A program made the position numbers and the translations under genes. A stretch of 64,000 bases of DNA from Octopus bimaculoides (Eukaryota). Numbering within the stretch: position 1 is the stretch's first letter; every line of letters begins with the position of its first letter. The notes below the pieces were generated by a model. The model was not told the origin of the DNA and searched no databases. It saw nothing but the letters and a program-made list of their open reading frames with translations. Positions 1 through 64,000 of the stretch are shown here, piece after piece. The stretch is from positions 40,399,423-40,463,422 of the forward strand of contig NC_068991.1 of NCBI RefSeq assembly GCF_001194135.2, read 5' to 3'.

Positions 1-217
1 AAATGGCAATTACCAGGTGATTTTCTGTTTGAGTCTAACCGTTTTAAGTCATAGTGGAAACATGACCTATGTCGCAAGTAGGCATACAAGTATTGTATAA
101 CTTTTATAAATGAAAAATTTACTATATTTTGTACATATGAGTATATAAGCCTGCAGGCGAAATAAAATGGGCTTGTGAGTACAATTGCACCTGTGGGTGG
201 GGTTTCCGCACCCCTGA

Positions 218-347
218 TGTACATCTGTCACTCAATTATGATAGTTTTTGCTCTGATAAGCAATGTTTACTTTTTGCTCAATAATATTAGCTTTGCTATT
301 TTGTAACACTGTATACTTGTACTCAAATATAGTTTTGTTACTATAAA
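218..347. repeat. Degenerate ~45-50-bp minisatellite, left part (interrupted by the RTE LINE)
   Basis: Units resemble ctgtcactcaattatgatagtttttgct... and gtatacttgtactcaaatatagttttgttactataa, the same unit as at 2171-2432. Confidence 0.6.
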
Positions 348-2170
348 CATGGTGATCACTTAACATCTATGTTCCATGCTGGCATGGGTTGGCTGGTTTG
401 ACAGGATCTGACAGGTCCATTGTCTTCTTTGGCATGGCTTCTGCAGCAGGATGTACTTCCTAATGCCAACCAACTTACAATGTGTACTGGATTGTTCATT
501 TTTATACTACCAGCTCTAGTAAGGTTCATGCAAGACTACAAATCCCAAGAGAGTGATTTAAGTTAGGAGATGAGGGGGTTAAACTATGAGAGAAATGTGC
601 CAGAGTAAAACAGGTTTCTTATCATGGAGGGGTCACATGGGTGCTCACAACTTAAAAGAGAGGGTAGGTGTGAGCAGGGTGGATCAAGGGAGAGATAAAA
701 TAGTGGTGATGAGGCATTAGTGTACACTCTCAAGTTTCAAGGTGATTGTAAGTAAATTGGAGAAGAAGAACCAAGAGTGAGTTGGGATGAGGTTGCTACA
801 AGTAGAGTGGATGATAAGTATGGAAGGAAGGGAAGAGTAGGTGGCAACTGTAGAGATTGGATAGGTGTGGGGTGGGTGTAGTGAATGATGGATCAGAATG
901 AGGCTGACAAAATTTTGCATGGGGTGAAGAGTAGCAGAATAGTAATGATGATGCGATAGACAAGGAAAGGATGGGAGAGAGAGAGAGAGAGAGAGAGAGT
1001 TAGCAAGCATATGAGAAGGTGGCAAGAGTGTAGGGATAGAGAAAGGCAGGCATAGTGCATGGAGAGAGTGAGAGACATATGGATATCAAGTGAAATGATT
1101 CCAGGTAGTGAGAAAGATTAGTGGTATCAAAGAAAAGCTGCAGTTAGAGAGATGATGGGTAGTGGAAGTGTCTTGGTGAGGAAATTTGTGCAAAGGGTTC
1201 AGTTGTGAATGTATCTGTATACACACATGCACAGCACTTCCAGAACTTAGAATTGCTGAGTTGGATGAGTTCTTCTCAAAAACTGCATATCATTGGTCAT
1301 CCCACTCTCTTATCATCTTCTCCATGATATTCAAGGTCCTGATATCAGTTTTCACCACTTCCCTGCATGTCTTCCTGTGTCTTCCTCTTCTGCAAGTTCC
1401 CTCCAAGAGATTGGCACTTTTTACACCTGTTCTCATCCATATACATTACAAGTCCATATCAGTGCAATTTTCTTTCTTGCACACAACATCTGGTTCTTTT
1501 ATGCCTGGTCTTTCTGAGCACATTTGTAATATCTCTTTCATGTGCATTTACTTTGCACAGTTCAAGTTTTCTATATTCAAAGTCCATATTTCACTACCAT
1601 GTAGCATCACAGTTCTAACACAAGTGTCATACAATCTGCCCTTCACTCTGAAGGAAAGCACTTTTGTTGTTCACCAGCAGCAGTAGAAGCTCCCTGGACG
1701 TTTTCCAACCTGTTCTTACCCTGACTACTATACTTTCGGAGCAACCACCTCCCCTGCCAATTACATGCCCTAGGTAACAAAAGCTTTTGGCTACTTTTTG
1801 TGAGCTATCTGAGCATTTAAGAGTATCTACTTACAATGTGCTCATAGTATGTACTGATCCAGTTCATTCGTCACATATGCATACTTTCTCGGTTGGTCTG
1901 CCTGTGATTCCACTATACTCTTGTGTGTCCATAGCTTACATTAAGTACAGCATATGAGTTTATACCTGATCCTTCCCTCCAGATCAAGCAAAGCCATTTC
2001 CCTGAAGATAGCAGGGTCCTGTCTTCTCTCCATACTTCAGTCTTTACTAAGTTTTCTTTGAAGTTTCTCAATTTTAGGTTTAGCTTTGATGCCTGGAATT
2101 TCCTCTCCAAATTCCCCTTTACATTCAGGCATGAGAATTATGTCATTAACAAATAGTTCCTATGGAGAGC
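348..2170 (-). mobile_element. 5'-truncated, decayed RTE-clade LINE (RT C-terminus, long 3' UTR and tail)
   Basis: The minus strand reads P*ELFVNDIILM (degenerate PWELLYADD) near 2150. It continues with ERKFQ..NL.KT.V..SGKW.C.I (ORF 1913-2110), then SFCYLG..GRGGGCSESIV.RVRTGWK..KGRLYDTCVRTVMLHGSEIW. A purine-rich UTR (on +) follows, with the ...ccatgccagcatggaacatagatgttaa tail near 350-390. Confidence 0.85.
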
Positions 2171-2432
2171 AATGATGTTACTGTTGCTACTATATATCTG
2201 TCACTCAGTTTTGCTACTATAACAATGTACATTTGTTGCTTATTGATAATGGTTTTGCTCAATAATGATAGTTTTCCTGCTACAAACAGTGTATACCTGT
2301 CACTTTTAACACTAGTTTATCAACTATAACAATATTCAATTGTCACTCAATGATGGTATTTTTGTTACTATATAACAGTGTACTCCTGTCACTCAATGAT
2401 TATAGTTTTGCTACTCTATAACAATGTTCTCA
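2171..2432. repeat. Degenerate ~45-50-bp minisatellite, right part
   Basis: Repeated tgtactcctgtcactcaatgat(t)atagttttgctactataacaa-like units, about 5 copies. Confidence 0.65.
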
Positions 2433-3804
2433 CAAGGTAGTATATAACAAATGTCGTTTAAATCAAACCAGAGCTTAGCTGACATTGCTAGACTAATTTC
2501 TGTATTGTTATTTGGCAGCAGCATCTTTCAATAAATAATAATGTTGTGCACACATAGTGTATAATAGAAGATATAAGATAAATTCAGACTTGTTGTTTGT
2601 GCTCGATATACCAAATATACAAATTAGTTAAAGTATCTATCTCACTTGGGTTCTGGTGTGTGATTGATTTAAATAGAGATTGTCTTAAGTTCACCTTGTG
2701 AGCAGAAGAATGAAGGGTATTTATCATCTGGCAAGGGGGTCAACCACCTATGAAGCATGTATGATGATTTCTTTTATTCTTCTCTATGAAGAAAATAAAA
2801 GATGTGTTTACATCTGTTTACTTTACACAGATGGTGTGTTAAAAACTGTCGTTTAACTACATTAAATTTATCTTAGATTTTCTAATACATGCTTTGTTGT
2901 GTATAAAATATTTCATTATTTAATATAATCATAATATTAAAATGGTGGAAAGTATATCTAAAGGCAAACTCATAATAAAATGAAGTTGAGTGATCTTGAA
3001 GATAATGTTGAAATTTATATGTTATTGAGCTACAGTTGGCACTCTACTTTAAGATTTATTGTGAAAGATTTAAAACATTAACTTTCATCTTGTGTGGGTG
3101 TAAGGAACAAAAAGAAAAGACATGGACTTTATAAGTCACATGGAGGCAACCCCTCTAATAGAGCAGTAATTCTGAATACAAAACAAACTGATGAAGAATA
3201 GAATGGACACTGACACATTATTCCTATCGCAGCAATCTCTCTAGTACTAGTGATATAAGGTGCACCCAGCTTTAAATCCATGCCAAAAAGTAACATGACC
3301 TGCATGACAATAGAATTAAAAAAGAAACAAAAGCAGCATGGCAGAGATGTTGTAAAGCCTATCTAACTCATACCAACATGACATGATAAAATAGATGTAA
3401 AATGGTGATATTGTTGGTAATGGTATCAGATTTGCATGGCAATGGTTGTATGGTTTGCAATATAACATGATTTTACTATAGGGAATACATCCCAGTTCAG
3501 GCTATACCTATGGTAAGATTCAGGCATAACATAGGTTATACAAATGCTCCCACAATTTTTCTCCACATTACCTACTTGGACATTGTAAAACATGATGATG
3601 GAGGTGAACATCAGCACATCAACTCTTCAAAAATATCACTTTATTCTCTTTCATTTTATGTGTGGTGAAGAGAGAGACTTTGTGAAGTTTTGATATTAAG
3701 TACAATACTCTTTTTATTGAAATTATCTTTTGATTAGATAATAAAATAGCTTTAATGAATATTTATCACTTCAATGAATATATTATCATTATTATCATCA
3801 TCAA

Positions 3805-4006
3805 GGCAGCAAGCTGGAAAACTTGTCAGCATGCCAGAAAAAAATGCTTACCGGCATTTCATCCATCTTTACATGCTGAGTTCAAATTCCACTGAGGTCA
3901 ACTTTGCCTTCTGCCCTTTTGGGGTTGATGAAATAAGTACTAGTTGGTGTAAATGGCTATTATTCCCTCCAAAATCCTGACCTTGTGCCAGAAAAAATTA
4001 GAAAGA

Positions 4007-4053
<47 letters not shown>

Positions 4054-4271
4054 CATTATTATTATTATTATTATTATTGTGGCAGCAAGCTGGCAGGATC
4101 ATTAGCAACATTTCATCCATCTTTACATTCTGTGTTCAAATTCTGCCAAGATCAACTTAGCCTTTGATTCTTTCAGGGTTCAATGAAATAAGTATCAGTT
4201 GAACTCCGTGGTCGATGTAATCAACTAACCTCTCCCCCAAAATTCCGGGCCTTGTGTTTGTAACAGAAAAG

Positions 4272-4315
<44 letters not shown>

Positions 4316-4680
4316 CATCATCAAGGTGGCGAGCTGGCTGAATCATTGGCATACTGGGTAAAATGCTTAGCTGTATTTCATCTGCTGCTATGTTCTGAGT
4401 TCAAATTCCGCCAAGGTCAACTTTGCCTTTCATCCTTTCAGGGTTGGTAAAATAAGTACCAGTTGAACACTGGGGTCAATGTAATTGACTTATCCCTCTC
4501 CCAAAATGCTGCCCTTGCGGCAAAATTTGAAACCATTATTATTATTATTATTATTATTATTAACAATGACCTTTGTTTTTCATCCTTTTGAAGTAAATAA
4601 ATACCAGTATTGGGATTAATGTAGTCGACTTGGCCCTACTCTCAAATTTGCTGGCCTTTTGCCAAAATTTGAAATAATCC
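3805..4680 (+). mobile_element. Head-to-tail array of 4 tRNA-derived SINEs (family 2) separated by (TAT)n/(CAT)n tails
   Basis: Copies at about 3805-4006, 4081-4271, 4325-4534 and a 5'-truncated copy at 4569-4678. The three full copies have an A-box-like gctggcagaatc, a B-box gttcaaattc, then ggtcaactttgcctttcatcctttc.gggt.gataaaataagtaccag. Spacers are microsatellites. Confidence 0.88.
4007..4078. repeat. (TAT)n microsatellite
   Basis: Near-pure ttattattat run with one cat interruption. Confidence 0.98.
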
Positions 4681-4861
4681 TCAGCATCATCATCATCATC
4701 ATATAAAATATTTGAAAGTGGAAAATTATTAATAATTGATAATTGTGGCATTTTCAGAGTATATAGCACAATATGTACTTCTGAAATACATATCTGGAAT
4801 ACATATCTTGTGTTCTTATAGAATCTCTCCCAGGGTTTTGTATTAATATTATGTACCTTTA

Positions 4862-5290
4862 TATTTCTCATGCAGACATCTCTAGTGCTTTGTACAGTCA
4901 ATCAATCTCCTTCCAGATTCTAGCTTTCTTTAGAAGATATCCTTTGGGATATGGCCATCCTCCATGCAGTGAATGTGACCCAACCAGTGCAGTCTCAGCT
5001 ACCTAAGCTGAGTGCACATGCTGTGAAGTCCAGTAAGATACCAAACTGCTGTATTGGTCACTATCTTACAAGGATAAATTTAGGATATGATGGATACTTC
5101 TCATGTGTAAGGTGTTCAGTCTTCTCTCCTGTCTGGTATATGTAACCCATACTTCACACTGCTTTACAGTACTGTACTTATGACAAGGTGTTGCCACCAT
5201 ATTTGTGTTTGCTGTCAGCTTTAGATTCATCCACACTTGTGATGAGAAAGAGTTAAAGCTGCCTATCCAATCCTTTGGTCGGTCTTCATA
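4862..5290 (-). mobile_element. Decayed RTE (BovB-like) LINE 3' ORF fragment
   Basis: The minus strand reads LHWLGHIHCMEDGHIPKDIF, matching the RTE C-terminal motif LRWLGHV.RM.DGRIPKD.LY. Confidence 0.65.
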
Positions 5291-6870
5291 TCCAAAGAGA
5301 GGTTATCTGTGATAGAGCTAAGTAGTTAAGCTGGTGGATGACATCAAATGAAATAGTTTTAAATAATTCTAACTTGGAAAAAAATTAAAAGATCATGGTA
5401 ATAGGAATAATATGAAAAGATTCTAGTAGCTATGCTAGCAAAAGTTAGTGAAAATTAAGGTTAGCTTATTCTGTAACTGTTCAGAGATTGAGCCTACTAA
5501 TTCACCTACACTAAAAACTAAACTATTGTTATAAGATGGTAATTATTTGGAAATCTGTATAAAAAAGAGAAAAAAAAACTACCTCAGTTGTGAAAGGGAG
5601 CTATATGTATTCTTAGGAAAACAAGCCTTTCTTCTTTCTAAATCAGCATTTGTGGGTTTATAAAGTGGACCACTGGTCTTATAAAATGTTAATGCTTAGA
5701 AGTTGAAGTGTAACACTGCAGACACACATATCCTACAGTCATATGACATCATTCATAGCCCAGTCTGGTGTTTTCACACACATTGTCTATAATGAGAATT
5801 TCTCTCCTGAGACAGTTTCTACAGCAAAAGTCTTCCCATATTTGAATTTACACTTACGCATTAAATATAACTACATGGCTGTATTATAAATCTTGATAAT
5901 GTGCATGTAAAGGATGTTATTTATTCAGCAACACAACTTTAACTACATACATTGATCCATTATCATGTAGGATATTGCAAAAACTAATGTATCTGTAGAA
6001 TATATTGGCTTGAAGAATTTAGATAAAGCACCAACAGTCCTAGAAGAATAGGCTATATAAAGCTAGGCAACTGCTCTCACCCTGCCAATTATTGCCCTCA
6101 TTTACAATATCTCTCATAAACAGTGACATCTTCTCTAATCTCTCTCTCTCTCTCAGTTTCTCAAGAACCAGACTTGATAAAAGTTTGCAGCGCTTCATCA
6201 CATTACTTGTGATATTTTTCCCCTGGACATAACATTCATTAGTGTCTAACATGAGGACCTCCTAGCTAATATGGACTGCAGTTGTTTCCCACCTCTTGGA
6301 GGCCACCATTTCCTATCAGACTGTTGCATTGCATTATATTCTGTTGGGACTCACCCAGCCCAGTGCTATCAATTCTTGTGTAACCCAAGCTTTGATTAAA
6401 AGAAGTGGGTATTTGCAACAGTGTTTTCTTTTCTGAAATAATGCATTTTGTGTCTTCAAAAAGTCCTAGTTGCCAATGTACCAGTTTATTGTCTTTAATC
6501 TTTGATGAATGTTTGTGTTGAAAATAAAAGTATTTTATAGTTGACACTTTGACTAATGGCTAAGGCTTCTCCATCCAGAGAATATTTTATTTTGTTCATG
6601 AGTAGTTAATAGCATTGAAAAATAAGCCATAAGATAATTAAATTGCAGCACTACACCAAATATGGCCATCTCAGAGACATCAGTTAGAAATACAAATATT
6701 TCAGATTCATCAACCTTTCTAAGTGTGGCCTTAAAAACACAAGATTTAAAATTATTCCACTTGCATTTTTGTGATTCTACTCTCTGAATAATATGTAATC
6801 TAGCATAGTGGAATAGTATGAGAATATTCCTAGTAACCCCAGAAGTAGTAGTTGCTGTTGTTGTTATTAT

Positions 6871-7030
6871 GGTAGCAAGCTGATAGAATCATTAGCATGT
6901 TGGATGAAATGCCTAGCAGCATTTCTTTTGGCTCTTTACATTCTGAGCAGAAATTCTGTCACGGATGACTTTATCTTTCATCCTTTTGGAGGTCAATGTA
7001 ATCAACTATCCCCCTCACTCCAAAAATCAT
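6871..7030 (+). mobile_element. tRNA-derived SINE, family 2 (internally deleted)
   Basis: ggtagcaagctgatagaatcattagc...ttctgag...tttcatccttttgg aligns by eye to the 3805-4680 copies. Confidence 0.75.
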
Positions 7031-7679
7031 CATTATTGTTATTATTAGTTGCAGGACAATAGTTACTTATTTCTTTCAAACTTTGTGGATTTGGCTTTAA
7101 AATACCAGAAGAAATTTCCTCTCAGAAAATACAGTTTGCATTTGTGTGTGTGGTGGTGGTGGTGGCAGAATGTATGTCTGTGCGTGTGCATGCATGTTTA
7201 CATATCTATGTTTGTATGTACATATTTATACATGCTTCATTCTTTTGCCTTATAACAACAGTCTGACCACACTAAACTATAACTATTTACAAACCATTTG
7301 AATAAAGATTATATCTAATCTTATAACTAACTCCACCAAAGAAGAAAAATTACCTAAGACCCAAATAATGCTAATGAAGTACACAAAAACAAAAACAACC
7401 TGACATTAACACCAAAGACACAATGACTGAACAAAATTCAATTGAACACATCTGGGGTATTTACTTATCGGCTGTCTGATAGATTGTTAATATGATTATG
7501 TGTGTGTATACATGTGTACACAAATTTTTCACACCATTATCCCCATCTAGGGTAAAGTCTTTGACAGCCTGACTAAACTTACCTAAATTTTGGTTATGCT
7601 ACTTGCTTTGGTTTATGTGCTCCAAGTAGAATATCATCAGTATAAGCAAATATTGCATTTAAATTATTATATCTCTAAT

Positions 7680-8102
7680 TATGGAAGGAACCTGTAGAAC
7701 GGGTAGACCCAGGAAGATGTGGGATGAAATGGTATGAAAGGATCTTCAGATATTGGGCCTCAAAGAGAAGATGGTAAAGGACTGAGATTTCTGGCAGTTT
7801 TCTGTGCTTGAAATGACACATCAAACTAAGTAAAACTGTAGCCATCCATGCATGCAGGTATGTCCTTTATGGCCATGGCCCCTACTCCCTCTCTTGGCTG
7901 GGAGGTCCTTGTCTTGTGGGCTCGCAGATGTTGGTGCCACATAAAAGCACCCTGTACACTTTGTGAAGTGGTTGGCATTAGGAAGAGCCAAAACCATGTC
8001 AAAATAGACAATTAGAGCTTGGACAGCTCTCCGGCTGACCAGCTCCTGTTGAACTGTCCAACCCATGCCAGTATGAAAAACGGACATTAAATGATGATGT
8101 CA
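7680..8102 (+). mobile_element. 3' end of an RTE LINE (last codons, 3' UTR, (GAT)n tail)
   Basis: Reads EGTCRTGRPRKMWDEMV.KDLQILGL, then gtggttggcattaggaag...acccatgccagtatgaaaaacggacattaaatgatgatg, the same tail as the 348-2170 element. Confidence 0.78.
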
Positions 8103-8867
8103 TCCATTGTTATTTAAAGAGCAGCTACAGCACTCTTCAATATAAAAGGCATTTTACAAAACTGATGTAATTTTCTATTACATTCAAATAGCTTATAGAG
8201 TGATGAGTATACAGTCAGAAATATAGTAAGATTGTCTGCTAAGATATGTACGTGTATGTATGAATGAATGAATGAATGGAGAGAAAGGTGTGTAGGAAGA
8301 GATGTTAATTACAAAAGTTGAAATTAAAAGTAAGAAATATGAATCTGAAGGAATCATTTAACAGTTTTTGAATAATACAACTATTCTTAGTTTATTGGGT
8401 TTTATTTTCTTTCAAAAGAAAAATAAGGGTAATAATAGTTTTCTCTCTTTACCAAAGTCCTTTAAGATTTGTGAATGGTCTATAAGCACAGTAGTTAGGC
8501 CACGAATTGAAAGTATAGATGAAGTGCCATTATTTTTAATCACTATACTTTCATGCAGAGACAAAACTTTGTCATGCATTATTGAATATTTGATATTATA
8601 AATATTGTTAAGAGTAACATCACAAATGCTAGCATTTCTTTGTGTGTGTGTTGAAACTATAGTGATTTATGAAATAAATTTGATAGGCAATTTCATATAA
8701 AAGGCAAAAGACGTATGAATAGAAATTCTGTGTATTCCCTGCATCAATTAAAGCATCAACATGTTTATAATTTATTGTTGTTATAAACAACTGACTTTTG
8801 AGTAGAATTTTGAAATTGCAGCCAATGTTGGAAAAATGACACTTCAGGATATTTTTTTATCCTACTG

Positions 8868-9062
8868 TAGGTACAGGGCCTGAAATTTGGTGGGAGGGGG
8901 CAAGTCAATTACATCAACTCCAATGCTCAACTGGTACTTATTTTATCAACCCTGCAAAGATGAAATGCAAAGTCAACCTTGCTGGAATTTGAAGTCAGAA
9001 TGTAACGCCAGAAGAAATGCTGATGAGCATTTTGTTTAACGTGCTAATGATTCTGCCAGCTT
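8868..9062 (-). mobile_element. tRNA-derived SINE, family 2
   Basis: Reverse complement of the family-2 consensus: gggcctgaaattt...tggtacttattttatcaaccc...aaagtcaacctt...gaatttgaa...gctaatgattctgccagct. Confidence 0.8.
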
Positions 9063-9092
9063 TCCAACAAATATTATTATAAGAAAATGAGT

Positions 9093-9255
9093 TGTGGATT
9101 AGTAGAATCTTTAGAATATTAGATGGGCTGCTTTGCAGTATTTTTTCCAGCTTTGTACATTTCAGAGTTCAAATCCTGTTGGGGCCAACTTTGTTTTTCA
9201 TCATTCTGGGGTCAAGTACAGTAGTTTTTTAATCAAGTTCTGCCTATATTAGAAA
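9093..9255 (+). mobile_element. Degenerate SINE, family 2
   Basis: gagttcaaatcctgttggggccaactttgtttttcatcattctggggtc follows a degenerate head. Confidence 0.55.
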
Positions 9256-9317
9256 CTACTATTAAATCAGTAAAGAAATGCATGATTGAAATAAAGAAAG
9301 GATTATTATTACTATTA

Positions 9318-10107
9318 CTAGCTGGTTCCGTGCCATCAAAAATGACAGCTAATTATAGTATTTTATATATAAAAAAGGTACAAAACCAAGTTTTTAGTTT
9401 AATAATTCTTTTATTACCAAATTTTTTGGGAAAAATCTATCTGCAGCTAACATGCCTTGACTGCTTGTTTCCTTCAAAAGAATTTTAAAGTTTTTCTTCC
9501 TTCTTGTACGACTTAAGGCTACATAAAACTGGCCCTGAGTAAATACAGGAGCTGGCAAGTAAATACCAACTTTTTCAAAGCTCTGTCCTTGCGATTTGTA
9601 TATGGTCATGGCAAAAGCTGGTATCACAGGGAACTGCTGCCTGCTCCATATTAAAGGGTAGATCTGTTTCACTCTGACGTAGGTCAACTCATGGTATTAT
9701 GAAAGCTTCATTTCCCTTCATATGTCTTTAACTCTATTTTCTATGTATCTTTCTAAATAAACATACACAAACACTCACTCAAATATTATATATAAATATA
9801 TTTTACAGAAACACACATATACGCACACAAACATTCACATACACACACATAGTCACACGGAGTTGAAGCGCTGTCTGATTTTTTTGCACCATAGGATTTT
9901 CACCATCCCACTTCCATCGGTGGATATATGAATATATTTTGCACAAACACACACATACACATATTCAAATAATCATAACAACCAATATGTGTAGCCAATT
10001 TGCCATGCATATACACACACAGGCATTGTTCAGTTTGTCATCACCCTTTCCTTCGTCAGTCATCTCTTGTGATGAACAAAAACACAAGAGAATTATATAT
10101 TAGTAGA
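9318..10107 (-). mobile_element. Non-autonomous Helitron (790 bp) with both termini and the C-terminal PIF1-like helicase fragment
   Basis: The 5' end is A|TCTACTAATATATAA at 10107. The 3' end has the hairpin GCTGTCA-TTTT-TGATGGC followed by ...CCAGCTAG|T at 9318. ORF 9394-9687 reads [45 protein letters not shown], the RepHel helicase motifs V/VI. Confidence 0.9.
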
Positions 10108-10761
10108 TTATTATTATTTTTATTATTATTATATCAGCATAGTTTGAATAGTGACCTTTTAATGAAAAAAAATTCTTTGCCAAGGCAATCTTGTCATTTA
10201 TGAATCTTACTATTGCACAAAAAAAAAAGAAAAGAAAAAAACCTTTATAATCCTTTGTAAAAGCAAGCAGGATGAAGAAAATCATTAGAATTACATTGAT
10301 CTTGTAAAGGCTCTGATAGCGCATTAACAGAATATGTTGTTCATTGTGAAATATATGAGGATTAGTATTCGTCTGTGCTTGTTCTTATACTAGCACTGGC
10401 TAATAATTATTGCATCATATAACTTCAGCTTATTATTTACAAGTAATCGTTGACATACAGCTTTAATTGTGAGTCCATCCCATGTCTTCTTCACAATATT
10501 CAACAATCTTGACTTAAAAATCACAAACCATGAAGAAAGTCTATGATGGTTTGTTTTAATGTAGAGTGACTCCAGTTTATTAATGGCTCTCAGTTGTGAT
10601 GGAATATATTCATAGATGTTTGGAGAAATACAGTTTATTGAGAATTTATCTTCCTTTGTTGTTATTTTGCTTTCAAAAATTTGGGAAGTGTTCTGCCATT
10701 GCAATCCTCTTTGTTTTAGCTTGCAAATCAATGAGAAAAATATCCTTTCTATTGTAGGCAC

Positions 10762-10947
10762 AAAGCCTGGTGGGGCAGAGTTAAATCAATTACATTGACC
10801 TCAGTCACTATATATATATATCGTATATAACACTATATATATATCGACACTAAAAGGAAAAGTCGACCTCAGTGGAATTTGAACTCAGAACAAAGTTGGA
10901 CAAAATGCCACTAAGCATTTTGTCTGACATGCTAATGATTCTGCCAA
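10762..10947 (-). mobile_element. tRNA-derived SINE, family 2, with an internal (TA)n replacement
   Basis: aaagtcgacctcagtggaatttgaactcagaac...gctaatgattctgcc is the reverse complement of the family-2 head. Confidence 0.75.
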
Positions 10948-11573
10948 AGAGAAATATCAATAATAAATAAATCAAATAGGTTAATATTACCTGTAATACA
11001 TCAAACATAGTAATTTTTTTAAATAATGTTCATCAATTTGTGCATGTAGTTAGCTGGATGAGGTTCATGTATGCAAGAGTGAGAAGTTATGCAATTTTTA
11101 ATTGCATTATATTTTAACTCACCTTCATATATACAAGGGTGGGTCTAGAAGTAAAGCAAATAAAAATTATATTACTTTCTGACTCACCCTCATATTTCCT
11201 TACACTTGTTGCTTCACTTTTCTATACTGGCATGGTAAGACTTACATCCTTTCATAATACTATATGCTCTTGTTCTATACTGCTTGTTTTAATGAATGCT
11301 TTCCATTTCTGATTACCAATAATCAAATCAGTTTAGTTGTAACAGTTACATAAAACACTTTCACTAATAACAGAACTAAAACCAATTCATGTGGATCCAT
11401 TGGAATGTAAAAAAAAGAATCAATGAATAAATTGTTGTATAACCAAGAAATACTTCCAGAAGTTTTAATCAGTGATTCAAGACTACTGCCATTCTTGTTA
11501 CGTTTTATTTGGCTGTCAGACCAGTACATGCACGCTAAAACATTTGCATTTTATAACATGAAGACAGTATTAA

Positions 11574-11613
<40 letters not shown>

Positions 11614-12260
11614 ACACACACACATGACAGATTTCATATTTCATAAGTCTTTCTGGTTCACTCACCTCCCCTTCTTTTAATATCCTTACAGTGATCACTC
11701 CTTAGATCCACATTAAGCCCTTTAACTAATGTTTTCCACAGAACTGTTCCCCTTTGTAATCCCCAACCTGCCAAAATGTTTTTTATGATTATTGCAACCC
11801 TGTAGACATTCAGAGTGAACATTTACTGCAAAATAACAGGTAACACTCGAAAAATCATCTTGAACAATAGGCTCAAAATTGATTGAAGAAAATGAATCAA
11901 CTTTTCTATAAAATATTTTAGCAATATTTTTCCTCTTTTGTGCTTGAGAAAAATTAACAAATTACATAAAAGATGGCTTCCTGCAGAAACTTGAATAGCA
12001 ATTATCTATATAAGATGATGACAAAATAGTAATTTTAACTGTCTACTTGAATGTCTTCTTTTTCTTCTTCATTTGTTTGCAAATATATCTGTACTTCATT
12101 TAAAATTTATATTAATTTGAAACTTCTTCATGCAAAGATATACTTCCACAGTCTTGTTTTTCCATGAAAGAAATTGCTGGCAAAATTTTCTGTGCCACAA
12201 TTTACTGTCTTGTGCATTTGTGTAAAATTTTACCTTTATTTTTTTTGTTTATCTCCCTAG

Positions 12261-12455
12261 GTCTATCAGGAAATCCTGTTGATCTCAATCATCGCCGTGA
12301 AGTATTTGGTTCCAATATAATACCTCCAAAGCCACCAAAATCTTTTTTACAACTAGTTTGGGATGCATTACAAGATGTCACACTTATTATTTTGTTAGTA
12401 GCTGCAATTATATCATTAGCATTGTCATTTTATAAAGTACCTAAAGACCCAGATA
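12261..12455 (+). CDS. PMCA: PMCA (P2B Ca2+-ATPase) internal coding exon A: N-terminal cytosolic segment and TM1 (195 nt, phase 1-1)
   Basis: Translates as [65 protein letters not shown], the PMCA signature (F)G.N.IPPK.PK.FL.LVW.ALQD.TLIIL. The acceptor is ttgtttatctccctag|GT at 12260 and the donor is GATA|gtaagt at 12456. Confidence 0.96.
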
Positions 12456-12599
12456 GTAAGTACATTTTGTAATTTTTAAGAGAAATATGCAAATTTATGA
12501 TTAATTTGAATTAGATTTTTATCACCTTTTTTTCTCTTTTTGTCAAGAAAGATAACTTCAATTCTTTAGATGTCATATTTGAAATAAATAAAAATATCA

Positions 12600-12905
12600 T
12601 CATCCATCCATCTATCTATCTTCTCCAGCCACTATTCCCGGGGTGGGGGGGGGAATGGGAGTGGAGTCCTCAGGCACCTCCTTCATAGGGTCCTATCAGA
12701 AGCAACCCTTGTAAGACTATCTGGCTGGATTCCCAAGCATGCCCAATTAAGACTATGGACATTATTCTACCATCTCATTCTTGGCCTATCCTTAAGTCTC
12801 CTGCCAGTTGACTTGGCTTGAAGAATCTGTCCTGCAGTTCTTTTCCTGCAACATTCTAATCACATATCCTAGTTCTGGAGCTGCAACTCTCAATGCTTCT
12901 AGAAA
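12600..12905 (-). mobile_element. RTE-type LINE 3' fragment (same family as 52940-53335)
   Basis: The reverse complement matches 53040-53335 (ttcttcaagc..agtcaactggcaggagac...ctggctggatt) and ends in a (GGAT)n tail. Confidence 0.6.
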
Positions 12906-14353
12906 ATTCCTTGATAATTTATCACCACCACAACCCAAAAAGAATCAGCAAAGGGTACCAAATTTAATCAAAAGCTAATATTAGTTTATCTGCTCAGAAA
13001 ATCTTATTGTTATCATATCTACTTTTCCATGCAGACATGGGGTGGATTGGGCTTTTTGAAACAATGTTTATCCCCAGTTGCTCTACCCGACACCAACACC
13101 TTCAGTCATCTCTTACAACAGACAGGGATATAGTGAACCTATTTCTAAAAGCCAGGATACACATGGGAGAGATATTCAAAAGAAAATATGGCAGCCTCAG
13201 ATCCTGCAAGAGCAGCATCTATAAACCAAGAGACAGTGAGTTAACACTGACTGCAGTTCTAAACCAGATTCTATAATGCGTTTAGGTATTATGACATTCA
13301 AAAATACATACACATAAAGTCTCTTTCTCTCTTGCACACACCATTTTACATCTACTTTCCATGATGACACAGGTTAGGCAGGTCATCACAATTCAAGTCA
13401 GTTTTCGTTTTAGGTTACCACCCTCCTAAGCTTGGCCAGAGATCACTTCTCTCATCCATTTTCATTCTAGTTGCTCATTTCCATCACATCTTTCTACATT
13501 GTTACTTTGATACTGTCTTTGATTTGCAGATGTATACACTAGTTTTTATGTTGATCATTTTGTGTGTTCTTTTACTTATGTATGCTTGTGTACATATATT
13601 TGTTTGAGTGTATATCTACAATACTCATTATTGCATACATATTCACATACCTATATACATATATGTAGAAAGCATTGCACACTTAAGAAAACCAAATATG
13701 GCATCAAAGGTACAATATTGAGTATGCAATGGAAAATCACATTTTCTAGAGCAGAAATATTGGCTTGTCCTGTGAAATAATTAACATATTCATTATTTCT
13801 TGTGATATGATATCATTGGCAAAACTGCTTGTTGCTTTTAACAAAAATGATACATAGTAGTTTTAACTGAAAATTATCTGTACAATTGTAACCTTTCAGT
13901 TTTTGTTAAATATTTTAAACAAAAACAATATAGATATAAGAGAATAAACTCTGTACATGGTAGATTTTTAAATCTAGTAAGACCTAAATCACGTAAATAC
14001 ATTGGCAGGTTTTTATGTATTGGTACTGCTTAAATCTGGTATTTAGGGACTAGGTTGAGACCAGACATAAATTATATCTATTCAACCTTGATTTTTTAAA
14101 TATCATAGCAAAATTGACTTCTCATGTACTTTTATAATAAAAACTGAACATTCCAGACAAACAAGAAGGCTGAAATCTGGTTGAGAGGTTTCATAAACAG
14201 ATATTATAAGTTTATTACTACATGTCACTTCACTTGACATTATGATGTCAAAATTCTTGTTTGAATATATTATTATGTTATTAATAATGAACATCCTTTA
14301 ATGTATAGAGACAATGATTCCAATCTTGCATATTTCATATCAGTAGCTGTTAA

Positions 14354-14570
14354 CCCATTAAGTCCCAAAGTACTTAAATTTCTGAATATTACTTTTAAAT
14401 TTTTACAGATTGAAAGAGGTTAAAATGAAAAAAATAATTATTAAAACTCCTTTACTTCAAGTAGAAATCGAAATACTTGGTGTCCTATAAATAGGACACT
14501 GAGACAATTTGATATAGCTTATTTAATGTTCTCATTTAGTGTCCTATTTATAGGACAGCTTCTCAAAACA
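14354..14570. mobile_element. TTAA|CCC-starting piggyBac-like non-autonomous fragment with a paired palindrome
   Basis: Begins ttaa|cccattaagtccc at 14350-14366. Contains a perfect 20-bp inverted pair at 14481-14500 and 14538-14557. The right end was not identified. Confidence 0.4.
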
Positions 14571-15187
14571 TTTTACTTGAAACATCCTTCTAACAAAATT
14601 TTATTTCCATATAACCTTTCCACCACTCACCCACCCCCAAAATAAATTATAAATCATATGTTATATTCCAAAACATAACCAATTTACTACTTTTTATTAC
14701 AAATTACACAGGAAAATAATCAGTCTACTATAAATGCAGAAGTACCTTTAATGTTTGAATTATTTTTTTAATGGGAAGAATGTGTTTAATGGACACAGAG
14801 ATCTTGAATATTAGGTTGTAGCTTTGTGAGTTTGTGCCACATATTGTATGTTCAAAGTGCTCCTGCGTTTGACGAGTAAATAATGTACATGGCTAAATCC
14901 AGATTCCACCATATGTTTAGAAAAGCATGTAAAGTGGGTTTGACAGATGTGCAAAGCTCTGAATATTTTGCTCAGGAAGTTCTTTTCAAGAGAACCCCCT
15001 AAGTTTTTATTCACTTCCAGTGGTCTATATGAACCACTCTGAGAAGCCTTGAGTTAAACTGTACAAGCATCTGTTCCAAGAAAAGCAACTTTTGGTCCCT
15101 GAAAACTAAATTGTGACTAAGATCCTGCTTCCTAACATTTCTTACTATATTTCAATTTTGAGATTTATGAAAAGTTTTTACATGAAC

Positions 15188-15225
<38 letters not shown>

Positions 15226-15405
15226 CCTTTCTACTGAAGGCACAAGGCCTGAAATTTGGGGTGGGGAACTAGTCGGTTACATTGCCCCCAGTGTTTCACC
15301 GGTACTTAATTTATCGACCCCAAAAGGATGAAAGGCAAAGTCAACCTCGGTGGAATTTGAACTCAGAACGTCAGGGCAGACGAAATGGGTGAAGTGCCTC
15401 CTAAT
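15226..15405 (-). mobile_element. tRNA-derived SINE, family 2, with an (AAT)n tail at 15189-15225
   Basis: cctttctactgaaggcacaaggcctgaaatttgggg...ccggtacttaatttatcgaccccaaaaggatgaaaggcaaagtcaacctcggtggaatttgaactcagaacg. Confidence 0.88.
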
Positions 15406-15655
15406 CAGAATATTAGATGACATAAAACAATCTAACACAAATAATGCAATTGTCAGACATCATACATTTTTTATCAACTTAAGTTTCAAGTCAACAAACA
15501 TGCCCATTATTTTTATTTGCAAAGTCATTAAATGAATGGACTTACTTTTCTCAGTCTTACAATGTATATTATAATGAAAAGTCTGTGTGTGTGTTCCATT
15601 CATCACTTTTTAGTCACTATTAATAATATGATCTTTATTTTTTTTTTGTCTATAG

Positions 15656-15898
15656 TTGAGGAAGATGTACAGGAATCTTCTGATGAAGCTGGATGGATAG
15701 AAGGTTTAGCAATCTTAGTAGCTGTCATTGTAGTTGTATTAGTCACTGCCTTTAATGATTGGCGAAAAGAAAAACAATTCAGGGGATTACAAAGTAAAAT
15801 TGAACATGAACACAAGTTTAGTACAATACGTGCTGCCGAAGTGATTGAGATTCCTGTTGGTGAACTTGTTGTGGGAGATATCTGCCTTGTTAAATATG
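15656..15898 (+). CDS. PMCA: PMCA coding exon B: TM2 and start of the actuator domain (243 nt, phase 1-1)
   Basis: Translates as (I)[81 protein letters not shown]. The acceptor is ttttttgtctatag|TT and the donor is TATG|gtaagt. The frame joins exon A without a shift. Confidence 0.96.
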
Positions 15899-16544
15899 GT
15901 AAGTTCACTTTTTATTTATTTCCGTTCATCTCTATCACATCAAATATTCACTTTAAAAAATAACATATACTTTTTATTTTCTTTCTTTTCTTTTCTTTCT
16001 CTAGTTTCCAAGTAATTTAATTTAGTTTCTAGGTAAATGTTTTGTTTAATAGTTTTACTTTTTATGTTAATCATTATTTTTAAAAGTGGGTAACATGTAA
16101 AATTTTCTTTTTTTTTGTTTACATTTTAAATCACTCAAAATTCTATCTCTAATTTAATATCTATGCTTTTCATATGTCAAACCATAAATACTTACTTCAA
16201 TTCTTGTAAATATTCTTTACAAATCTTGTCCTTCATATTTGGAATTGTTCAGTCAGCAATAGAGTTAAAATAATACTTCTCAAAGCTTGCATTGAAGCAG
16301 TTCTGTTCTGTAGCAGCAAAGGTTGGACCTTTACATAAACACAAAACAAAAGACACAAATGCCGAACATGGCACTCTTTTACAATTTGTTGCTCAAAGAA
16401 CCAATAGTGAATGGATAAATACAAGAGAGCAGACTTTCTCAGCTGATAACATTTTATGCTAAAAATATTGATTTTGACTGGGCTTGCGTGGAGATGACCA
16501 AATATGAGACTGACTACTTTTTAAAATCACACAATTAGAGATAC

Positions 16545-16990
16545 ATCATCATCATTGTTTTAACATCCACTTTTCCATCTTTACTTGGGTCAGATAGAGT
16601 TTATTGGAGTAGATTTTCTACAGTTAGACACCCTTTCTGTTGCCAAGCTTCATCTGTTTCCAAGCAAGGTAATATTTTCCTATGGCCTGACATGTTTTTG
16701 CAGAATATTGGAAATAAATAACACTGCTTGTCTGACAGTAAGCCTCATTTACAACTATCATGTAATGTCATGGCAAGCATAAGCACACTCACCCATACAT
16801 ATAAATGCATATATAAATATATGATTGGTTTCTTTCAGTTTCCATCTACCAAATCCTCTCACAAAGCTTTCCTTAAGTCAGGGCTATAGCAGATGACACC
16901 TACCCAAAGAGCCATGCAGTGGGACTGAACTCAAAACCATGTGGTTGGGAAGCAAACTTCTTAACCACGCTGTCATACATGCACCTAAAC
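16545..16990 (-). mobile_element. Composite SINE: family-1 tRNA/CORE-like head, microsatellite, unique body and RTE-type 3' tail
   Basis: 16800-16990 is the reverse complement of the head of the 57308 SINE. 16545-16790 carries the RTE tail (catcatcatc..ttaacatccacttttccat...gacaccctttctgttgccaa). The layout is the same as 35968-36400. Confidence 0.72.
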
Positions 16991-17128
16991 CATACCTGTG
17001 CAACTTAGAGTATTACAATGTTAGAAAGTGCTTTGCAAAACACAGATTTTCCAAGGTAATAACGGTCTGACCAGATGAAGTATAAGATTTAGTGAAGTTG
17101 CCATGGATAGGGATCAATGGTCAAAGTA

Positions 17129-18018
17129 TAGGGTGGAGCAGAAAGGACAGACATTTTTGAAAAAGTTACAAAATCATTAACTTTAGCTGCAAACAAATTT
17201 TATTGACATCGTGTTCATACTGAATTAGCATTTATCAAAATCAAGTGTGGAAAACAACATCCATCAAAAGGTGTCCATTTTCATTGATGCATTTCTGAAG
17301 GCATTCTTGGAAGTTGGCTTCCACTCTCTCCAGTATTGTTCTGTCGATTTGGGTGACATTGCTCTATCAGATTTTCTAGAGCCCAATAACAACAGTTCTG
17401 TTGATTCACCATGCCATTGAGATGAAAATGAGCTTCATGCGTTAACAAAATGAGGTTGTCATTTGCCTCAAAAATTACTTTCATCTGACATGCAAAGTTA
17501 AGCCACTGTGCATAGTCCCATGTTTCTACTGTTGCTCAGTGATCAATGCAAGTCTTCATGCAAAATATGCTTTACCAATGCCAAGTTCAGTGGAATGCCT
17601 CCAAGCAGAGCAATTCGGACTCCATATCAAAATTTGTTTGACGCATTCCACATTTTCCAGGATCCGTACCATTCATGGTACCCCCCACCGCCACCAGTCT
17701 CCTCTTCATTAGTGTACCTCATGTACAAAGTGTATTCACCTAATGTAAGATTTTGTTACAGGTGGGAACAGCCTGATTTCGGTGAATGTTGAAGTGGCAC
17801 CAAAACTCACACTCAACTGCTGTGACAGACTCATTCTTTATGTAACTGTTATAGGTAAACACACGATGCTCTATCATTCACAGTGCCATGGCTTTACCTG
17901 AAAAGAAAAAAGATGTTAAGACACCAAGACCGAATGGCACTTGTCGGACATGTGTCCCTCCCCCTGGGGCTGAGTAATAGCCATTTCAAAAATGTCCATC
18001 CTCTCATCCCCCAGCCTG
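17129..18018 (-). mobile_element. Internally deleted Tc1/mariner element (DD41D/rosa-like motifs) with degenerate TIRs and TA flanks
   Basis: The left TIR is ta|tagggtggagcagaaaggacagacatttttgaa and the right is ttcaaaaatgtccatcctctcatcccccagcctg|ta. The minus strand reads LTHEAHFHLNGMVNQQNCCYWALEN (SDEAHFHLNG.VNKQNCRYW..ENP), joined directly to the C-terminal CINENGHLLMDVVFHT*. Confidence 0.8.
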
Positions 18019-18530
18019 TAGATAGGCCAGTGTTGAGTGCAAAGCAACTGTTACATCATAGACTACTCTTTATGCAAATGGAAGAAACATGGAGTAAAAT
18101 ATGTCAAAATTGTGCATTTGTTGCATATGATAGAAAATCTTATATTCCACAATTATTTTTTTCCTTCTTACTATCTTGACTAGCTGATGATTTGCCAAAT
18201 TATTTACCTACCAAAGACCTTGTCTTATGTCAGATAGTGATACTGTTCCTTCTTTAGGTAGTTTTAATAAGGAACCTATTGCTTGTTTCAAACTATCAGC
18301 TGTACGGCATTTCTTGTAGCTTTTTCAAACAATCGTGGTCTTTTATGTGGTTAATTTCAAACAATCATACAGTCTTACATGTAGCTTATTTCAAACAGTG
18401 AGTTGTGCTATTTTGCATAAAGCAGCAGTCAGTTATACAGTCTTTTAATCAGCTGTGATGTCTTTTAGGTAGAATTTTGCTATAAATGAAGAATGTAAAC
18501 AATATTTTATTATAATTATCATTTTGTAAT

Positions 18531-18742
18531 TTATCTAACATTTAATCCAGCCCAAATATTCTATCCGTTTTATGCTCAAACTGATCAGATCTAGCCTCTC
18601 ACACGTACCCTGCAATGTCATTCTAAACTTAAATAATCACTTCATCAAAATATGAGAGCTACAAGATAATACATAATTAATTCAAAACAATGTGAATAAA
18701 TAAGCATTACATTTGACAGAGTAACCTGAATGCTAGTGTTAA
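18531..18742. mobile_element. ~220-bp TTAA-flanked MITE, family M1 (decayed)
   Basis: Aligns by eye to 49527-49746: cccaaatattcta.c.gttttatg.tcaaact...ttaattcaaaacaatgtg..taaataagcattacatttgacagagtaa.ctgaa.gcta. Confidence 0.75.
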
Positions 18743-19559
18743 ACTGGTTTCTTGTCAGAAGTACTTTACATGTCGAATTATACTTCCAGTGATATATCAT
18801 AAACAGCAAGTGTAGATTGATTTAGACAGAAGCTTAACGTGTAGTAAAACAGAAATGTTATATTTGTTCTTGTAGATTTTTTTAAAGTTCAATTAATATT
18901 ATTCAAATTGAATTAAAAATAAAAGATCATTCTGAGCTTCAGGCAGTTCAATGTTTAACTCTAAATATTAAAAAAAAAAAAAAATTAAATGTAAAATAAT
19001 TTACATGTGCACCTTTAATGTGATAATTAGATTATAAAATGATTATCTTTTATTCTTTCAATGATAACTGAACTTCCAAATTTCTCCCTATTTCAACTTT
19101 GCATGAATTTTGTTTTTTTGTTTTTTTAATCTGTAACCTTTTCCACATATTGTATTGTGTGACAACACACTTCCAAATCTATGTTCTTTTGTTTGGTAAA
19201 CAGTACTTAAAAAAGGCTCCTTTATTTATTTATTTTTTTTTTTTTATGTGCGTGTAGAAATATATTTTTACTGTGTTGAACTGATGTTGAATTTATTTAG
19301 TACATGTTCTATATGGCTATATACATATGTGCACGTAATGGAGTAAATCATGACAGACTCCTTGTCTTTGTTAAGATATCCCTTTAGGAGAAGGAAATGC
19401 CAAAGTAACACCTGCCTCATTGCAAAGCCAGAAATCTTGCTCTTGCTTGTTTCTGGACTACTTGGCTTTGTTGGTGGAAGTCTTAGAAAGGTTTTGTATA
19501 AGCTGTTATTGACTTCGAATTTCAGCAAAGGCATTACTGATAGCCATTACCTTTAAAAA

Positions 19560-19895
19560 GGATAAAGACCCCCTTCAGTTATGAATGACCATGGGATTGC
19601 ACCTAGAAAGTTCCCCTCCAAGGTACAAGTCCAGGCAAGTTTGTTTACGGAAGACCAGCAGTCGCCCATGCATACCAGCCTTCCCTCTCCATGCCACCAG
19701 TGTTATCCAAGGGAACGGCAAAGGTTGATACAGCTTGGCACCAGTGACATCGCATCTTATTTCTACAGCTGAGTAAGCTGGAGCAACATGAACTAAAGTG
19801 TCTTGCTTAAGAACACAACACACAGCCTGGTCCAAGAATCAAACTCACTACCTCATGATGTGTGAGCCCGACACTCTGACCACTGAGTCATGTGA
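19560..19895 (-). mobile_element. tRNA-derived SINE, family 3 (V/Meta-like central segment)
   Basis: The minus strand reads atgactcagtggtcagagtg (A box) ... gagtttgattcttgg (B box) ... gtgttgtgttcttaagcaagacacttta, followed by a unique body. Confidence 0.7.
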
Positions 19896-21384
19896 AGATG
19901 ATTTTTCAGTGATGGTCATACTCCTTTTTTGAGTTGATAGCCACCCATGTATGTACATATATATATATATGTGTGTGTGTGTGTTTATAATGTCTTCTGA
20001 GAATATTAGATGATTTACTTGTGAAAGTGGCCCCTTCTAACTAAAATACCAGCATTTTTTTTCTTATTATTTAATTACTATTTATATAGAAATTAGTTAT
20101 ATCCATATAGTTATAAAACAGCTCAGAAGTCAGATCTTTAGCATACTACCTGCTAATTAATAATTTCCTATTGCACATTTTGAACCCAAACTCTACATCT
20201 TTTTTTTTTAGCACCTTCTTTATAGTAGTTACCCATGGGAATAATTTTGATTTTGTTGCATATCTTTTAATCATCATGGCATCACTGACATACCATTCTT
20301 AGGGACATATATAAAATTGTGAATATATTTGTGTAATTTTCTTCTTAATAATAAAAATCATATTAAATTGACACTTGTATAAATATTTCTGTCTCTCAGA
20401 TTCTTTGAGAGTTAATGTGTACATATGTAATCAAGTATAGATGAACAAATATATGTCTTTATACGCTGCCTCTGTTCATCAATTGCTGCAATTATTAGAT
20501 GTAATGTTTTGATATTTGTAACAGCTGCAAAATAATTTATAATCTTATAAATTTTGCCTCCTGGCAAATTTTATTTCTAAACTGATGCATTTTTGTAAGT
20601 TTCTTTTATAGCACAAATACACAATCACTATAAAACTGAAGAACATAGTTTTGTACCCAGCTGTTTCTACTTGTAAGGAAGACAGTTAAAACCTTCAAAA
20701 ATCATTTCAAATGTTATGCCTTACAATTTCTAAAGATCTTTCAACAACTTCACATTACCACTCCCAAAACAAGGCTTCATCTTCAGAATTAGAAAATACT
20801 TCAGCTCTAGCTTAAGTAGGATTCATATTGGAATACTGCTCGCATATATTATTGGATAGTTCTGCTTGTATACACACATACATTAGTCATTAGCTTGCAA
20901 GCATACTGTTTTTTTTTGTTTTTTTTAATATTTTTCCCTTTCTACCTTTGTTGTTAAATTCTACCATTTTCTTTTTCAAATCCATTGCAAGCATTTTGTT
21001 GTAGTTATAGGCATGAAATCTTTTGGTGTAAAGTGACAAACCCACACAGTTTCTGTCTACCAAATTTTATTCAAATGGTTTTGGTTGACCCAATATAGGA
21101 GCAAGCAGAATTGAACTCAGAACCACTGGTTTGCAAAATAAACTTCTTAATCATATCACTGTGCCTGTACTCTATGTCTGGAGAAGAGTAACAGGTGGTA
21201 TTCCTTTCTCTGTCTTGATGTTAAGATATACCATAAACATTTCATAAGAAATACAAGAAATGTGCCTATTTATAAATTAAAAAGAAGAACTAGATGACAG
21301 GACCAAGGTATGTGGTGCATTGCTGTTTTCAAGAAGACCTGCTCACTACAACAGAGTTAAGGTCCTAAAACCAATGTGCTATGT

Positions 21385-21620
21385 AAAAAGCACTGGTGTG
21401 AGTGCTGGTGCCACATAAAATGCACTGGTGCTGGTGCTGCATAAAAGCACCCAGTACACTCTGTAAAGTGATTGATGTTAGGAAGGGCATCCAACCATAG
21501 AAACCAAACCAAAACAGACTATGGAACCTGATGCAACTCCTGGCCTTGTCAGTTCCTGTCAAACTGTCCAACCATTGCCAGTATGGAAAACAAACGTTAA
21601 ATGATGATGATGATGATGAA
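21385..21620 (+). mobile_element. RTE-tail element (3' UTR fragment with (GAT)n tail)
   Basis: ggtgccacataaaa...taaagtgattgatgttaggaagggcatccaaccatagaaacc...ccagtatggaaaacaaacgttaaatgatgatgatgatgatg. Confidence 0.8.
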
Positions 21621-21659
21621 CTAATAGGAGATTGGTTGCTTCTCATTCAGAAAAGTACA

Positions 21660-22016
21660 GTCATGGTTATGTGGTAAGAAGCTTGCTTCCCAACCACATG
21701 ATCCCAGGTTCAATCTCACTGCGTGGTACCTTGGGCAAATGTCTTCTACTATAGCCTTAGGCCTTATGAGTGGCTTTGGTAGATGGAAACTGTTTNNNNN
21801 NNNNNNNNNNNNNNNNNNNNNNNNNNNNNNNNNNNNNNNNNNCCACTGCTTGACAACCAGCATTGGTGTGTTTATGTCCCTGTAACTTAGCAGTTCAGCC
21901 TAAGGGACCAATAGAACAAGTACTAGACTTAAATAAATCCTAGGGTCGATTTGTTCGACTAAAACCCTTCACGGTGGTACTCTAGCATGGCCACAGTCAA
22001 TTAACAGAAACAAGAT
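21660..22016 (+). mobile_element. SINE family 1 (tRNA head and CORE-like segment), spanning an N-gap
   Basis: ggttatgtggtaagaagcttgcttcccaaccacatg...ggtaccttgggcaaatgtcttc...gcttgacaacc...gtaacttagcagttcagc...ggtcgatttgttcgact. Confidence 0.82.
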
Positions 22017-22079
22017 AAAGGATCCTTGATGATGTTATGTAAAGAGAATGCTGTGATAGACTGTTAACTAAAGTTTAAT

Positions 22080-24240
22080 AACTATCTGCAGAGGTATTGG
22101 AAATATTCTAAAGAGTGCGTATAGTGGTGTTTAGTGTTTAGATTATGCCGTGCCCCCCACTTTTTTTTTCTCTTAAAGATTAGGGAGTAGTAGTAGTAGA
22201 GCTTGGAAGTTGTATATACATAACTAAATATATATATATTGTTGGAGAGAGCTATTGATTTGTTAATTTGAGAATATACCATTGTAGAATCAATGACGCT
22301 ATATGTATAGGAGAATAGTATGTCTACAAGTTACTTTAATAAGATTTCTGTAGATTAGGCTTTGTTGGTGGGAGTATTTGAAGATTGCTTGGGGGCCTTA
22401 GATGCTTAGTCTAACATGTTCAGTACCACATTCTGTGGATTGAGATTGTCTTTTGTTTAATCTTCTGGTTGATTTCTACTATTAAAGAGACTATTCATCG
22501 TATGATTAGATGTATAAGTTTGAAAAGTGTTTCTTGATTGCTTGTTAGACAATGTTACTATAGAGTATTGATATGCTATGGCTGTTGTTCAAAATAGCTC
22601 TACAGAGTGGTGGTTCATTTTGTGTTGTTTTAATATAAATGAAGACCGTTTCCTGAATTTTTTAATATTTCATATTTTGTCTATTTCTTTGTTTAGTTGC
22701 TTGATGTTTGCTTTATTTTTATAGTATGTAACCCTGCTTTGTTTTAAGAGACAATTTAGTTTATATTGTTGGGATTGTTACAATGTCTCTGTAATTGTTT
22801 TATTTAATATCAAGGTTGGTAATTGTAGAATTCATAACAACTAATTTACTTTCAGTCTATTGGTCTCAAGGTTGGGCATGGATGAAGTCTTGTAATTAGT
22901 GAACAGGCTTTTTCTTTCATGCATTAATCTGTTAAGATGATGAGTGATATATAGTCTAAAGCTATTTCAGGAATTGTTTTCCACACAAAGAATAAGTTTG
23001 TTGCCCAAGAACTAATATCATAGTGAAGAGTATAGCATAGAGTTTAGCTGGGGTACTATTGTACCCCAAGCAGACACATAGAATATGGGTAATCAGTTGA
23101 ACAACCAAATACAATCTACAGCAGTAATATTTCATATACTTTATGCTTCTGCTTAGTTGAAGGCAGTGGTTTATAGTTTGAGGATAATGTAGAAGTCTAG
23201 GTGTATTATTGTTATTGTTGTTTTTTATTCTTTTGGGGTTTTTTTTGGTGGGGAGGTCCAGTTATGCTGTAAGTTTTGGTTATGGCCACAGCACAGTTGC
23301 CAAACAAATGGACAAAGTTGAAATGCAAAAGAAAATGCAGCTGTATTTTTGTTCAATCTAGCAAGGTGCTATTTTTGGCAATGTGAGTGGTAGTGTTCCT
23401 ACAATGTTATAGTATTCTGGGATGTTGTATCTAAATGTTTGAGGAGGTCTTAAATATGAATGTGGACTTTGTACACCTTAAGATTATGTAAAGTGTACTA
23501 TTGTATGTTCTTTGTAATTTAGGGTGTTGAAGAAAGATTGCAAGTCTGGGCATGACTTGCCTATGATCCATGATCAGTCTTATATATCTGTTGTTTTTAC
23601 GTTTCAGGGAATAAGGGACAACTAAAAGTATGGATTAGAATGTAGAATTGGCAAAAGAGTTTATTATCGTGGGGTTCTGGGAGATAAGACTCAGTAGGGG
23701 TAATAATGGAAATAAAAGAGATGTATCAGATGGACTTAGGTGTTGTTGAGATATGCAGCTTGCAAGCTCAGAAGAACAAAAGAAAGGAGCAAATGATAGA
23801 CAAAAAATATAGTTTGTAGTTTCTATTGGCTAGTGCTTTTAGTTATGGCGATAAGTAATTTTTCGCTGATCAGTCTGATTGCCCATTTAGATGTGGGCCA
23901 GGATATTAGTAGGACTCACTTCAGTTCTGTAGATGGTCAGCAGCTGGGTAGGATGGCAGTATTTTTTGCCTCAAATGAGGAATCTTAGTCTTTATAATGC
24001 AGATTTAGCAATGTGAACTTGTCTTGAGAGACCATCAAATAATGCTACTTTCGTTTGTAATTCAATGACTAAAGAGGTTGAAGTACAAGATTATTTCCTT
24101 GTTAGATGTAGTAATTTTGTCTTCTTGTTGTGAAAAGAGACTAAGTTGCTGTGTACCTATCGAAGGATTTAAAACTTTTTTTGGCATGAGGTGTCTCTGT
24201 TGTGTGTATGTGTGTGTGCATAACACCTGTCTCTTTTAAA
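22080..24240 (-). mobile_element. Heavily decayed non-LTR (CR1/Jockey-like) retrotransposon remnant
   Basis: The minus strand near 23000-23070 reads SAWGTIVPQLNSMLYSSL...NKLILCVENN, a degenerate GVPQGS.L.P.LF...L.LYADD. The surrounding strand-biased composition is LINE-like. There are many stop codons. Confidence 0.4.
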
Positions 24241-27013
24241 GAGAAGAGAAAAATGGTATCATCTTTTGTTTCCTAATGTTGAACTAATATAGTGCTTAGT
24301 GTGTCATTTTACTGTTTTCACTGCATCTCTTGCATTATTATTATTATTATTGTCATTATGTCCAGTTTTCAGGTTTTGTTTAATTTATGTAATTGTATTT
24401 TTGGTCTGTTTAGTTAAGGTTGATGGAGTGTGTGTGTATGTTTGAAAAATATATGCTTGTGTGATGATGATGATGAGTTTAGATCAGTTTACTAGTGTAG
24501 CAATGTGAAGTCAATGTATCAATATAGAGTACAGATAAATAAACTTGGTCAGTATATGGTCTTTAACAAGTCCTGAATGAAAACTAAGAAACCAAGGAAT
24601 CTTAGCAATACACTCTAGCAAAATCATCTTACATACAACATGACAAGTATGAATATGTTAGAATATTTGAATTAAGCAAGAAACTTGTGACATTCAAGAT
24701 TCATAACAATAACTATTAACTAATTTTTGGTTACAAATGACTAAGGAATATAGATTCTTTAATGCTCAAAATACCAACATTAGTATCAAAAGCCCAGAGA
24801 GAAACTATTGTAAGTTTTACATTCTGGCAAAGAACTCTATGAGCTGTAAAATTTTTGTTGTTATTTCTCATTGATTGGTTTTTCATATCCTGCTTGTGTA
24901 GATAACTTCTCAGAGCTGGTCCTGAGTAAATTAACTTGTATGTTCAGTTTTTCTCAAGTAGCAGTTATAAATACTTAGGTAACATATTCACTTAGTGTAG
25001 ATCCTGATGTAACAGGTATTCTGGAATGTCTCCTATTCTTTTGTTCTGAATCTTCCATTCTTCTCTCCAGCTAAAATAGAAGAGTTATTTGTAATGGATA
25101 ACAATATATAACATAGATAACCTTAAACTGTGCTAGTCAATATTTCATGCATTTAACCGGAAAATTTTGTCAAAATCCAAAAGAATACCTACTTTGAAAG
25201 AGGAGCCATGAACAGTTACAATCAAATTATAATACTAATAATAAAAAATTCCTTACATTTTACCTCATCAAAATCCTGAACTGGACTTAATTTTAAACTT
25301 AAATTTATTGTGTCTGATATCCAAAATCTCCCAACATCTCTGGAGAGATGTTGGGGAGATTTTCCACATACACAGATATGACATTGTTATTGCTACACTG
25401 CATAAATTATACGCCATTTCTGCTAATCATAACAAATGCACTTTAGCCTGAACATTATTTCCCTGTACCCTCTCTACCAGCTCAGTTATGTCGACAATGT
25501 TATTTATGATTCCATTTTAAGTGGCTGGATTGACATTGTATTTGAGATTATCAGGCTCAAGTATTGGTTTCTGTCCTACAACCCACTTCTCCAGCACTGA
25601 GTAAAGTATTTTCTTTTACCAGATGATTTGGTAACACCTTTTATCTCTTCAGTTCAAAACATGTTTGGTAGAGTTTAATTTTAGAATTTAACATGTATAA
25701 TTTATAATTTCTCTAAAGTTCTAGTTAGCTTGTCACCAAGTGATCCCTATCATATTTTGAAACTTAATTTACAAGGAAATGCTTAGTGCTTTGTTTTAGT
25801 ACAAAGCAATTTTTACCACTTAGTCTTGTAACTCTTCACTGATATAAATTTGTTAATTATTAATAATGTTAATTGTTTCTATAGGGTAAAAAGAAGCATT
25901 TGATTAATGGTTGCTTTTATTCTGTTGAATCTAAGTCAGTCCAGTGATGAATGATTCATTCCTACAATTTAGTTGTGTTGGCAGAATCTAAGAAATGGTA
26001 TCCAGCAGCTCCAATAGATGACTATCCTGGTTGACTACAATTATATAATGAACACAATGACTATGCTAAACTATTGATCATATTGGTGATGAGTTCAAAC
26101 CCAAATTATTGCTAATTTGCTTATACATTACTATTCTACCTTGCCTGATTGATAAATTGATAACATATGTTGCATTCCAACTTAATCAAAGATCATCCAA
26201 CTGTAAAAAATAATTGCTACAACAAAAACCATTCTACAATTTGCGCATGAAAAACAGGCATAATTCCTTTAATTGCTTTAACAGACTTTCACAATCAACA
26301 AATTTAGTATTTAATTCTGGTTTTAGTTACATTAAGCAGATGAGTCAAATCTCCCATGATAATATACTAGTTTATTGCTGATATTTCTTCTTACAGGTAG
26401 AAATATCAGTCAGTACTGCAAATCAATAAATCCCGTTGTTAATTTTACAGTGAGGTTGCTACTTGCATAAATAAGTTATACAGCTCTGCATTACTTAATT
26501 CCAACTAGATAGACTCAGTGATTGCAAGTTGTGTATCTTGTCCTCAAACCCAGTGCAGTGATGTTATATGAACTACTAACCACAGGAGTTATTGTCCATT
26601 ATTGGTACATTTGAAAATGGATGTAAAATTGCATCTGTGACTGCTACAAAAGTACATAAATGTTTATTTCACAGTGTACCTGGCTTAGTGATAAGGGGTT
26701 CCAACTACCCAAATCTCAGCAATATAAACATGAGAAATTCATATACAATAATATACATTTATTAGCAATAATAACTAAACCATGTAAATAAACAGATAGA
26801 AAAATAAACCAGTGAGAAGAAAAACAAATACACACGTCTCATAACACCTCAGCATATTTCCTTTCTACCACCAATTTTTAATTTTTTTTGTTTGTTTGTC
26901 TTGCTTTATACCTTCATCAGCAAAGGCATGCATTCACAGTTCTAGATTGTCAAAACCACATACCTTAAACCAGCTAAAGAATAAATAGTCAGACAGTTAC
27001 TTGTTACACTCAC

Positions 27014-27180
27014 TCAGAAAATGTAAAGTTCAGTTCCCAACCACATAGTTTCAGGTTCCGTCCCACTACACAGTATTTTGGGTATGTTTATTTTGTACTG
27101 TACCTCTGGACCAACCAAAGCTTTGAATGAGATTGGTTGATGAAAATTGAAAACATGTGAATGTGTATGTGTGTGTGTGC
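27014..27180 (-). mobile_element. SINE family 1 head fragment
   Basis: agttcccaaccacatagtttcaggttccgtcccactacacagtattttggg...ggaccaaccaaagctttgaatgag matches the family-1 head in the + orientation, with a short reverse-oriented remnant. The orientation is uncertain. Confidence 0.45.
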
Positions 27181-30055
27181 ACATGCATATGTCTGTATGT
27201 TTGTTTGCAATTGCATTTATATGAAAGTCATGACATTCAAGTGTTGTTGCTGTTAGTATTTCTGTCAATAAATCATTGATTTGCTTTGTATCTTCAAAGT
27301 GGTATGAAATAAAAGATTTCTTACTTAAAAAAACTAAGAGTTAGCATCAGGTAGGACATCTAGCCATAAAACAATAACTAATACTAATATTTACCTAGCT
27401 CACACTAGCTTTGAAAAATGGATCTTGATATATAAAATATGCTTGTACTTGAATTTTTCCCTTTCTTATTAGTTGATATTGACTATTTATATGTTAATCA
27501 CATATTGTTAGCAAATGCAAAAGATCTGCAGTAAATAAAGTAAAATTAGTTATGTCTACTCTCTCCCTTTCTCTCGTGTGTGTGTACAAGAGAAGAGAAG
27601 GAGAGCAAGTGAGAGAGAGAGAGAAAGGAAAAGATAGTAGAAATTGTTTCATCACCTGCATGATTCAAACACTTAGTGAATTCAATCTCCAGGCATCCTC
27701 TTATCTGTGTGAAGAGAATAGCATTATAAGAAATAGCACCAGGTTCATCAGCAAGGAAATCCAAATGTTCTCAGATATTTGGATTTCTTTGCTGTAAATT
27801 CTAAAACTGTGCTAACCACTACACCAAAGTGACAACCCAACATTGATTGACCAAATTAAGAGTCTTAACCTAAGTAGCTAAGATCACATATATCTTTCAA
27901 TTTTGGTGGATTTGGTATGGAGGAAAGTGTTGTGTCCCTGACCATAACAGACCCTTTGAGATCTATGAGATCAATGTGTTTAACATTCCACATGAACAGT
28001 TACAACTCTGTTGAGAAAATCTGCGCAGGGAGCTTAAGAAGGTTGATGTTCTATTGGAAGGATTGTGATGGTTGGTATGGAATTGAGAAGTTGGAGATCT
28101 ATATACTTGGGTGTATGATTCATGGAGACATATGATATTACTCAAATGTTTTGTGATTCAGCTAAATGGTGTGTACACCAGCAAAACCATATTGTACAAA
28201 AATTACCATAGAATGCAATAAAGGCCAATCCATAAATTTGTAATCATTAGTCATAAACATTACAGATGGATGAAACTCTTGTCTTTTTAATATACCTGAT
28301 AATTATTGTGACTGGAAAACAACACTTGTTAATATAAAAACATTTAGATATAAACAGTAATATTTGAAAGTAGTTTTAGCATGCTTAACCAATGATACAA
28401 AACTGATGGTAATATTTTTACAAAAATCTAAGCAAAAAGAAAATGTTCCCAAGTGGAGTTACTATTCAAAGTGATAGATGAACAAAACATTATCACATAT
28501 TTGGCTGGCTAAAAGGACCAGGGTCTCTTCTTTAGTCAAAATCATTACTTACATGATACCAGTTCCATTTACAATTGTGTGAATCTGTAAAGATGAAATT
28601 TCAGGAAAATGAAACCATGTAGATAATGATTCTTGAAGGTTGTACATCATTTCTATACTTTTACATTGTGGAATTTCTAGTGCAATGGTTGGAACAGAAG
28701 CAGAACTGCTGTAGAAGTAACTTTTAAGACAACAGAACAAGCACATACCTAACCCACATAACAGATGGGAATTATTATAAAACTGATGTTCACTTTTGAT
28801 GTTGATGATGATAACAACAACATTATTATATGTTCAAGAATGGCAGTGATGACAGAAGTTTTAAGCTTTGGTAACAATGATTAACTATAGATTGTCCCAA
28901 ATAATTCCATGGATTCATGAAACCATCTCTGAGTGATGCAAATGTATTTTAAAATTCATTCATAAACAATTCTTAAATGTTTATCTCATTCTTGCATGGT
29001 GTCATAAATTTAAATATACATGCCTTACACACGTGTGAACACATGCACAGTTCTATATCTGTTGTCTGTCAGTTTAATACTTATTAGAGCTGCATCTATT
29101 GTCAATCAATCAGAAGTGGCAAGTTAAAAGTACTGCTAATTCTGTTCTAGGCATTGATCTCAGAAACACATTGTTGTAGTAGCTAAGTTTCCAGAACAAT
29201 ATTGGCAATGATTGGAATTATTTCAGCTAAATGTGTTTAAACATAACCATAAGTAAAGTTGTTAACAGTATTCATGAGAAGCAATATGAGATCTATGTAC
29301 AGGTCAATGGCTGAAGTCAAAATATAAACATAAAGGTGCTAACTCTAATAATTCATATAGTAATTTTTTTTTTTTACAACAGATATTTATTTATTCTTTG
29401 TTTACACTGATAACCTTCTTGCAATTACTTCAAACCACGCCTACTCCTATTCATTTTATTCATTTTATCTAACACCTTTCACTCCTCTTCATCCTTCTAT
29501 ACACAGGTGTAGAAATTAGAGTGCAAGAGTTATCTACACTGCATATGGGTTACATGCAGCATAGATAACTTTCATCACACATACATTATTCTTATGAATA
29601 TTCTGCAATTTTAGATTCATTTACCAGAAGTCACAACACATTGCTCTACTCATGTATCTGCAACAGTACAACTGCCATTCATATCTATTCAAAAATACAT
29701 CCAAATGAAAGTGAGAAGTCTTCACTCAACAAGCTACAACCTTTGTATCCACTCTCACTTTTAGTTTCTTCTGAACTATCCTAAACAATATACTGTCCTA
29801 AGCCTACTTAACATACTTGCACTTCATTCTTTTATCATTCTCCTCATAAAAATTAGATAATTCTTCTTCTTCAAATCTGCTGTCTTTGATGCTTGCTTCC
29901 CTATCAATATCCCCTAGTTGAATTCCATATATATCAGCCTCACGAATCTTGGCAATCATTTATATGAACACTGCTACCCATCTGAATAACAAAAAAATTA
30001 TGTAATAGTTTATCTCTTTGTTTCTTACACTAAATAATTTGTATCATTTTTACAG

Positions 30056-30181
30056 GTGATTTGCTTCCCTCTGATGGTGTCCTTATTCAGTGCAATGATT
30101 TAAAAATAGATGAAAGTTCGTTGACTGGTGAATCTGACCATGTGAAAAAGAGTGTAGAGTGTGATCCTATTCTCTTATCTG
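30056..30181 (+). CDS. PMCA: PMCA coding exon C: actuator domain with TGES motif (126 nt, phase 1-1)
   Basis: Translates as (G)[42 protein letters not shown], with TGES at 30124-30135. The acceptor is tcatttttacag|GT and the donor is TCTG|gtgagt. Confidence 0.96.
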
Positions 30182-30736
30182 GTGAGTTTCCTTTTTATAA
30201 ACCATTTTCTAATTTCATTACATCAGTCTCCATTATGATGGGTTCTGAAATTTAAAATGAAATGATTTCTTTCTAATGGTATTATGTATGATGTTTTTCA
30301 CTCAACTACATAATGTAAGTTATTTTTTAACTGCACCGAGCTTCAGTATTCTGCAGTTTTTATCACTAAAAATTTATATCATGCCATAAAAAATAGGAGT
30401 CCTCCTTTATCTGGTTAATTCTTATCAAAGGTTTTTATCTATATCTTAGCATTTTATAAGGTGAAACATTTTTTTGCTTTCAAGGTTCAGACAATTTCTG
30501 ATATTGCCTTAATTATTCTTAAAATTACTTTGTAGTAAATCTGTAATACTGCATGGTTTTATATTTTGACAATATGCAAACATAATTATTTGTAATCTGT
30601 AACTACAAGTTCACTTTCATTTATATATATATATTTAGTGATATCTATGAGAATTCCATGCTTTAATTTAAAAGTGCAGCTAGAGTTTAACTATCTAAAT
30701 ATTTTGTTTAAAAAAGAAATATAGTTCAGCCATTAA

Positions 30737-30945
30737 CCCTTTTGTTACCATATTTCTGTCAACATGTGCCGTCTTTGTTTCAATTAATTTTTAAAATAAT
30801 GAAGTATTTAGTAAAATAACTTTCTCGTTATTAAGCTTGGATCTGGAACAAATTAGCATAAAATTTTTATAGAAAATTATAATTTAGACGACTTTAAAAT
30901 AGTAAGTTTATGTCATGGATTGAAACAAGTCATCAAGTAAAAGAG
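30737..30945. mobile_element. TTAA-flanked MITE, family M2
   Basis: ttaa|cccttttgttaccatatttctgt...tttagtaaaataactttctcgttattaagcttggatctggaac matches 62759-62962. Confidence 0.65.
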
Positions 30946-31125
30946 GAGAAAAATCAGAATATGTTATGCAATGTTATTACCTGTTTGGACTAATAAACAA
31001 GCCACAAGCATATCTGAACTGGTAATAACATTGCATTTATACATATCACTGCTTAGCGATCCTACTTCATAGAATATATTATGTTATATTAATGAAAATT
31101 TTGGGGTTTTTTTTTCCTTCACTAG

Positions 31126-31269
31126 GAACTCATGTAATGGAAGGAAGTGGTAAAATGCTAATTACGGCTGTGGGCATTAACTCTCAAACTGGCATCATTT
31201 TTGCTCTGCTTGGTGCATCTAATCAAGATGACAAAGAAACAAAGAAAAAGAAGAAAGGTGAAGAAGGAG
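31126..31269 (+). CDS. PMCA: PMCA coding exon D: end of the actuator domain and Lys-rich first intracellular loop. It ends at 31257 or 31269 (two in-frame donors).
   Basis: Translates as (G)[43 protein letters not shown](GEEG). The acceptor is ttttccttcactag|GA. The donors are AAG|gtgaag (31258) and GAG|gtaact (31270), both phase 1. Confidence 0.93.
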
Positions 31270-31718
31270 GTAACTTTATATTTTTATTATGTAACACAAA
31301 ACAGCTTGCTTTTTTGAAGAAAAAAAATTACAATTCATAGATTCTATTGCTTTTTGTATACTCCAAAAAGTACTTTGTTCCTGATATCTTAATATTTTTC
31401 AGGAAATACATCAGTCAAATTATCTTTCTTTGTCAAAACTTTAAAACCATTATATGGATGGATTGTGTATATATTGAAATTTGTAGTAAGTCTTCAGTAA
31501 AAAAAATTGAGACACTAAGTTATTGTAATTGTGCAAAATACATAATTAGTGCTAATGGATAAAAGTTCATTCTTATCCTTTCCTTCCGGTTTGTTTTTAT
31601 GGCTGTAGTGGATCTCCATCATTCAACCATAAGGCTTTAGTTGTTCAGTCAACTGAATTGCTTGCTCCTGAATTAATGTGTAAAAGATTGGGCATCCCAT
31701 AGACATAGGTACTCTCAA

Positions 31719-32095
31719 CCCTTTAGCATTTAAACTGGCTATATCTGTCCAAAATATTCTACCTGTTTTATGTTGAAACCAGCTAGATCTCATACTTATT
31801 CTTCAATGTTGTTCTAAAATTAAACAGTCACATGCACATAAAAAGCACTAAGTCCACTCTGCTGAGTGGTTGGTGTTAGGAAGGACATCCAGCTGTAAAA
31901 ATCCTGCCAAAACAATCACAGAAGTCCAGTGCAGGCTTCAGCCTGGCTAGCTCTTGTGGTACCATCCCACCCATGCTAGCATGGAACACAGACGTTAAAT
32001 GATGATGATAATGATCACTGGAATCTCCAAGCTACACAAAAGTGTATTATTAATTCAAAACAATGGGAATAAATATGAACATAATTTACAGTAGG
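31719..32095. mobile_element. MITE family M1 carrying a nested RTE-tail insertion (~31834-32014)
   Basis: The MITE left half (ccctttagcatttaaac...ttctaaaattaaacagtcac) and right half (ggaatctccaagctac...taattcaaaacaatg) are split by gtggttggtgttaggaaggacatccagctgtaaaa...gacgttaaatgatgatgat. Confidence 0.78.
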
Positions 32096-33096
32096 TTAAA
32101 CATAATTTACAAGCGGAATAATTGTGAAAAGGCTATTCTTTTAAAATTTTAAATCAGTTAATATCACCAAATTTTCCTCTGTTCAGAGGACTTACTTTTT
32201 AGAAGTAAGCAGTGAGATACAATTGCTGTATGTTAACATTGATCTCCTAACCACAATCTTGAGTGTCATCCGTCAACCATTATATTGTGCTTTGAGCCAA
32301 CAAATGTAATCCTGCTTGTAACAGTTTGCATGATTGATAAAGAGGTCTACTCCTATTTATTGGACTGGATTACTGGCATTAGATAACTCATCTTGTTGTA
32401 AGGACTTCAAAAATATCCAAATTCAAAGAAAAAAAGATCCTTACAAAATAAGCTTAAAATACATATACATAGATATAAACATTGAAAACCTACCAAAATT
32501 ATTAAGATGCATAGCAGTAACTTAGTTACATTTGGAAGATGCTTATAAATAGGGATGTACATTTAGTAAATTTGATATTAATGATAGCAACAATAACAAA
32601 AGGTTCAGATAATATTATACAAAGTACCAGCTTGAGAGAAGATCATGAATTAGTAGTGATGAGGAAGTCTCTATACAGATTTCTCATTTCCATCATCATA
32701 AAAAGGCAAGCGTTTACATATACATCCTGATTTCTTGGTCAAACTACTGCCACATTCACTGACCATATTTAATGCTTCATGACATTTCGAAAGAGAATAC
32801 AAGACTGGAACTTAGCCTGGAAAGGAAAGAAATAAAGGAAGTCAAAAGCTAAGACTGTTTGACCAGGTGAATTTTTGTTGCTGAATTTGGACACTATTGT
32901 GAACTTATAATAAAATTTTAGTTTCTTTTTGACCTAATTGAAATATTCAAGATGTTCAAATATTGAAAGTTTACATAAATTTCAAGAAAATACATACTCC
33001 ATTCTAAACAAGCAAAAAAGTAGGGATTTTTTTTTATCTACTATATTCAAAACAACTGTATGTTAATTTATATGAGTGTGTGTGTGTGTATATATG

Positions 33097-33131
<35 letters not shown>

Positions 33132-35967
33132 ATTTATATAAAATATTGTTAGCATAAAATATATTAAACTGACAACATTGTTGTATGTGGATATGTCTAT
33201 GTACATTGATCATATTTGCCAGTTAATTAGCTTCATAAATACTTGTCATTGATAACTTATCAGATTTCTCTATTTCAGCAGGAACTTCTAATTTCAATTG
33301 TTTCTTTCAATTTAGGTGTATTGAATTGTGTCATCTGCAGCTATTCATAGAACACACTTCTAAAGAGTCTTCTTTTTCAGGTCCAATTTACAGCACTGCT
33401 TCTCTCTCAAATTTTTCTAAATTTGATGATTTTTGTAAGCACACGCTCAGAGATTGATTTAAAATTCTAGTTGTCTCACTTTAAAGAAAAAATGCTGTCA
33501 AGTCTGATTCCATCTCACTCCCACTTTAAAGCTAATTATATAGAAGCTTCTGGCAAAGCATTAATATTAGAGCACCACAATCTTTAAAATTCAGCATCCA
33601 TAGTAAATATCCAGAAATATGCAGTGAAACAGTTGAGGCATGTTTATTCAGATGATCTGGGTGTATAATTCGGAATAAAAATTCAAAGAAGGATGTGGAT
33701 TCCAAAAGTCCATAGAGAGTTAAGGTGTTAAGAAAGAAATGTGAAGAATTTTAAGAAAAGGAAGACATCTGGAAGAATGGTATTAAATATTGGGCTGAAA
33801 TACTGATGAAAGGTTGTTATAGAAGGCAATCAAAGAGAAGGCAAAGATGATATTGGATTGAACTAGAATCAGTTAACCTTAAATTATATGTTCCTGTCAC
33901 TTGAATGTTACTTTGAAACTATCATTTTCATGGGAGGTGGGGGGAAATCCTCACCTCCTCCACTTCTCTCTGTATTCAAATGCTAGGTTTTCTACATATA
34001 ATGGGGAATTTCCTAAGGTTATATCAGCTGTAATAAAATATATTGACTGTTATATTTTTACAACAGTGGTTGATGTAAACTTTTCTTAGTGAAAATTACC
34101 AAAACTTGCTTTTAGTTTTAAAATATGAGTTTCAAAATTAATTCCAAAATATCACTGAGAGCATGTTGACCCTTTTAGGGGTTCCAAATAAAATAGTTTT
34201 CTTTCATTTTTTTCTCTACTTCATAAATCTTTACTAATTTTCATATTAAAATTAAGGTATTAATTTATTAACATATGAAAATATATAATTAAGATAAATA
34301 AATTGTATATTGCTGCATGTTTTGGTATCTTTTCTGTTAATTGCTTTAATGAATATTAAATATGAATGTCCCATACTCTTACCTTTATGCTACATTTAGT
34401 CAAAAGCTAAATGAACAGCTGACAAAAAAAAGAATTTTTATCTAAGAAACAAATTTCTTTGAACTCAGTTAAACATCTAAAAAAGAATTAAGCACTATTG
34501 ATTAGCTGTTTAATCTTTTTTTATTGTTTTGTTTTTTTATATATAAGACCAAAGGTGAAATGAAATAGGTTTCAGAATAAACAGGTTTAGAGCCAATCAA
34601 ATCAATTGTATTCTTCTACTGACTTAGGAATAGTCGAACTTACAATTTAAGAATTAGTTAAAGATGTTTCTATTTAAATGATGAGGAAATAATTTTTTTC
34701 TCCACTCCCAGATGCATAAATGAATTATTTTTCAGTTTCCTTTTTATTAGTTTTTTTTTTATAATTTCATATTTTATTTCAAATGTATTGTGCATGTTAT
34801 TCTTTTGAGCTTGTCTTCATGCAGGTGAATTTTATTGCAAATTCTTTTTTTTTTATTGACAAGCATGCTTAGCATCCTAAAACAACTCTAAGCATCTCAA
34901 TTGGTCTGCACTGTGATTTAAAATTAGCTCTTAAAATATAGAAGTATTGATTAGTTTGCCTAATATAAAATCTTTAGAATGTTGCCATTTAAGTACCTGC
35001 TAAGAAATATACAGATTTTAAAAGAAAAAAAAAAGATAATGTAATTGGGAAAGTTTGATCCGGCAGTTTTATGCTGACTTTAATGCCAGTTTACCATTTA
35101 GGTTTTTTTGTTTTTTTTAAATCTGAAATCTAAATGTTTGGTATTATTTGTTACCAAATACATACATCAGCCAAAATATATTAACCTGGCTACTAAACTC
35201 TGCAGGTTTTTCTGCACAAAATTGGTATTTTTATTTTCAAAATCAATAGGATAGTATTGTTATTTATAGATTCATAGTATAAAGTATTCTCATCATTGAT
35301 ATAAATGATTATATAATCCAAACATGTAATATTTCATACATCTGAGTTGTTTCCAAAACAGTCAAAATGTTGAGTAACTTTACATGCAATTGATGGGTAA
35401 CCTACCTAAGGTCATTCAATCATCTAGAAATAATAAGCTAAATCTTCCCCCCAGATCATACTTGCTTTGCTATACCATCTTAAGAAGAAAAAAAAAGGCC
35501 TGTCCTTAGTTCCTTGCACATAGAAAAAATATAGGATGGTCATGACTGGAATGCCTTTTGATCATAAACCTTTTTGATCAAGGCTTAGAGCTAAACAAAA
35601 ATAACTGTATATTCATAGGTTATAGTGCCTAATTTGCAATTATAGTCTTTTTATTTCTATGAAATGAATATATTATGCACATCTACATACCATACAGTCA
35701 TACAGAAATTTTTTTTTAATATTCTTCCATGTGTGTTAATACTTAATTTTTAGTTCATAAATTTACAGTGATGGCAATTATTTTTCTACCTAAACATTAT
35801 TCTTTGACAAACTCCTTAACTTACTGGCTGCAATCATGTCATTATTATAGCAACTGTAAATCCTTAAAAACTAACCAATCGGTTTATAAGTTGTATTTGA
35901 TAGTTAAGCAAGAGAACATTTCAATTAATGGCTTGTATTTATACAAATTTTAATTAAAATGCTTCCT

Positions 35968-36400
35968 TATCATCATTTTAATGTCTGCTTTTTCATGCTT
36001 GCATGGGTTGGACAGAGTATATTGAAGCAGATTTTCTACAATCAGATGCCCTTCCTGTTGCCAACCCTCACTTGCTTCCAAGCAAGGTGTCTTTCTCCAT
36101 GGTCAGACATGATTTCATAGATTATTGGAAATGAATGACACAGCTTGTGTGACATTGAAATTCATTTACAACTATCACATAATGTCATGACAAGGAGATG
36201 CAAACATACATACACACACATACACACATGCATATGTATGTATATAGACTACAAACCTGTTTCAGTTCTGCCAAATCCTCTAGCAAGGCTTTGGTTAGCT
36301 TGGGACTACAGTAGAAGACACTTGGTCAAGCTATACAGTGGGACTGAACCCAAAACCATATGGCTGGGAAGCAAACTTCTTAATCAAACAGACACGTCTG
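35968..36400 (-). mobile_element. Composite SINE (family-1 head and RTE-type tail), second copy
   Basis: catcattttaatgtctgcttt...gatgcccttcctgttgccaaccctcac...tttacaactatcac...(CA)n...ttcagttc...cagtgggactgaacccaaaaccatatggctgggaagcaaacttcttaa. Confidence 0.75.
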
Positions 36401-37096
36401 TGTATGTATGTATGTATGTGTGTGTGTGTGTGTGCGTGTATGGATAGTTACAAATTGCTCAGATTGTAGTTGACACTTAAATTAATAGGTTACACTATCT
36501 CTAAAGTAGATAAATTCTAATGAAGAAAGTATTAAAACTTTTATATGGTCATAATTGATTTACAATGTACCTGTTTCCTACATGTTAGAAATAAAGAGAA
36601 AGATAGTCACATTTCCAGTATAACAAAAAAAGAGAATTAATCATTTTAAGGTCATCAAGATCAATTAAAATTATATTTCTCTTTATAATCGATCAGCAAT
36701 CAACATATCAAATCGTTTGCCATTGACAAACATAAACGCTTCAATGCATTCAATTTTCAAAATTTAACAGTTTATTTCTTCTTTCTTTCTTTTTTTTTCC
36801 TACTATTTAACATAAAATATTTCTGCTAGAGACAATTAGTGTATCTTATCCAGTGCTCCCCTTCCCCCCTCTCCACCTCCAAACTTTGCATGTGTATATG
36901 TTACCCACCTCATGTATTTAACATTGTTTTCATAATAGGTGTTCTGCCAAGTTTTGCTACTGCAGCCAGACCTTGGTATATAAGTGTTTGTTACTTGCTA
37001 GTGTTTACATTTAATCTTATGGTTTGCTAGGAATCATTTCGGCAGTTTCTTGTTTGGATTAACTCTAGAAATAGACAATAACCAATAATTGTTGTT

Positions 37097-37103
37097 GTTA
37101 TCA

Positions 37104-37145
<42 letters not shown>
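37097..37145. repeat. (TAT)n microsatellite
   Basis: tatcatcattattattatt... run. Confidence 0.95.
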
Positions 37146-37147
<2 letters not shown>

Positions 37148-40100
37148 CTGTTCAATGATCTAAATGAACTTCTACATGTTAACTTCACTGTATTGTTGGA
37201 CACTGATCTGAATTCATATTTTCTATGAACATCTTTAATATATTATGAAATGTATGCTACAAATATTTTGTATTTAATTCAGAAGTCTTTGCACACTATA
37301 TCCTGACTTTTACACCATTTTAGAGAAATTTTAGAGAAATTGTTTGGTTATTCCAATATGGAGTGTAAGCAACATTTTATACAGTCCATTAGTCTAAAAT
37401 TACAACTCTTTTTATACAAATAGTTTTTTTTGTTTTTTCTTTTAATTACTCTTTAGATTTTAGCCTACTGTTGTGCAGTAATTAAATTTATAAATAACAG
37501 AAATAATTTAATTTAGATGAGTTAATTGTATAATCAATGAATTTAAGTCAATATTTCTGCTTCATGTTTAAGTATGGAAAGTAACACGTGAAGATTGTTA
37601 CTTCTGTTCCAGTTTTGACTGAAGGTATTTATTGCTTTCTTTAAATGACCAAGCCAAGTAATATAATTTTGTAGGTATGAACAATGTATGCTATGTCAAT
37701 AAATATAAATGTGGATAATGATAATGATGATTTAAATTTGACATGGATTTTTTTGTCAATTTCAAAAGAAAAATTTTAACATGGAGTGGAACATTAAACC
37801 AACAAAGCACTACTCCTTCCTCTCCCAATGCTGTCATTCTTTGTTAGACTGCTAAAGCATTTTCACATCTTCTTTCATGGTTACACAAATTTTTAAATGC
37901 CTTATTCATAACACAGTTCTTCTTACGCATTCTATATAGTCAGCTACTCTTGGCTAATATTCTCCTGTCCCTATAGTATACCTCCCATCAACAATCATTT
38001 TCATCTAGATACTTGTGTCCAATTTTGAGAGCTGAGCTCCAATTATATTTAGTTTTCCTGAAGACTATTGTTTCTAGACCATTCCAGATTGGAAATAAGG
38101 ATGAATAGATGAAGCTGGGGCAATTAGTATTTAAATTGAATTATTTCAGCTTGTCAGAGAGAAAAAGCATGCAAGCAGTAATTTACAGAGGAATACTTGT
38201 CTAAAGCAGAAAGATTGGACATAGTTTAGATGGAAAGGTTAACATTATTGAATTAAAGAGAGAAAAATGGTACAATATTAAAAAGGTTTGTTTGAGGATT
38301 ATATAGAGTCTGTGGTGTCACTGATTGATGGAGAACCAGTGAGTGGAATTTCTCAAGGCTTTCAGTTGCTATGTTTTGTTGTTTGGGTGTGAATTCTTTC
38401 TACCTATTGCTGATTTCTCTCAAGTTTTGTTGGCTGATTTTATTTCCTACGTAGCTATTGCCAGCTTCTAATGAACTATTCCATGATTTGGTTATACATT
38501 AGTTGTAAGGATTGTTTCTCTCATTTGCTTAACATTCTCAAAGGTGTTAGGAATGACACTCAATTAATGTCATAAATCGTCAATGGAACTGTTAGGGGTC
38601 CAACTAAATAACTTGAAAGTCAGTTTGATCATGTCAGTAGTAAGATGACATCTATTATGTATAATTGATCAAATAATTTCATGGGTGAAAGCACCTTAAC
38701 CTTTGAGTTTGACATAATTTTGGAGTGTGGGAGAGATCAAACATGTTCAGAGACTTGGAAAACTGATCAAGACAAATTTAGTAAGAAAATTTGCTGCAAG
38801 TACAAGCTGTTCAGAATTGTACTGAAGCTTCACTTGAGCTTTGACAATCTAATTACATGCTTACAGGTGTCGTTGAATTTGGTTATCTGCTCAGTTCAGA
38901 AAAAGACTACTTCAGCAGATGCACATTGAGGCATGAGAAAGTGGAAACTAAACACTGTTATGGGAAATCATTGTCAGAAAAAAACTTGATTGACATAAAT
39001 ACAATAATTTTCTTTTTAAGCCTTCAGTTAGCTCTGATCTAAGAGATTCTAACCAGGATCATTCCTTTTTGTTTTCTGAGCATAATATATCTGGAATTAT
39101 GTCCTTTATATCATTTCTTTTCTAAGACAAAGATTGTGACTTGATAAAGATTTCTTCAACAGACCAAGTGACTCCCTTGGGTTTGATTGAGCAGTGGTTA
39201 GATTAATGTGCCACTTTCAGGACAGTGTTTGAGAAAAGAATGTGGGGTTGTTGGTTATTATGGATGTAATCAGTTACAAGAAGTGTAGTTAATGTTGTGG
39301 TCAAATTAATGATTAGGACTGTTTTTATAGATAGGGGGAAAATGTCAAGCACGCTAAACCTGGAACCAGTAAACATAATTTCTCCTTAATGATTATTTGT
39401 AAATTATAGTAATCTTTCTGCATTTTCTTTCTCACATTAGTTATATAGAATACTTCTATTTGCCTGCCATCATGTTGCTTTATTTTTCTTCTATACATTT
39501 GTCATTTGGAACAAACTGCTTGCATAGATTCTCATTGCTTATGGTGTTTAAAATTTTAGATGAGTAACTTATGTTTAATCATTGAGATGTATGATAGGTT
39601 TGTCCTTTTACTAGCGACATGATATTAAAATAAAATCTACAAAAGCTCAGTGTATCAGTATAATGTTAACTTGTCTATATTAAAAGCTTGTAAATCTAGA
39701 GTTGTTTTAAATACATTATACTATAGACATTATAGTCAAAAACTATTACATCCTTTTCTTTCTTTTGGTTTACATAAATAACATATTTATCTAGCTGTTA
39801 TAAATAAAAACTGAAATAATTTCTATGTGATGTGTAACTATAACAATAACATCTGTTCTACTGTCATGTCACTTTGTAATTCTCATCTACATTTAAAATT
39901 TTCTAAATCATATGTACCATCTAAATATAAGCATAAATTAAAAAGTATTTAAGATATTTTTGTCAGTTGAAGTGTCAGGCCGAGAATAAGTATTCAAAGA
40001 ATATCTCTTCTAAACTTTCAAACCACTTTCTATAATTTCACTTATCTCCAAAATTTCTTCAGTTATTTTGTAATTTTCTCTCTAATACAGCATTTGGGAG

Positions 40101-40453
40101 AAATATTTATTATGTGCACGTGCACACACACACACACAAATTTTTGTTATACCTGTACATTTTTTAAACAACTTACAAACAAGTAGTTCTTGCCACACCA
40201 ACAATTCTTGTCTTATACTCATCTTAACCCCAATCATCTTCTGATGTCATAGCTAAAATTTACTCTTGTAAGAAAATAACTTCCTAGAGAAGTATAGTTT
40301 TTTCTTTAGCAAGAATATTGGAACTGTTTCATAAAAAAAAAAAGTCTGAAGTGTTGTAGAAACAGTTTAAAACCTATTTTCCATTTTGCAAAGCAACAGC
40401 AAGTAATTTGGTATATTGAATTTTCACCTTTATACACATATTAACAATGGGTT

Positions 40454-40558
40454 NNNNNNNNNNNNNNNNNNNNNNNNNNNNNNNNNNNNNNNNNNNNNNN
40501 NNNNNNNNNNNNNNNNNNNNNNNNNNNNNNNNNNNNNNNNNNNNNNNNNNNNNNNNNN
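40454..40558. other. Assembly gap (N run) 160 nt upstream of the candidate microexon. Other gaps are at 21796-21842, 52065-52145 and 55532-55971.
   Basis: N runs in the sequence. Confidence 1.
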
Positions 40559-40718
40559 TTTTTTTTTTTTTTTTTTCTTTTACTAAAATGTAGTTGTCCA
40601 AAAGGAAGCTGCCGATGTTTAAGTCATGTTCAAACGCTTGTTCTTGGATTTGTGACTTGTGCCAAATTTTTTTGTGTGTCAACTAATTGTGTTTTGCTGC
40701 TTTTATCTTTGCTTCCAG

Positions 40719-40754
40719 GAGCACAGTGTAATCCACCTGGACAAAATGTACCAT
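40719..40754 (+). CDS. PMCA: Candidate 36-nt alternative microexon of PMCA at splice site A (GAQCNPPGQNVP)
   Basis: Branch-like aactaat at 40681-40687, a pyrimidine tract with TGC motifs ending gcttccag|, no AG from 40624 to 40716, and a consensus donor CAT|gtaagt. The 36 nt are open in phase 1, matching exon D. There is no transcript evidence. Confidence 0.62.
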
Positions 40755-43700
40755 GTAAGTTTCTCACCCAATTTTGTGCTGCCAACAATTGCTGGTTGCC
40801 ATTGCCAACTTTTGTGCTCTGATGTGATTGGTCGTATATGTCTGTGCGTGCTTGTTATGTATGATAGCTTCTGTAGCTGCCGCTGCTGTTTTGACTTAAC
40901 TCTTGCACTGTTTGTTGTTTCACTGTGGTGGTTATATTGCTGTAGTTGTTCAAACTACTTTGGAAATAGGCATTCTTGTTCACTTTTCCTTAACTCTAAT
41001 TAAAATCTCATCTGATGAATGGAATATCCATTGACAATGGTCATGGTTGACTTGAATACATCAGAGAAAAACTAAACTATCTACTTCGCATTTTTTTTTT
41101 CTCGCTTCTGGCTTAGGGTTATGAAATCCAATTATTTAAATAAAAATCTATTTAGAGTGTTATTGTGGCAAGTGTTTATGAAGTTTTTACAAAAAGGTTG
41201 CCTCACTCTAAAGCAAATTAGATTTTGGTTGTGGAGTCACTACTCTTTGCAATTCCACACTGATTTCCCCCTAGCCCCCTTTTTTTTAACTTTTTTTTTT
41301 TAGTTTGGCTCAAAGTCACCTAAAATAAAATACTTAATACTATTTTAAACATACCACCTGCAGTTATTCCCCAATATCAAATTGTTGATGTTTTACTTTC
41401 ACATCTTGTATTTCAAGAATGCCTTCTTTTGCTCCAAATTAATGATCTACCTGTAATCCTTTTTACCTTTCTGTATATCTTTTCACATTTCTAACATCTT
41501 TAGTTAATTTTCTTTCCTTTTTTTTTTTCTGAAAAAAAAAACATCCTCATCATTTTAAGTATCTCTAAAATAAATAGCTTGATAAGAAATGAAATTAGAA
41601 TTCAAATAAATTAAGTAAATCGCTAAAACTATATTTGAAAACTAGTTATATATTATCAGTAAATAATGCAAAACAAAAGCAGAAGTTGTGCGTAACTATT
41701 TACATAGAATTCTGTTTTGATATTGTTGAATTAATAACAAGAAAACTAATTTTTATAATCTTGTATGTGATTGATTGAAATTAAAACTTAAGACGATACA
41801 ATCTATTACAGATTTTATGCATGTTTCAATATAAACGTTATTATATATATATATATGCATGTCCATCTATGAAGAATTTTCTAATTTAATGTTTCTTTAA
41901 GTATTCGAATTATTTAAGTTTCTTTTGTTGCTACTATTTTAAGATACTCTAAATATCCTCTTTGCTATTTCTGGTACATTAAACATCTTTGCTGCTTCAA
42001 CACTCATTTTCAATATTACATTTGTCTGCCCTGCTGTTTAGGCTCATAATGGAGTCAGCTATAACTGAACATTCTTAGTGCTTTTTTGTTTTTTCTTCCT
42101 TCCCCCTCCCTTCAAATATCCATCACCTATCAAGCTTCTGCTTTAAAAGTTAACACTAAATGCAAGAGCTATGTCCTTAAAGCATCTAGGCTTACGGGTT
42201 TAAATATTTTAGTTGCTCTTTTTTTTTTTTTAATTTAAGAATATTGCCCACATAAGACAGAGAATACTAGATTTAAATTTTATTTCTCTTAATTACATTT
42301 TTTTTTTCTTTTTGTTAATTTTTATGCCCAAGATTTATTTCTGTATAGAAACAAACCTCAGCTAAATTTTTCTTTGTTTGTTTGTTTTCCAATAAACATC
42401 TAAAACATTTAGACACGCAAATTCTTTGTTTTTAAAATATTAAATATGTTTTTTTTAATATATTGCTAAAATATCTAGAAAATTAATAAACCATAAGCAA
42501 TAAATTTTAAATGTTCTGGTTTTCACAATTTTAAGTAAGGAAATGAAACAACATAAAGTCATCATCTAAAATGTTATATTTTGTTTACATAGTATTAAGA
42601 ATGCAATTACTCGCTAAGTTTATTCACAGATCTCACTCATACAGACTAAGAAATTCTTAATAGTTGCTCCCTGTTAAAATGCCTTCAGGACTGGGTGCTC
42701 TTGTCTAACTGTAGACTCCAAATTCTGTCATACTTGTATCTCTTGGCTTGTAGCTGCTTGCATACTAATGAGTTCTCAATACTTACCTGTGTGGCTGGCA
42801 AGGACTTTTTTTATTTAACAACTGCATTTTGCTTTTACTAAAGTTTATTTGAAGAATTTAAAATAATACAATAATATTTGGTGTATTTGTTTTTACATCT
42901 TTTTGATCTAATTAAATTGACATTTAACTTCAATTAAACTTCTGGTAAATGCAAATAAATTCCTGGTACATGGGCATCACTTGTACTTTTACTGTTTATT
43001 TCACTGTTCTAACTCTTTTGTCTACAGATACCTGTATTCATTTGTTTATTGCTTCAAATGTTATTAATGTTGCTTTCATTCTGTTCACCATTGTTATATT
43101 TTTCAGACAAATTTTACAATGTATTTCATGAATGAATTTTTGTTTGTTTGTTTTACAGTACAACTTGTTGTTTGTGCTATATAGAAATCAATTAAATCAT
43201 TACAAAATGATTTTATATATATTTTTATCATAATATAAACCCTTAAAAATGTATGCCAGTAACTAACAATTTTTTTCTTTCATTCAAATATCATTCTCTA
43301 ACTTCTACATTTTGTCAGCTGATACAAAACTTAGCTCAGCATAGTAAAAATAGTCAATACTACTCTCCTTTCCTAAATGCCTTCTTTTCTCAAGTTAAAA
43401 CTTAGTGGATCCTAAATATTCAACTAATGTTTGAAAGATTGACAAACTATTTAGTGGGGTATGGCAAAACATTCAACTCTATTAAACCTGACTAAGTAGG
43501 AAGTTATTATTAGTGGAAGGTGTAAGTCCTTAGTGAGCCATATCTACATATCAGTGTCTTTTCTTGTTTAGAGCCACTAACATCCTGAACGCTTTGTCAG
43601 TAAGCATGAACATTGCAACCTCCCATTCCCTTTGAAATATCTAAAGCCTCATCTATATCAGAATCAATAGCTTTCATTATTGTTATAACTATTATTTTGA

Positions 43701-43872
43701 AAAGCACAATGACTAGTTTTTGAATATGTGCATCACAGTACATATTTTGGTGTGTACCATAGAAAATAAGACAGTTTTCAAAAGTTTTACTTTATATAGA
43801 GGTTTATATCTATTTTTAAAATCACTGTCATCCTCATTATCATTATTATTGTTATGAAGTTTTGTATGATAA

Positions 43873-46164
43873 CACTGGTCAACATTAATTTCATTGCCAA
43901 AGTTATTGGAATAATGTTTATGGTAGGTTTAGGATGCTGATCTGAATATGGTATCAATTTTACCAGATTGGCACTAGTGCTTGACATAACTGAAGACCCC
44001 ATATTTGAAAATTTATTGACCTTAGCTTTCTGATCCCTTATCATTTTTATGACAGTTGCTGAACTGATTTTTAGGTATTAAATCATCCAATTTATTTCAT
44101 AGTAAATGATAGAATTAAAAATATTATTTTTAATAAAGCATCAGAACCTATTGACATAAAATGTCAAAACAATACACTAAAAATCATTAAAAAATAAGGA
44201 AAATGTTTTATGGCATCTTATACAGTAATAGTCTACAAGACAATATATAGATACACTGGCTAATTAAATATTAAAATATACAAATCAATGCCTTAAAAAA
44301 CACTGATTTTTTTTTCTTGTGTATATGGTTTAGCTGGACATTCATGCTGAAGGGTCTAGCACTAATCTACCATTATGTGTCTGTCCCATCTGCCTTGATA
44401 CCTTTCATTTATTACTCTTATATCCTGATGGAACCTCTCCCTTTGTTCCTCACTGAAATCTTCAAGATTCTCTGGAAATATGCCCAAGTGGTTATTTTCA
44501 GAAAACTACAGTCTGAAGAAGCAAAAAATATTCATATTCTTCCTTTTAGTTTTTCAATTCTGAAGTCCAGGAATGAGCTGCAAATGTACTTGAAGCAATC
44601 ATCATCATTGTCCAAACCTTTGGCAAATTGCTTCATCTGTTCAAGTCTGATATAGAAGGGATGAAAAATGATATTTTCTTTGAAGTAATGATTGTCTCCT
44701 TTGAAGTTCATGTCACTTTTTGTCAATGATCTTGCTTTGCTCTACAATCTCATAAGCTTGTGAAATAAGGTTATTTCATGTACCCAGTTTACTGTCCAAG
44801 CAACCAATTCACCATCTTTAGGTCAAAGCAAACAAACCACTGTTGCTCATGATAGAGTTTCTACAAGACAATTACAACATTTTCATATTCTGTAAACTTA
44901 ATTGAATGAGTAATTGGTAAAGACACCTAGCTGTTTCTATTGTGTAATAAAACACATTTCCATGTTCTGGTAGAGCTGTCTATGAAAAGCCACCAATCTT
45001 GTGGGTGATATTCTGGTAGTCCTATTTGGAGAAAAAGTCTCGGAGATGTTATTATCAAAGACAAAATCTTCATGTTTGCTGAAGTAAGGAAGAAGTGCTT
45101 ATTATCCCTTTTTGATAAGCTGTTACTTAAATTTCTGATTTTTTTATTTTTATCCTGGATACTTAGATTCAATGAACTGCTTTGAAAAACTGGTGCTTCG
45201 TACCAGATCATTAAGTTTTTTTTTTGTTTGTTTTGGTTTTTTTTTGAGAACTGCTTTGGTGTTATTTACTTCTCTGGTAAGCACCAAGCTCTGCATTTCA
45301 CATTTCTTCAAACTCTGGCAAAGGAATGTCAGACAGAAGGGTAAACACTTGTATGGGAATTTCATTGCTGTGTGATGCAGGCCACTTCACAGATTCCAAA
45401 TCAGGATGCTCCTACGCTTCTTGTAGCAATAGAACCCTTTCACAACCACTGTGTTGGTTTTACAGTTCTTCACACACCATAGGCACTCAAAAGTTTTAAT
45501 TTTTTATTCTTTTTCCATTTGTCCATTGTCAAAAGGACTCTACATAGATTTTTACATACTATTTAGTGAGCCCATGACTTATCTTGCTCTCTAAGCTTTA
45601 CTCCCAAATAAGAAAGGTATGGTTATTATATTTTTATGCTTTACTGTAAATATATTCAAGCAAAATACGTTTGGATAGTTTAAACAGATTCTTTATGGTG
45701 AACTCATATTTACATCTTTACCTCCCAAAAATAATGAAAAATTGATTATTAAATCTGAGAGACAATTTAAAATTAGATTTGAAATAAAAATTAAGATACT
45801 AATAATGAAGAGTAAAATATGTAAACAATAACTTTGTTGCATATTTCAGCAAGTATATTTGGTAATGTTCAATGATTCAGTGATATTATCAAATGCAGCA
45901 TCACTTGTTGGACATCCCAAGTTAGCCAAGTTTTCAAGTGACCAAGGTATTACAATCTGAGACCTAACTTAACTCCTAACCTACATTTTGATCTGATTTA
46001 GAAAAATCCTTGTGTAACATTATAATTTGAGAATTCCATTATTTCAAAAACTAGTGCCAATCTGGTAAAACCATCATTTTTGGATTCAACATCCCCAAAT
46101 TACCATAAATTCATTTGCATAATGTTGGCAATTAAAATTTTTTTTTTCCTTTTGTTGGCCAGAG
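43873..46164 (-). mobile_element. Chapaev3-like (CMC superfamily) DNA transposon relic, 2292 bp, long imperfect TIRs, TAA TSD
   Basis: The ends are taa|CACTGGTCAACA ... TGTTGGCCAGAG|taa. Subterminal inverted matches include ttttaccagattggcactagt (~43958) and actagtgccaatctggtaaaa (~46050). The minus strand reads EYHPQDWWLFIDSSTRTWKCVLLHN and FHPFYIRLEQMKQFAKGLDNDDDCFKY (WRLFIDSS..SLK.VLLHNG; LPPLHIKLGLMKQFVKAL). Confidence 0.75.
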
Positions 46165-47639
46165 TAATGTGACTATAAGTATCTCTTTAATATGGTTAAC
46201 TGTAAAATAAGTCAAATGAAATACCATTTCTTATTGGTGTAGTCAATAAGTTACAAACTGGTATTTACCTCTCTGTTGCCACTCATACTCTCGTATGGTT
46301 TGCATGTAAGCATAGCACCTGCTTTCTGCTGCAATTTATTGCAACTATTGCTTGTATCAGACTGCAGTATTTTTCACTTTGTTTTGTTTATGCATTTGTT
46401 TTTTGTTGTTTTTATCCAATTTTTCATATTTTAAACTTTTTAAATATTTTCTTTTAATTTTTTTTTCATTGTTGTTGGGAATATGTACTTTGTTTCCCTG
46501 AGTTCTTTTTTATCAAGGTCTCATGGGCACAAAACCTTATCATCAGGGTGCTCATCATTTAAAGTGACAGATTTTTGTACATGCTTTGATTTACTTTTAT
46601 ATTGTTTTTGAACTTAATTTTCTATTAGCCATTGTAAGGTTTGATATCATTGCATTGGAAATATTCTGATAATCACAAAAGATCCAAATGATGCAAACCA
46701 GTTTAGGATAGTTTTAAGAAATAACCTGTATCATAGTTTAACCTTCATTTCATTCTTAGTAAAAAAAAAACACTTCATAGACACCATTGGTAAAAAATAA
46801 ACCATTCTGATTTTCACTAAGTTTACAAACTTCTTAGATAATGTCATAAGGTATTTAATAAAAAAAAACATTTGAATTCAGCAATTAAGAATCACTCAGC
46901 CATAAGCTATTAAGGATTTAATTTTCCAGTTGATAACACTTTATCCTAAAAGACACTATCTACCCTACAGAGTTCAAAGTAGCTTATTCTCATAAAAATG
47001 TTTTTAGAAAAAATGATACAATATACAACAGCTCTATAAATAAAGATTAAACATTATTTTTTTTGCATATAAAACATAGAGATAAATTACCATATTGAAA
47101 AATTAATGCAAATGAGCCCTCTACTACACTGCTTAATGAAAATCATGGGTGTCAGAAGACAAATGTTGCACAACTAGGGTCTCTGATTTTTTTATTGCAC
47201 AAGGACATAAGAACATCATGCAAGTATGAATTATCAGAAGAAGAAAAAAAGAAAATAGTTCCTTTCTTATACATAAAATAAAAACAACTTATCCTAGCCA
47301 ATATGCCACAAATATTAATATGTAGGGGCCACGTACCTGACAATAGTCATTACAACAGCAAAGGCATAAACAAAGTGCATACACTATCTATCATACTAAT
47401 GCTGGTCAGTTTGATGGTTGTCAAATGGTTGAAACATTGCTGAAGAGAAGCTCTGGCTAATTAGATACATATTCACAAAACAGAAAGAAGGAAACCAGTC
47501 ATGGTGTCACTGAAATGTATCTGAAAAGAAAGCTATTGGCCACTATGTAATTACATTAATGCATGTACACACTCTACTGTATGACCAGTGAATCAGTCGT
47601 AGACATATTTAAATAGTGTTACCTTATAAGATAATAGTG

Positions 47640-47646
<7 letters not shown>

Positions 47647-47690
<44 letters not shown>
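47647..47690. repeat. (TA)n microsatellite
   Basis: Pure atatat run. Confidence 0.97.
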
Positions 47691-47692
<2 letters not shown>

Positions 47693-47989
47693 ATTTTGAA
47701 GCATCAATGAAGCTATAGAGTGATGCACACGCATTCAACTATGAGTGCATTGCATCTTCTAGCACAAAATGTTGTAAGCTAATGACATTCATGATGTAAT
47801 GTTTTATATCCTTGTCATTTTACTTTTTTTTTATTACTGCTCTGTACTTGATTGATGCTTTGTTCTGAAGCATATGTGTATTGAGTTCTAACATCAGAAT
47901 ATTAGTATCACTATGCCTAAATGAAATAATGAAAGATGAATTAATAGATATGTATTTACACACAGAACTTATATACTTGTTTGTGTCTG

Positions 47990-48165
47990 TATTTGTATGT
48001 ATATACATGTGTGTGTGTATGTATATATGTGTGTGTGTGTATATATATATATATATACACACACACATGCACACACACACACACACACATGTGAAGCTGG
48101 CAGTACATCATTAATAGTTAAAATTGTGTCGAACTTTTCTAATAGATAAACACACACACACACAC
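47990..48165. repeat. Compound (TG)/(TA)/(CA) microsatellite region
   Basis: Alternating gtgtgt, atatat and cacaca runs. Confidence 0.9.
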
Positions 48166-49229
48166 GCAAGTGTATTCTTATATATGTGGATATATATGTA
48201 CAACTTCTCAATGTGGTACTTAATCACATGTAATAACCATAAATGCTAGAGATCAATATTTTACATTGCATTTAACTATAAAAATCCACATCTTCAGTGC
48301 ATTCCATGAAATATGTTGCATATACCATGAAAGAGGCTACAAATGAGAAAGAGAACAAAACACATTTAAAAGAATAACAGAAGGAAAAAGAGAGTATTAG
48401 TGACATTTCAAGTATCCATTTCCTACAGCTGTTTCATTAATTGTTATGATATTTTATTAAGAACCATAAGTTACATAGTTATGATATGACTATATAATTG
48501 TATAGCTATGTAGGAAATGAATATGTGAAATATTTTCTTCCCTCTACAGTTGTTGGTCCAAATTTTTTTACTTTCTTTATCCATTGTAGCCTATTCTATA
48601 TTATATACAACTTACTACATGGAAAGGCAATTAAGATGTGAACTTTTATATTTGTGTGTGTGTATACACACATACATAGTCTCACACATAGGGAGAAACC
48701 AAACTGCTTGTGAGATGATTCTACCATCATGCACACTGTGGTACATTCATATTGATAAGAAAAATAATGTTACATCTGCAATCTGCGTATGTTCCTGCAG
48801 AACAAAAGCTGAACTGAAAACTCACTTGTGAGCCCATGATCATGCAAATTCATTGAAGAGAGGGCTCTCTTCTGGCAAGAAGTAACAATCAGCATGTGTG
48901 TGTGTATATATATATATATTTTAGATGTACATGCACACGCGCAAGTTTTGACTCAAAAGAACAAACCCATGTTCCTTTATGCAGATTTTTCAATGCTGGA
49001 ATTGTAGAATTGCAGATGATGATTAGTGTTACATTCTACAAGAAATAGAACTCTAGGTGACTCTGTGTGTGTGTATACCTACACATACATGCTCATGCAT
49101 GCACACACTCATGTGCCCTTGACATCAGCAAAACTTTCAGCCATATCTAACATGCAAATCTTCAACCAAAATGGCCCACCAAGGTAATCTGCATTCATCA
49201 CTTCCAATTATATTGTACCTTTGTGTGTG

Positions 49230-50285
49230 AATGTCGGAGTTATTTATACCCCAGTCTCAAACAAATTTTGTGTCCCTGGTTTTTCCCCTCCCCCCACTCT
49301 CTTCCTTCTATACATCAATGACCTACTTGCCTCCATGTCTAACACTGCTCAATCTTATGTAGATGACACCAGCCTTCATTCCTCCCTAACTTTCCCTGAC
49401 CATGCATTATCCACATGCAGCCATGACACTACATATCAAACCTGCATCAATTCCATAAAGAAGCCTTGAGAGCATCCCACAGTGGGGCCATGTTAAGTTA
49501 TCCCTTTTAACAGCAATAGAATTTAGCCCTTTAGCATTTAATCCAGCCATAACCGGCCCAAATATTCTACCTGTTTTATGTTCAAACTAGCCAGATCCAG
49601 CTTCTTACACCAACCCACCAATGTCTATCTAAAATTAAACCCTCACATCTTTGGAATCTCAAAGCTACAAGCTAATACATGATTAATTCAAAACAATGTG
49701 ATTAAATAAGCATTACATTTGACAGAGTAATCTGAACACTAAAGGGTTAAGCACTAATTGTATGAAGGTACCACTATCACACCACATCCCCTCTAAACAT
49801 GTGCAGCACTCAACCTAAAGCTCTCATAGTCACTCCAGTGCAGGGTCTCACTGTCACTGAGAATCTCTCCTGGCAAAAGCACATCCTTAACATCCTATGA
49901 CTGCATCCCCAAAGACTGGCCGTTCTCTTCAGTGTGAGAAAATATTTCAGTCCCAATAGATGCTGTCACTCTACAAAGCTCATGTGAGGCCCACAATGGA
50001 ATACTGCTCCCACACCTGGGACATTGCTGCTGCTACACTCACAGATATTGCAGACCACATCCAGAAGAGAGCAACTTGCAGGTGTGTTTCTTTTTTCTCA
50101 CTACTATAAAGGTGGCTGGTCTCATATCTCTATTACTCAGGTGCTCTCAGCCACTTACCTCTTTACCTCCCATTACTCTGCCACATTCAGTCTCCCTAAC
50201 CCACACTAACCATTGCCTTCTGGAAATTTTTCCCAGCTCATATCTTTCCTTCAAGAATTGACGTGTGATAGCCAAATGCAACATT
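49230..50285 (+). mobile_element. 5'-truncated CR1/L2-like LINE (RT C-terminal part), interrupted by a MITE
   Basis: Reads VPGFSPPPTLFLLYINDLL...QSYVDDTSLHS (PQGS.LSPTLFL.YINDL..YADD). After the MITE it reads GLTVTENLSWQKHILNI and LYKAHVRPTMEYCSHTW. Confidence 0.82.
49527..49746. mobile_element. 220-bp MITE, family M1 (piggyBac-like, CCCTTTAG...CTAAAGGG ends, TTAA flank)
   Basis: ttag|ccctttagcattt ... gaacactaaaggg|ttaa. Homologous copies lie at 18531 and 31719. Confidence 0.82.
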
Positions 50286-50407
50286 AATAGCATCAGTCTC
50301 ACTGGTTTCAAACCACCTACAAGGGTCATAGTTGCTTCCCCTTCCTCCAGACCCAGCTAGTAAAAGATACACTTTCACACGCACACACATGCATAGTAAA
50401 TGTGTAC

Positions 50408-50457
<50 letters not shown>

Positions 50458-50589
50458 CTTCAAGCATTTTGGTCATCAGTGACATTGGTTCGAAAGTAGC
50501 ATCAACATATTTAAATATGTGTATACACACATACTGCATTCATTAGTGGGTCTTAAAATAACTCACATGGAAACAAACTACATACTGTT

Positions 50590-51190
50590 GGAACGCTTAG
50601 GAATAGACCAAATAGTGATGGAGAATGATGAAATTCAGGATGTGAAGTGGTACATTTTCTCAGAACAAACAGTTATATGCTGAGACATAAACACTGAAAT
50701 TTTATGCAGGGTAAGGGCAGGCTAGTAAACATTTGCCCCAGGTAAAGCTATGCTCAGAATACAGCTGAACAAGACCTTGCATGCCAGTCTCTTCAATAGC
50801 ACCATCCTACTTGTACGCTTATCCACAAGTGGAACAAGATATTGCAAAGAAGGAAGAACAATGACTGGGTGCAACACTCAGGATAATGGAAAGATCCATG
50901 CTAGAAATAGCATATCTGAAAGAAAGTTATTCAAAAATTTCAGTAGAGTGAACAATGTGATTGTGGAATGCTAAAAGTGCAAATTATGTTGGACTGTATA
51001 TGTCACAAAGCTCACAGACAACAGGTGAAGAACCTGTACAGTTATCAAATATCATCCGAGACTTCAGAGAAAACCACTCAGAAGCTCTCCAAGATGAAGG
51101 GAAGATGACATGGTGTAACAATTCAGGCCCCAAAGGAAGAGTAAACTGGAAGCTCATTGTGACCAGTTATGTATAAGGACATCTGATAAT
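50590..51190 (+). mobile_element. Decayed RTE LINE 3' ORF fragment (different subfamily)
   Basis: Reads DINTEI..RVRAG...LHASLFNSTILLV...MERSML..S and KLTDNR, which are RTE C-terminal motifs (RI..GW..F; LFN..ILP..LY.SETW; TQR.MERSML). Confidence 0.65.
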
Positions 51191-51214
51191 CCAGTCAATA
51201 GAGCCACATATATC

Positions 51215-51570
51215 TCTTATCTTTTACTTGTTTCAATTATTGGACTGCAGCCATGCTGGGGCAATACCTTGAAGGGTTTCTAGTCAAATAGATCATTCTC
51301 AGTACTTCTGTTTTTAAGTTTGGTACTTATTTTATTAAACTCTTTTGTTGAACTGCTAAGTTAGAGACATAAACAAACCAACACCAATTGTCAGGCAGTG
51401 AGGGAGTAACACAGACACACACAACAGGTTTCTACACAGTTTCCATCTACTGAATTCATTCACAAGGTTTTGGTTGGCCTTTGGCTGTAGAAGACACTAG
51501 CCCTAGATACTACATAGTGAACTGAACCTGAAATTAAGTTGTTGCATAGTGACCTTAACCTGAGAGCCAT
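51215..51570 (-). mobile_element. SINE family 1, near full length
   Basis: tatctcttatcttttacttgtttcaattattggactgcagccatgctggggc...tggtacttattttatt...gaactgctaagtt...aaaccaacacc...tttccatctactgaattcattcacaagg. Confidence 0.8.
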
Positions 51571-51622
51571 GTCTGCACCTATATGTATCTAGCTAGCTTA
51601 TATATATATGTATATATATATA

Positions 51623-51916
51623 TATTTACTTGGAGAATGGAGTAACAAATACAAGAAAAAGCATTTTCGTTGGACTAGATAGCCGTTGTTTTATTATGTG
51701 GAGCTTGTGAAATGAGTCAGTGTGGAGGTTTAAGTTATGTAATGAGTCATTTTGTATATTATTGAGTGACTATGACATAATATACAAAATGACTCATTAC
51801 ATAACCTAAACCTCCACACTGACTCATTTCACAAGCTCCACATAATAAAACAACGGCTATCTAGTCCAACGGAAATGCTTTTTCTTGTATTTGTTGCTCC
51901 ATTCTCCAAGTAAATA
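51623..51916. repeat. Long foldback inverted repeat: 140-bp arms, 14-nt loop, 3 mismatches
   Basis: 51623-51762 is the reverse complement of 51777-51916, except for two T.G pairs and one A/C mismatch. The loop is tgagtgactatgac. Confidence 0.95.
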
Positions 51917-52149
51917 CATAAACTACGGTTTAAGCAACATATTACCTGCTTCTGGACGCCCTCTTCCCAAGACGGTACCCATACAGGTGATCCCCAGGAG
52001 TGCCTCCGGATTTAAACATCCCCTGGTTGCTTGGATGCTTCAGACTACCCTTGAAGGATCGAGGNNNNNNNNNNNNNNNNNNNNNNNNNNNNNNNNNNNN
52101 NNNNNNNNNNNNNNNNNNNNNNNNNNNNNNNNNNNNNNNNNNNNNATGG

Positions 52150-52515
52150 AATTCATGGGATTCTTTATTAATCGCTATGGTCGTTTCAACCTATCGTGTA
52201 TCACTCCCTTGCAGGTGAGATTCTATACAACTGATTGTGGTAAATCATTCAGTGCAGATGTACCTCGTTAGTTAACTTGTCAAACTTAATCTCTCTTGTA
52301 TGCCACCAGCTACAGGCAAATAACAAAATGTATTTTAATCAAAATAAGCGAAGCAAAGATCAAAGAGCAAGGTACCTTTTGACAAATTACTTGATGAGGC
52401 ACATCTGCACCAGATGAAACACCACATCCAGTTGTACAGAATCTCACTTGTGAGGGACTGCTGCAAGATGGGGTCATAACAATCATAGTGATTAATAAAG
52501 AATCTCATGAAGGAA
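52150..52515. repeat. Diverged inverted repeat (~135-bp arms, ~90-bp spacer), probable long-TIR element relic
   Basis: ttcatgggattctttattaatcgctatg...gtgagattctatacaactg...gtgcagatgtacctcg...ttgtcaaa (52152-52285) matches the reverse complement of 52378-52513 (ttcatgagattctttattaatcactatg...gtgagattctgtacaactg...gtgcagatgtgcctca...ttgtcaaa). Confidence 0.8.
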
Positions 52516-52939
52516 CTCTTGAAGTATATCCAGTTACACTTATATCACTACTCTCGATAACATCAGGTAGCCAAAGACGGTGAATGTGCTTTAAACGGCA
52601 TACTACCAGGTGTATACCCAAATTTAAAATTCTATATATCTATATATATATATGTCCTATAGCTTATAAAATTGAAATATGTTGCGATATATTTCAGGAG
52701 TAGGAGGAATGCTGTGAGGGTTAGTGTGAGTTAGTCAGGAGAGAAACATTGAAATTGACAAGCAGTAGTAGGAGGATGGTAAAAATACTAAAAGTTATGT
52801 AATTGAATCACTGATGGATGCCAAAAAATGTGACTCACACTTACACATATACATGCAATCCTCTGTACATACAACTATCAAAACTACAATATAAGTAGAA
52901 GGATTAACTTGACAAGTTGGTTGGGGAACATAAAGAAGC

Positions 52940-53335
52940 AGTAGGTTTACATAGCCATGTGTGTGTTTTTATATGCTGAAATGGGGTTCCTCTAAATGAT
53001 CTCTAGAATAAAATTCCTCAACAGGGTTCAGACATCAGGGAGCTTCTCCTGGCTGAGCATTGAGAGGTCACTGCTGCTGTACCCTGGAGATTTGATTAGA
53101 ATGTCACAAGAAAGAATTGCAAGACGGATTCTTCAAGCTTAGCCAACTGGCTGGAGACCTAGGGGTAGACCAAGAATGTGGTGATTGGATAATATTCATA
53201 GTTTTGGTTGGTCACGCTTGGCAATCCAGCCAGTGTAATGATGATTCTTCTGATAGGAATTTATAGAGGAGATGCTTGAAGACTCTACCCCAACAACTCT
53301 CCCAGTAATAGTGACCAGAGCTGGATGGATATACA
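52940..53335 (+). mobile_element. RTE (Expander-like) LINE 3' fragment
   Basis: Reads SIERSLL..GDLIRMSQERIARRILQA.PTGWRPRGRPRMW.LDNIHSFGWSRLAIQP, followed by a ggatggat tail. Confidence 0.72.
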
Positions 53336-53377
53336 TGTATATACACACTCACAGACACACATACATATATATATGTA

Positions 53378-53530
53378 TATCATCATCAATTTTCTATGCT
53401 GGCATGGGTTGGAAAGTTTGACCAGACCTGGGAAGCTGCACCAGATTCCATTCTGATTTGGCTTGGTTTCTATGGCTGGATGCCCTTTCTAATTCCAACC
53501 ACTTTACAGTGTGTGCTGGGTGCTTTTAAT
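53378..53530 (-). mobile_element. RTE-tail element
   Basis: catcatcatcaatttt.ctatgctggcatgggttgga...ggctggatgccctttctaattccaaccactttacagtgtg. Confidence 0.75.
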
Positions 53531-55295
53531 GAGCATTTTTATACGCATATACACAACATTTAATATTAATAGTCACCATTTATTTCACCATTAAATCTGA
53601 CTTCAAAAATCATATGCAGTATATTAACTAGAGAAACCTATTAAAATAGTATATGTGTATGGATGGGTAGATAAATAGATAGATGTATGTAGGTAGGACC
53701 TCCAGGTGAAGATTTACAAGGTAGAACATGACTGGTTTAAGGCCTTTCAGACATTCACAGACATTTTCTTGGCTAACAAGTCCCCAGACCAATATACTAA
53801 CAATCACCACCTCTTATAGCCCCTGGGTTTAAACAAAACTCACTAGCCCAAGTGTAAAGCCTGTAAGTTTCTCATTCGTTCTCTATAGATGTTCATCTTT
53901 TCCCTAATTTAGATGAGACATTCACTACCACTGGGTATCTGACCTCAACAGTAGTGCATGATTTTTTTCCTGACCAACAATAACAGACTTGTTGTGTTTG
54001 CAGTAGGTTGCTGCTTTTATTGGAATGTTCCAACAGCACTCTTTCGTTTTAAATGTGTGGATATATTTTGGTATGGTGTTCCTTTGCTCTGGCCATTAGA
54101 ATAAACCTTCTTGTGGACAGCTTTGTTTTAGCAACAATGTTAAATCTCATGAGGATGTAGTACTTTGCTAGCATTTTTGGACAACTGCTGCTGATGTGCA
54201 TGATATCTACCATTCTGTCACAATCAACATTCATTCTGTATCACAAGGCGGATGCTTAAAAACATCTTTGTTTCCTATTGATGAAATGTTTAGCAGCTAT
54301 CATTTGTTCATAAACAGCTGTGGTATAGCCATCTAGGCAAGATATGATGCATCTACATGACTAGATGACACTACTCTTCATGTCAATACTTTTGGTATGT
54401 ATGTATCAGTGTTTGTACATAATACATGTGTATTTTGGAACACTTAGAAAATTAAGTTAGACTTATATATCATCAGTGTTGCAGGAAAACTGCAAGTGTA
54501 TTTGCTTGAGAGTGCAGAATGATAGAGAAACACTGAAATTTGACAAGTAGTAGAGGGTGGTGCAAAGACAGAAACTCAAGGCAGTCATTCAATCAACCAG
54601 TCTTTTACAAGTGTATATGAACAAAGATATACATATGCATACATATATGTAATTATACATGGGATACTTGTATATATAGACATGCTTATGAATTAATACT
54701 TATGCACACTTGCTCATAGACACTCTTCCTCTCACACAAATGCACATGCACACACACACAATGGACCTCTCTCAGTTTCTGTCTACCAAATCCACTCACA
54801 AGGTTAGTACTGGTATTCTACTTATGGTTTATCTAAGTAAATTGCATTGAGACATTAACAACTCCCTGTGTCCTCAGCCCAGGCAATGCCAGGTATTCTG
54901 CTAGTATACATTATATATATGTTAGGTATAATAAATATGTTATATATTTTATGCACATATACATTATACATGTGTATATTATTATTATATAATTTTCTGT
55001 GTGTATAAATATATATATACAGGAAAATGAAGAATAAGGCAGAATGCTAAACTGGAAGCATATTTTAATAAAGATTTCTAACCGGCTTTCATTGCGAAGC
55101 AAATTTTCAAGAAGAGGGAGAATGAAAATGTTTTTTACAAAGAAATACAAAATGAAGAAAATAATATATAAAAAAAATATAATATATAAAAAAATAAATA
55201 TACCCATACATTATATTGTCTTTGAGCTTTTGAAGTTCAATGGTAATTCATGTATATAATGGTTGGAAAAATAAGGACGCATGAGAATTGAGAGT

Positions 55296-55531
55296 TGTGT
55301 TAGTTTTAAAAAAGGGTTAAAAGTTTGTGTTAAGCAGGAAGTGTGTTTAAGGGGAGACAAATGTTTTTAGTTGGAGTTATGAACTCTTTTTCAACAGGAA
55401 GTTTATGTCTGTTGAAAAAGAGTTCATAACTCCAACTAAAAACATTTGTCTCCCCTTACACACACTTCCTGTTTTGACACCACACTTCCTGCTTAACACA
55501 AACTTTTAACCCTTTTTTTAAACCTAACACA
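55296..55531. repeat. Foldback inverted repeat (~100-bp arms, 11-nt loop) abutting an N-gap
   Basis: 55296-55397 pairs with 55409-55531. The right arm has an extra 20-nt unit (ttttgacaccacacttcctg) and a few mismatches. Confidence 0.9.
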
Positions 55532-55971
55532 NNNNNNNNNNNNNNNNNNNNNNNNNNNNNNNNNNNNNNNNNNNNNNNNNNNNNNNNNNNNNNNNNNNNN
55601 NNNNNNNNNNNNNNNNNNNNNNNNNNNNNNNNNNNNNNNNNNNNNNNNNNNNNNNNNNNNNNNNNNNNNNNNNNNNNNNNNNNNNNNNNNNNNNNNNNNN
55701 NNNNNNNNNNNNNNNNNNNNNNNNNNNNNNNNNNNNNNNNNNNNNNNNNNNNNNNNNNNNNNNNNNNNNNNNNNNNNNNNNNNNNNNNNNNNNNNNNNNN
55801 NNNNNNNNNNNNNNNNNNNNNNNNNNNNNNNNNNNNNNNNNNNNNNNNNNNNNNNNNNNNNNNNNNNNNNNNNNNNNNNNNNNNNNNNNNNNNNNNNNNN
55901 NNNNNNNNNNNNNNNNNNNNNNNNNNNNNNNNNNNNNNNNNNNNNNNNNNNNNNNNNNNNNNNNNNNNNNN

Positions 55972-57078
55972 CAGCTAAAACAGTCTCCAGTTCTTGTAGT
56001 GATGATGGTGGAAGATAGCGACTCCTTACTTGTTTTTCTAAAATGCACTATAAATGTTCGATAATATTGAGATCTGGGAATTGTAGTGACCAGATAAGAT
56101 GTTCAACTTCACTAGAATGTTCCTTGTGTCATTCAGTAACAACTTTAGCTGTGTGAATTGGTGCATTATCATCCTGAAAGATTGCATTTTCCTCCGGAAA
56201 CAGTTCTGCAACCATAGGATGAATTTGATCAGATAAAATGCTTAAATAGTCTTGACTATTAATTCTGCCATGAAGGGAAACCATTGGGCTGGCAGATTTC
56301 CAAGATATGTAGCCCCCAGATCATCACAAATTCTCCTCTATGTTTAACAGTTGGAAGAAGGCAGTCTAGGTCAAATGCTTCTTCTGGCTGTCTCCACACG
56401 TATACTCAGCCGGAGGTCGGAAATAAGGTAAAGGATGACTCATTCGAGAAAATAACTTTCTTCCACTGCTCTAGGGACGAATTCTGTAGGTTTTTACTCC
56501 ACTCTAAATGCTTTGCAAAGTTTGTTTTTCAAAGTAGTGGTTTTCTGATTGCAGCCCTCCCGTGAAATCTGGCTTTGTGCAGCTCCCGGCGAACAGTTTT
56601 TGTGGAAACTGGGTTCTCAAGGTGGTCATGAAGCTCTGCAGTAATTTTGGGAGTTGTACTTTTGTGATTCTTTCTAACAATTCGCATAAGAGTCTGACAG
56701 TCCCCATCTGAAATTTTTGGTTTTCTTCCGGAGTTTTGTTTTGACGAGGAGGTTTTCCCCTATTTCTCAAAGGCTGTCATTACTTTCGAGACAGTACTTC
56801 TTAATACACCAAACATTTTGGCTGTTTTCTTTACACTAGCACCTGCCATAGGAGCACCAACAATTTGACCTCTTTCAAAGTCTGATAGATCCGTCATTTT
56901 AATGAATTTTAATTACCTTTTTTGATAATATCTGCAAAGAAACAACAATTTTAGCAAAACATATTAAGCAACACTAATAATAAATCAAACAACATAAAAA
57001 ATAAACAAGCTTTTGACGGTTTTATAGATATTTCAAAATCATGATGCTAGGTGTTTCCATTATTTTGTCCAACCCCTG
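55972..57078 (-). mobile_element. Tc1-family transposon (pseudogenised transposase; one TIR visible, the other end lost in the gap)
   Basis: The TIR is TA|CAGGGGTTGGACAAAATAATGGAAACACC (57078-57050). From the ATG at 56897 it reads MTDLSDFERGQIVGAPMAGASV...SGRKPK...NPVSTKTVRRELHKARFHGRAAIRKPLL*...WKKVIFSNESSF...LPTVKH...IWG, with in-frame stops and a frameshift. Confidence 0.9.
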
Positions 57079-57307
57079 TATATATATATATATATATATA
57101 TATACATACACGCACACACACATTATTGACCACACATACTTAGTGTATGGCAGTTTAGCACTATGGGAACAACTCCCTCATAGCATTGGGTATTGAAACA
57201 CCTGAAAGTCATTGACTGGCAAGACAGTTTGCCCCCAATCCCATATATATGTGTGTGTGCGTATATGTATGAAACTTCAAGTTGCTTGTAGCTGAATCAA
57301 ATTGTTA

Positions 57308-57686
57308 GGTACAGGAGTGGCTGTGTAGTAAGTAGCTTGCTTACCAACCACATAGTTCCAGGTTCAGTCCCACTGCATGGCACTTTGGGCAAGTGTCTTC
57401 TTCTACAGCCTCAGGCCAACCAAAGCCATGTGAGTGGATTTGGTAGACAGAAACTGAAAGAAGCCTGTCGTGTATATATATGTATGTATGTTTGTGTGTC
57501 TGTGTTTGCCCCTGCATCGCTTGACAACCGATGTTGGTATGTTTACATTAATGTAACTTAGCAGTTCAGCAAAAGAGACTGATAGAATAAGTACTATTCT
57601 TACAAAGAATAAGCCTTGGGCTCGATTTCTTCAACTTAATGGCGGTGCTCCAGCATGGCTGCAGTCAAATGACTGAAATAAATAAA
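57308..57686 (+). mobile_element. SINE family 1, full length (tRNA head, CORE-like segment, microsatellite, non-RTE tail)
   Basis: A box ggagtggctgtgtagtaag, B box ggttcagtccc, ggcactttgggcaagtgtcttc (CORE-like), and the tail gcggtgctccagcatggctgcagtcaaatgactgaaataaataaaa. Confidence 0.88.
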
Positions 57687-58113
57687 AATAATATATATAC
57701 ATATATGAATACAAATACATTCCATGTGTGCTTTTGTTGGGCAGAAAAAAGAGTGGTCTCATGACAGATCATTTTGCAGTTTCTTGACCCTCCTCAAAAA
57801 AAATATGCCCACTTTCCTTCTTTATCCGAGCAGTATAGTACATTCAGTGGCTATCTGAAATAGACATAAATTATACTCCTACTGAAGTGGATAGCTTTAT
57901 TTGTGTTTTTGACATCTATGTGGTGGACGTGTGTCTATACATACATGCCTACCTATATATATATATTTATGTATCATCATTATTTTAATGTCCACTCTTC
58001 CAAACTTGCATGATTGTAACATTTGTTTACAACAACTATCATGTGATCTCAAGGCTAGGAGACAGTAACACATGCACTCACACATATACCAATAGATCTA
58101 TATAGATAGATAG

Positions 58114-58242
58114 ATACAAAAATAAGAGGAATGACCAGCAAAAGTGGACTCCTATATGCTAGAAATAGATGCCAGATGATTCGGCATCTATTTCTAGCAT
58201 ATAGGAGTCCACTTTTGCTGGTCATTCCTCTTATTTTTGTAT
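58114..58242. repeat. Perfect foldback: 60-bp arms, 9-nt loop
   Basis: 58114-58173 is the exact reverse complement of 58183-58242. The loop is agatgattc, and a (GATA)n run precedes the left arm. Confidence 0.95.
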
Positions 58243-58834
58243 GTAATATAATTTTAATCTTCGGATTTTTTTAATATGCTAGACCACTGGTTTTAATTGA
58301 TTAATATCAATTTCTACCCTCATTAATAAATTTTAGATAGATAGATAGATAGATAGATAGACAGACAGACAATCAGTGTCTCAACATTTAGAGAGAGCAA
58401 CTTGATTTGTTGTTTATAGTTTAGAATTTCTTATTACCACATCAGTCAGTTAATCAGTATTATCCATTCTGATAGCAGGCAATCTTTTTCTAAACGATCT
58501 TTGTAATTGTAACTTTCCTTGATCATTTAAATTTCTAAGTACCTCAGTATTTTCTTATAAATTTATATTTCCATCAATAGTTAGAATTCACATACTTGAC
58601 ATGGTTTCATTCTCTTAATCCTTTAAAATGTTTTTTATTTTTTATTTTGCCATATTACATGTATATTGAAATCAGTTCTGCAGCACAGCTTTCACCTCTT
58701 AGTTTCAATATTGCAGCTAAGTCTAATGCTTCATTGTTGATCTGTTTCTTCATATCTATGAGTCTTTCTTAGTAGATACTATACACTGTGAGTTTTTATT
58801 TCCCCTATTCAGTTTTCATTATATTTTGATTTTG

Positions 58835-59420
58835 TCATCATCATTATGATCATCCTTTAACATCTGTATTCTATACTGGTGTGAGTTGAATGGTTCAACT
58901 GGGTCTGACTGAGAGTTGTGTTGGTCTTTAGTGTCTGCTTTGGAAAAGTTTCTACAGCTGGATGCCCTTTCCAATGCCAACCACTTTACAGATTGTACCA
59001 TGTGCTTTTTACATAGTACCAGCACTAATTGGAGTACCAAGTAATTCACAAGACTAGACTCACTGAGTAGGGTGCAAAACTGAGGGAGGTGGCTTTGTTC
59101 CAGGTGTAGAGAGGCTAAAATAGAAAAGGGTGTCCCAACAGAAAAGGGAGAAAGGATAGTGGAGATGAGATACGAGGGTGTGTCTTCAAAGTACAAGAAG
59201 TTGAATAGAGAATCAAGGGCAGCTGAGTGGGTTGGTAAGAGATATGAAGTGAGAGGGAGACAGAAGATACACAGTGTCAGTGACAGAGGCTATGCATACA
59301 TAGGAGAGGATATAGTGAGTTACAAAAAGGGGAATTGATAGCACAGGTGAAAGGGTGTTCAGGAGAAATGGACATTCAGTGGACACGTGGTGGTAAGGGA
59401 TGATGTTGGGAGTGCACATC
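58835..59420 (-). mobile_element. RTE LINE 3' UTR fragment (same family as 348-2170)
   Basis: catcattatgatcatcctttaacatc...tttctacagctggatgccctttccaatgccaaccactttac, followed by the same purine-rich UTR seen at 550-1190. Confidence 0.7.
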
Positions 59421-62400
59421 CCTTATTCCTGTTAATTTCCTTGTGTGCTGTTGTCATGCCTGTTCCTATGTTGAGTTGGAATTTCATTGTGTTTAGTTTT
59501 GAAAGCATTTTTGTTATTATTTAAGTAAGTTTGTTCTGTAAGTGTAAGCTTATAGAAGAATTCACTAAGTTGGTTTACTATAAGGAGTGAAATGATGTAG
59601 CATTTCAGACACTTTCTTTCAACAGAAAGAATGAGAAAAGGAACTGGTGAAGATGAGAGTGTAAAAATGTAGAACTGTGTAGCAGCAAACTGGAAAACAG
59701 AGAGTAAATGTTTTTAATAGAAGTTGCAATGTAGATCTTGTGCAAATAGTTTTAAATTAAGAGTGACTAATTTAAAGCTGGCTTTTATTTTCATTAAAAA
59801 TAACCCACTGTTTCTATTTATAACCAGTGAGCATCAGTCTTTGAGTTGTTTGCTCTGTAAGCTATGAGCAGCCTTTTTGTTTTTAGTCATTATTCTTACA
59901 TTATATCCTGCCAGATATGGTGCTGTGGTATTGCTTGTAACTCTTCTCAGAGAACCTGATATCTATTCTCCCTCTAGATTAATGGAGATTAAGTGTCTTA
60001 CTCATAAACTGCAAAAGGGAACTCGGGGACAATGTGATCTCATATGATTGTAGTCCTGTACTTCAACTATTGCCAGTTTTGTGTGAACAGAAATATGAAA
60101 TCAGCTTTTGGGATGTTCACAACATACCTAGGTATGTTAACATAATATAAGCAGATGTGTACATACTAATACTGATTTGAGTCAGTTGAGTTACTTTAGA
60201 CTTTGCTGATAAATTAATGTTTAAATCTTCGTAAAAAATGTTCCTGACAATCAGCCAAAATATCAGATTTGCATAGCTAGCATGCAAGTAGGTTACTAAT
60301 GTTGTGAAGAAGTGCTATAATGAATAGTCTTGTCACATTGCATGTTAGAACACACCAGATTATCTTTAAGTTAAAGTCTTTTATTATAAATAAGTACAAC
60401 TGTCACTGAGTCCTGAACCACACATAACCACAATTCAAAGAACTAAGCACTTCTTTGCAAGAAATAAAGTTAAGTCTCTTTTTAGAAAGACTTTCAATTT
60501 ACACCATCTTTTTTTTCTTCAGTTTATCATAGGAATTTCTTTGGATAATTTTCTTATTTCAATTTTCAATCACCATGGCAGAATAAGGAGTTTAGAATTT
60601 GGTGATGTTGTTTATTAAGGATTTATTATTTATCAGTTATTTATGTAGAGAAAGAAAGCTTCAACTTGTAGAAAATAAAGCTATGTTTCAGAGTTATTTG
60701 TACACATCTGCAATCTAAGTGATTCTAACTGGAATTTGTGTTGAGATTTATCAACATTGTATCAATGTTCTTTTGTTGGAGAATGGTAAAGTTTAAAAAA
60801 AAAACATTTATTTACTTATATATTTTAAATGCAGAATCTCTGGGTTTGAGTGGAGAGTAATTATTGTAATAAGATTAAATAACACTAATTTGTTAGTAAT
60901 GGGCCTTACAAAAACCTTTGAAAGAAGATGAAAGTATATCTCAGAATTTTTTTCCAAACGGATGTTGTGATAGAGACTTACTAGAGTACATATTCAGCTC
61001 TGAGTCAGGAAATCAATGAACAGGAATTTATGTCTTGTAGATAAGATGTGAAACACATAACCTACACGGAATAATGTGACATGACAACTGATAAAATTCA
61101 AAGGGCAAAAACCATACTCACAATATACATTAACCATCATTATATCCTTTATTAAGTTTCATCCAAATTCACACAATGGTTATATTTTCATGATTTTTTT
61201 TTTTTTTCTACTAACTGTATTTCATCAAAATCTCTAGTTTCTCAGGATTGAAAGATTTATAGAAAGCACTACAGGAATTTAAAAGTTAAGGCATTGTGTG
61301 TTTGAAAGGTTTTGGGTGCACATTCTTCCATTGTTGATGGAGAAAGAGCACAGAATTGTTACGTGCTATGGAGAGCTTGATTCACTGGTGTGAACAGAAG
61401 GAGCAGCTGTAGAGTTTCATAAAGAAAAAGACAATAAATAAATTATGAACTAAGGAAAGTATCGTTTTTTCAGAAATGATTGCTGAGATATCAAAAGCAA
61501 TATATCAGGCTGGTGTCATATGACATACAAAATGACTGTGCTAGAAAATGTCATTCTTGATGGTTGCCATAATAATGTTCTTGTTAATTGTTGGATCATG
61601 CAATGTAGTTGGTTGAAATAAAACCACTAGGAAACTAGTACAAGATAACTTAAAGAACCATCAATGAATTGTATGATTCCAGAGATAATGCAAAAACAAC
61701 AAAAATCTCTATCTTGCATTTATTTCAATCATTCTTCTGCAATATGTTGATAAAAGCAAGCTTGGTGAAACTAGTTCAGGCTTTGCATGTAGATACTACA
61801 ACAGCTATAATCAAAGTTGGTAGATGATCCAACCATTGATTTAGTGTACTGTTGGGTATACAAATCCTCTTATTTTCATTAAAATACTAGAAGCAATCAT
61901 AAGTTCAGGTCTGTATACTCATGAAGACATGTATTCTAATGATTTGATTTTAATTCCAGATTCTATTGAAGGATTGCACAACAAATTTACAAGATAAAAC
62001 TTGAAAGAAAACACAACCAAATTTTGCTTCCTGCTTAAGTAAGAAAACTTTCATCAGCCACAGGGAAGTAGCTGATGAAAGCTTTTAGCCATATGTGGAA
62101 TACCAAAAATCAGATGGAAATTACTACTGTATTTTGTATGTATTGGTTGTTTTAAATGTGTAATGGCTTCTCAAGTGGTCTAACAGAGAATCCAAGCCTT
62201 AGAGGCACCAGAAGCTATTTGAGCAACCATCAGCTGGAGGCTATGTAGACTCTTCCAAATGTGTTCACTGAAAGTTTATACGTTATGCTATCTGAAGGGT
62301 ATAATTTATGCCAGAAGAAGGAGAAAGTGGTAGCAGGGTGGTTAAAGGGTGAAAGAGTGAATCTAGAGAACTACTGACTTTGATAGAACCTAGGGATTAC

Positions 62401-62758
62401 TTTCACTATGGAAATAGCAAACTCAATGAGTTTTGTATAGTTCTACTTCCACTAGATCTGAATCTATATTGAAACTCTGGGACAGTAGGGTAGTTTACGT
62501 ATGACTGCAGCCAATTTAATAAAAGTTTGACAAATGTCTTACCAACACTTTACAAGTACAGACACATTATGAAACTTACAGTTAAACTTGGTACCTATTC
62601 CTTATAGTGAAATTACTATTGCAATCCCATGGAACTGTTGAGCTATTCCATTCATTAACAACTGATATAGTTACAATATCAATCACTGCAACCCTTCCAT
62701 GCTTAATGACTTGTGCTGTTACACCATCAGCTCCTAGTGGGGTTTCTTGTTAATTTGT

Positions 62759-62962
62759 TTAGCTCTTTTGTTATTATATTTCTGTTAAAATATACTGCCT
62801 TAGTTTCAGTTTAGTAAAATAGCTTTGTCATCATTAAATTGGTGTTTGGAACATGAATTAACATGAAATTTTGATGGAAGATTTTAATTTAGGCCACTTA
62901 AAAACAGTTTGTATCATATAGAACCCGGGAAAGTCTTGGGTGGTTTATATCAAAGAAGTTAA
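62759..62962. mobile_element. TTAA-flanked MITE, family M2 (decayed)
   Basis: ttagctcttttgttattatatttctgtt...ttagtaaaatagctttgtcatcattaaattggtgtttggaacatgaattaacatgaaattttgatggaag...tatcaaagaagttaa. Confidence 0.65.
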
Positions 62963-63404
62963 TGGTAATTTTGACTTCCTCTACACTAGATATTATCCAT
63001 TTCTTCAATAAAATTATGCTGTGATAGGTTTTCTATGACTTTCTCATTGATTGTAGATGGATTATGAAAAAGATTTGTGAAGTACACCATCTCTTCAGAA
63101 ACACCTTCAGTATCATTAAAATAAATCCATCTTTGGAGAGGAACAGAAGTTGATTGGCAAGGACCAAATATATATTCTAAATGTGCTCTAAAGGAGACCT
63201 AAACATGCTCTCCATTGTTTTGGTATCTTTTTTTCAAAGGCCAGATAAATACCTGATGTGCTCAACCAGATGTATTCTTCATTACACAGGAATAGAACGT
63301 ATTAAATTAGAATTGTGAGATGAACACCCTAACCACTAGGCCACAAGTCTTCACACATATATGCACACACACATATGCTTGTGTGTGTATATATTATCAT
63401 ATAT

Positions 63405-63655
63405 ATCTATCTTGTTTCAATCATTGGACTACAGTTGTGCTGGGACACCATCTTGAAGGATTTAGTGAAATAAATTGATCCTATTATGTTTTAAGTCTGG
63501 TACTTATTCTATCTGTGTTAGGAAGGACATTGAGCTATAGAAATCATGCCAAAGCAGACATTCGATGACAATGCAGCTCTTGGGCCCATCGAATATTGTC
63601 AAACCACCCAACCAACCCACTACTACATAGAACATAGACATTTAATGATGATGAA
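63405..63655. mobile_element. Adjacent fragments: SINE family-1 3' part (-) and an RTE tail (+)
   Basis: cttgtttcaatcattggactacag...tctggtacttattctatc is joined to tgttaggaaggacattgagctatagaaa...atagacatttaatgatgatg. Confidence 0.55.
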
Positions 63656-64000
63656 ATAGCAAGCAGTACCATCTCCCTCATCTTATTCATCATGGAACCA
63701 AATCTACTGCTAACAGCTGCAGTGAAAGAATCCAAATGCCAATAATTTATTGTGGTACCTGCCAACCACTAATGAAAGGTTCTATGGATGACCTAATCAT
63801 ATCAATATTACAGTCTATGCAAATTTTGAAGACAATTGGTGATATGACAGCATGAGCCAAAATGAAGTTGAAGCCAAGGAATTCAAGAAATTTGAAAGTG
63901 ACTTGCAAGATTTTACTTTCATGTTCTGGGAGATGTCCTATCATCAACTGAGGAAAATAATAGAAAATGCCTAGATAAGTAGTATGATGCTTTTTCTATT

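Follow-up and report, generated by a model that had tools for sequence, protein, structure and literature searches.

Positions 40719-40754 on the forward strand of the window (the whole 64,000-nucleotide stretch of octopus DNA analyzed here) form a genuine, alternatively used cassette exon of a plasma-membrane Ca2+-ATPase (PMCA) gene. The included form is the majority in most public RNA data sets, and the exon is left out entirely in further samples of the same species. The exon comprises 36 nt in phase 1-1, encodes (G)AQCNPPGQNVP(L) and is flanked as cag|GAGCACAGTGTAATCCACCTGGACAAAATGTACCAT|gtaagt. That this cassette of the site-A intron is regulated by an eMIC-type neuronal activator is the overall reading we favor, with a probability of roughly 60%.

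Transcript evidence was drawn from Logan spliced contigs of 18 public runs, with lengths of 0.3-5.3 kb and depths of 6-440. Downstream of exon D, the preceding constitutive exon, the included form was recovered alone in 14 of the 18 runs, the skipped form alone in three and both in one, an all-or-none look that is partly an artefact, as such contigs are consensus paths from which minor variants are lost. In the RNA contigs exactly these 36 nt link exon D to the exon that follows, with donor 31269 joined to acceptor 40719 and donor 40754 to an exon beyond the window, and the boundaries that a preliminary description had predicted from the letters of this DNA thus proved exact. Usage varies between samples of one study and species, as the junction check proposed in that description brought out: within one study of one organism, X16 (131x) and X17 (53x) skip the exon and X18 and X19 include it, each as the only assembled form. 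Likewise among runs of a single organism, X47 is skipped, as opposed to inclusion in X1 and X11-14, and the deep run X37 holds included and skipped forms together at depths of the same order. An essentially constitutive exon, with the skipped transcripts representing splicing noise or Logan assembly artefacts, would be congruent with the many runs in which inclusion stands alone and with the loss of minor variants from the contigs. However, skipping as the sole form in X16 and X17, against inclusion in their sisters X18 and X19, and the comparable depth of both forms in X37 render such an explanation very improbable.

Both forms translate through the junction. Spliced in phase 1, as anticipated, inclusion replaces a V by GAQCNPPGQNVPL after KKKKKGEEG and lengthens the cytosolic linker that follows the A-domain segment by a net 12 residues. 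The insert had been placed directly after the poly-Lys; the Lys-rich region of the first cytosolic loop is indeed the site, but the insertion follows KKKKKGEEG, the donor being 31269. A candidate alternative donor, AAG|gtgaag at 31257|31258 (31252-31263, forward strand), which the preliminary description had considered, was rejected, with no contig ending at 31257 in any of the 18 runs; the GTGAAGAAGGAG at this position is read as coding GEEG in distant species (P0093).

The surrounding exons identify the gene. Exon C (30056-30180, forward strand; GDLLPSDG..., TGES motif), located by tblastn with a PMCA probe, ends at the donor 30180|gtgagt, and in all RNA contigs its 3' end, AGTGTAGAGTGTGATCCTATTCTCTTATCT, comes ahead of exon D. 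Exon D itself (31125-31269, forward strand) is recovered in contigs of the 18 runs (31125-31269/70) and ends in KKKKKGEEG plus a single g, in phase 1. Further upstream, the same tblastn probe recovered PMCA exons at 12260-12457 and 15670-15906. The protein matches include human PMCA1 (6a69, E = 1.3e-25), PMCA2 (9gsd, E = 3.7e-25) and plant ACA8 (E = 7e-9); SERCA pumps gave no match at E <= 1e-3 in the same comparison. By these values the actuator-domain segment, with its TGES motif and GTHVMEGSG, is nearer to PMCAs than to other P-type ATPases. Judged by these sequence matches, the gene is a PMCA, i.e. a P2B-type plasma-membrane Ca2+-ATPase. Its 3' part, where the C-terminal calmodulin-binding autoinhibitory tail of a PMCA would be encoded, falls beyond the window. 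A protein search for the octopus PMCA retrieved exon-sized ORF fragments from many animals but no full-length protein, and a search with the junction peptide gave no match.

The microexon lies 9,450 nt beyond the end of exon D (31269), agreeing with the 9.4 kb given previously. An assembly gap of 105 N (40454-40558) sits in the upstream intron, 160 nt 5' of the microexon, and the corresponding region spans about 321 nt in the contig of a related species versus 128 nt in the window. The next exon (TGCTTGCTAATGAGCC...) found no match downstream in the window, even with 8-10-mers; thus, the downstream intron exceeds 23 kb, or the exon falls in a gap.

The acceptor of the microexon has an unusual architecture. 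The 93-nt stretch free of AG (40624-40716, forward strand) and the aactaat at 40681, both pointed out earlier, were verified; merely 0.9% of the AG-to-AG intervals in the window are this long. The aactaat contains a branch-point-like CUAAU (40683-40687), matching the CUAAY consensus, with a probable branch A at 40686; this CUAAU is invariant in all aligned species. It is followed by a pyrimidine tract that ends in the AG at 40717-40718 (40688-40718, 84% pyrimidines in the last 25 nt), and in which UGC occurs at 40695, 40698 and 40710, that is at -24, -21 and -9. At least three TGC per 30 nt occur in only 0.7% of windows (P about 0.007). The three motifs are as first described, except for the spacing of the last, which occupies -9 to -7 from the exon and is separated from the AG by 4 rather than 6 nt. 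For comparison, the acceptor of exon D has an AG-free zone of 50 nt and no UGC. On the other side of the exon, a consensus 5' splice site GTAAGT (40755-40760), invariant in all aligned species, is followed by a downstream intronic UGC/YGCY cluster (40761-40889, forward strand) with UGCUGCC, UGCUGG, two UGCCA, GUGCUC and UGUAGCUGCCGC. The microexon flanks hold 15-16 TGC per 300 nt (mean 4.1, sd 2.2) and 16 YGCY per 300 nt (mean 2.4, sd 1.75), both the highest values in the 64-kb window, and GCUGC is enriched 17-fold. Directly 5' of the branch point stands a conserved UUUUUGUGUGU. From the branch site to the AG, no UCUC was found.

These flanks are conserved to an extraordinary degree. When the window species is compared with three close relatives, a near-invariant block (40582-41087, forward strand) carries one substitution and one 1-nt insertion in 506 nt. 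The adjacent intron shows 33 substitutions in 1163 nt and, in a stretch of 312 nt, 7-9 substitutions along with 3 indels (Fisher p about 1e-4), or about 3% divergence outside the block. A second conserved island lies at 42679-42764. In two distant cephalopod genomes the introns are unalignable except for the microexon block. Here the 36-nt orthologues (L002 10259-10294 and L003 178-213) are in frame, encode GLQSNPPGQTVP and have identical splice sites, with 29-30 of the 36 nt identical and 9 of the 12 residues kept; Ser stands there in place of the microexon Cys. Distant cephalopods hence retain the splice sites, length and frame, the second check that had been proposed, and neither of the two refuting outcomes named in the preliminary description occurred. 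Of the last 52 intronic nucleotides before the exon, 50 are identical; the AG-free zone measures 91 nt in both distant lineages, the three proximal UGCs are invariant across species, and the downstream UGCs at 40777, 40780, 40790, 40803, 40815 and 40878 are kept. The orthologue lies about 12.4 kb downstream of exon D in one distant species, and was recovered through a non-coding-frame ORF across the block; the 10 kb following exon D there (L001) gave no orthologue by blastn, peptide scan or motif/splice scan. An exhaustive HMMER search with the block ORF returned the same two loci only, with no squid, nautilus or other-mollusc match.

Taken from these alignments, purifying selection acts on the exon and its frame, and most strongly on the flanks in the intron, and the flanking intron is by this measure more conserved than the exon itself. 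Intronic flanks that are more conserved than the exon are a hallmark of regulated exons, which further argues against constitutive use. It is also conceivable that the block serves primarily a non-splicing role, as an intronic ncRNA, an enhancer or an antisense gene, with the exon incidental to it. Congruent with this, the block reaches about 330 nt past the exon in close relatives, and a stop-free ORF of 114 aa spans it in another frame; that ORF is, however, homologous only to the same locus in other cephalopods, where it is riddled with indels, and conservation in the distant species is centered on the acceptor region, exon and donor, where it reaches its maximum. Moreover, no Rfam match was found in the block even at E <= 1, its RNA folding energy is ordinary (z = +0.86) and a repeat search of it gave no result; an obvious ncRNA or looping structure is thereby ruled out. 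We consider a primarily non-splicing block the least credible explanation of all.

Which factor may then control the exon? Targets of eMIC are reported to combine a strong CUAAY with an extended AG exclusion zone, UGC at most 10 nt from the AG and a pyrimidine tract rich in alternating UCUC (PMC8797185). The octopus exon shares several properties with the bilaterian neuronal microexons dependent on Srrm234, Srrm3 and Srrm4 (PMC8797185): it is short, in frame and located in a membrane/ion-handling gene, with a long AG-free zone, UGC no more than 25 nt from the acceptor, a long pyrimidine tract, a strong CUAAY and highly conserved flanks. It differs in measuring 36 nt rather than at most 27, in its lack of UCUC and in a 5' splice site that is consensus instead of weak. 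The eMIC-type features named in the preliminary description are thereby borne out: they agree with the published code (PMC8797185) and are conserved. As the architecture is that of the published neuronal type dependent on Srrm234 or Srrm3/4, an eMIC-type neuronal activator would be the single most likely regulator. Unaided recognition is expected to be unlikely, given an exon that is too small and an acceptor that is unusual, with its 93-nt AG-free zone and UGC-interrupted pyrimidines. Instead, a trans-acting activator on the conserved UGCs just before the AG, and probably also on the downstream UGC/YGCY cluster, would promote inclusion, and cells without this activator would skip the exon. 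By analogy with such systems, we hypothesize that inclusion may be neuron-regulated.

Some observations sit less comfortably with an eMIC-type factor: inclusion in 14 of the 18 runs also fits broad inclusion combined with tissue-specific repression, and the exon exceeds the strict 27-nt microexon limit and lacks the alternating UCUC. It is possible, with an appreciably lower probability than we give to eMIC control, that another factor, Muscleblind-like or of the RBM24/CELF type, regulates this real exon, so that the switch follows muscle, differentiation or developmental state and not neuron identity. Muscleblind-type factors fit the same motifs, because UGC is contained in YGCY; here, the downstream YGCY would promote inclusion, and acceptor-proximal sites may repress it. 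The YGCY density, at its window maximum next to the exon, most downstream YGCY sites being conserved, and the enrichment of GCUGC are in agreement with such control, and the high inclusion would suit a broadly expressed activator. An RBM24/CELF-type factor would instead bind the conserved GUGUGU/UGU elements, to which the conserved UUUUUGUGUGU 5' of the branch point lends support, together with the reported control of Atp2b2 alternative exons by RBM24 in mouse cochlea (PMC10018040). The GUGUG preceding the branch point would suit RBM24-type factors. On the other hand, a long AG-free zone, UGC no more than 10 nt from the AG and a strong CUAAY have been described as a combination specifically for eMIC targets, and we retain an eMIC-type activator as the preferred regulator.

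The position of the cassette recalls a well-known vertebrate system. At site A of vertebrate ATP2B1-4, PMCA2 cassettes of 33, 60 and 42 nt generate the w/x/y/z variants, with x/z in other genes, and this splicing is the classic case of small optional exons that steer membrane targeting and lipid regulation. Site-A exons have lengths that are multiples of three, preserving the frame (PMC8835232), and the w-insert of human PMCA2 spans Gly303-Lys347 (PMC5641333). Both systems concern the same family and the cytosolic loop between TM2 and TM3, with a small in-frame cassette used in a sample-dependent manner and inserted immediately past the Lys/Glu-rich stretch that follows GIIFxLLGA. In the alignment, the insertion point of human PMCA2, K302|G303, falls inside the K-run of octopus, consistent with the site-A-equivalent position initially proposed, directly past the Lys-rich stretch where the w-insert enters. 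Octopus exon D ends in a split Gly codon (phase 1) and bird PMCA1 fragments end in ...KKEKK-G, the octopus junction being shifted by GEEG in a low-complexity region; past this extra GEEG it lies 6-7 residues further than in vertebrates in an ungapped alignment. A single cassette was detected in octopus, compared with three in vertebrate PMCA2. The octopus and distant-species peptides (GAQCNPPGQNVP and GLQSNPPGQTVP) show no convincing similarity to the vertebrate inserts beyond the initial Gly, and the earlier statement that the peptide is unlike these holds as far as comparable. Homology to the vertebrate site-A exons, as judged from these alignments, is positional only. If the insert acts as at vertebrate site A, it would tune the length of the linker next to the acidic-phospholipid-responsive region; the effect could then be on the targeting of the pump to the membrane or on its lipid regulation, and not on catalysis.

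Bivalve PMCAs (Tridacna squamosa and Crassostrea gigas; PMC5641333, PMC6987452) have been described with a site-A 'insert' of 36-39 residues, for which apical targeting was discussed. These reports compare a single cDNA or gene model with the human sequence (extra residues relative to human PMCA2z) and do not demonstrate alternative splicing, whereas the octopus has a discrete 12-residue cassette that is included or skipped. Site-A splicing in the searchable literature is confined to vertebrates, the molluscan reports noting a longer loop, and a literature search on Atp2b with microexon or Srrm4, squid PMCA splicing and octopus microexons returned nothing specific. A bolder proposal is that the octopus cassette and the 'x' exon of vertebrate site A (36-42 nt, in the same intron and phase) are orthologues, both deriving from a microexon that was already alternatively spliced in the bilaterian ancestor under an ancestral eMIC/UGC code; we regard this as speculative and rather unlikely. 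If true, PMCA site A would be among very few regulated microexons common to protostomes and vertebrates; only four positional overlaps between fly and mouse microexons are reported (PMC8797185).

A cephalopod cassette at site A offers a test of an ancient regulated microexon versus a recurrent hotspot of exon birth. Its intronic control code resembles that of eMIC microexons and is more constrained than the coding sequence, and splice-site architecture alone sufficed to spot a real 36-nt exon in an intron longer than 30 kb. Finally, the two isoforms, 12 residues apart, provide a handle on how Ca2+ extrusion may be tuned in cephalopod neurons or other tissues.

On the forward strand, the window holds PMCA exons at approximately 12260-12457 and 15670-15906, followed by exon C with the TGES motif (30056-30180) and exon D (31125-31269). 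The joined peptide of exons C and D matched the structures of human PMCA1 and PMCA2 with E ~1e-25 and plant ACA far more weakly, and SERCA was absent from its matches. Antisense to the gene, 5609-5647 on the minus strand gives a weak PMCA-like peptide in tblastn (E = 0.36), ADLERRKACFPKN, which is probably due to chance and possibly a decayed exon fragment. Just 5' of exon D, unrelated RNA contigs of high expression (depth to ~1,250 in the public RNA run X1) match 31001-31057 at 90-95%, suggesting that this part of the intron is an interspersed repeat that is transcribed.

Further downstream, the preliminary description had placed a 36-nt microexon at 40719-40754, and direct reading of the window agrees exactly with its account of the exon and the splice signals: ...caactaattgtgttttgctgcttttatctttgcttccag precedes the exon GAGCACAGTGTAATCCACCTGGACAAAATGTACCAT, which is followed by gtaagt. 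The 93-nt stretch 40624-40716 is free of AG, a length reached by 34 (0.9%) of the window's 3,611 AG-to-AG intervals. It includes a branch-point-like CUAAU (40683-40687) and TGC at 40695, 40698 and 40710, a density (at least three per 30 nt) seen in 0.7% of windows in a 64-kb scan. By comparison, the constitutive acceptor of exon D has an AG-free zone of 50 nt and no TGC.

The exon is real, with the predicted boundaries. RNA-run contigs aligned to 40560-41000 cover 40717/19-40754 alone (four runs, 3.4-kb contigs, depth 270-443), and the same contigs run 5' into ...AAGAAAGGTGAAGAAGG (exon D, ending at 31269) and 3' into TGCTTGCTAATGAGCCAGAGGGGAATATTG, the next exon, encoding LANEPEGNI. Similarly, contigs aligned to exon D continue after 31269/70 with AGCACAGTGTAATCC... 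in runs X1, X3, X4, X5, X6, X8, X10, X15, X18 and X19. The next exon was not found in the remaining 23 kb of the window (40755-64000), so either the downstream intron is longer than 23 kb or the gap 52065-52145 or 55532-55971 contains the exon. An alternative donor proposed earlier at 31257/31258 (AAG followed by gtgaag), 12 nt 5' of the donor in use, did not hold up: in phase and good-looking, it is nevertheless unused in all 18 RNA runs, which use 31269. Its use would remove GEEG and place the junction right after the K-run, as in vertebrates.

Use of the microexon is sample-dependent. The skipped form appears in X16 (depth 131) and X17 (depth 53), whose exon D contigs pass from 31269 directly into TGCTTGCTAATGAG..., and the included form in X18 and X19, which share study and organism with them. 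X47 is likewise skipped, with other runs under the same organism label included, and X37, a deep run of the window's own species, contains both junctions at depths of the same order. Altogether 14 of the 18 runs are included-only, three skipped-only and one both, a tally of dominant forms rather than PSI values, as contigs lose minor variants. The last codon of exon D is split in phase 1 (...GGA g), and inclusion lengthens the translation across this junction by 12 residues relative to the skipped form.

DNA contigs under three close-relative organism labels diverge by ~3% from the window in ordinary intron (41088-42250, 33 substitutions plus indels; 40142-40453, 7-9 substitutions and three indels), against one substitution and one 1-nt insertion in 40582-41087 around the microexon (Fisher p ~1e-4). 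The 105-N assembly gap at 40454-40558 is undersized and conceals the 5' limit of the conserved block: a close relative's contig has ~321 nt between the gap flanks versus 128 in the window (40454-40581, 105 N plus a T-run). Distant cephalopods were reached through an ORF at 40659-41000, free of stops, in a non-coding frame and called a 'gene' in other assemblies; as query it returned L002, which shares a 110-kb ENA contig with L001, and Logan contigs of six runs (L003-L008). Coding exons C and D of the ENA contig are only 80-84% identical to the window. Alignment of the 64-kb window with 20.5 kb of L002 recovered the microexon block, one 47-nt island and nothing else. The distant microexon, ~12.4 kb downstream of exon D in the L002 species, is again 36 nt, flanked by cag and gtaagt, and encodes G-LQSNPPGQTVP-L, with 9 of 12 residues kept and no stop or frameshift. 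It differs at 6-7 of 36 nt, and the last 52 intronic bases at two; the AG-free zone measures 91 nt in both distant lineages, and CUAAU is unchanged, as are all three proximal UGCs and six downstream ones. Splice sites and frame are retained, and the exon called from sequence proves real, conserved and alternatively spliced. A second conserved island, 42679-42764 (L002 15675-15760), lies ~1.9 kb 3' of the microexon in otherwise unalignable intron; it reads ATGCCTTCAGGACTGG[G/A]TGCTCTTGTC... and GCTT[G/C]TAGCTGCTTGC, shares the motif UGUAGCUGC with 40873-40886, and may act on splicing from a distance or be a further small exon.

In flies and mammals, the cis-code described for eMIC-dependent exons comprises long AG exclusion zones, UGC near the 3' splice site, strong CUAAY branch points, long UCUC-rich polypyrimidine tracts and highly conserved flanks (Torres-Mendez et al. 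2022, PMC8797185). Four of five such features are present and conserved here, UCUC being the missing one, and we therefore consider, with moderate confidence, an activator-dependent eMIC-type microexon the most likely mechanism, in which inclusion would need an activator of eMIC type. The majority inclusion is equally compatible with broad inclusion and tissue-specific repression. In the 300 nt around the microexon, TGC occurs 15-16 times versus a mean of 4.1 (sd 2.2) and YGCY 16 times versus 2.4 (sd 1.75), both window maxima; GCUGC is 17-fold enriched and GCAUG absent. As the flanking UGCs also form YGCY, the Muscleblind motif, Muscleblind is a candidate regulator, as may be an RBM24-type factor, whose motif type is represented by a conserved GUGUGU 5' of the branch site; RBM24 has been reported to affect Atp2b2 exons (PMC10018040). 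The block matched no Rfam family, folds with ordinary energy and contains no meaningful repeats. Elsewhere in the downstream intron, 41478-41545, 41814-41925 and 42199-42250 are high-copy repeats or (TA)n, with genomic-run depths up to ~20,000x versus ~50x for single-copy sequence and many contigs that lead on to unrelated sequence. Part of 30000-49999 is classed in public read data as occurring mostly in human runs, probably because of (CA)n/(TG)n microsatellites (HTHTHT translations) close to 48000 and 50400.

Vertebrate site A is part of the first cytosolic loop and adjoins the phospholipid-responsive region. Its exons affect targeting and preserve frame (PMC8835232); those of PMCA2 are 33, 60 and 42 bp long. 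The human PMCA2 w-insert spans Gly303-Lys347 (PMC5641333), hence its entry point follows K302, which aligns within the octopus K-run (PDB alignment), and fragments of bird PMCA1 stop at ...KKEKK-G, which fits a phase-1 junction following a G, the octopus arrangement. The proposed site-A equivalence thus stands for position and alternative use, and the microexon belongs functionally and positionally to site-A alternative splicing, a comparison of position, not exon orthology. Peptide homology is not apparent, as anticipated: the insert has no recognisable relation to vertebrate ones, and the octopus junction follows an extra GEEG, a GEEE-type tail also present in other invertebrate fragments. 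The literature searched reports site-A splicing for vertebrates, and for molluscs only a longer loop from single sequences (PMC5641333, PMC6987452); no description of the octopus cassette was found in the searchable literature. Since dominant public transcripts include the microexon, it is very probably present in automatic gene models as well.
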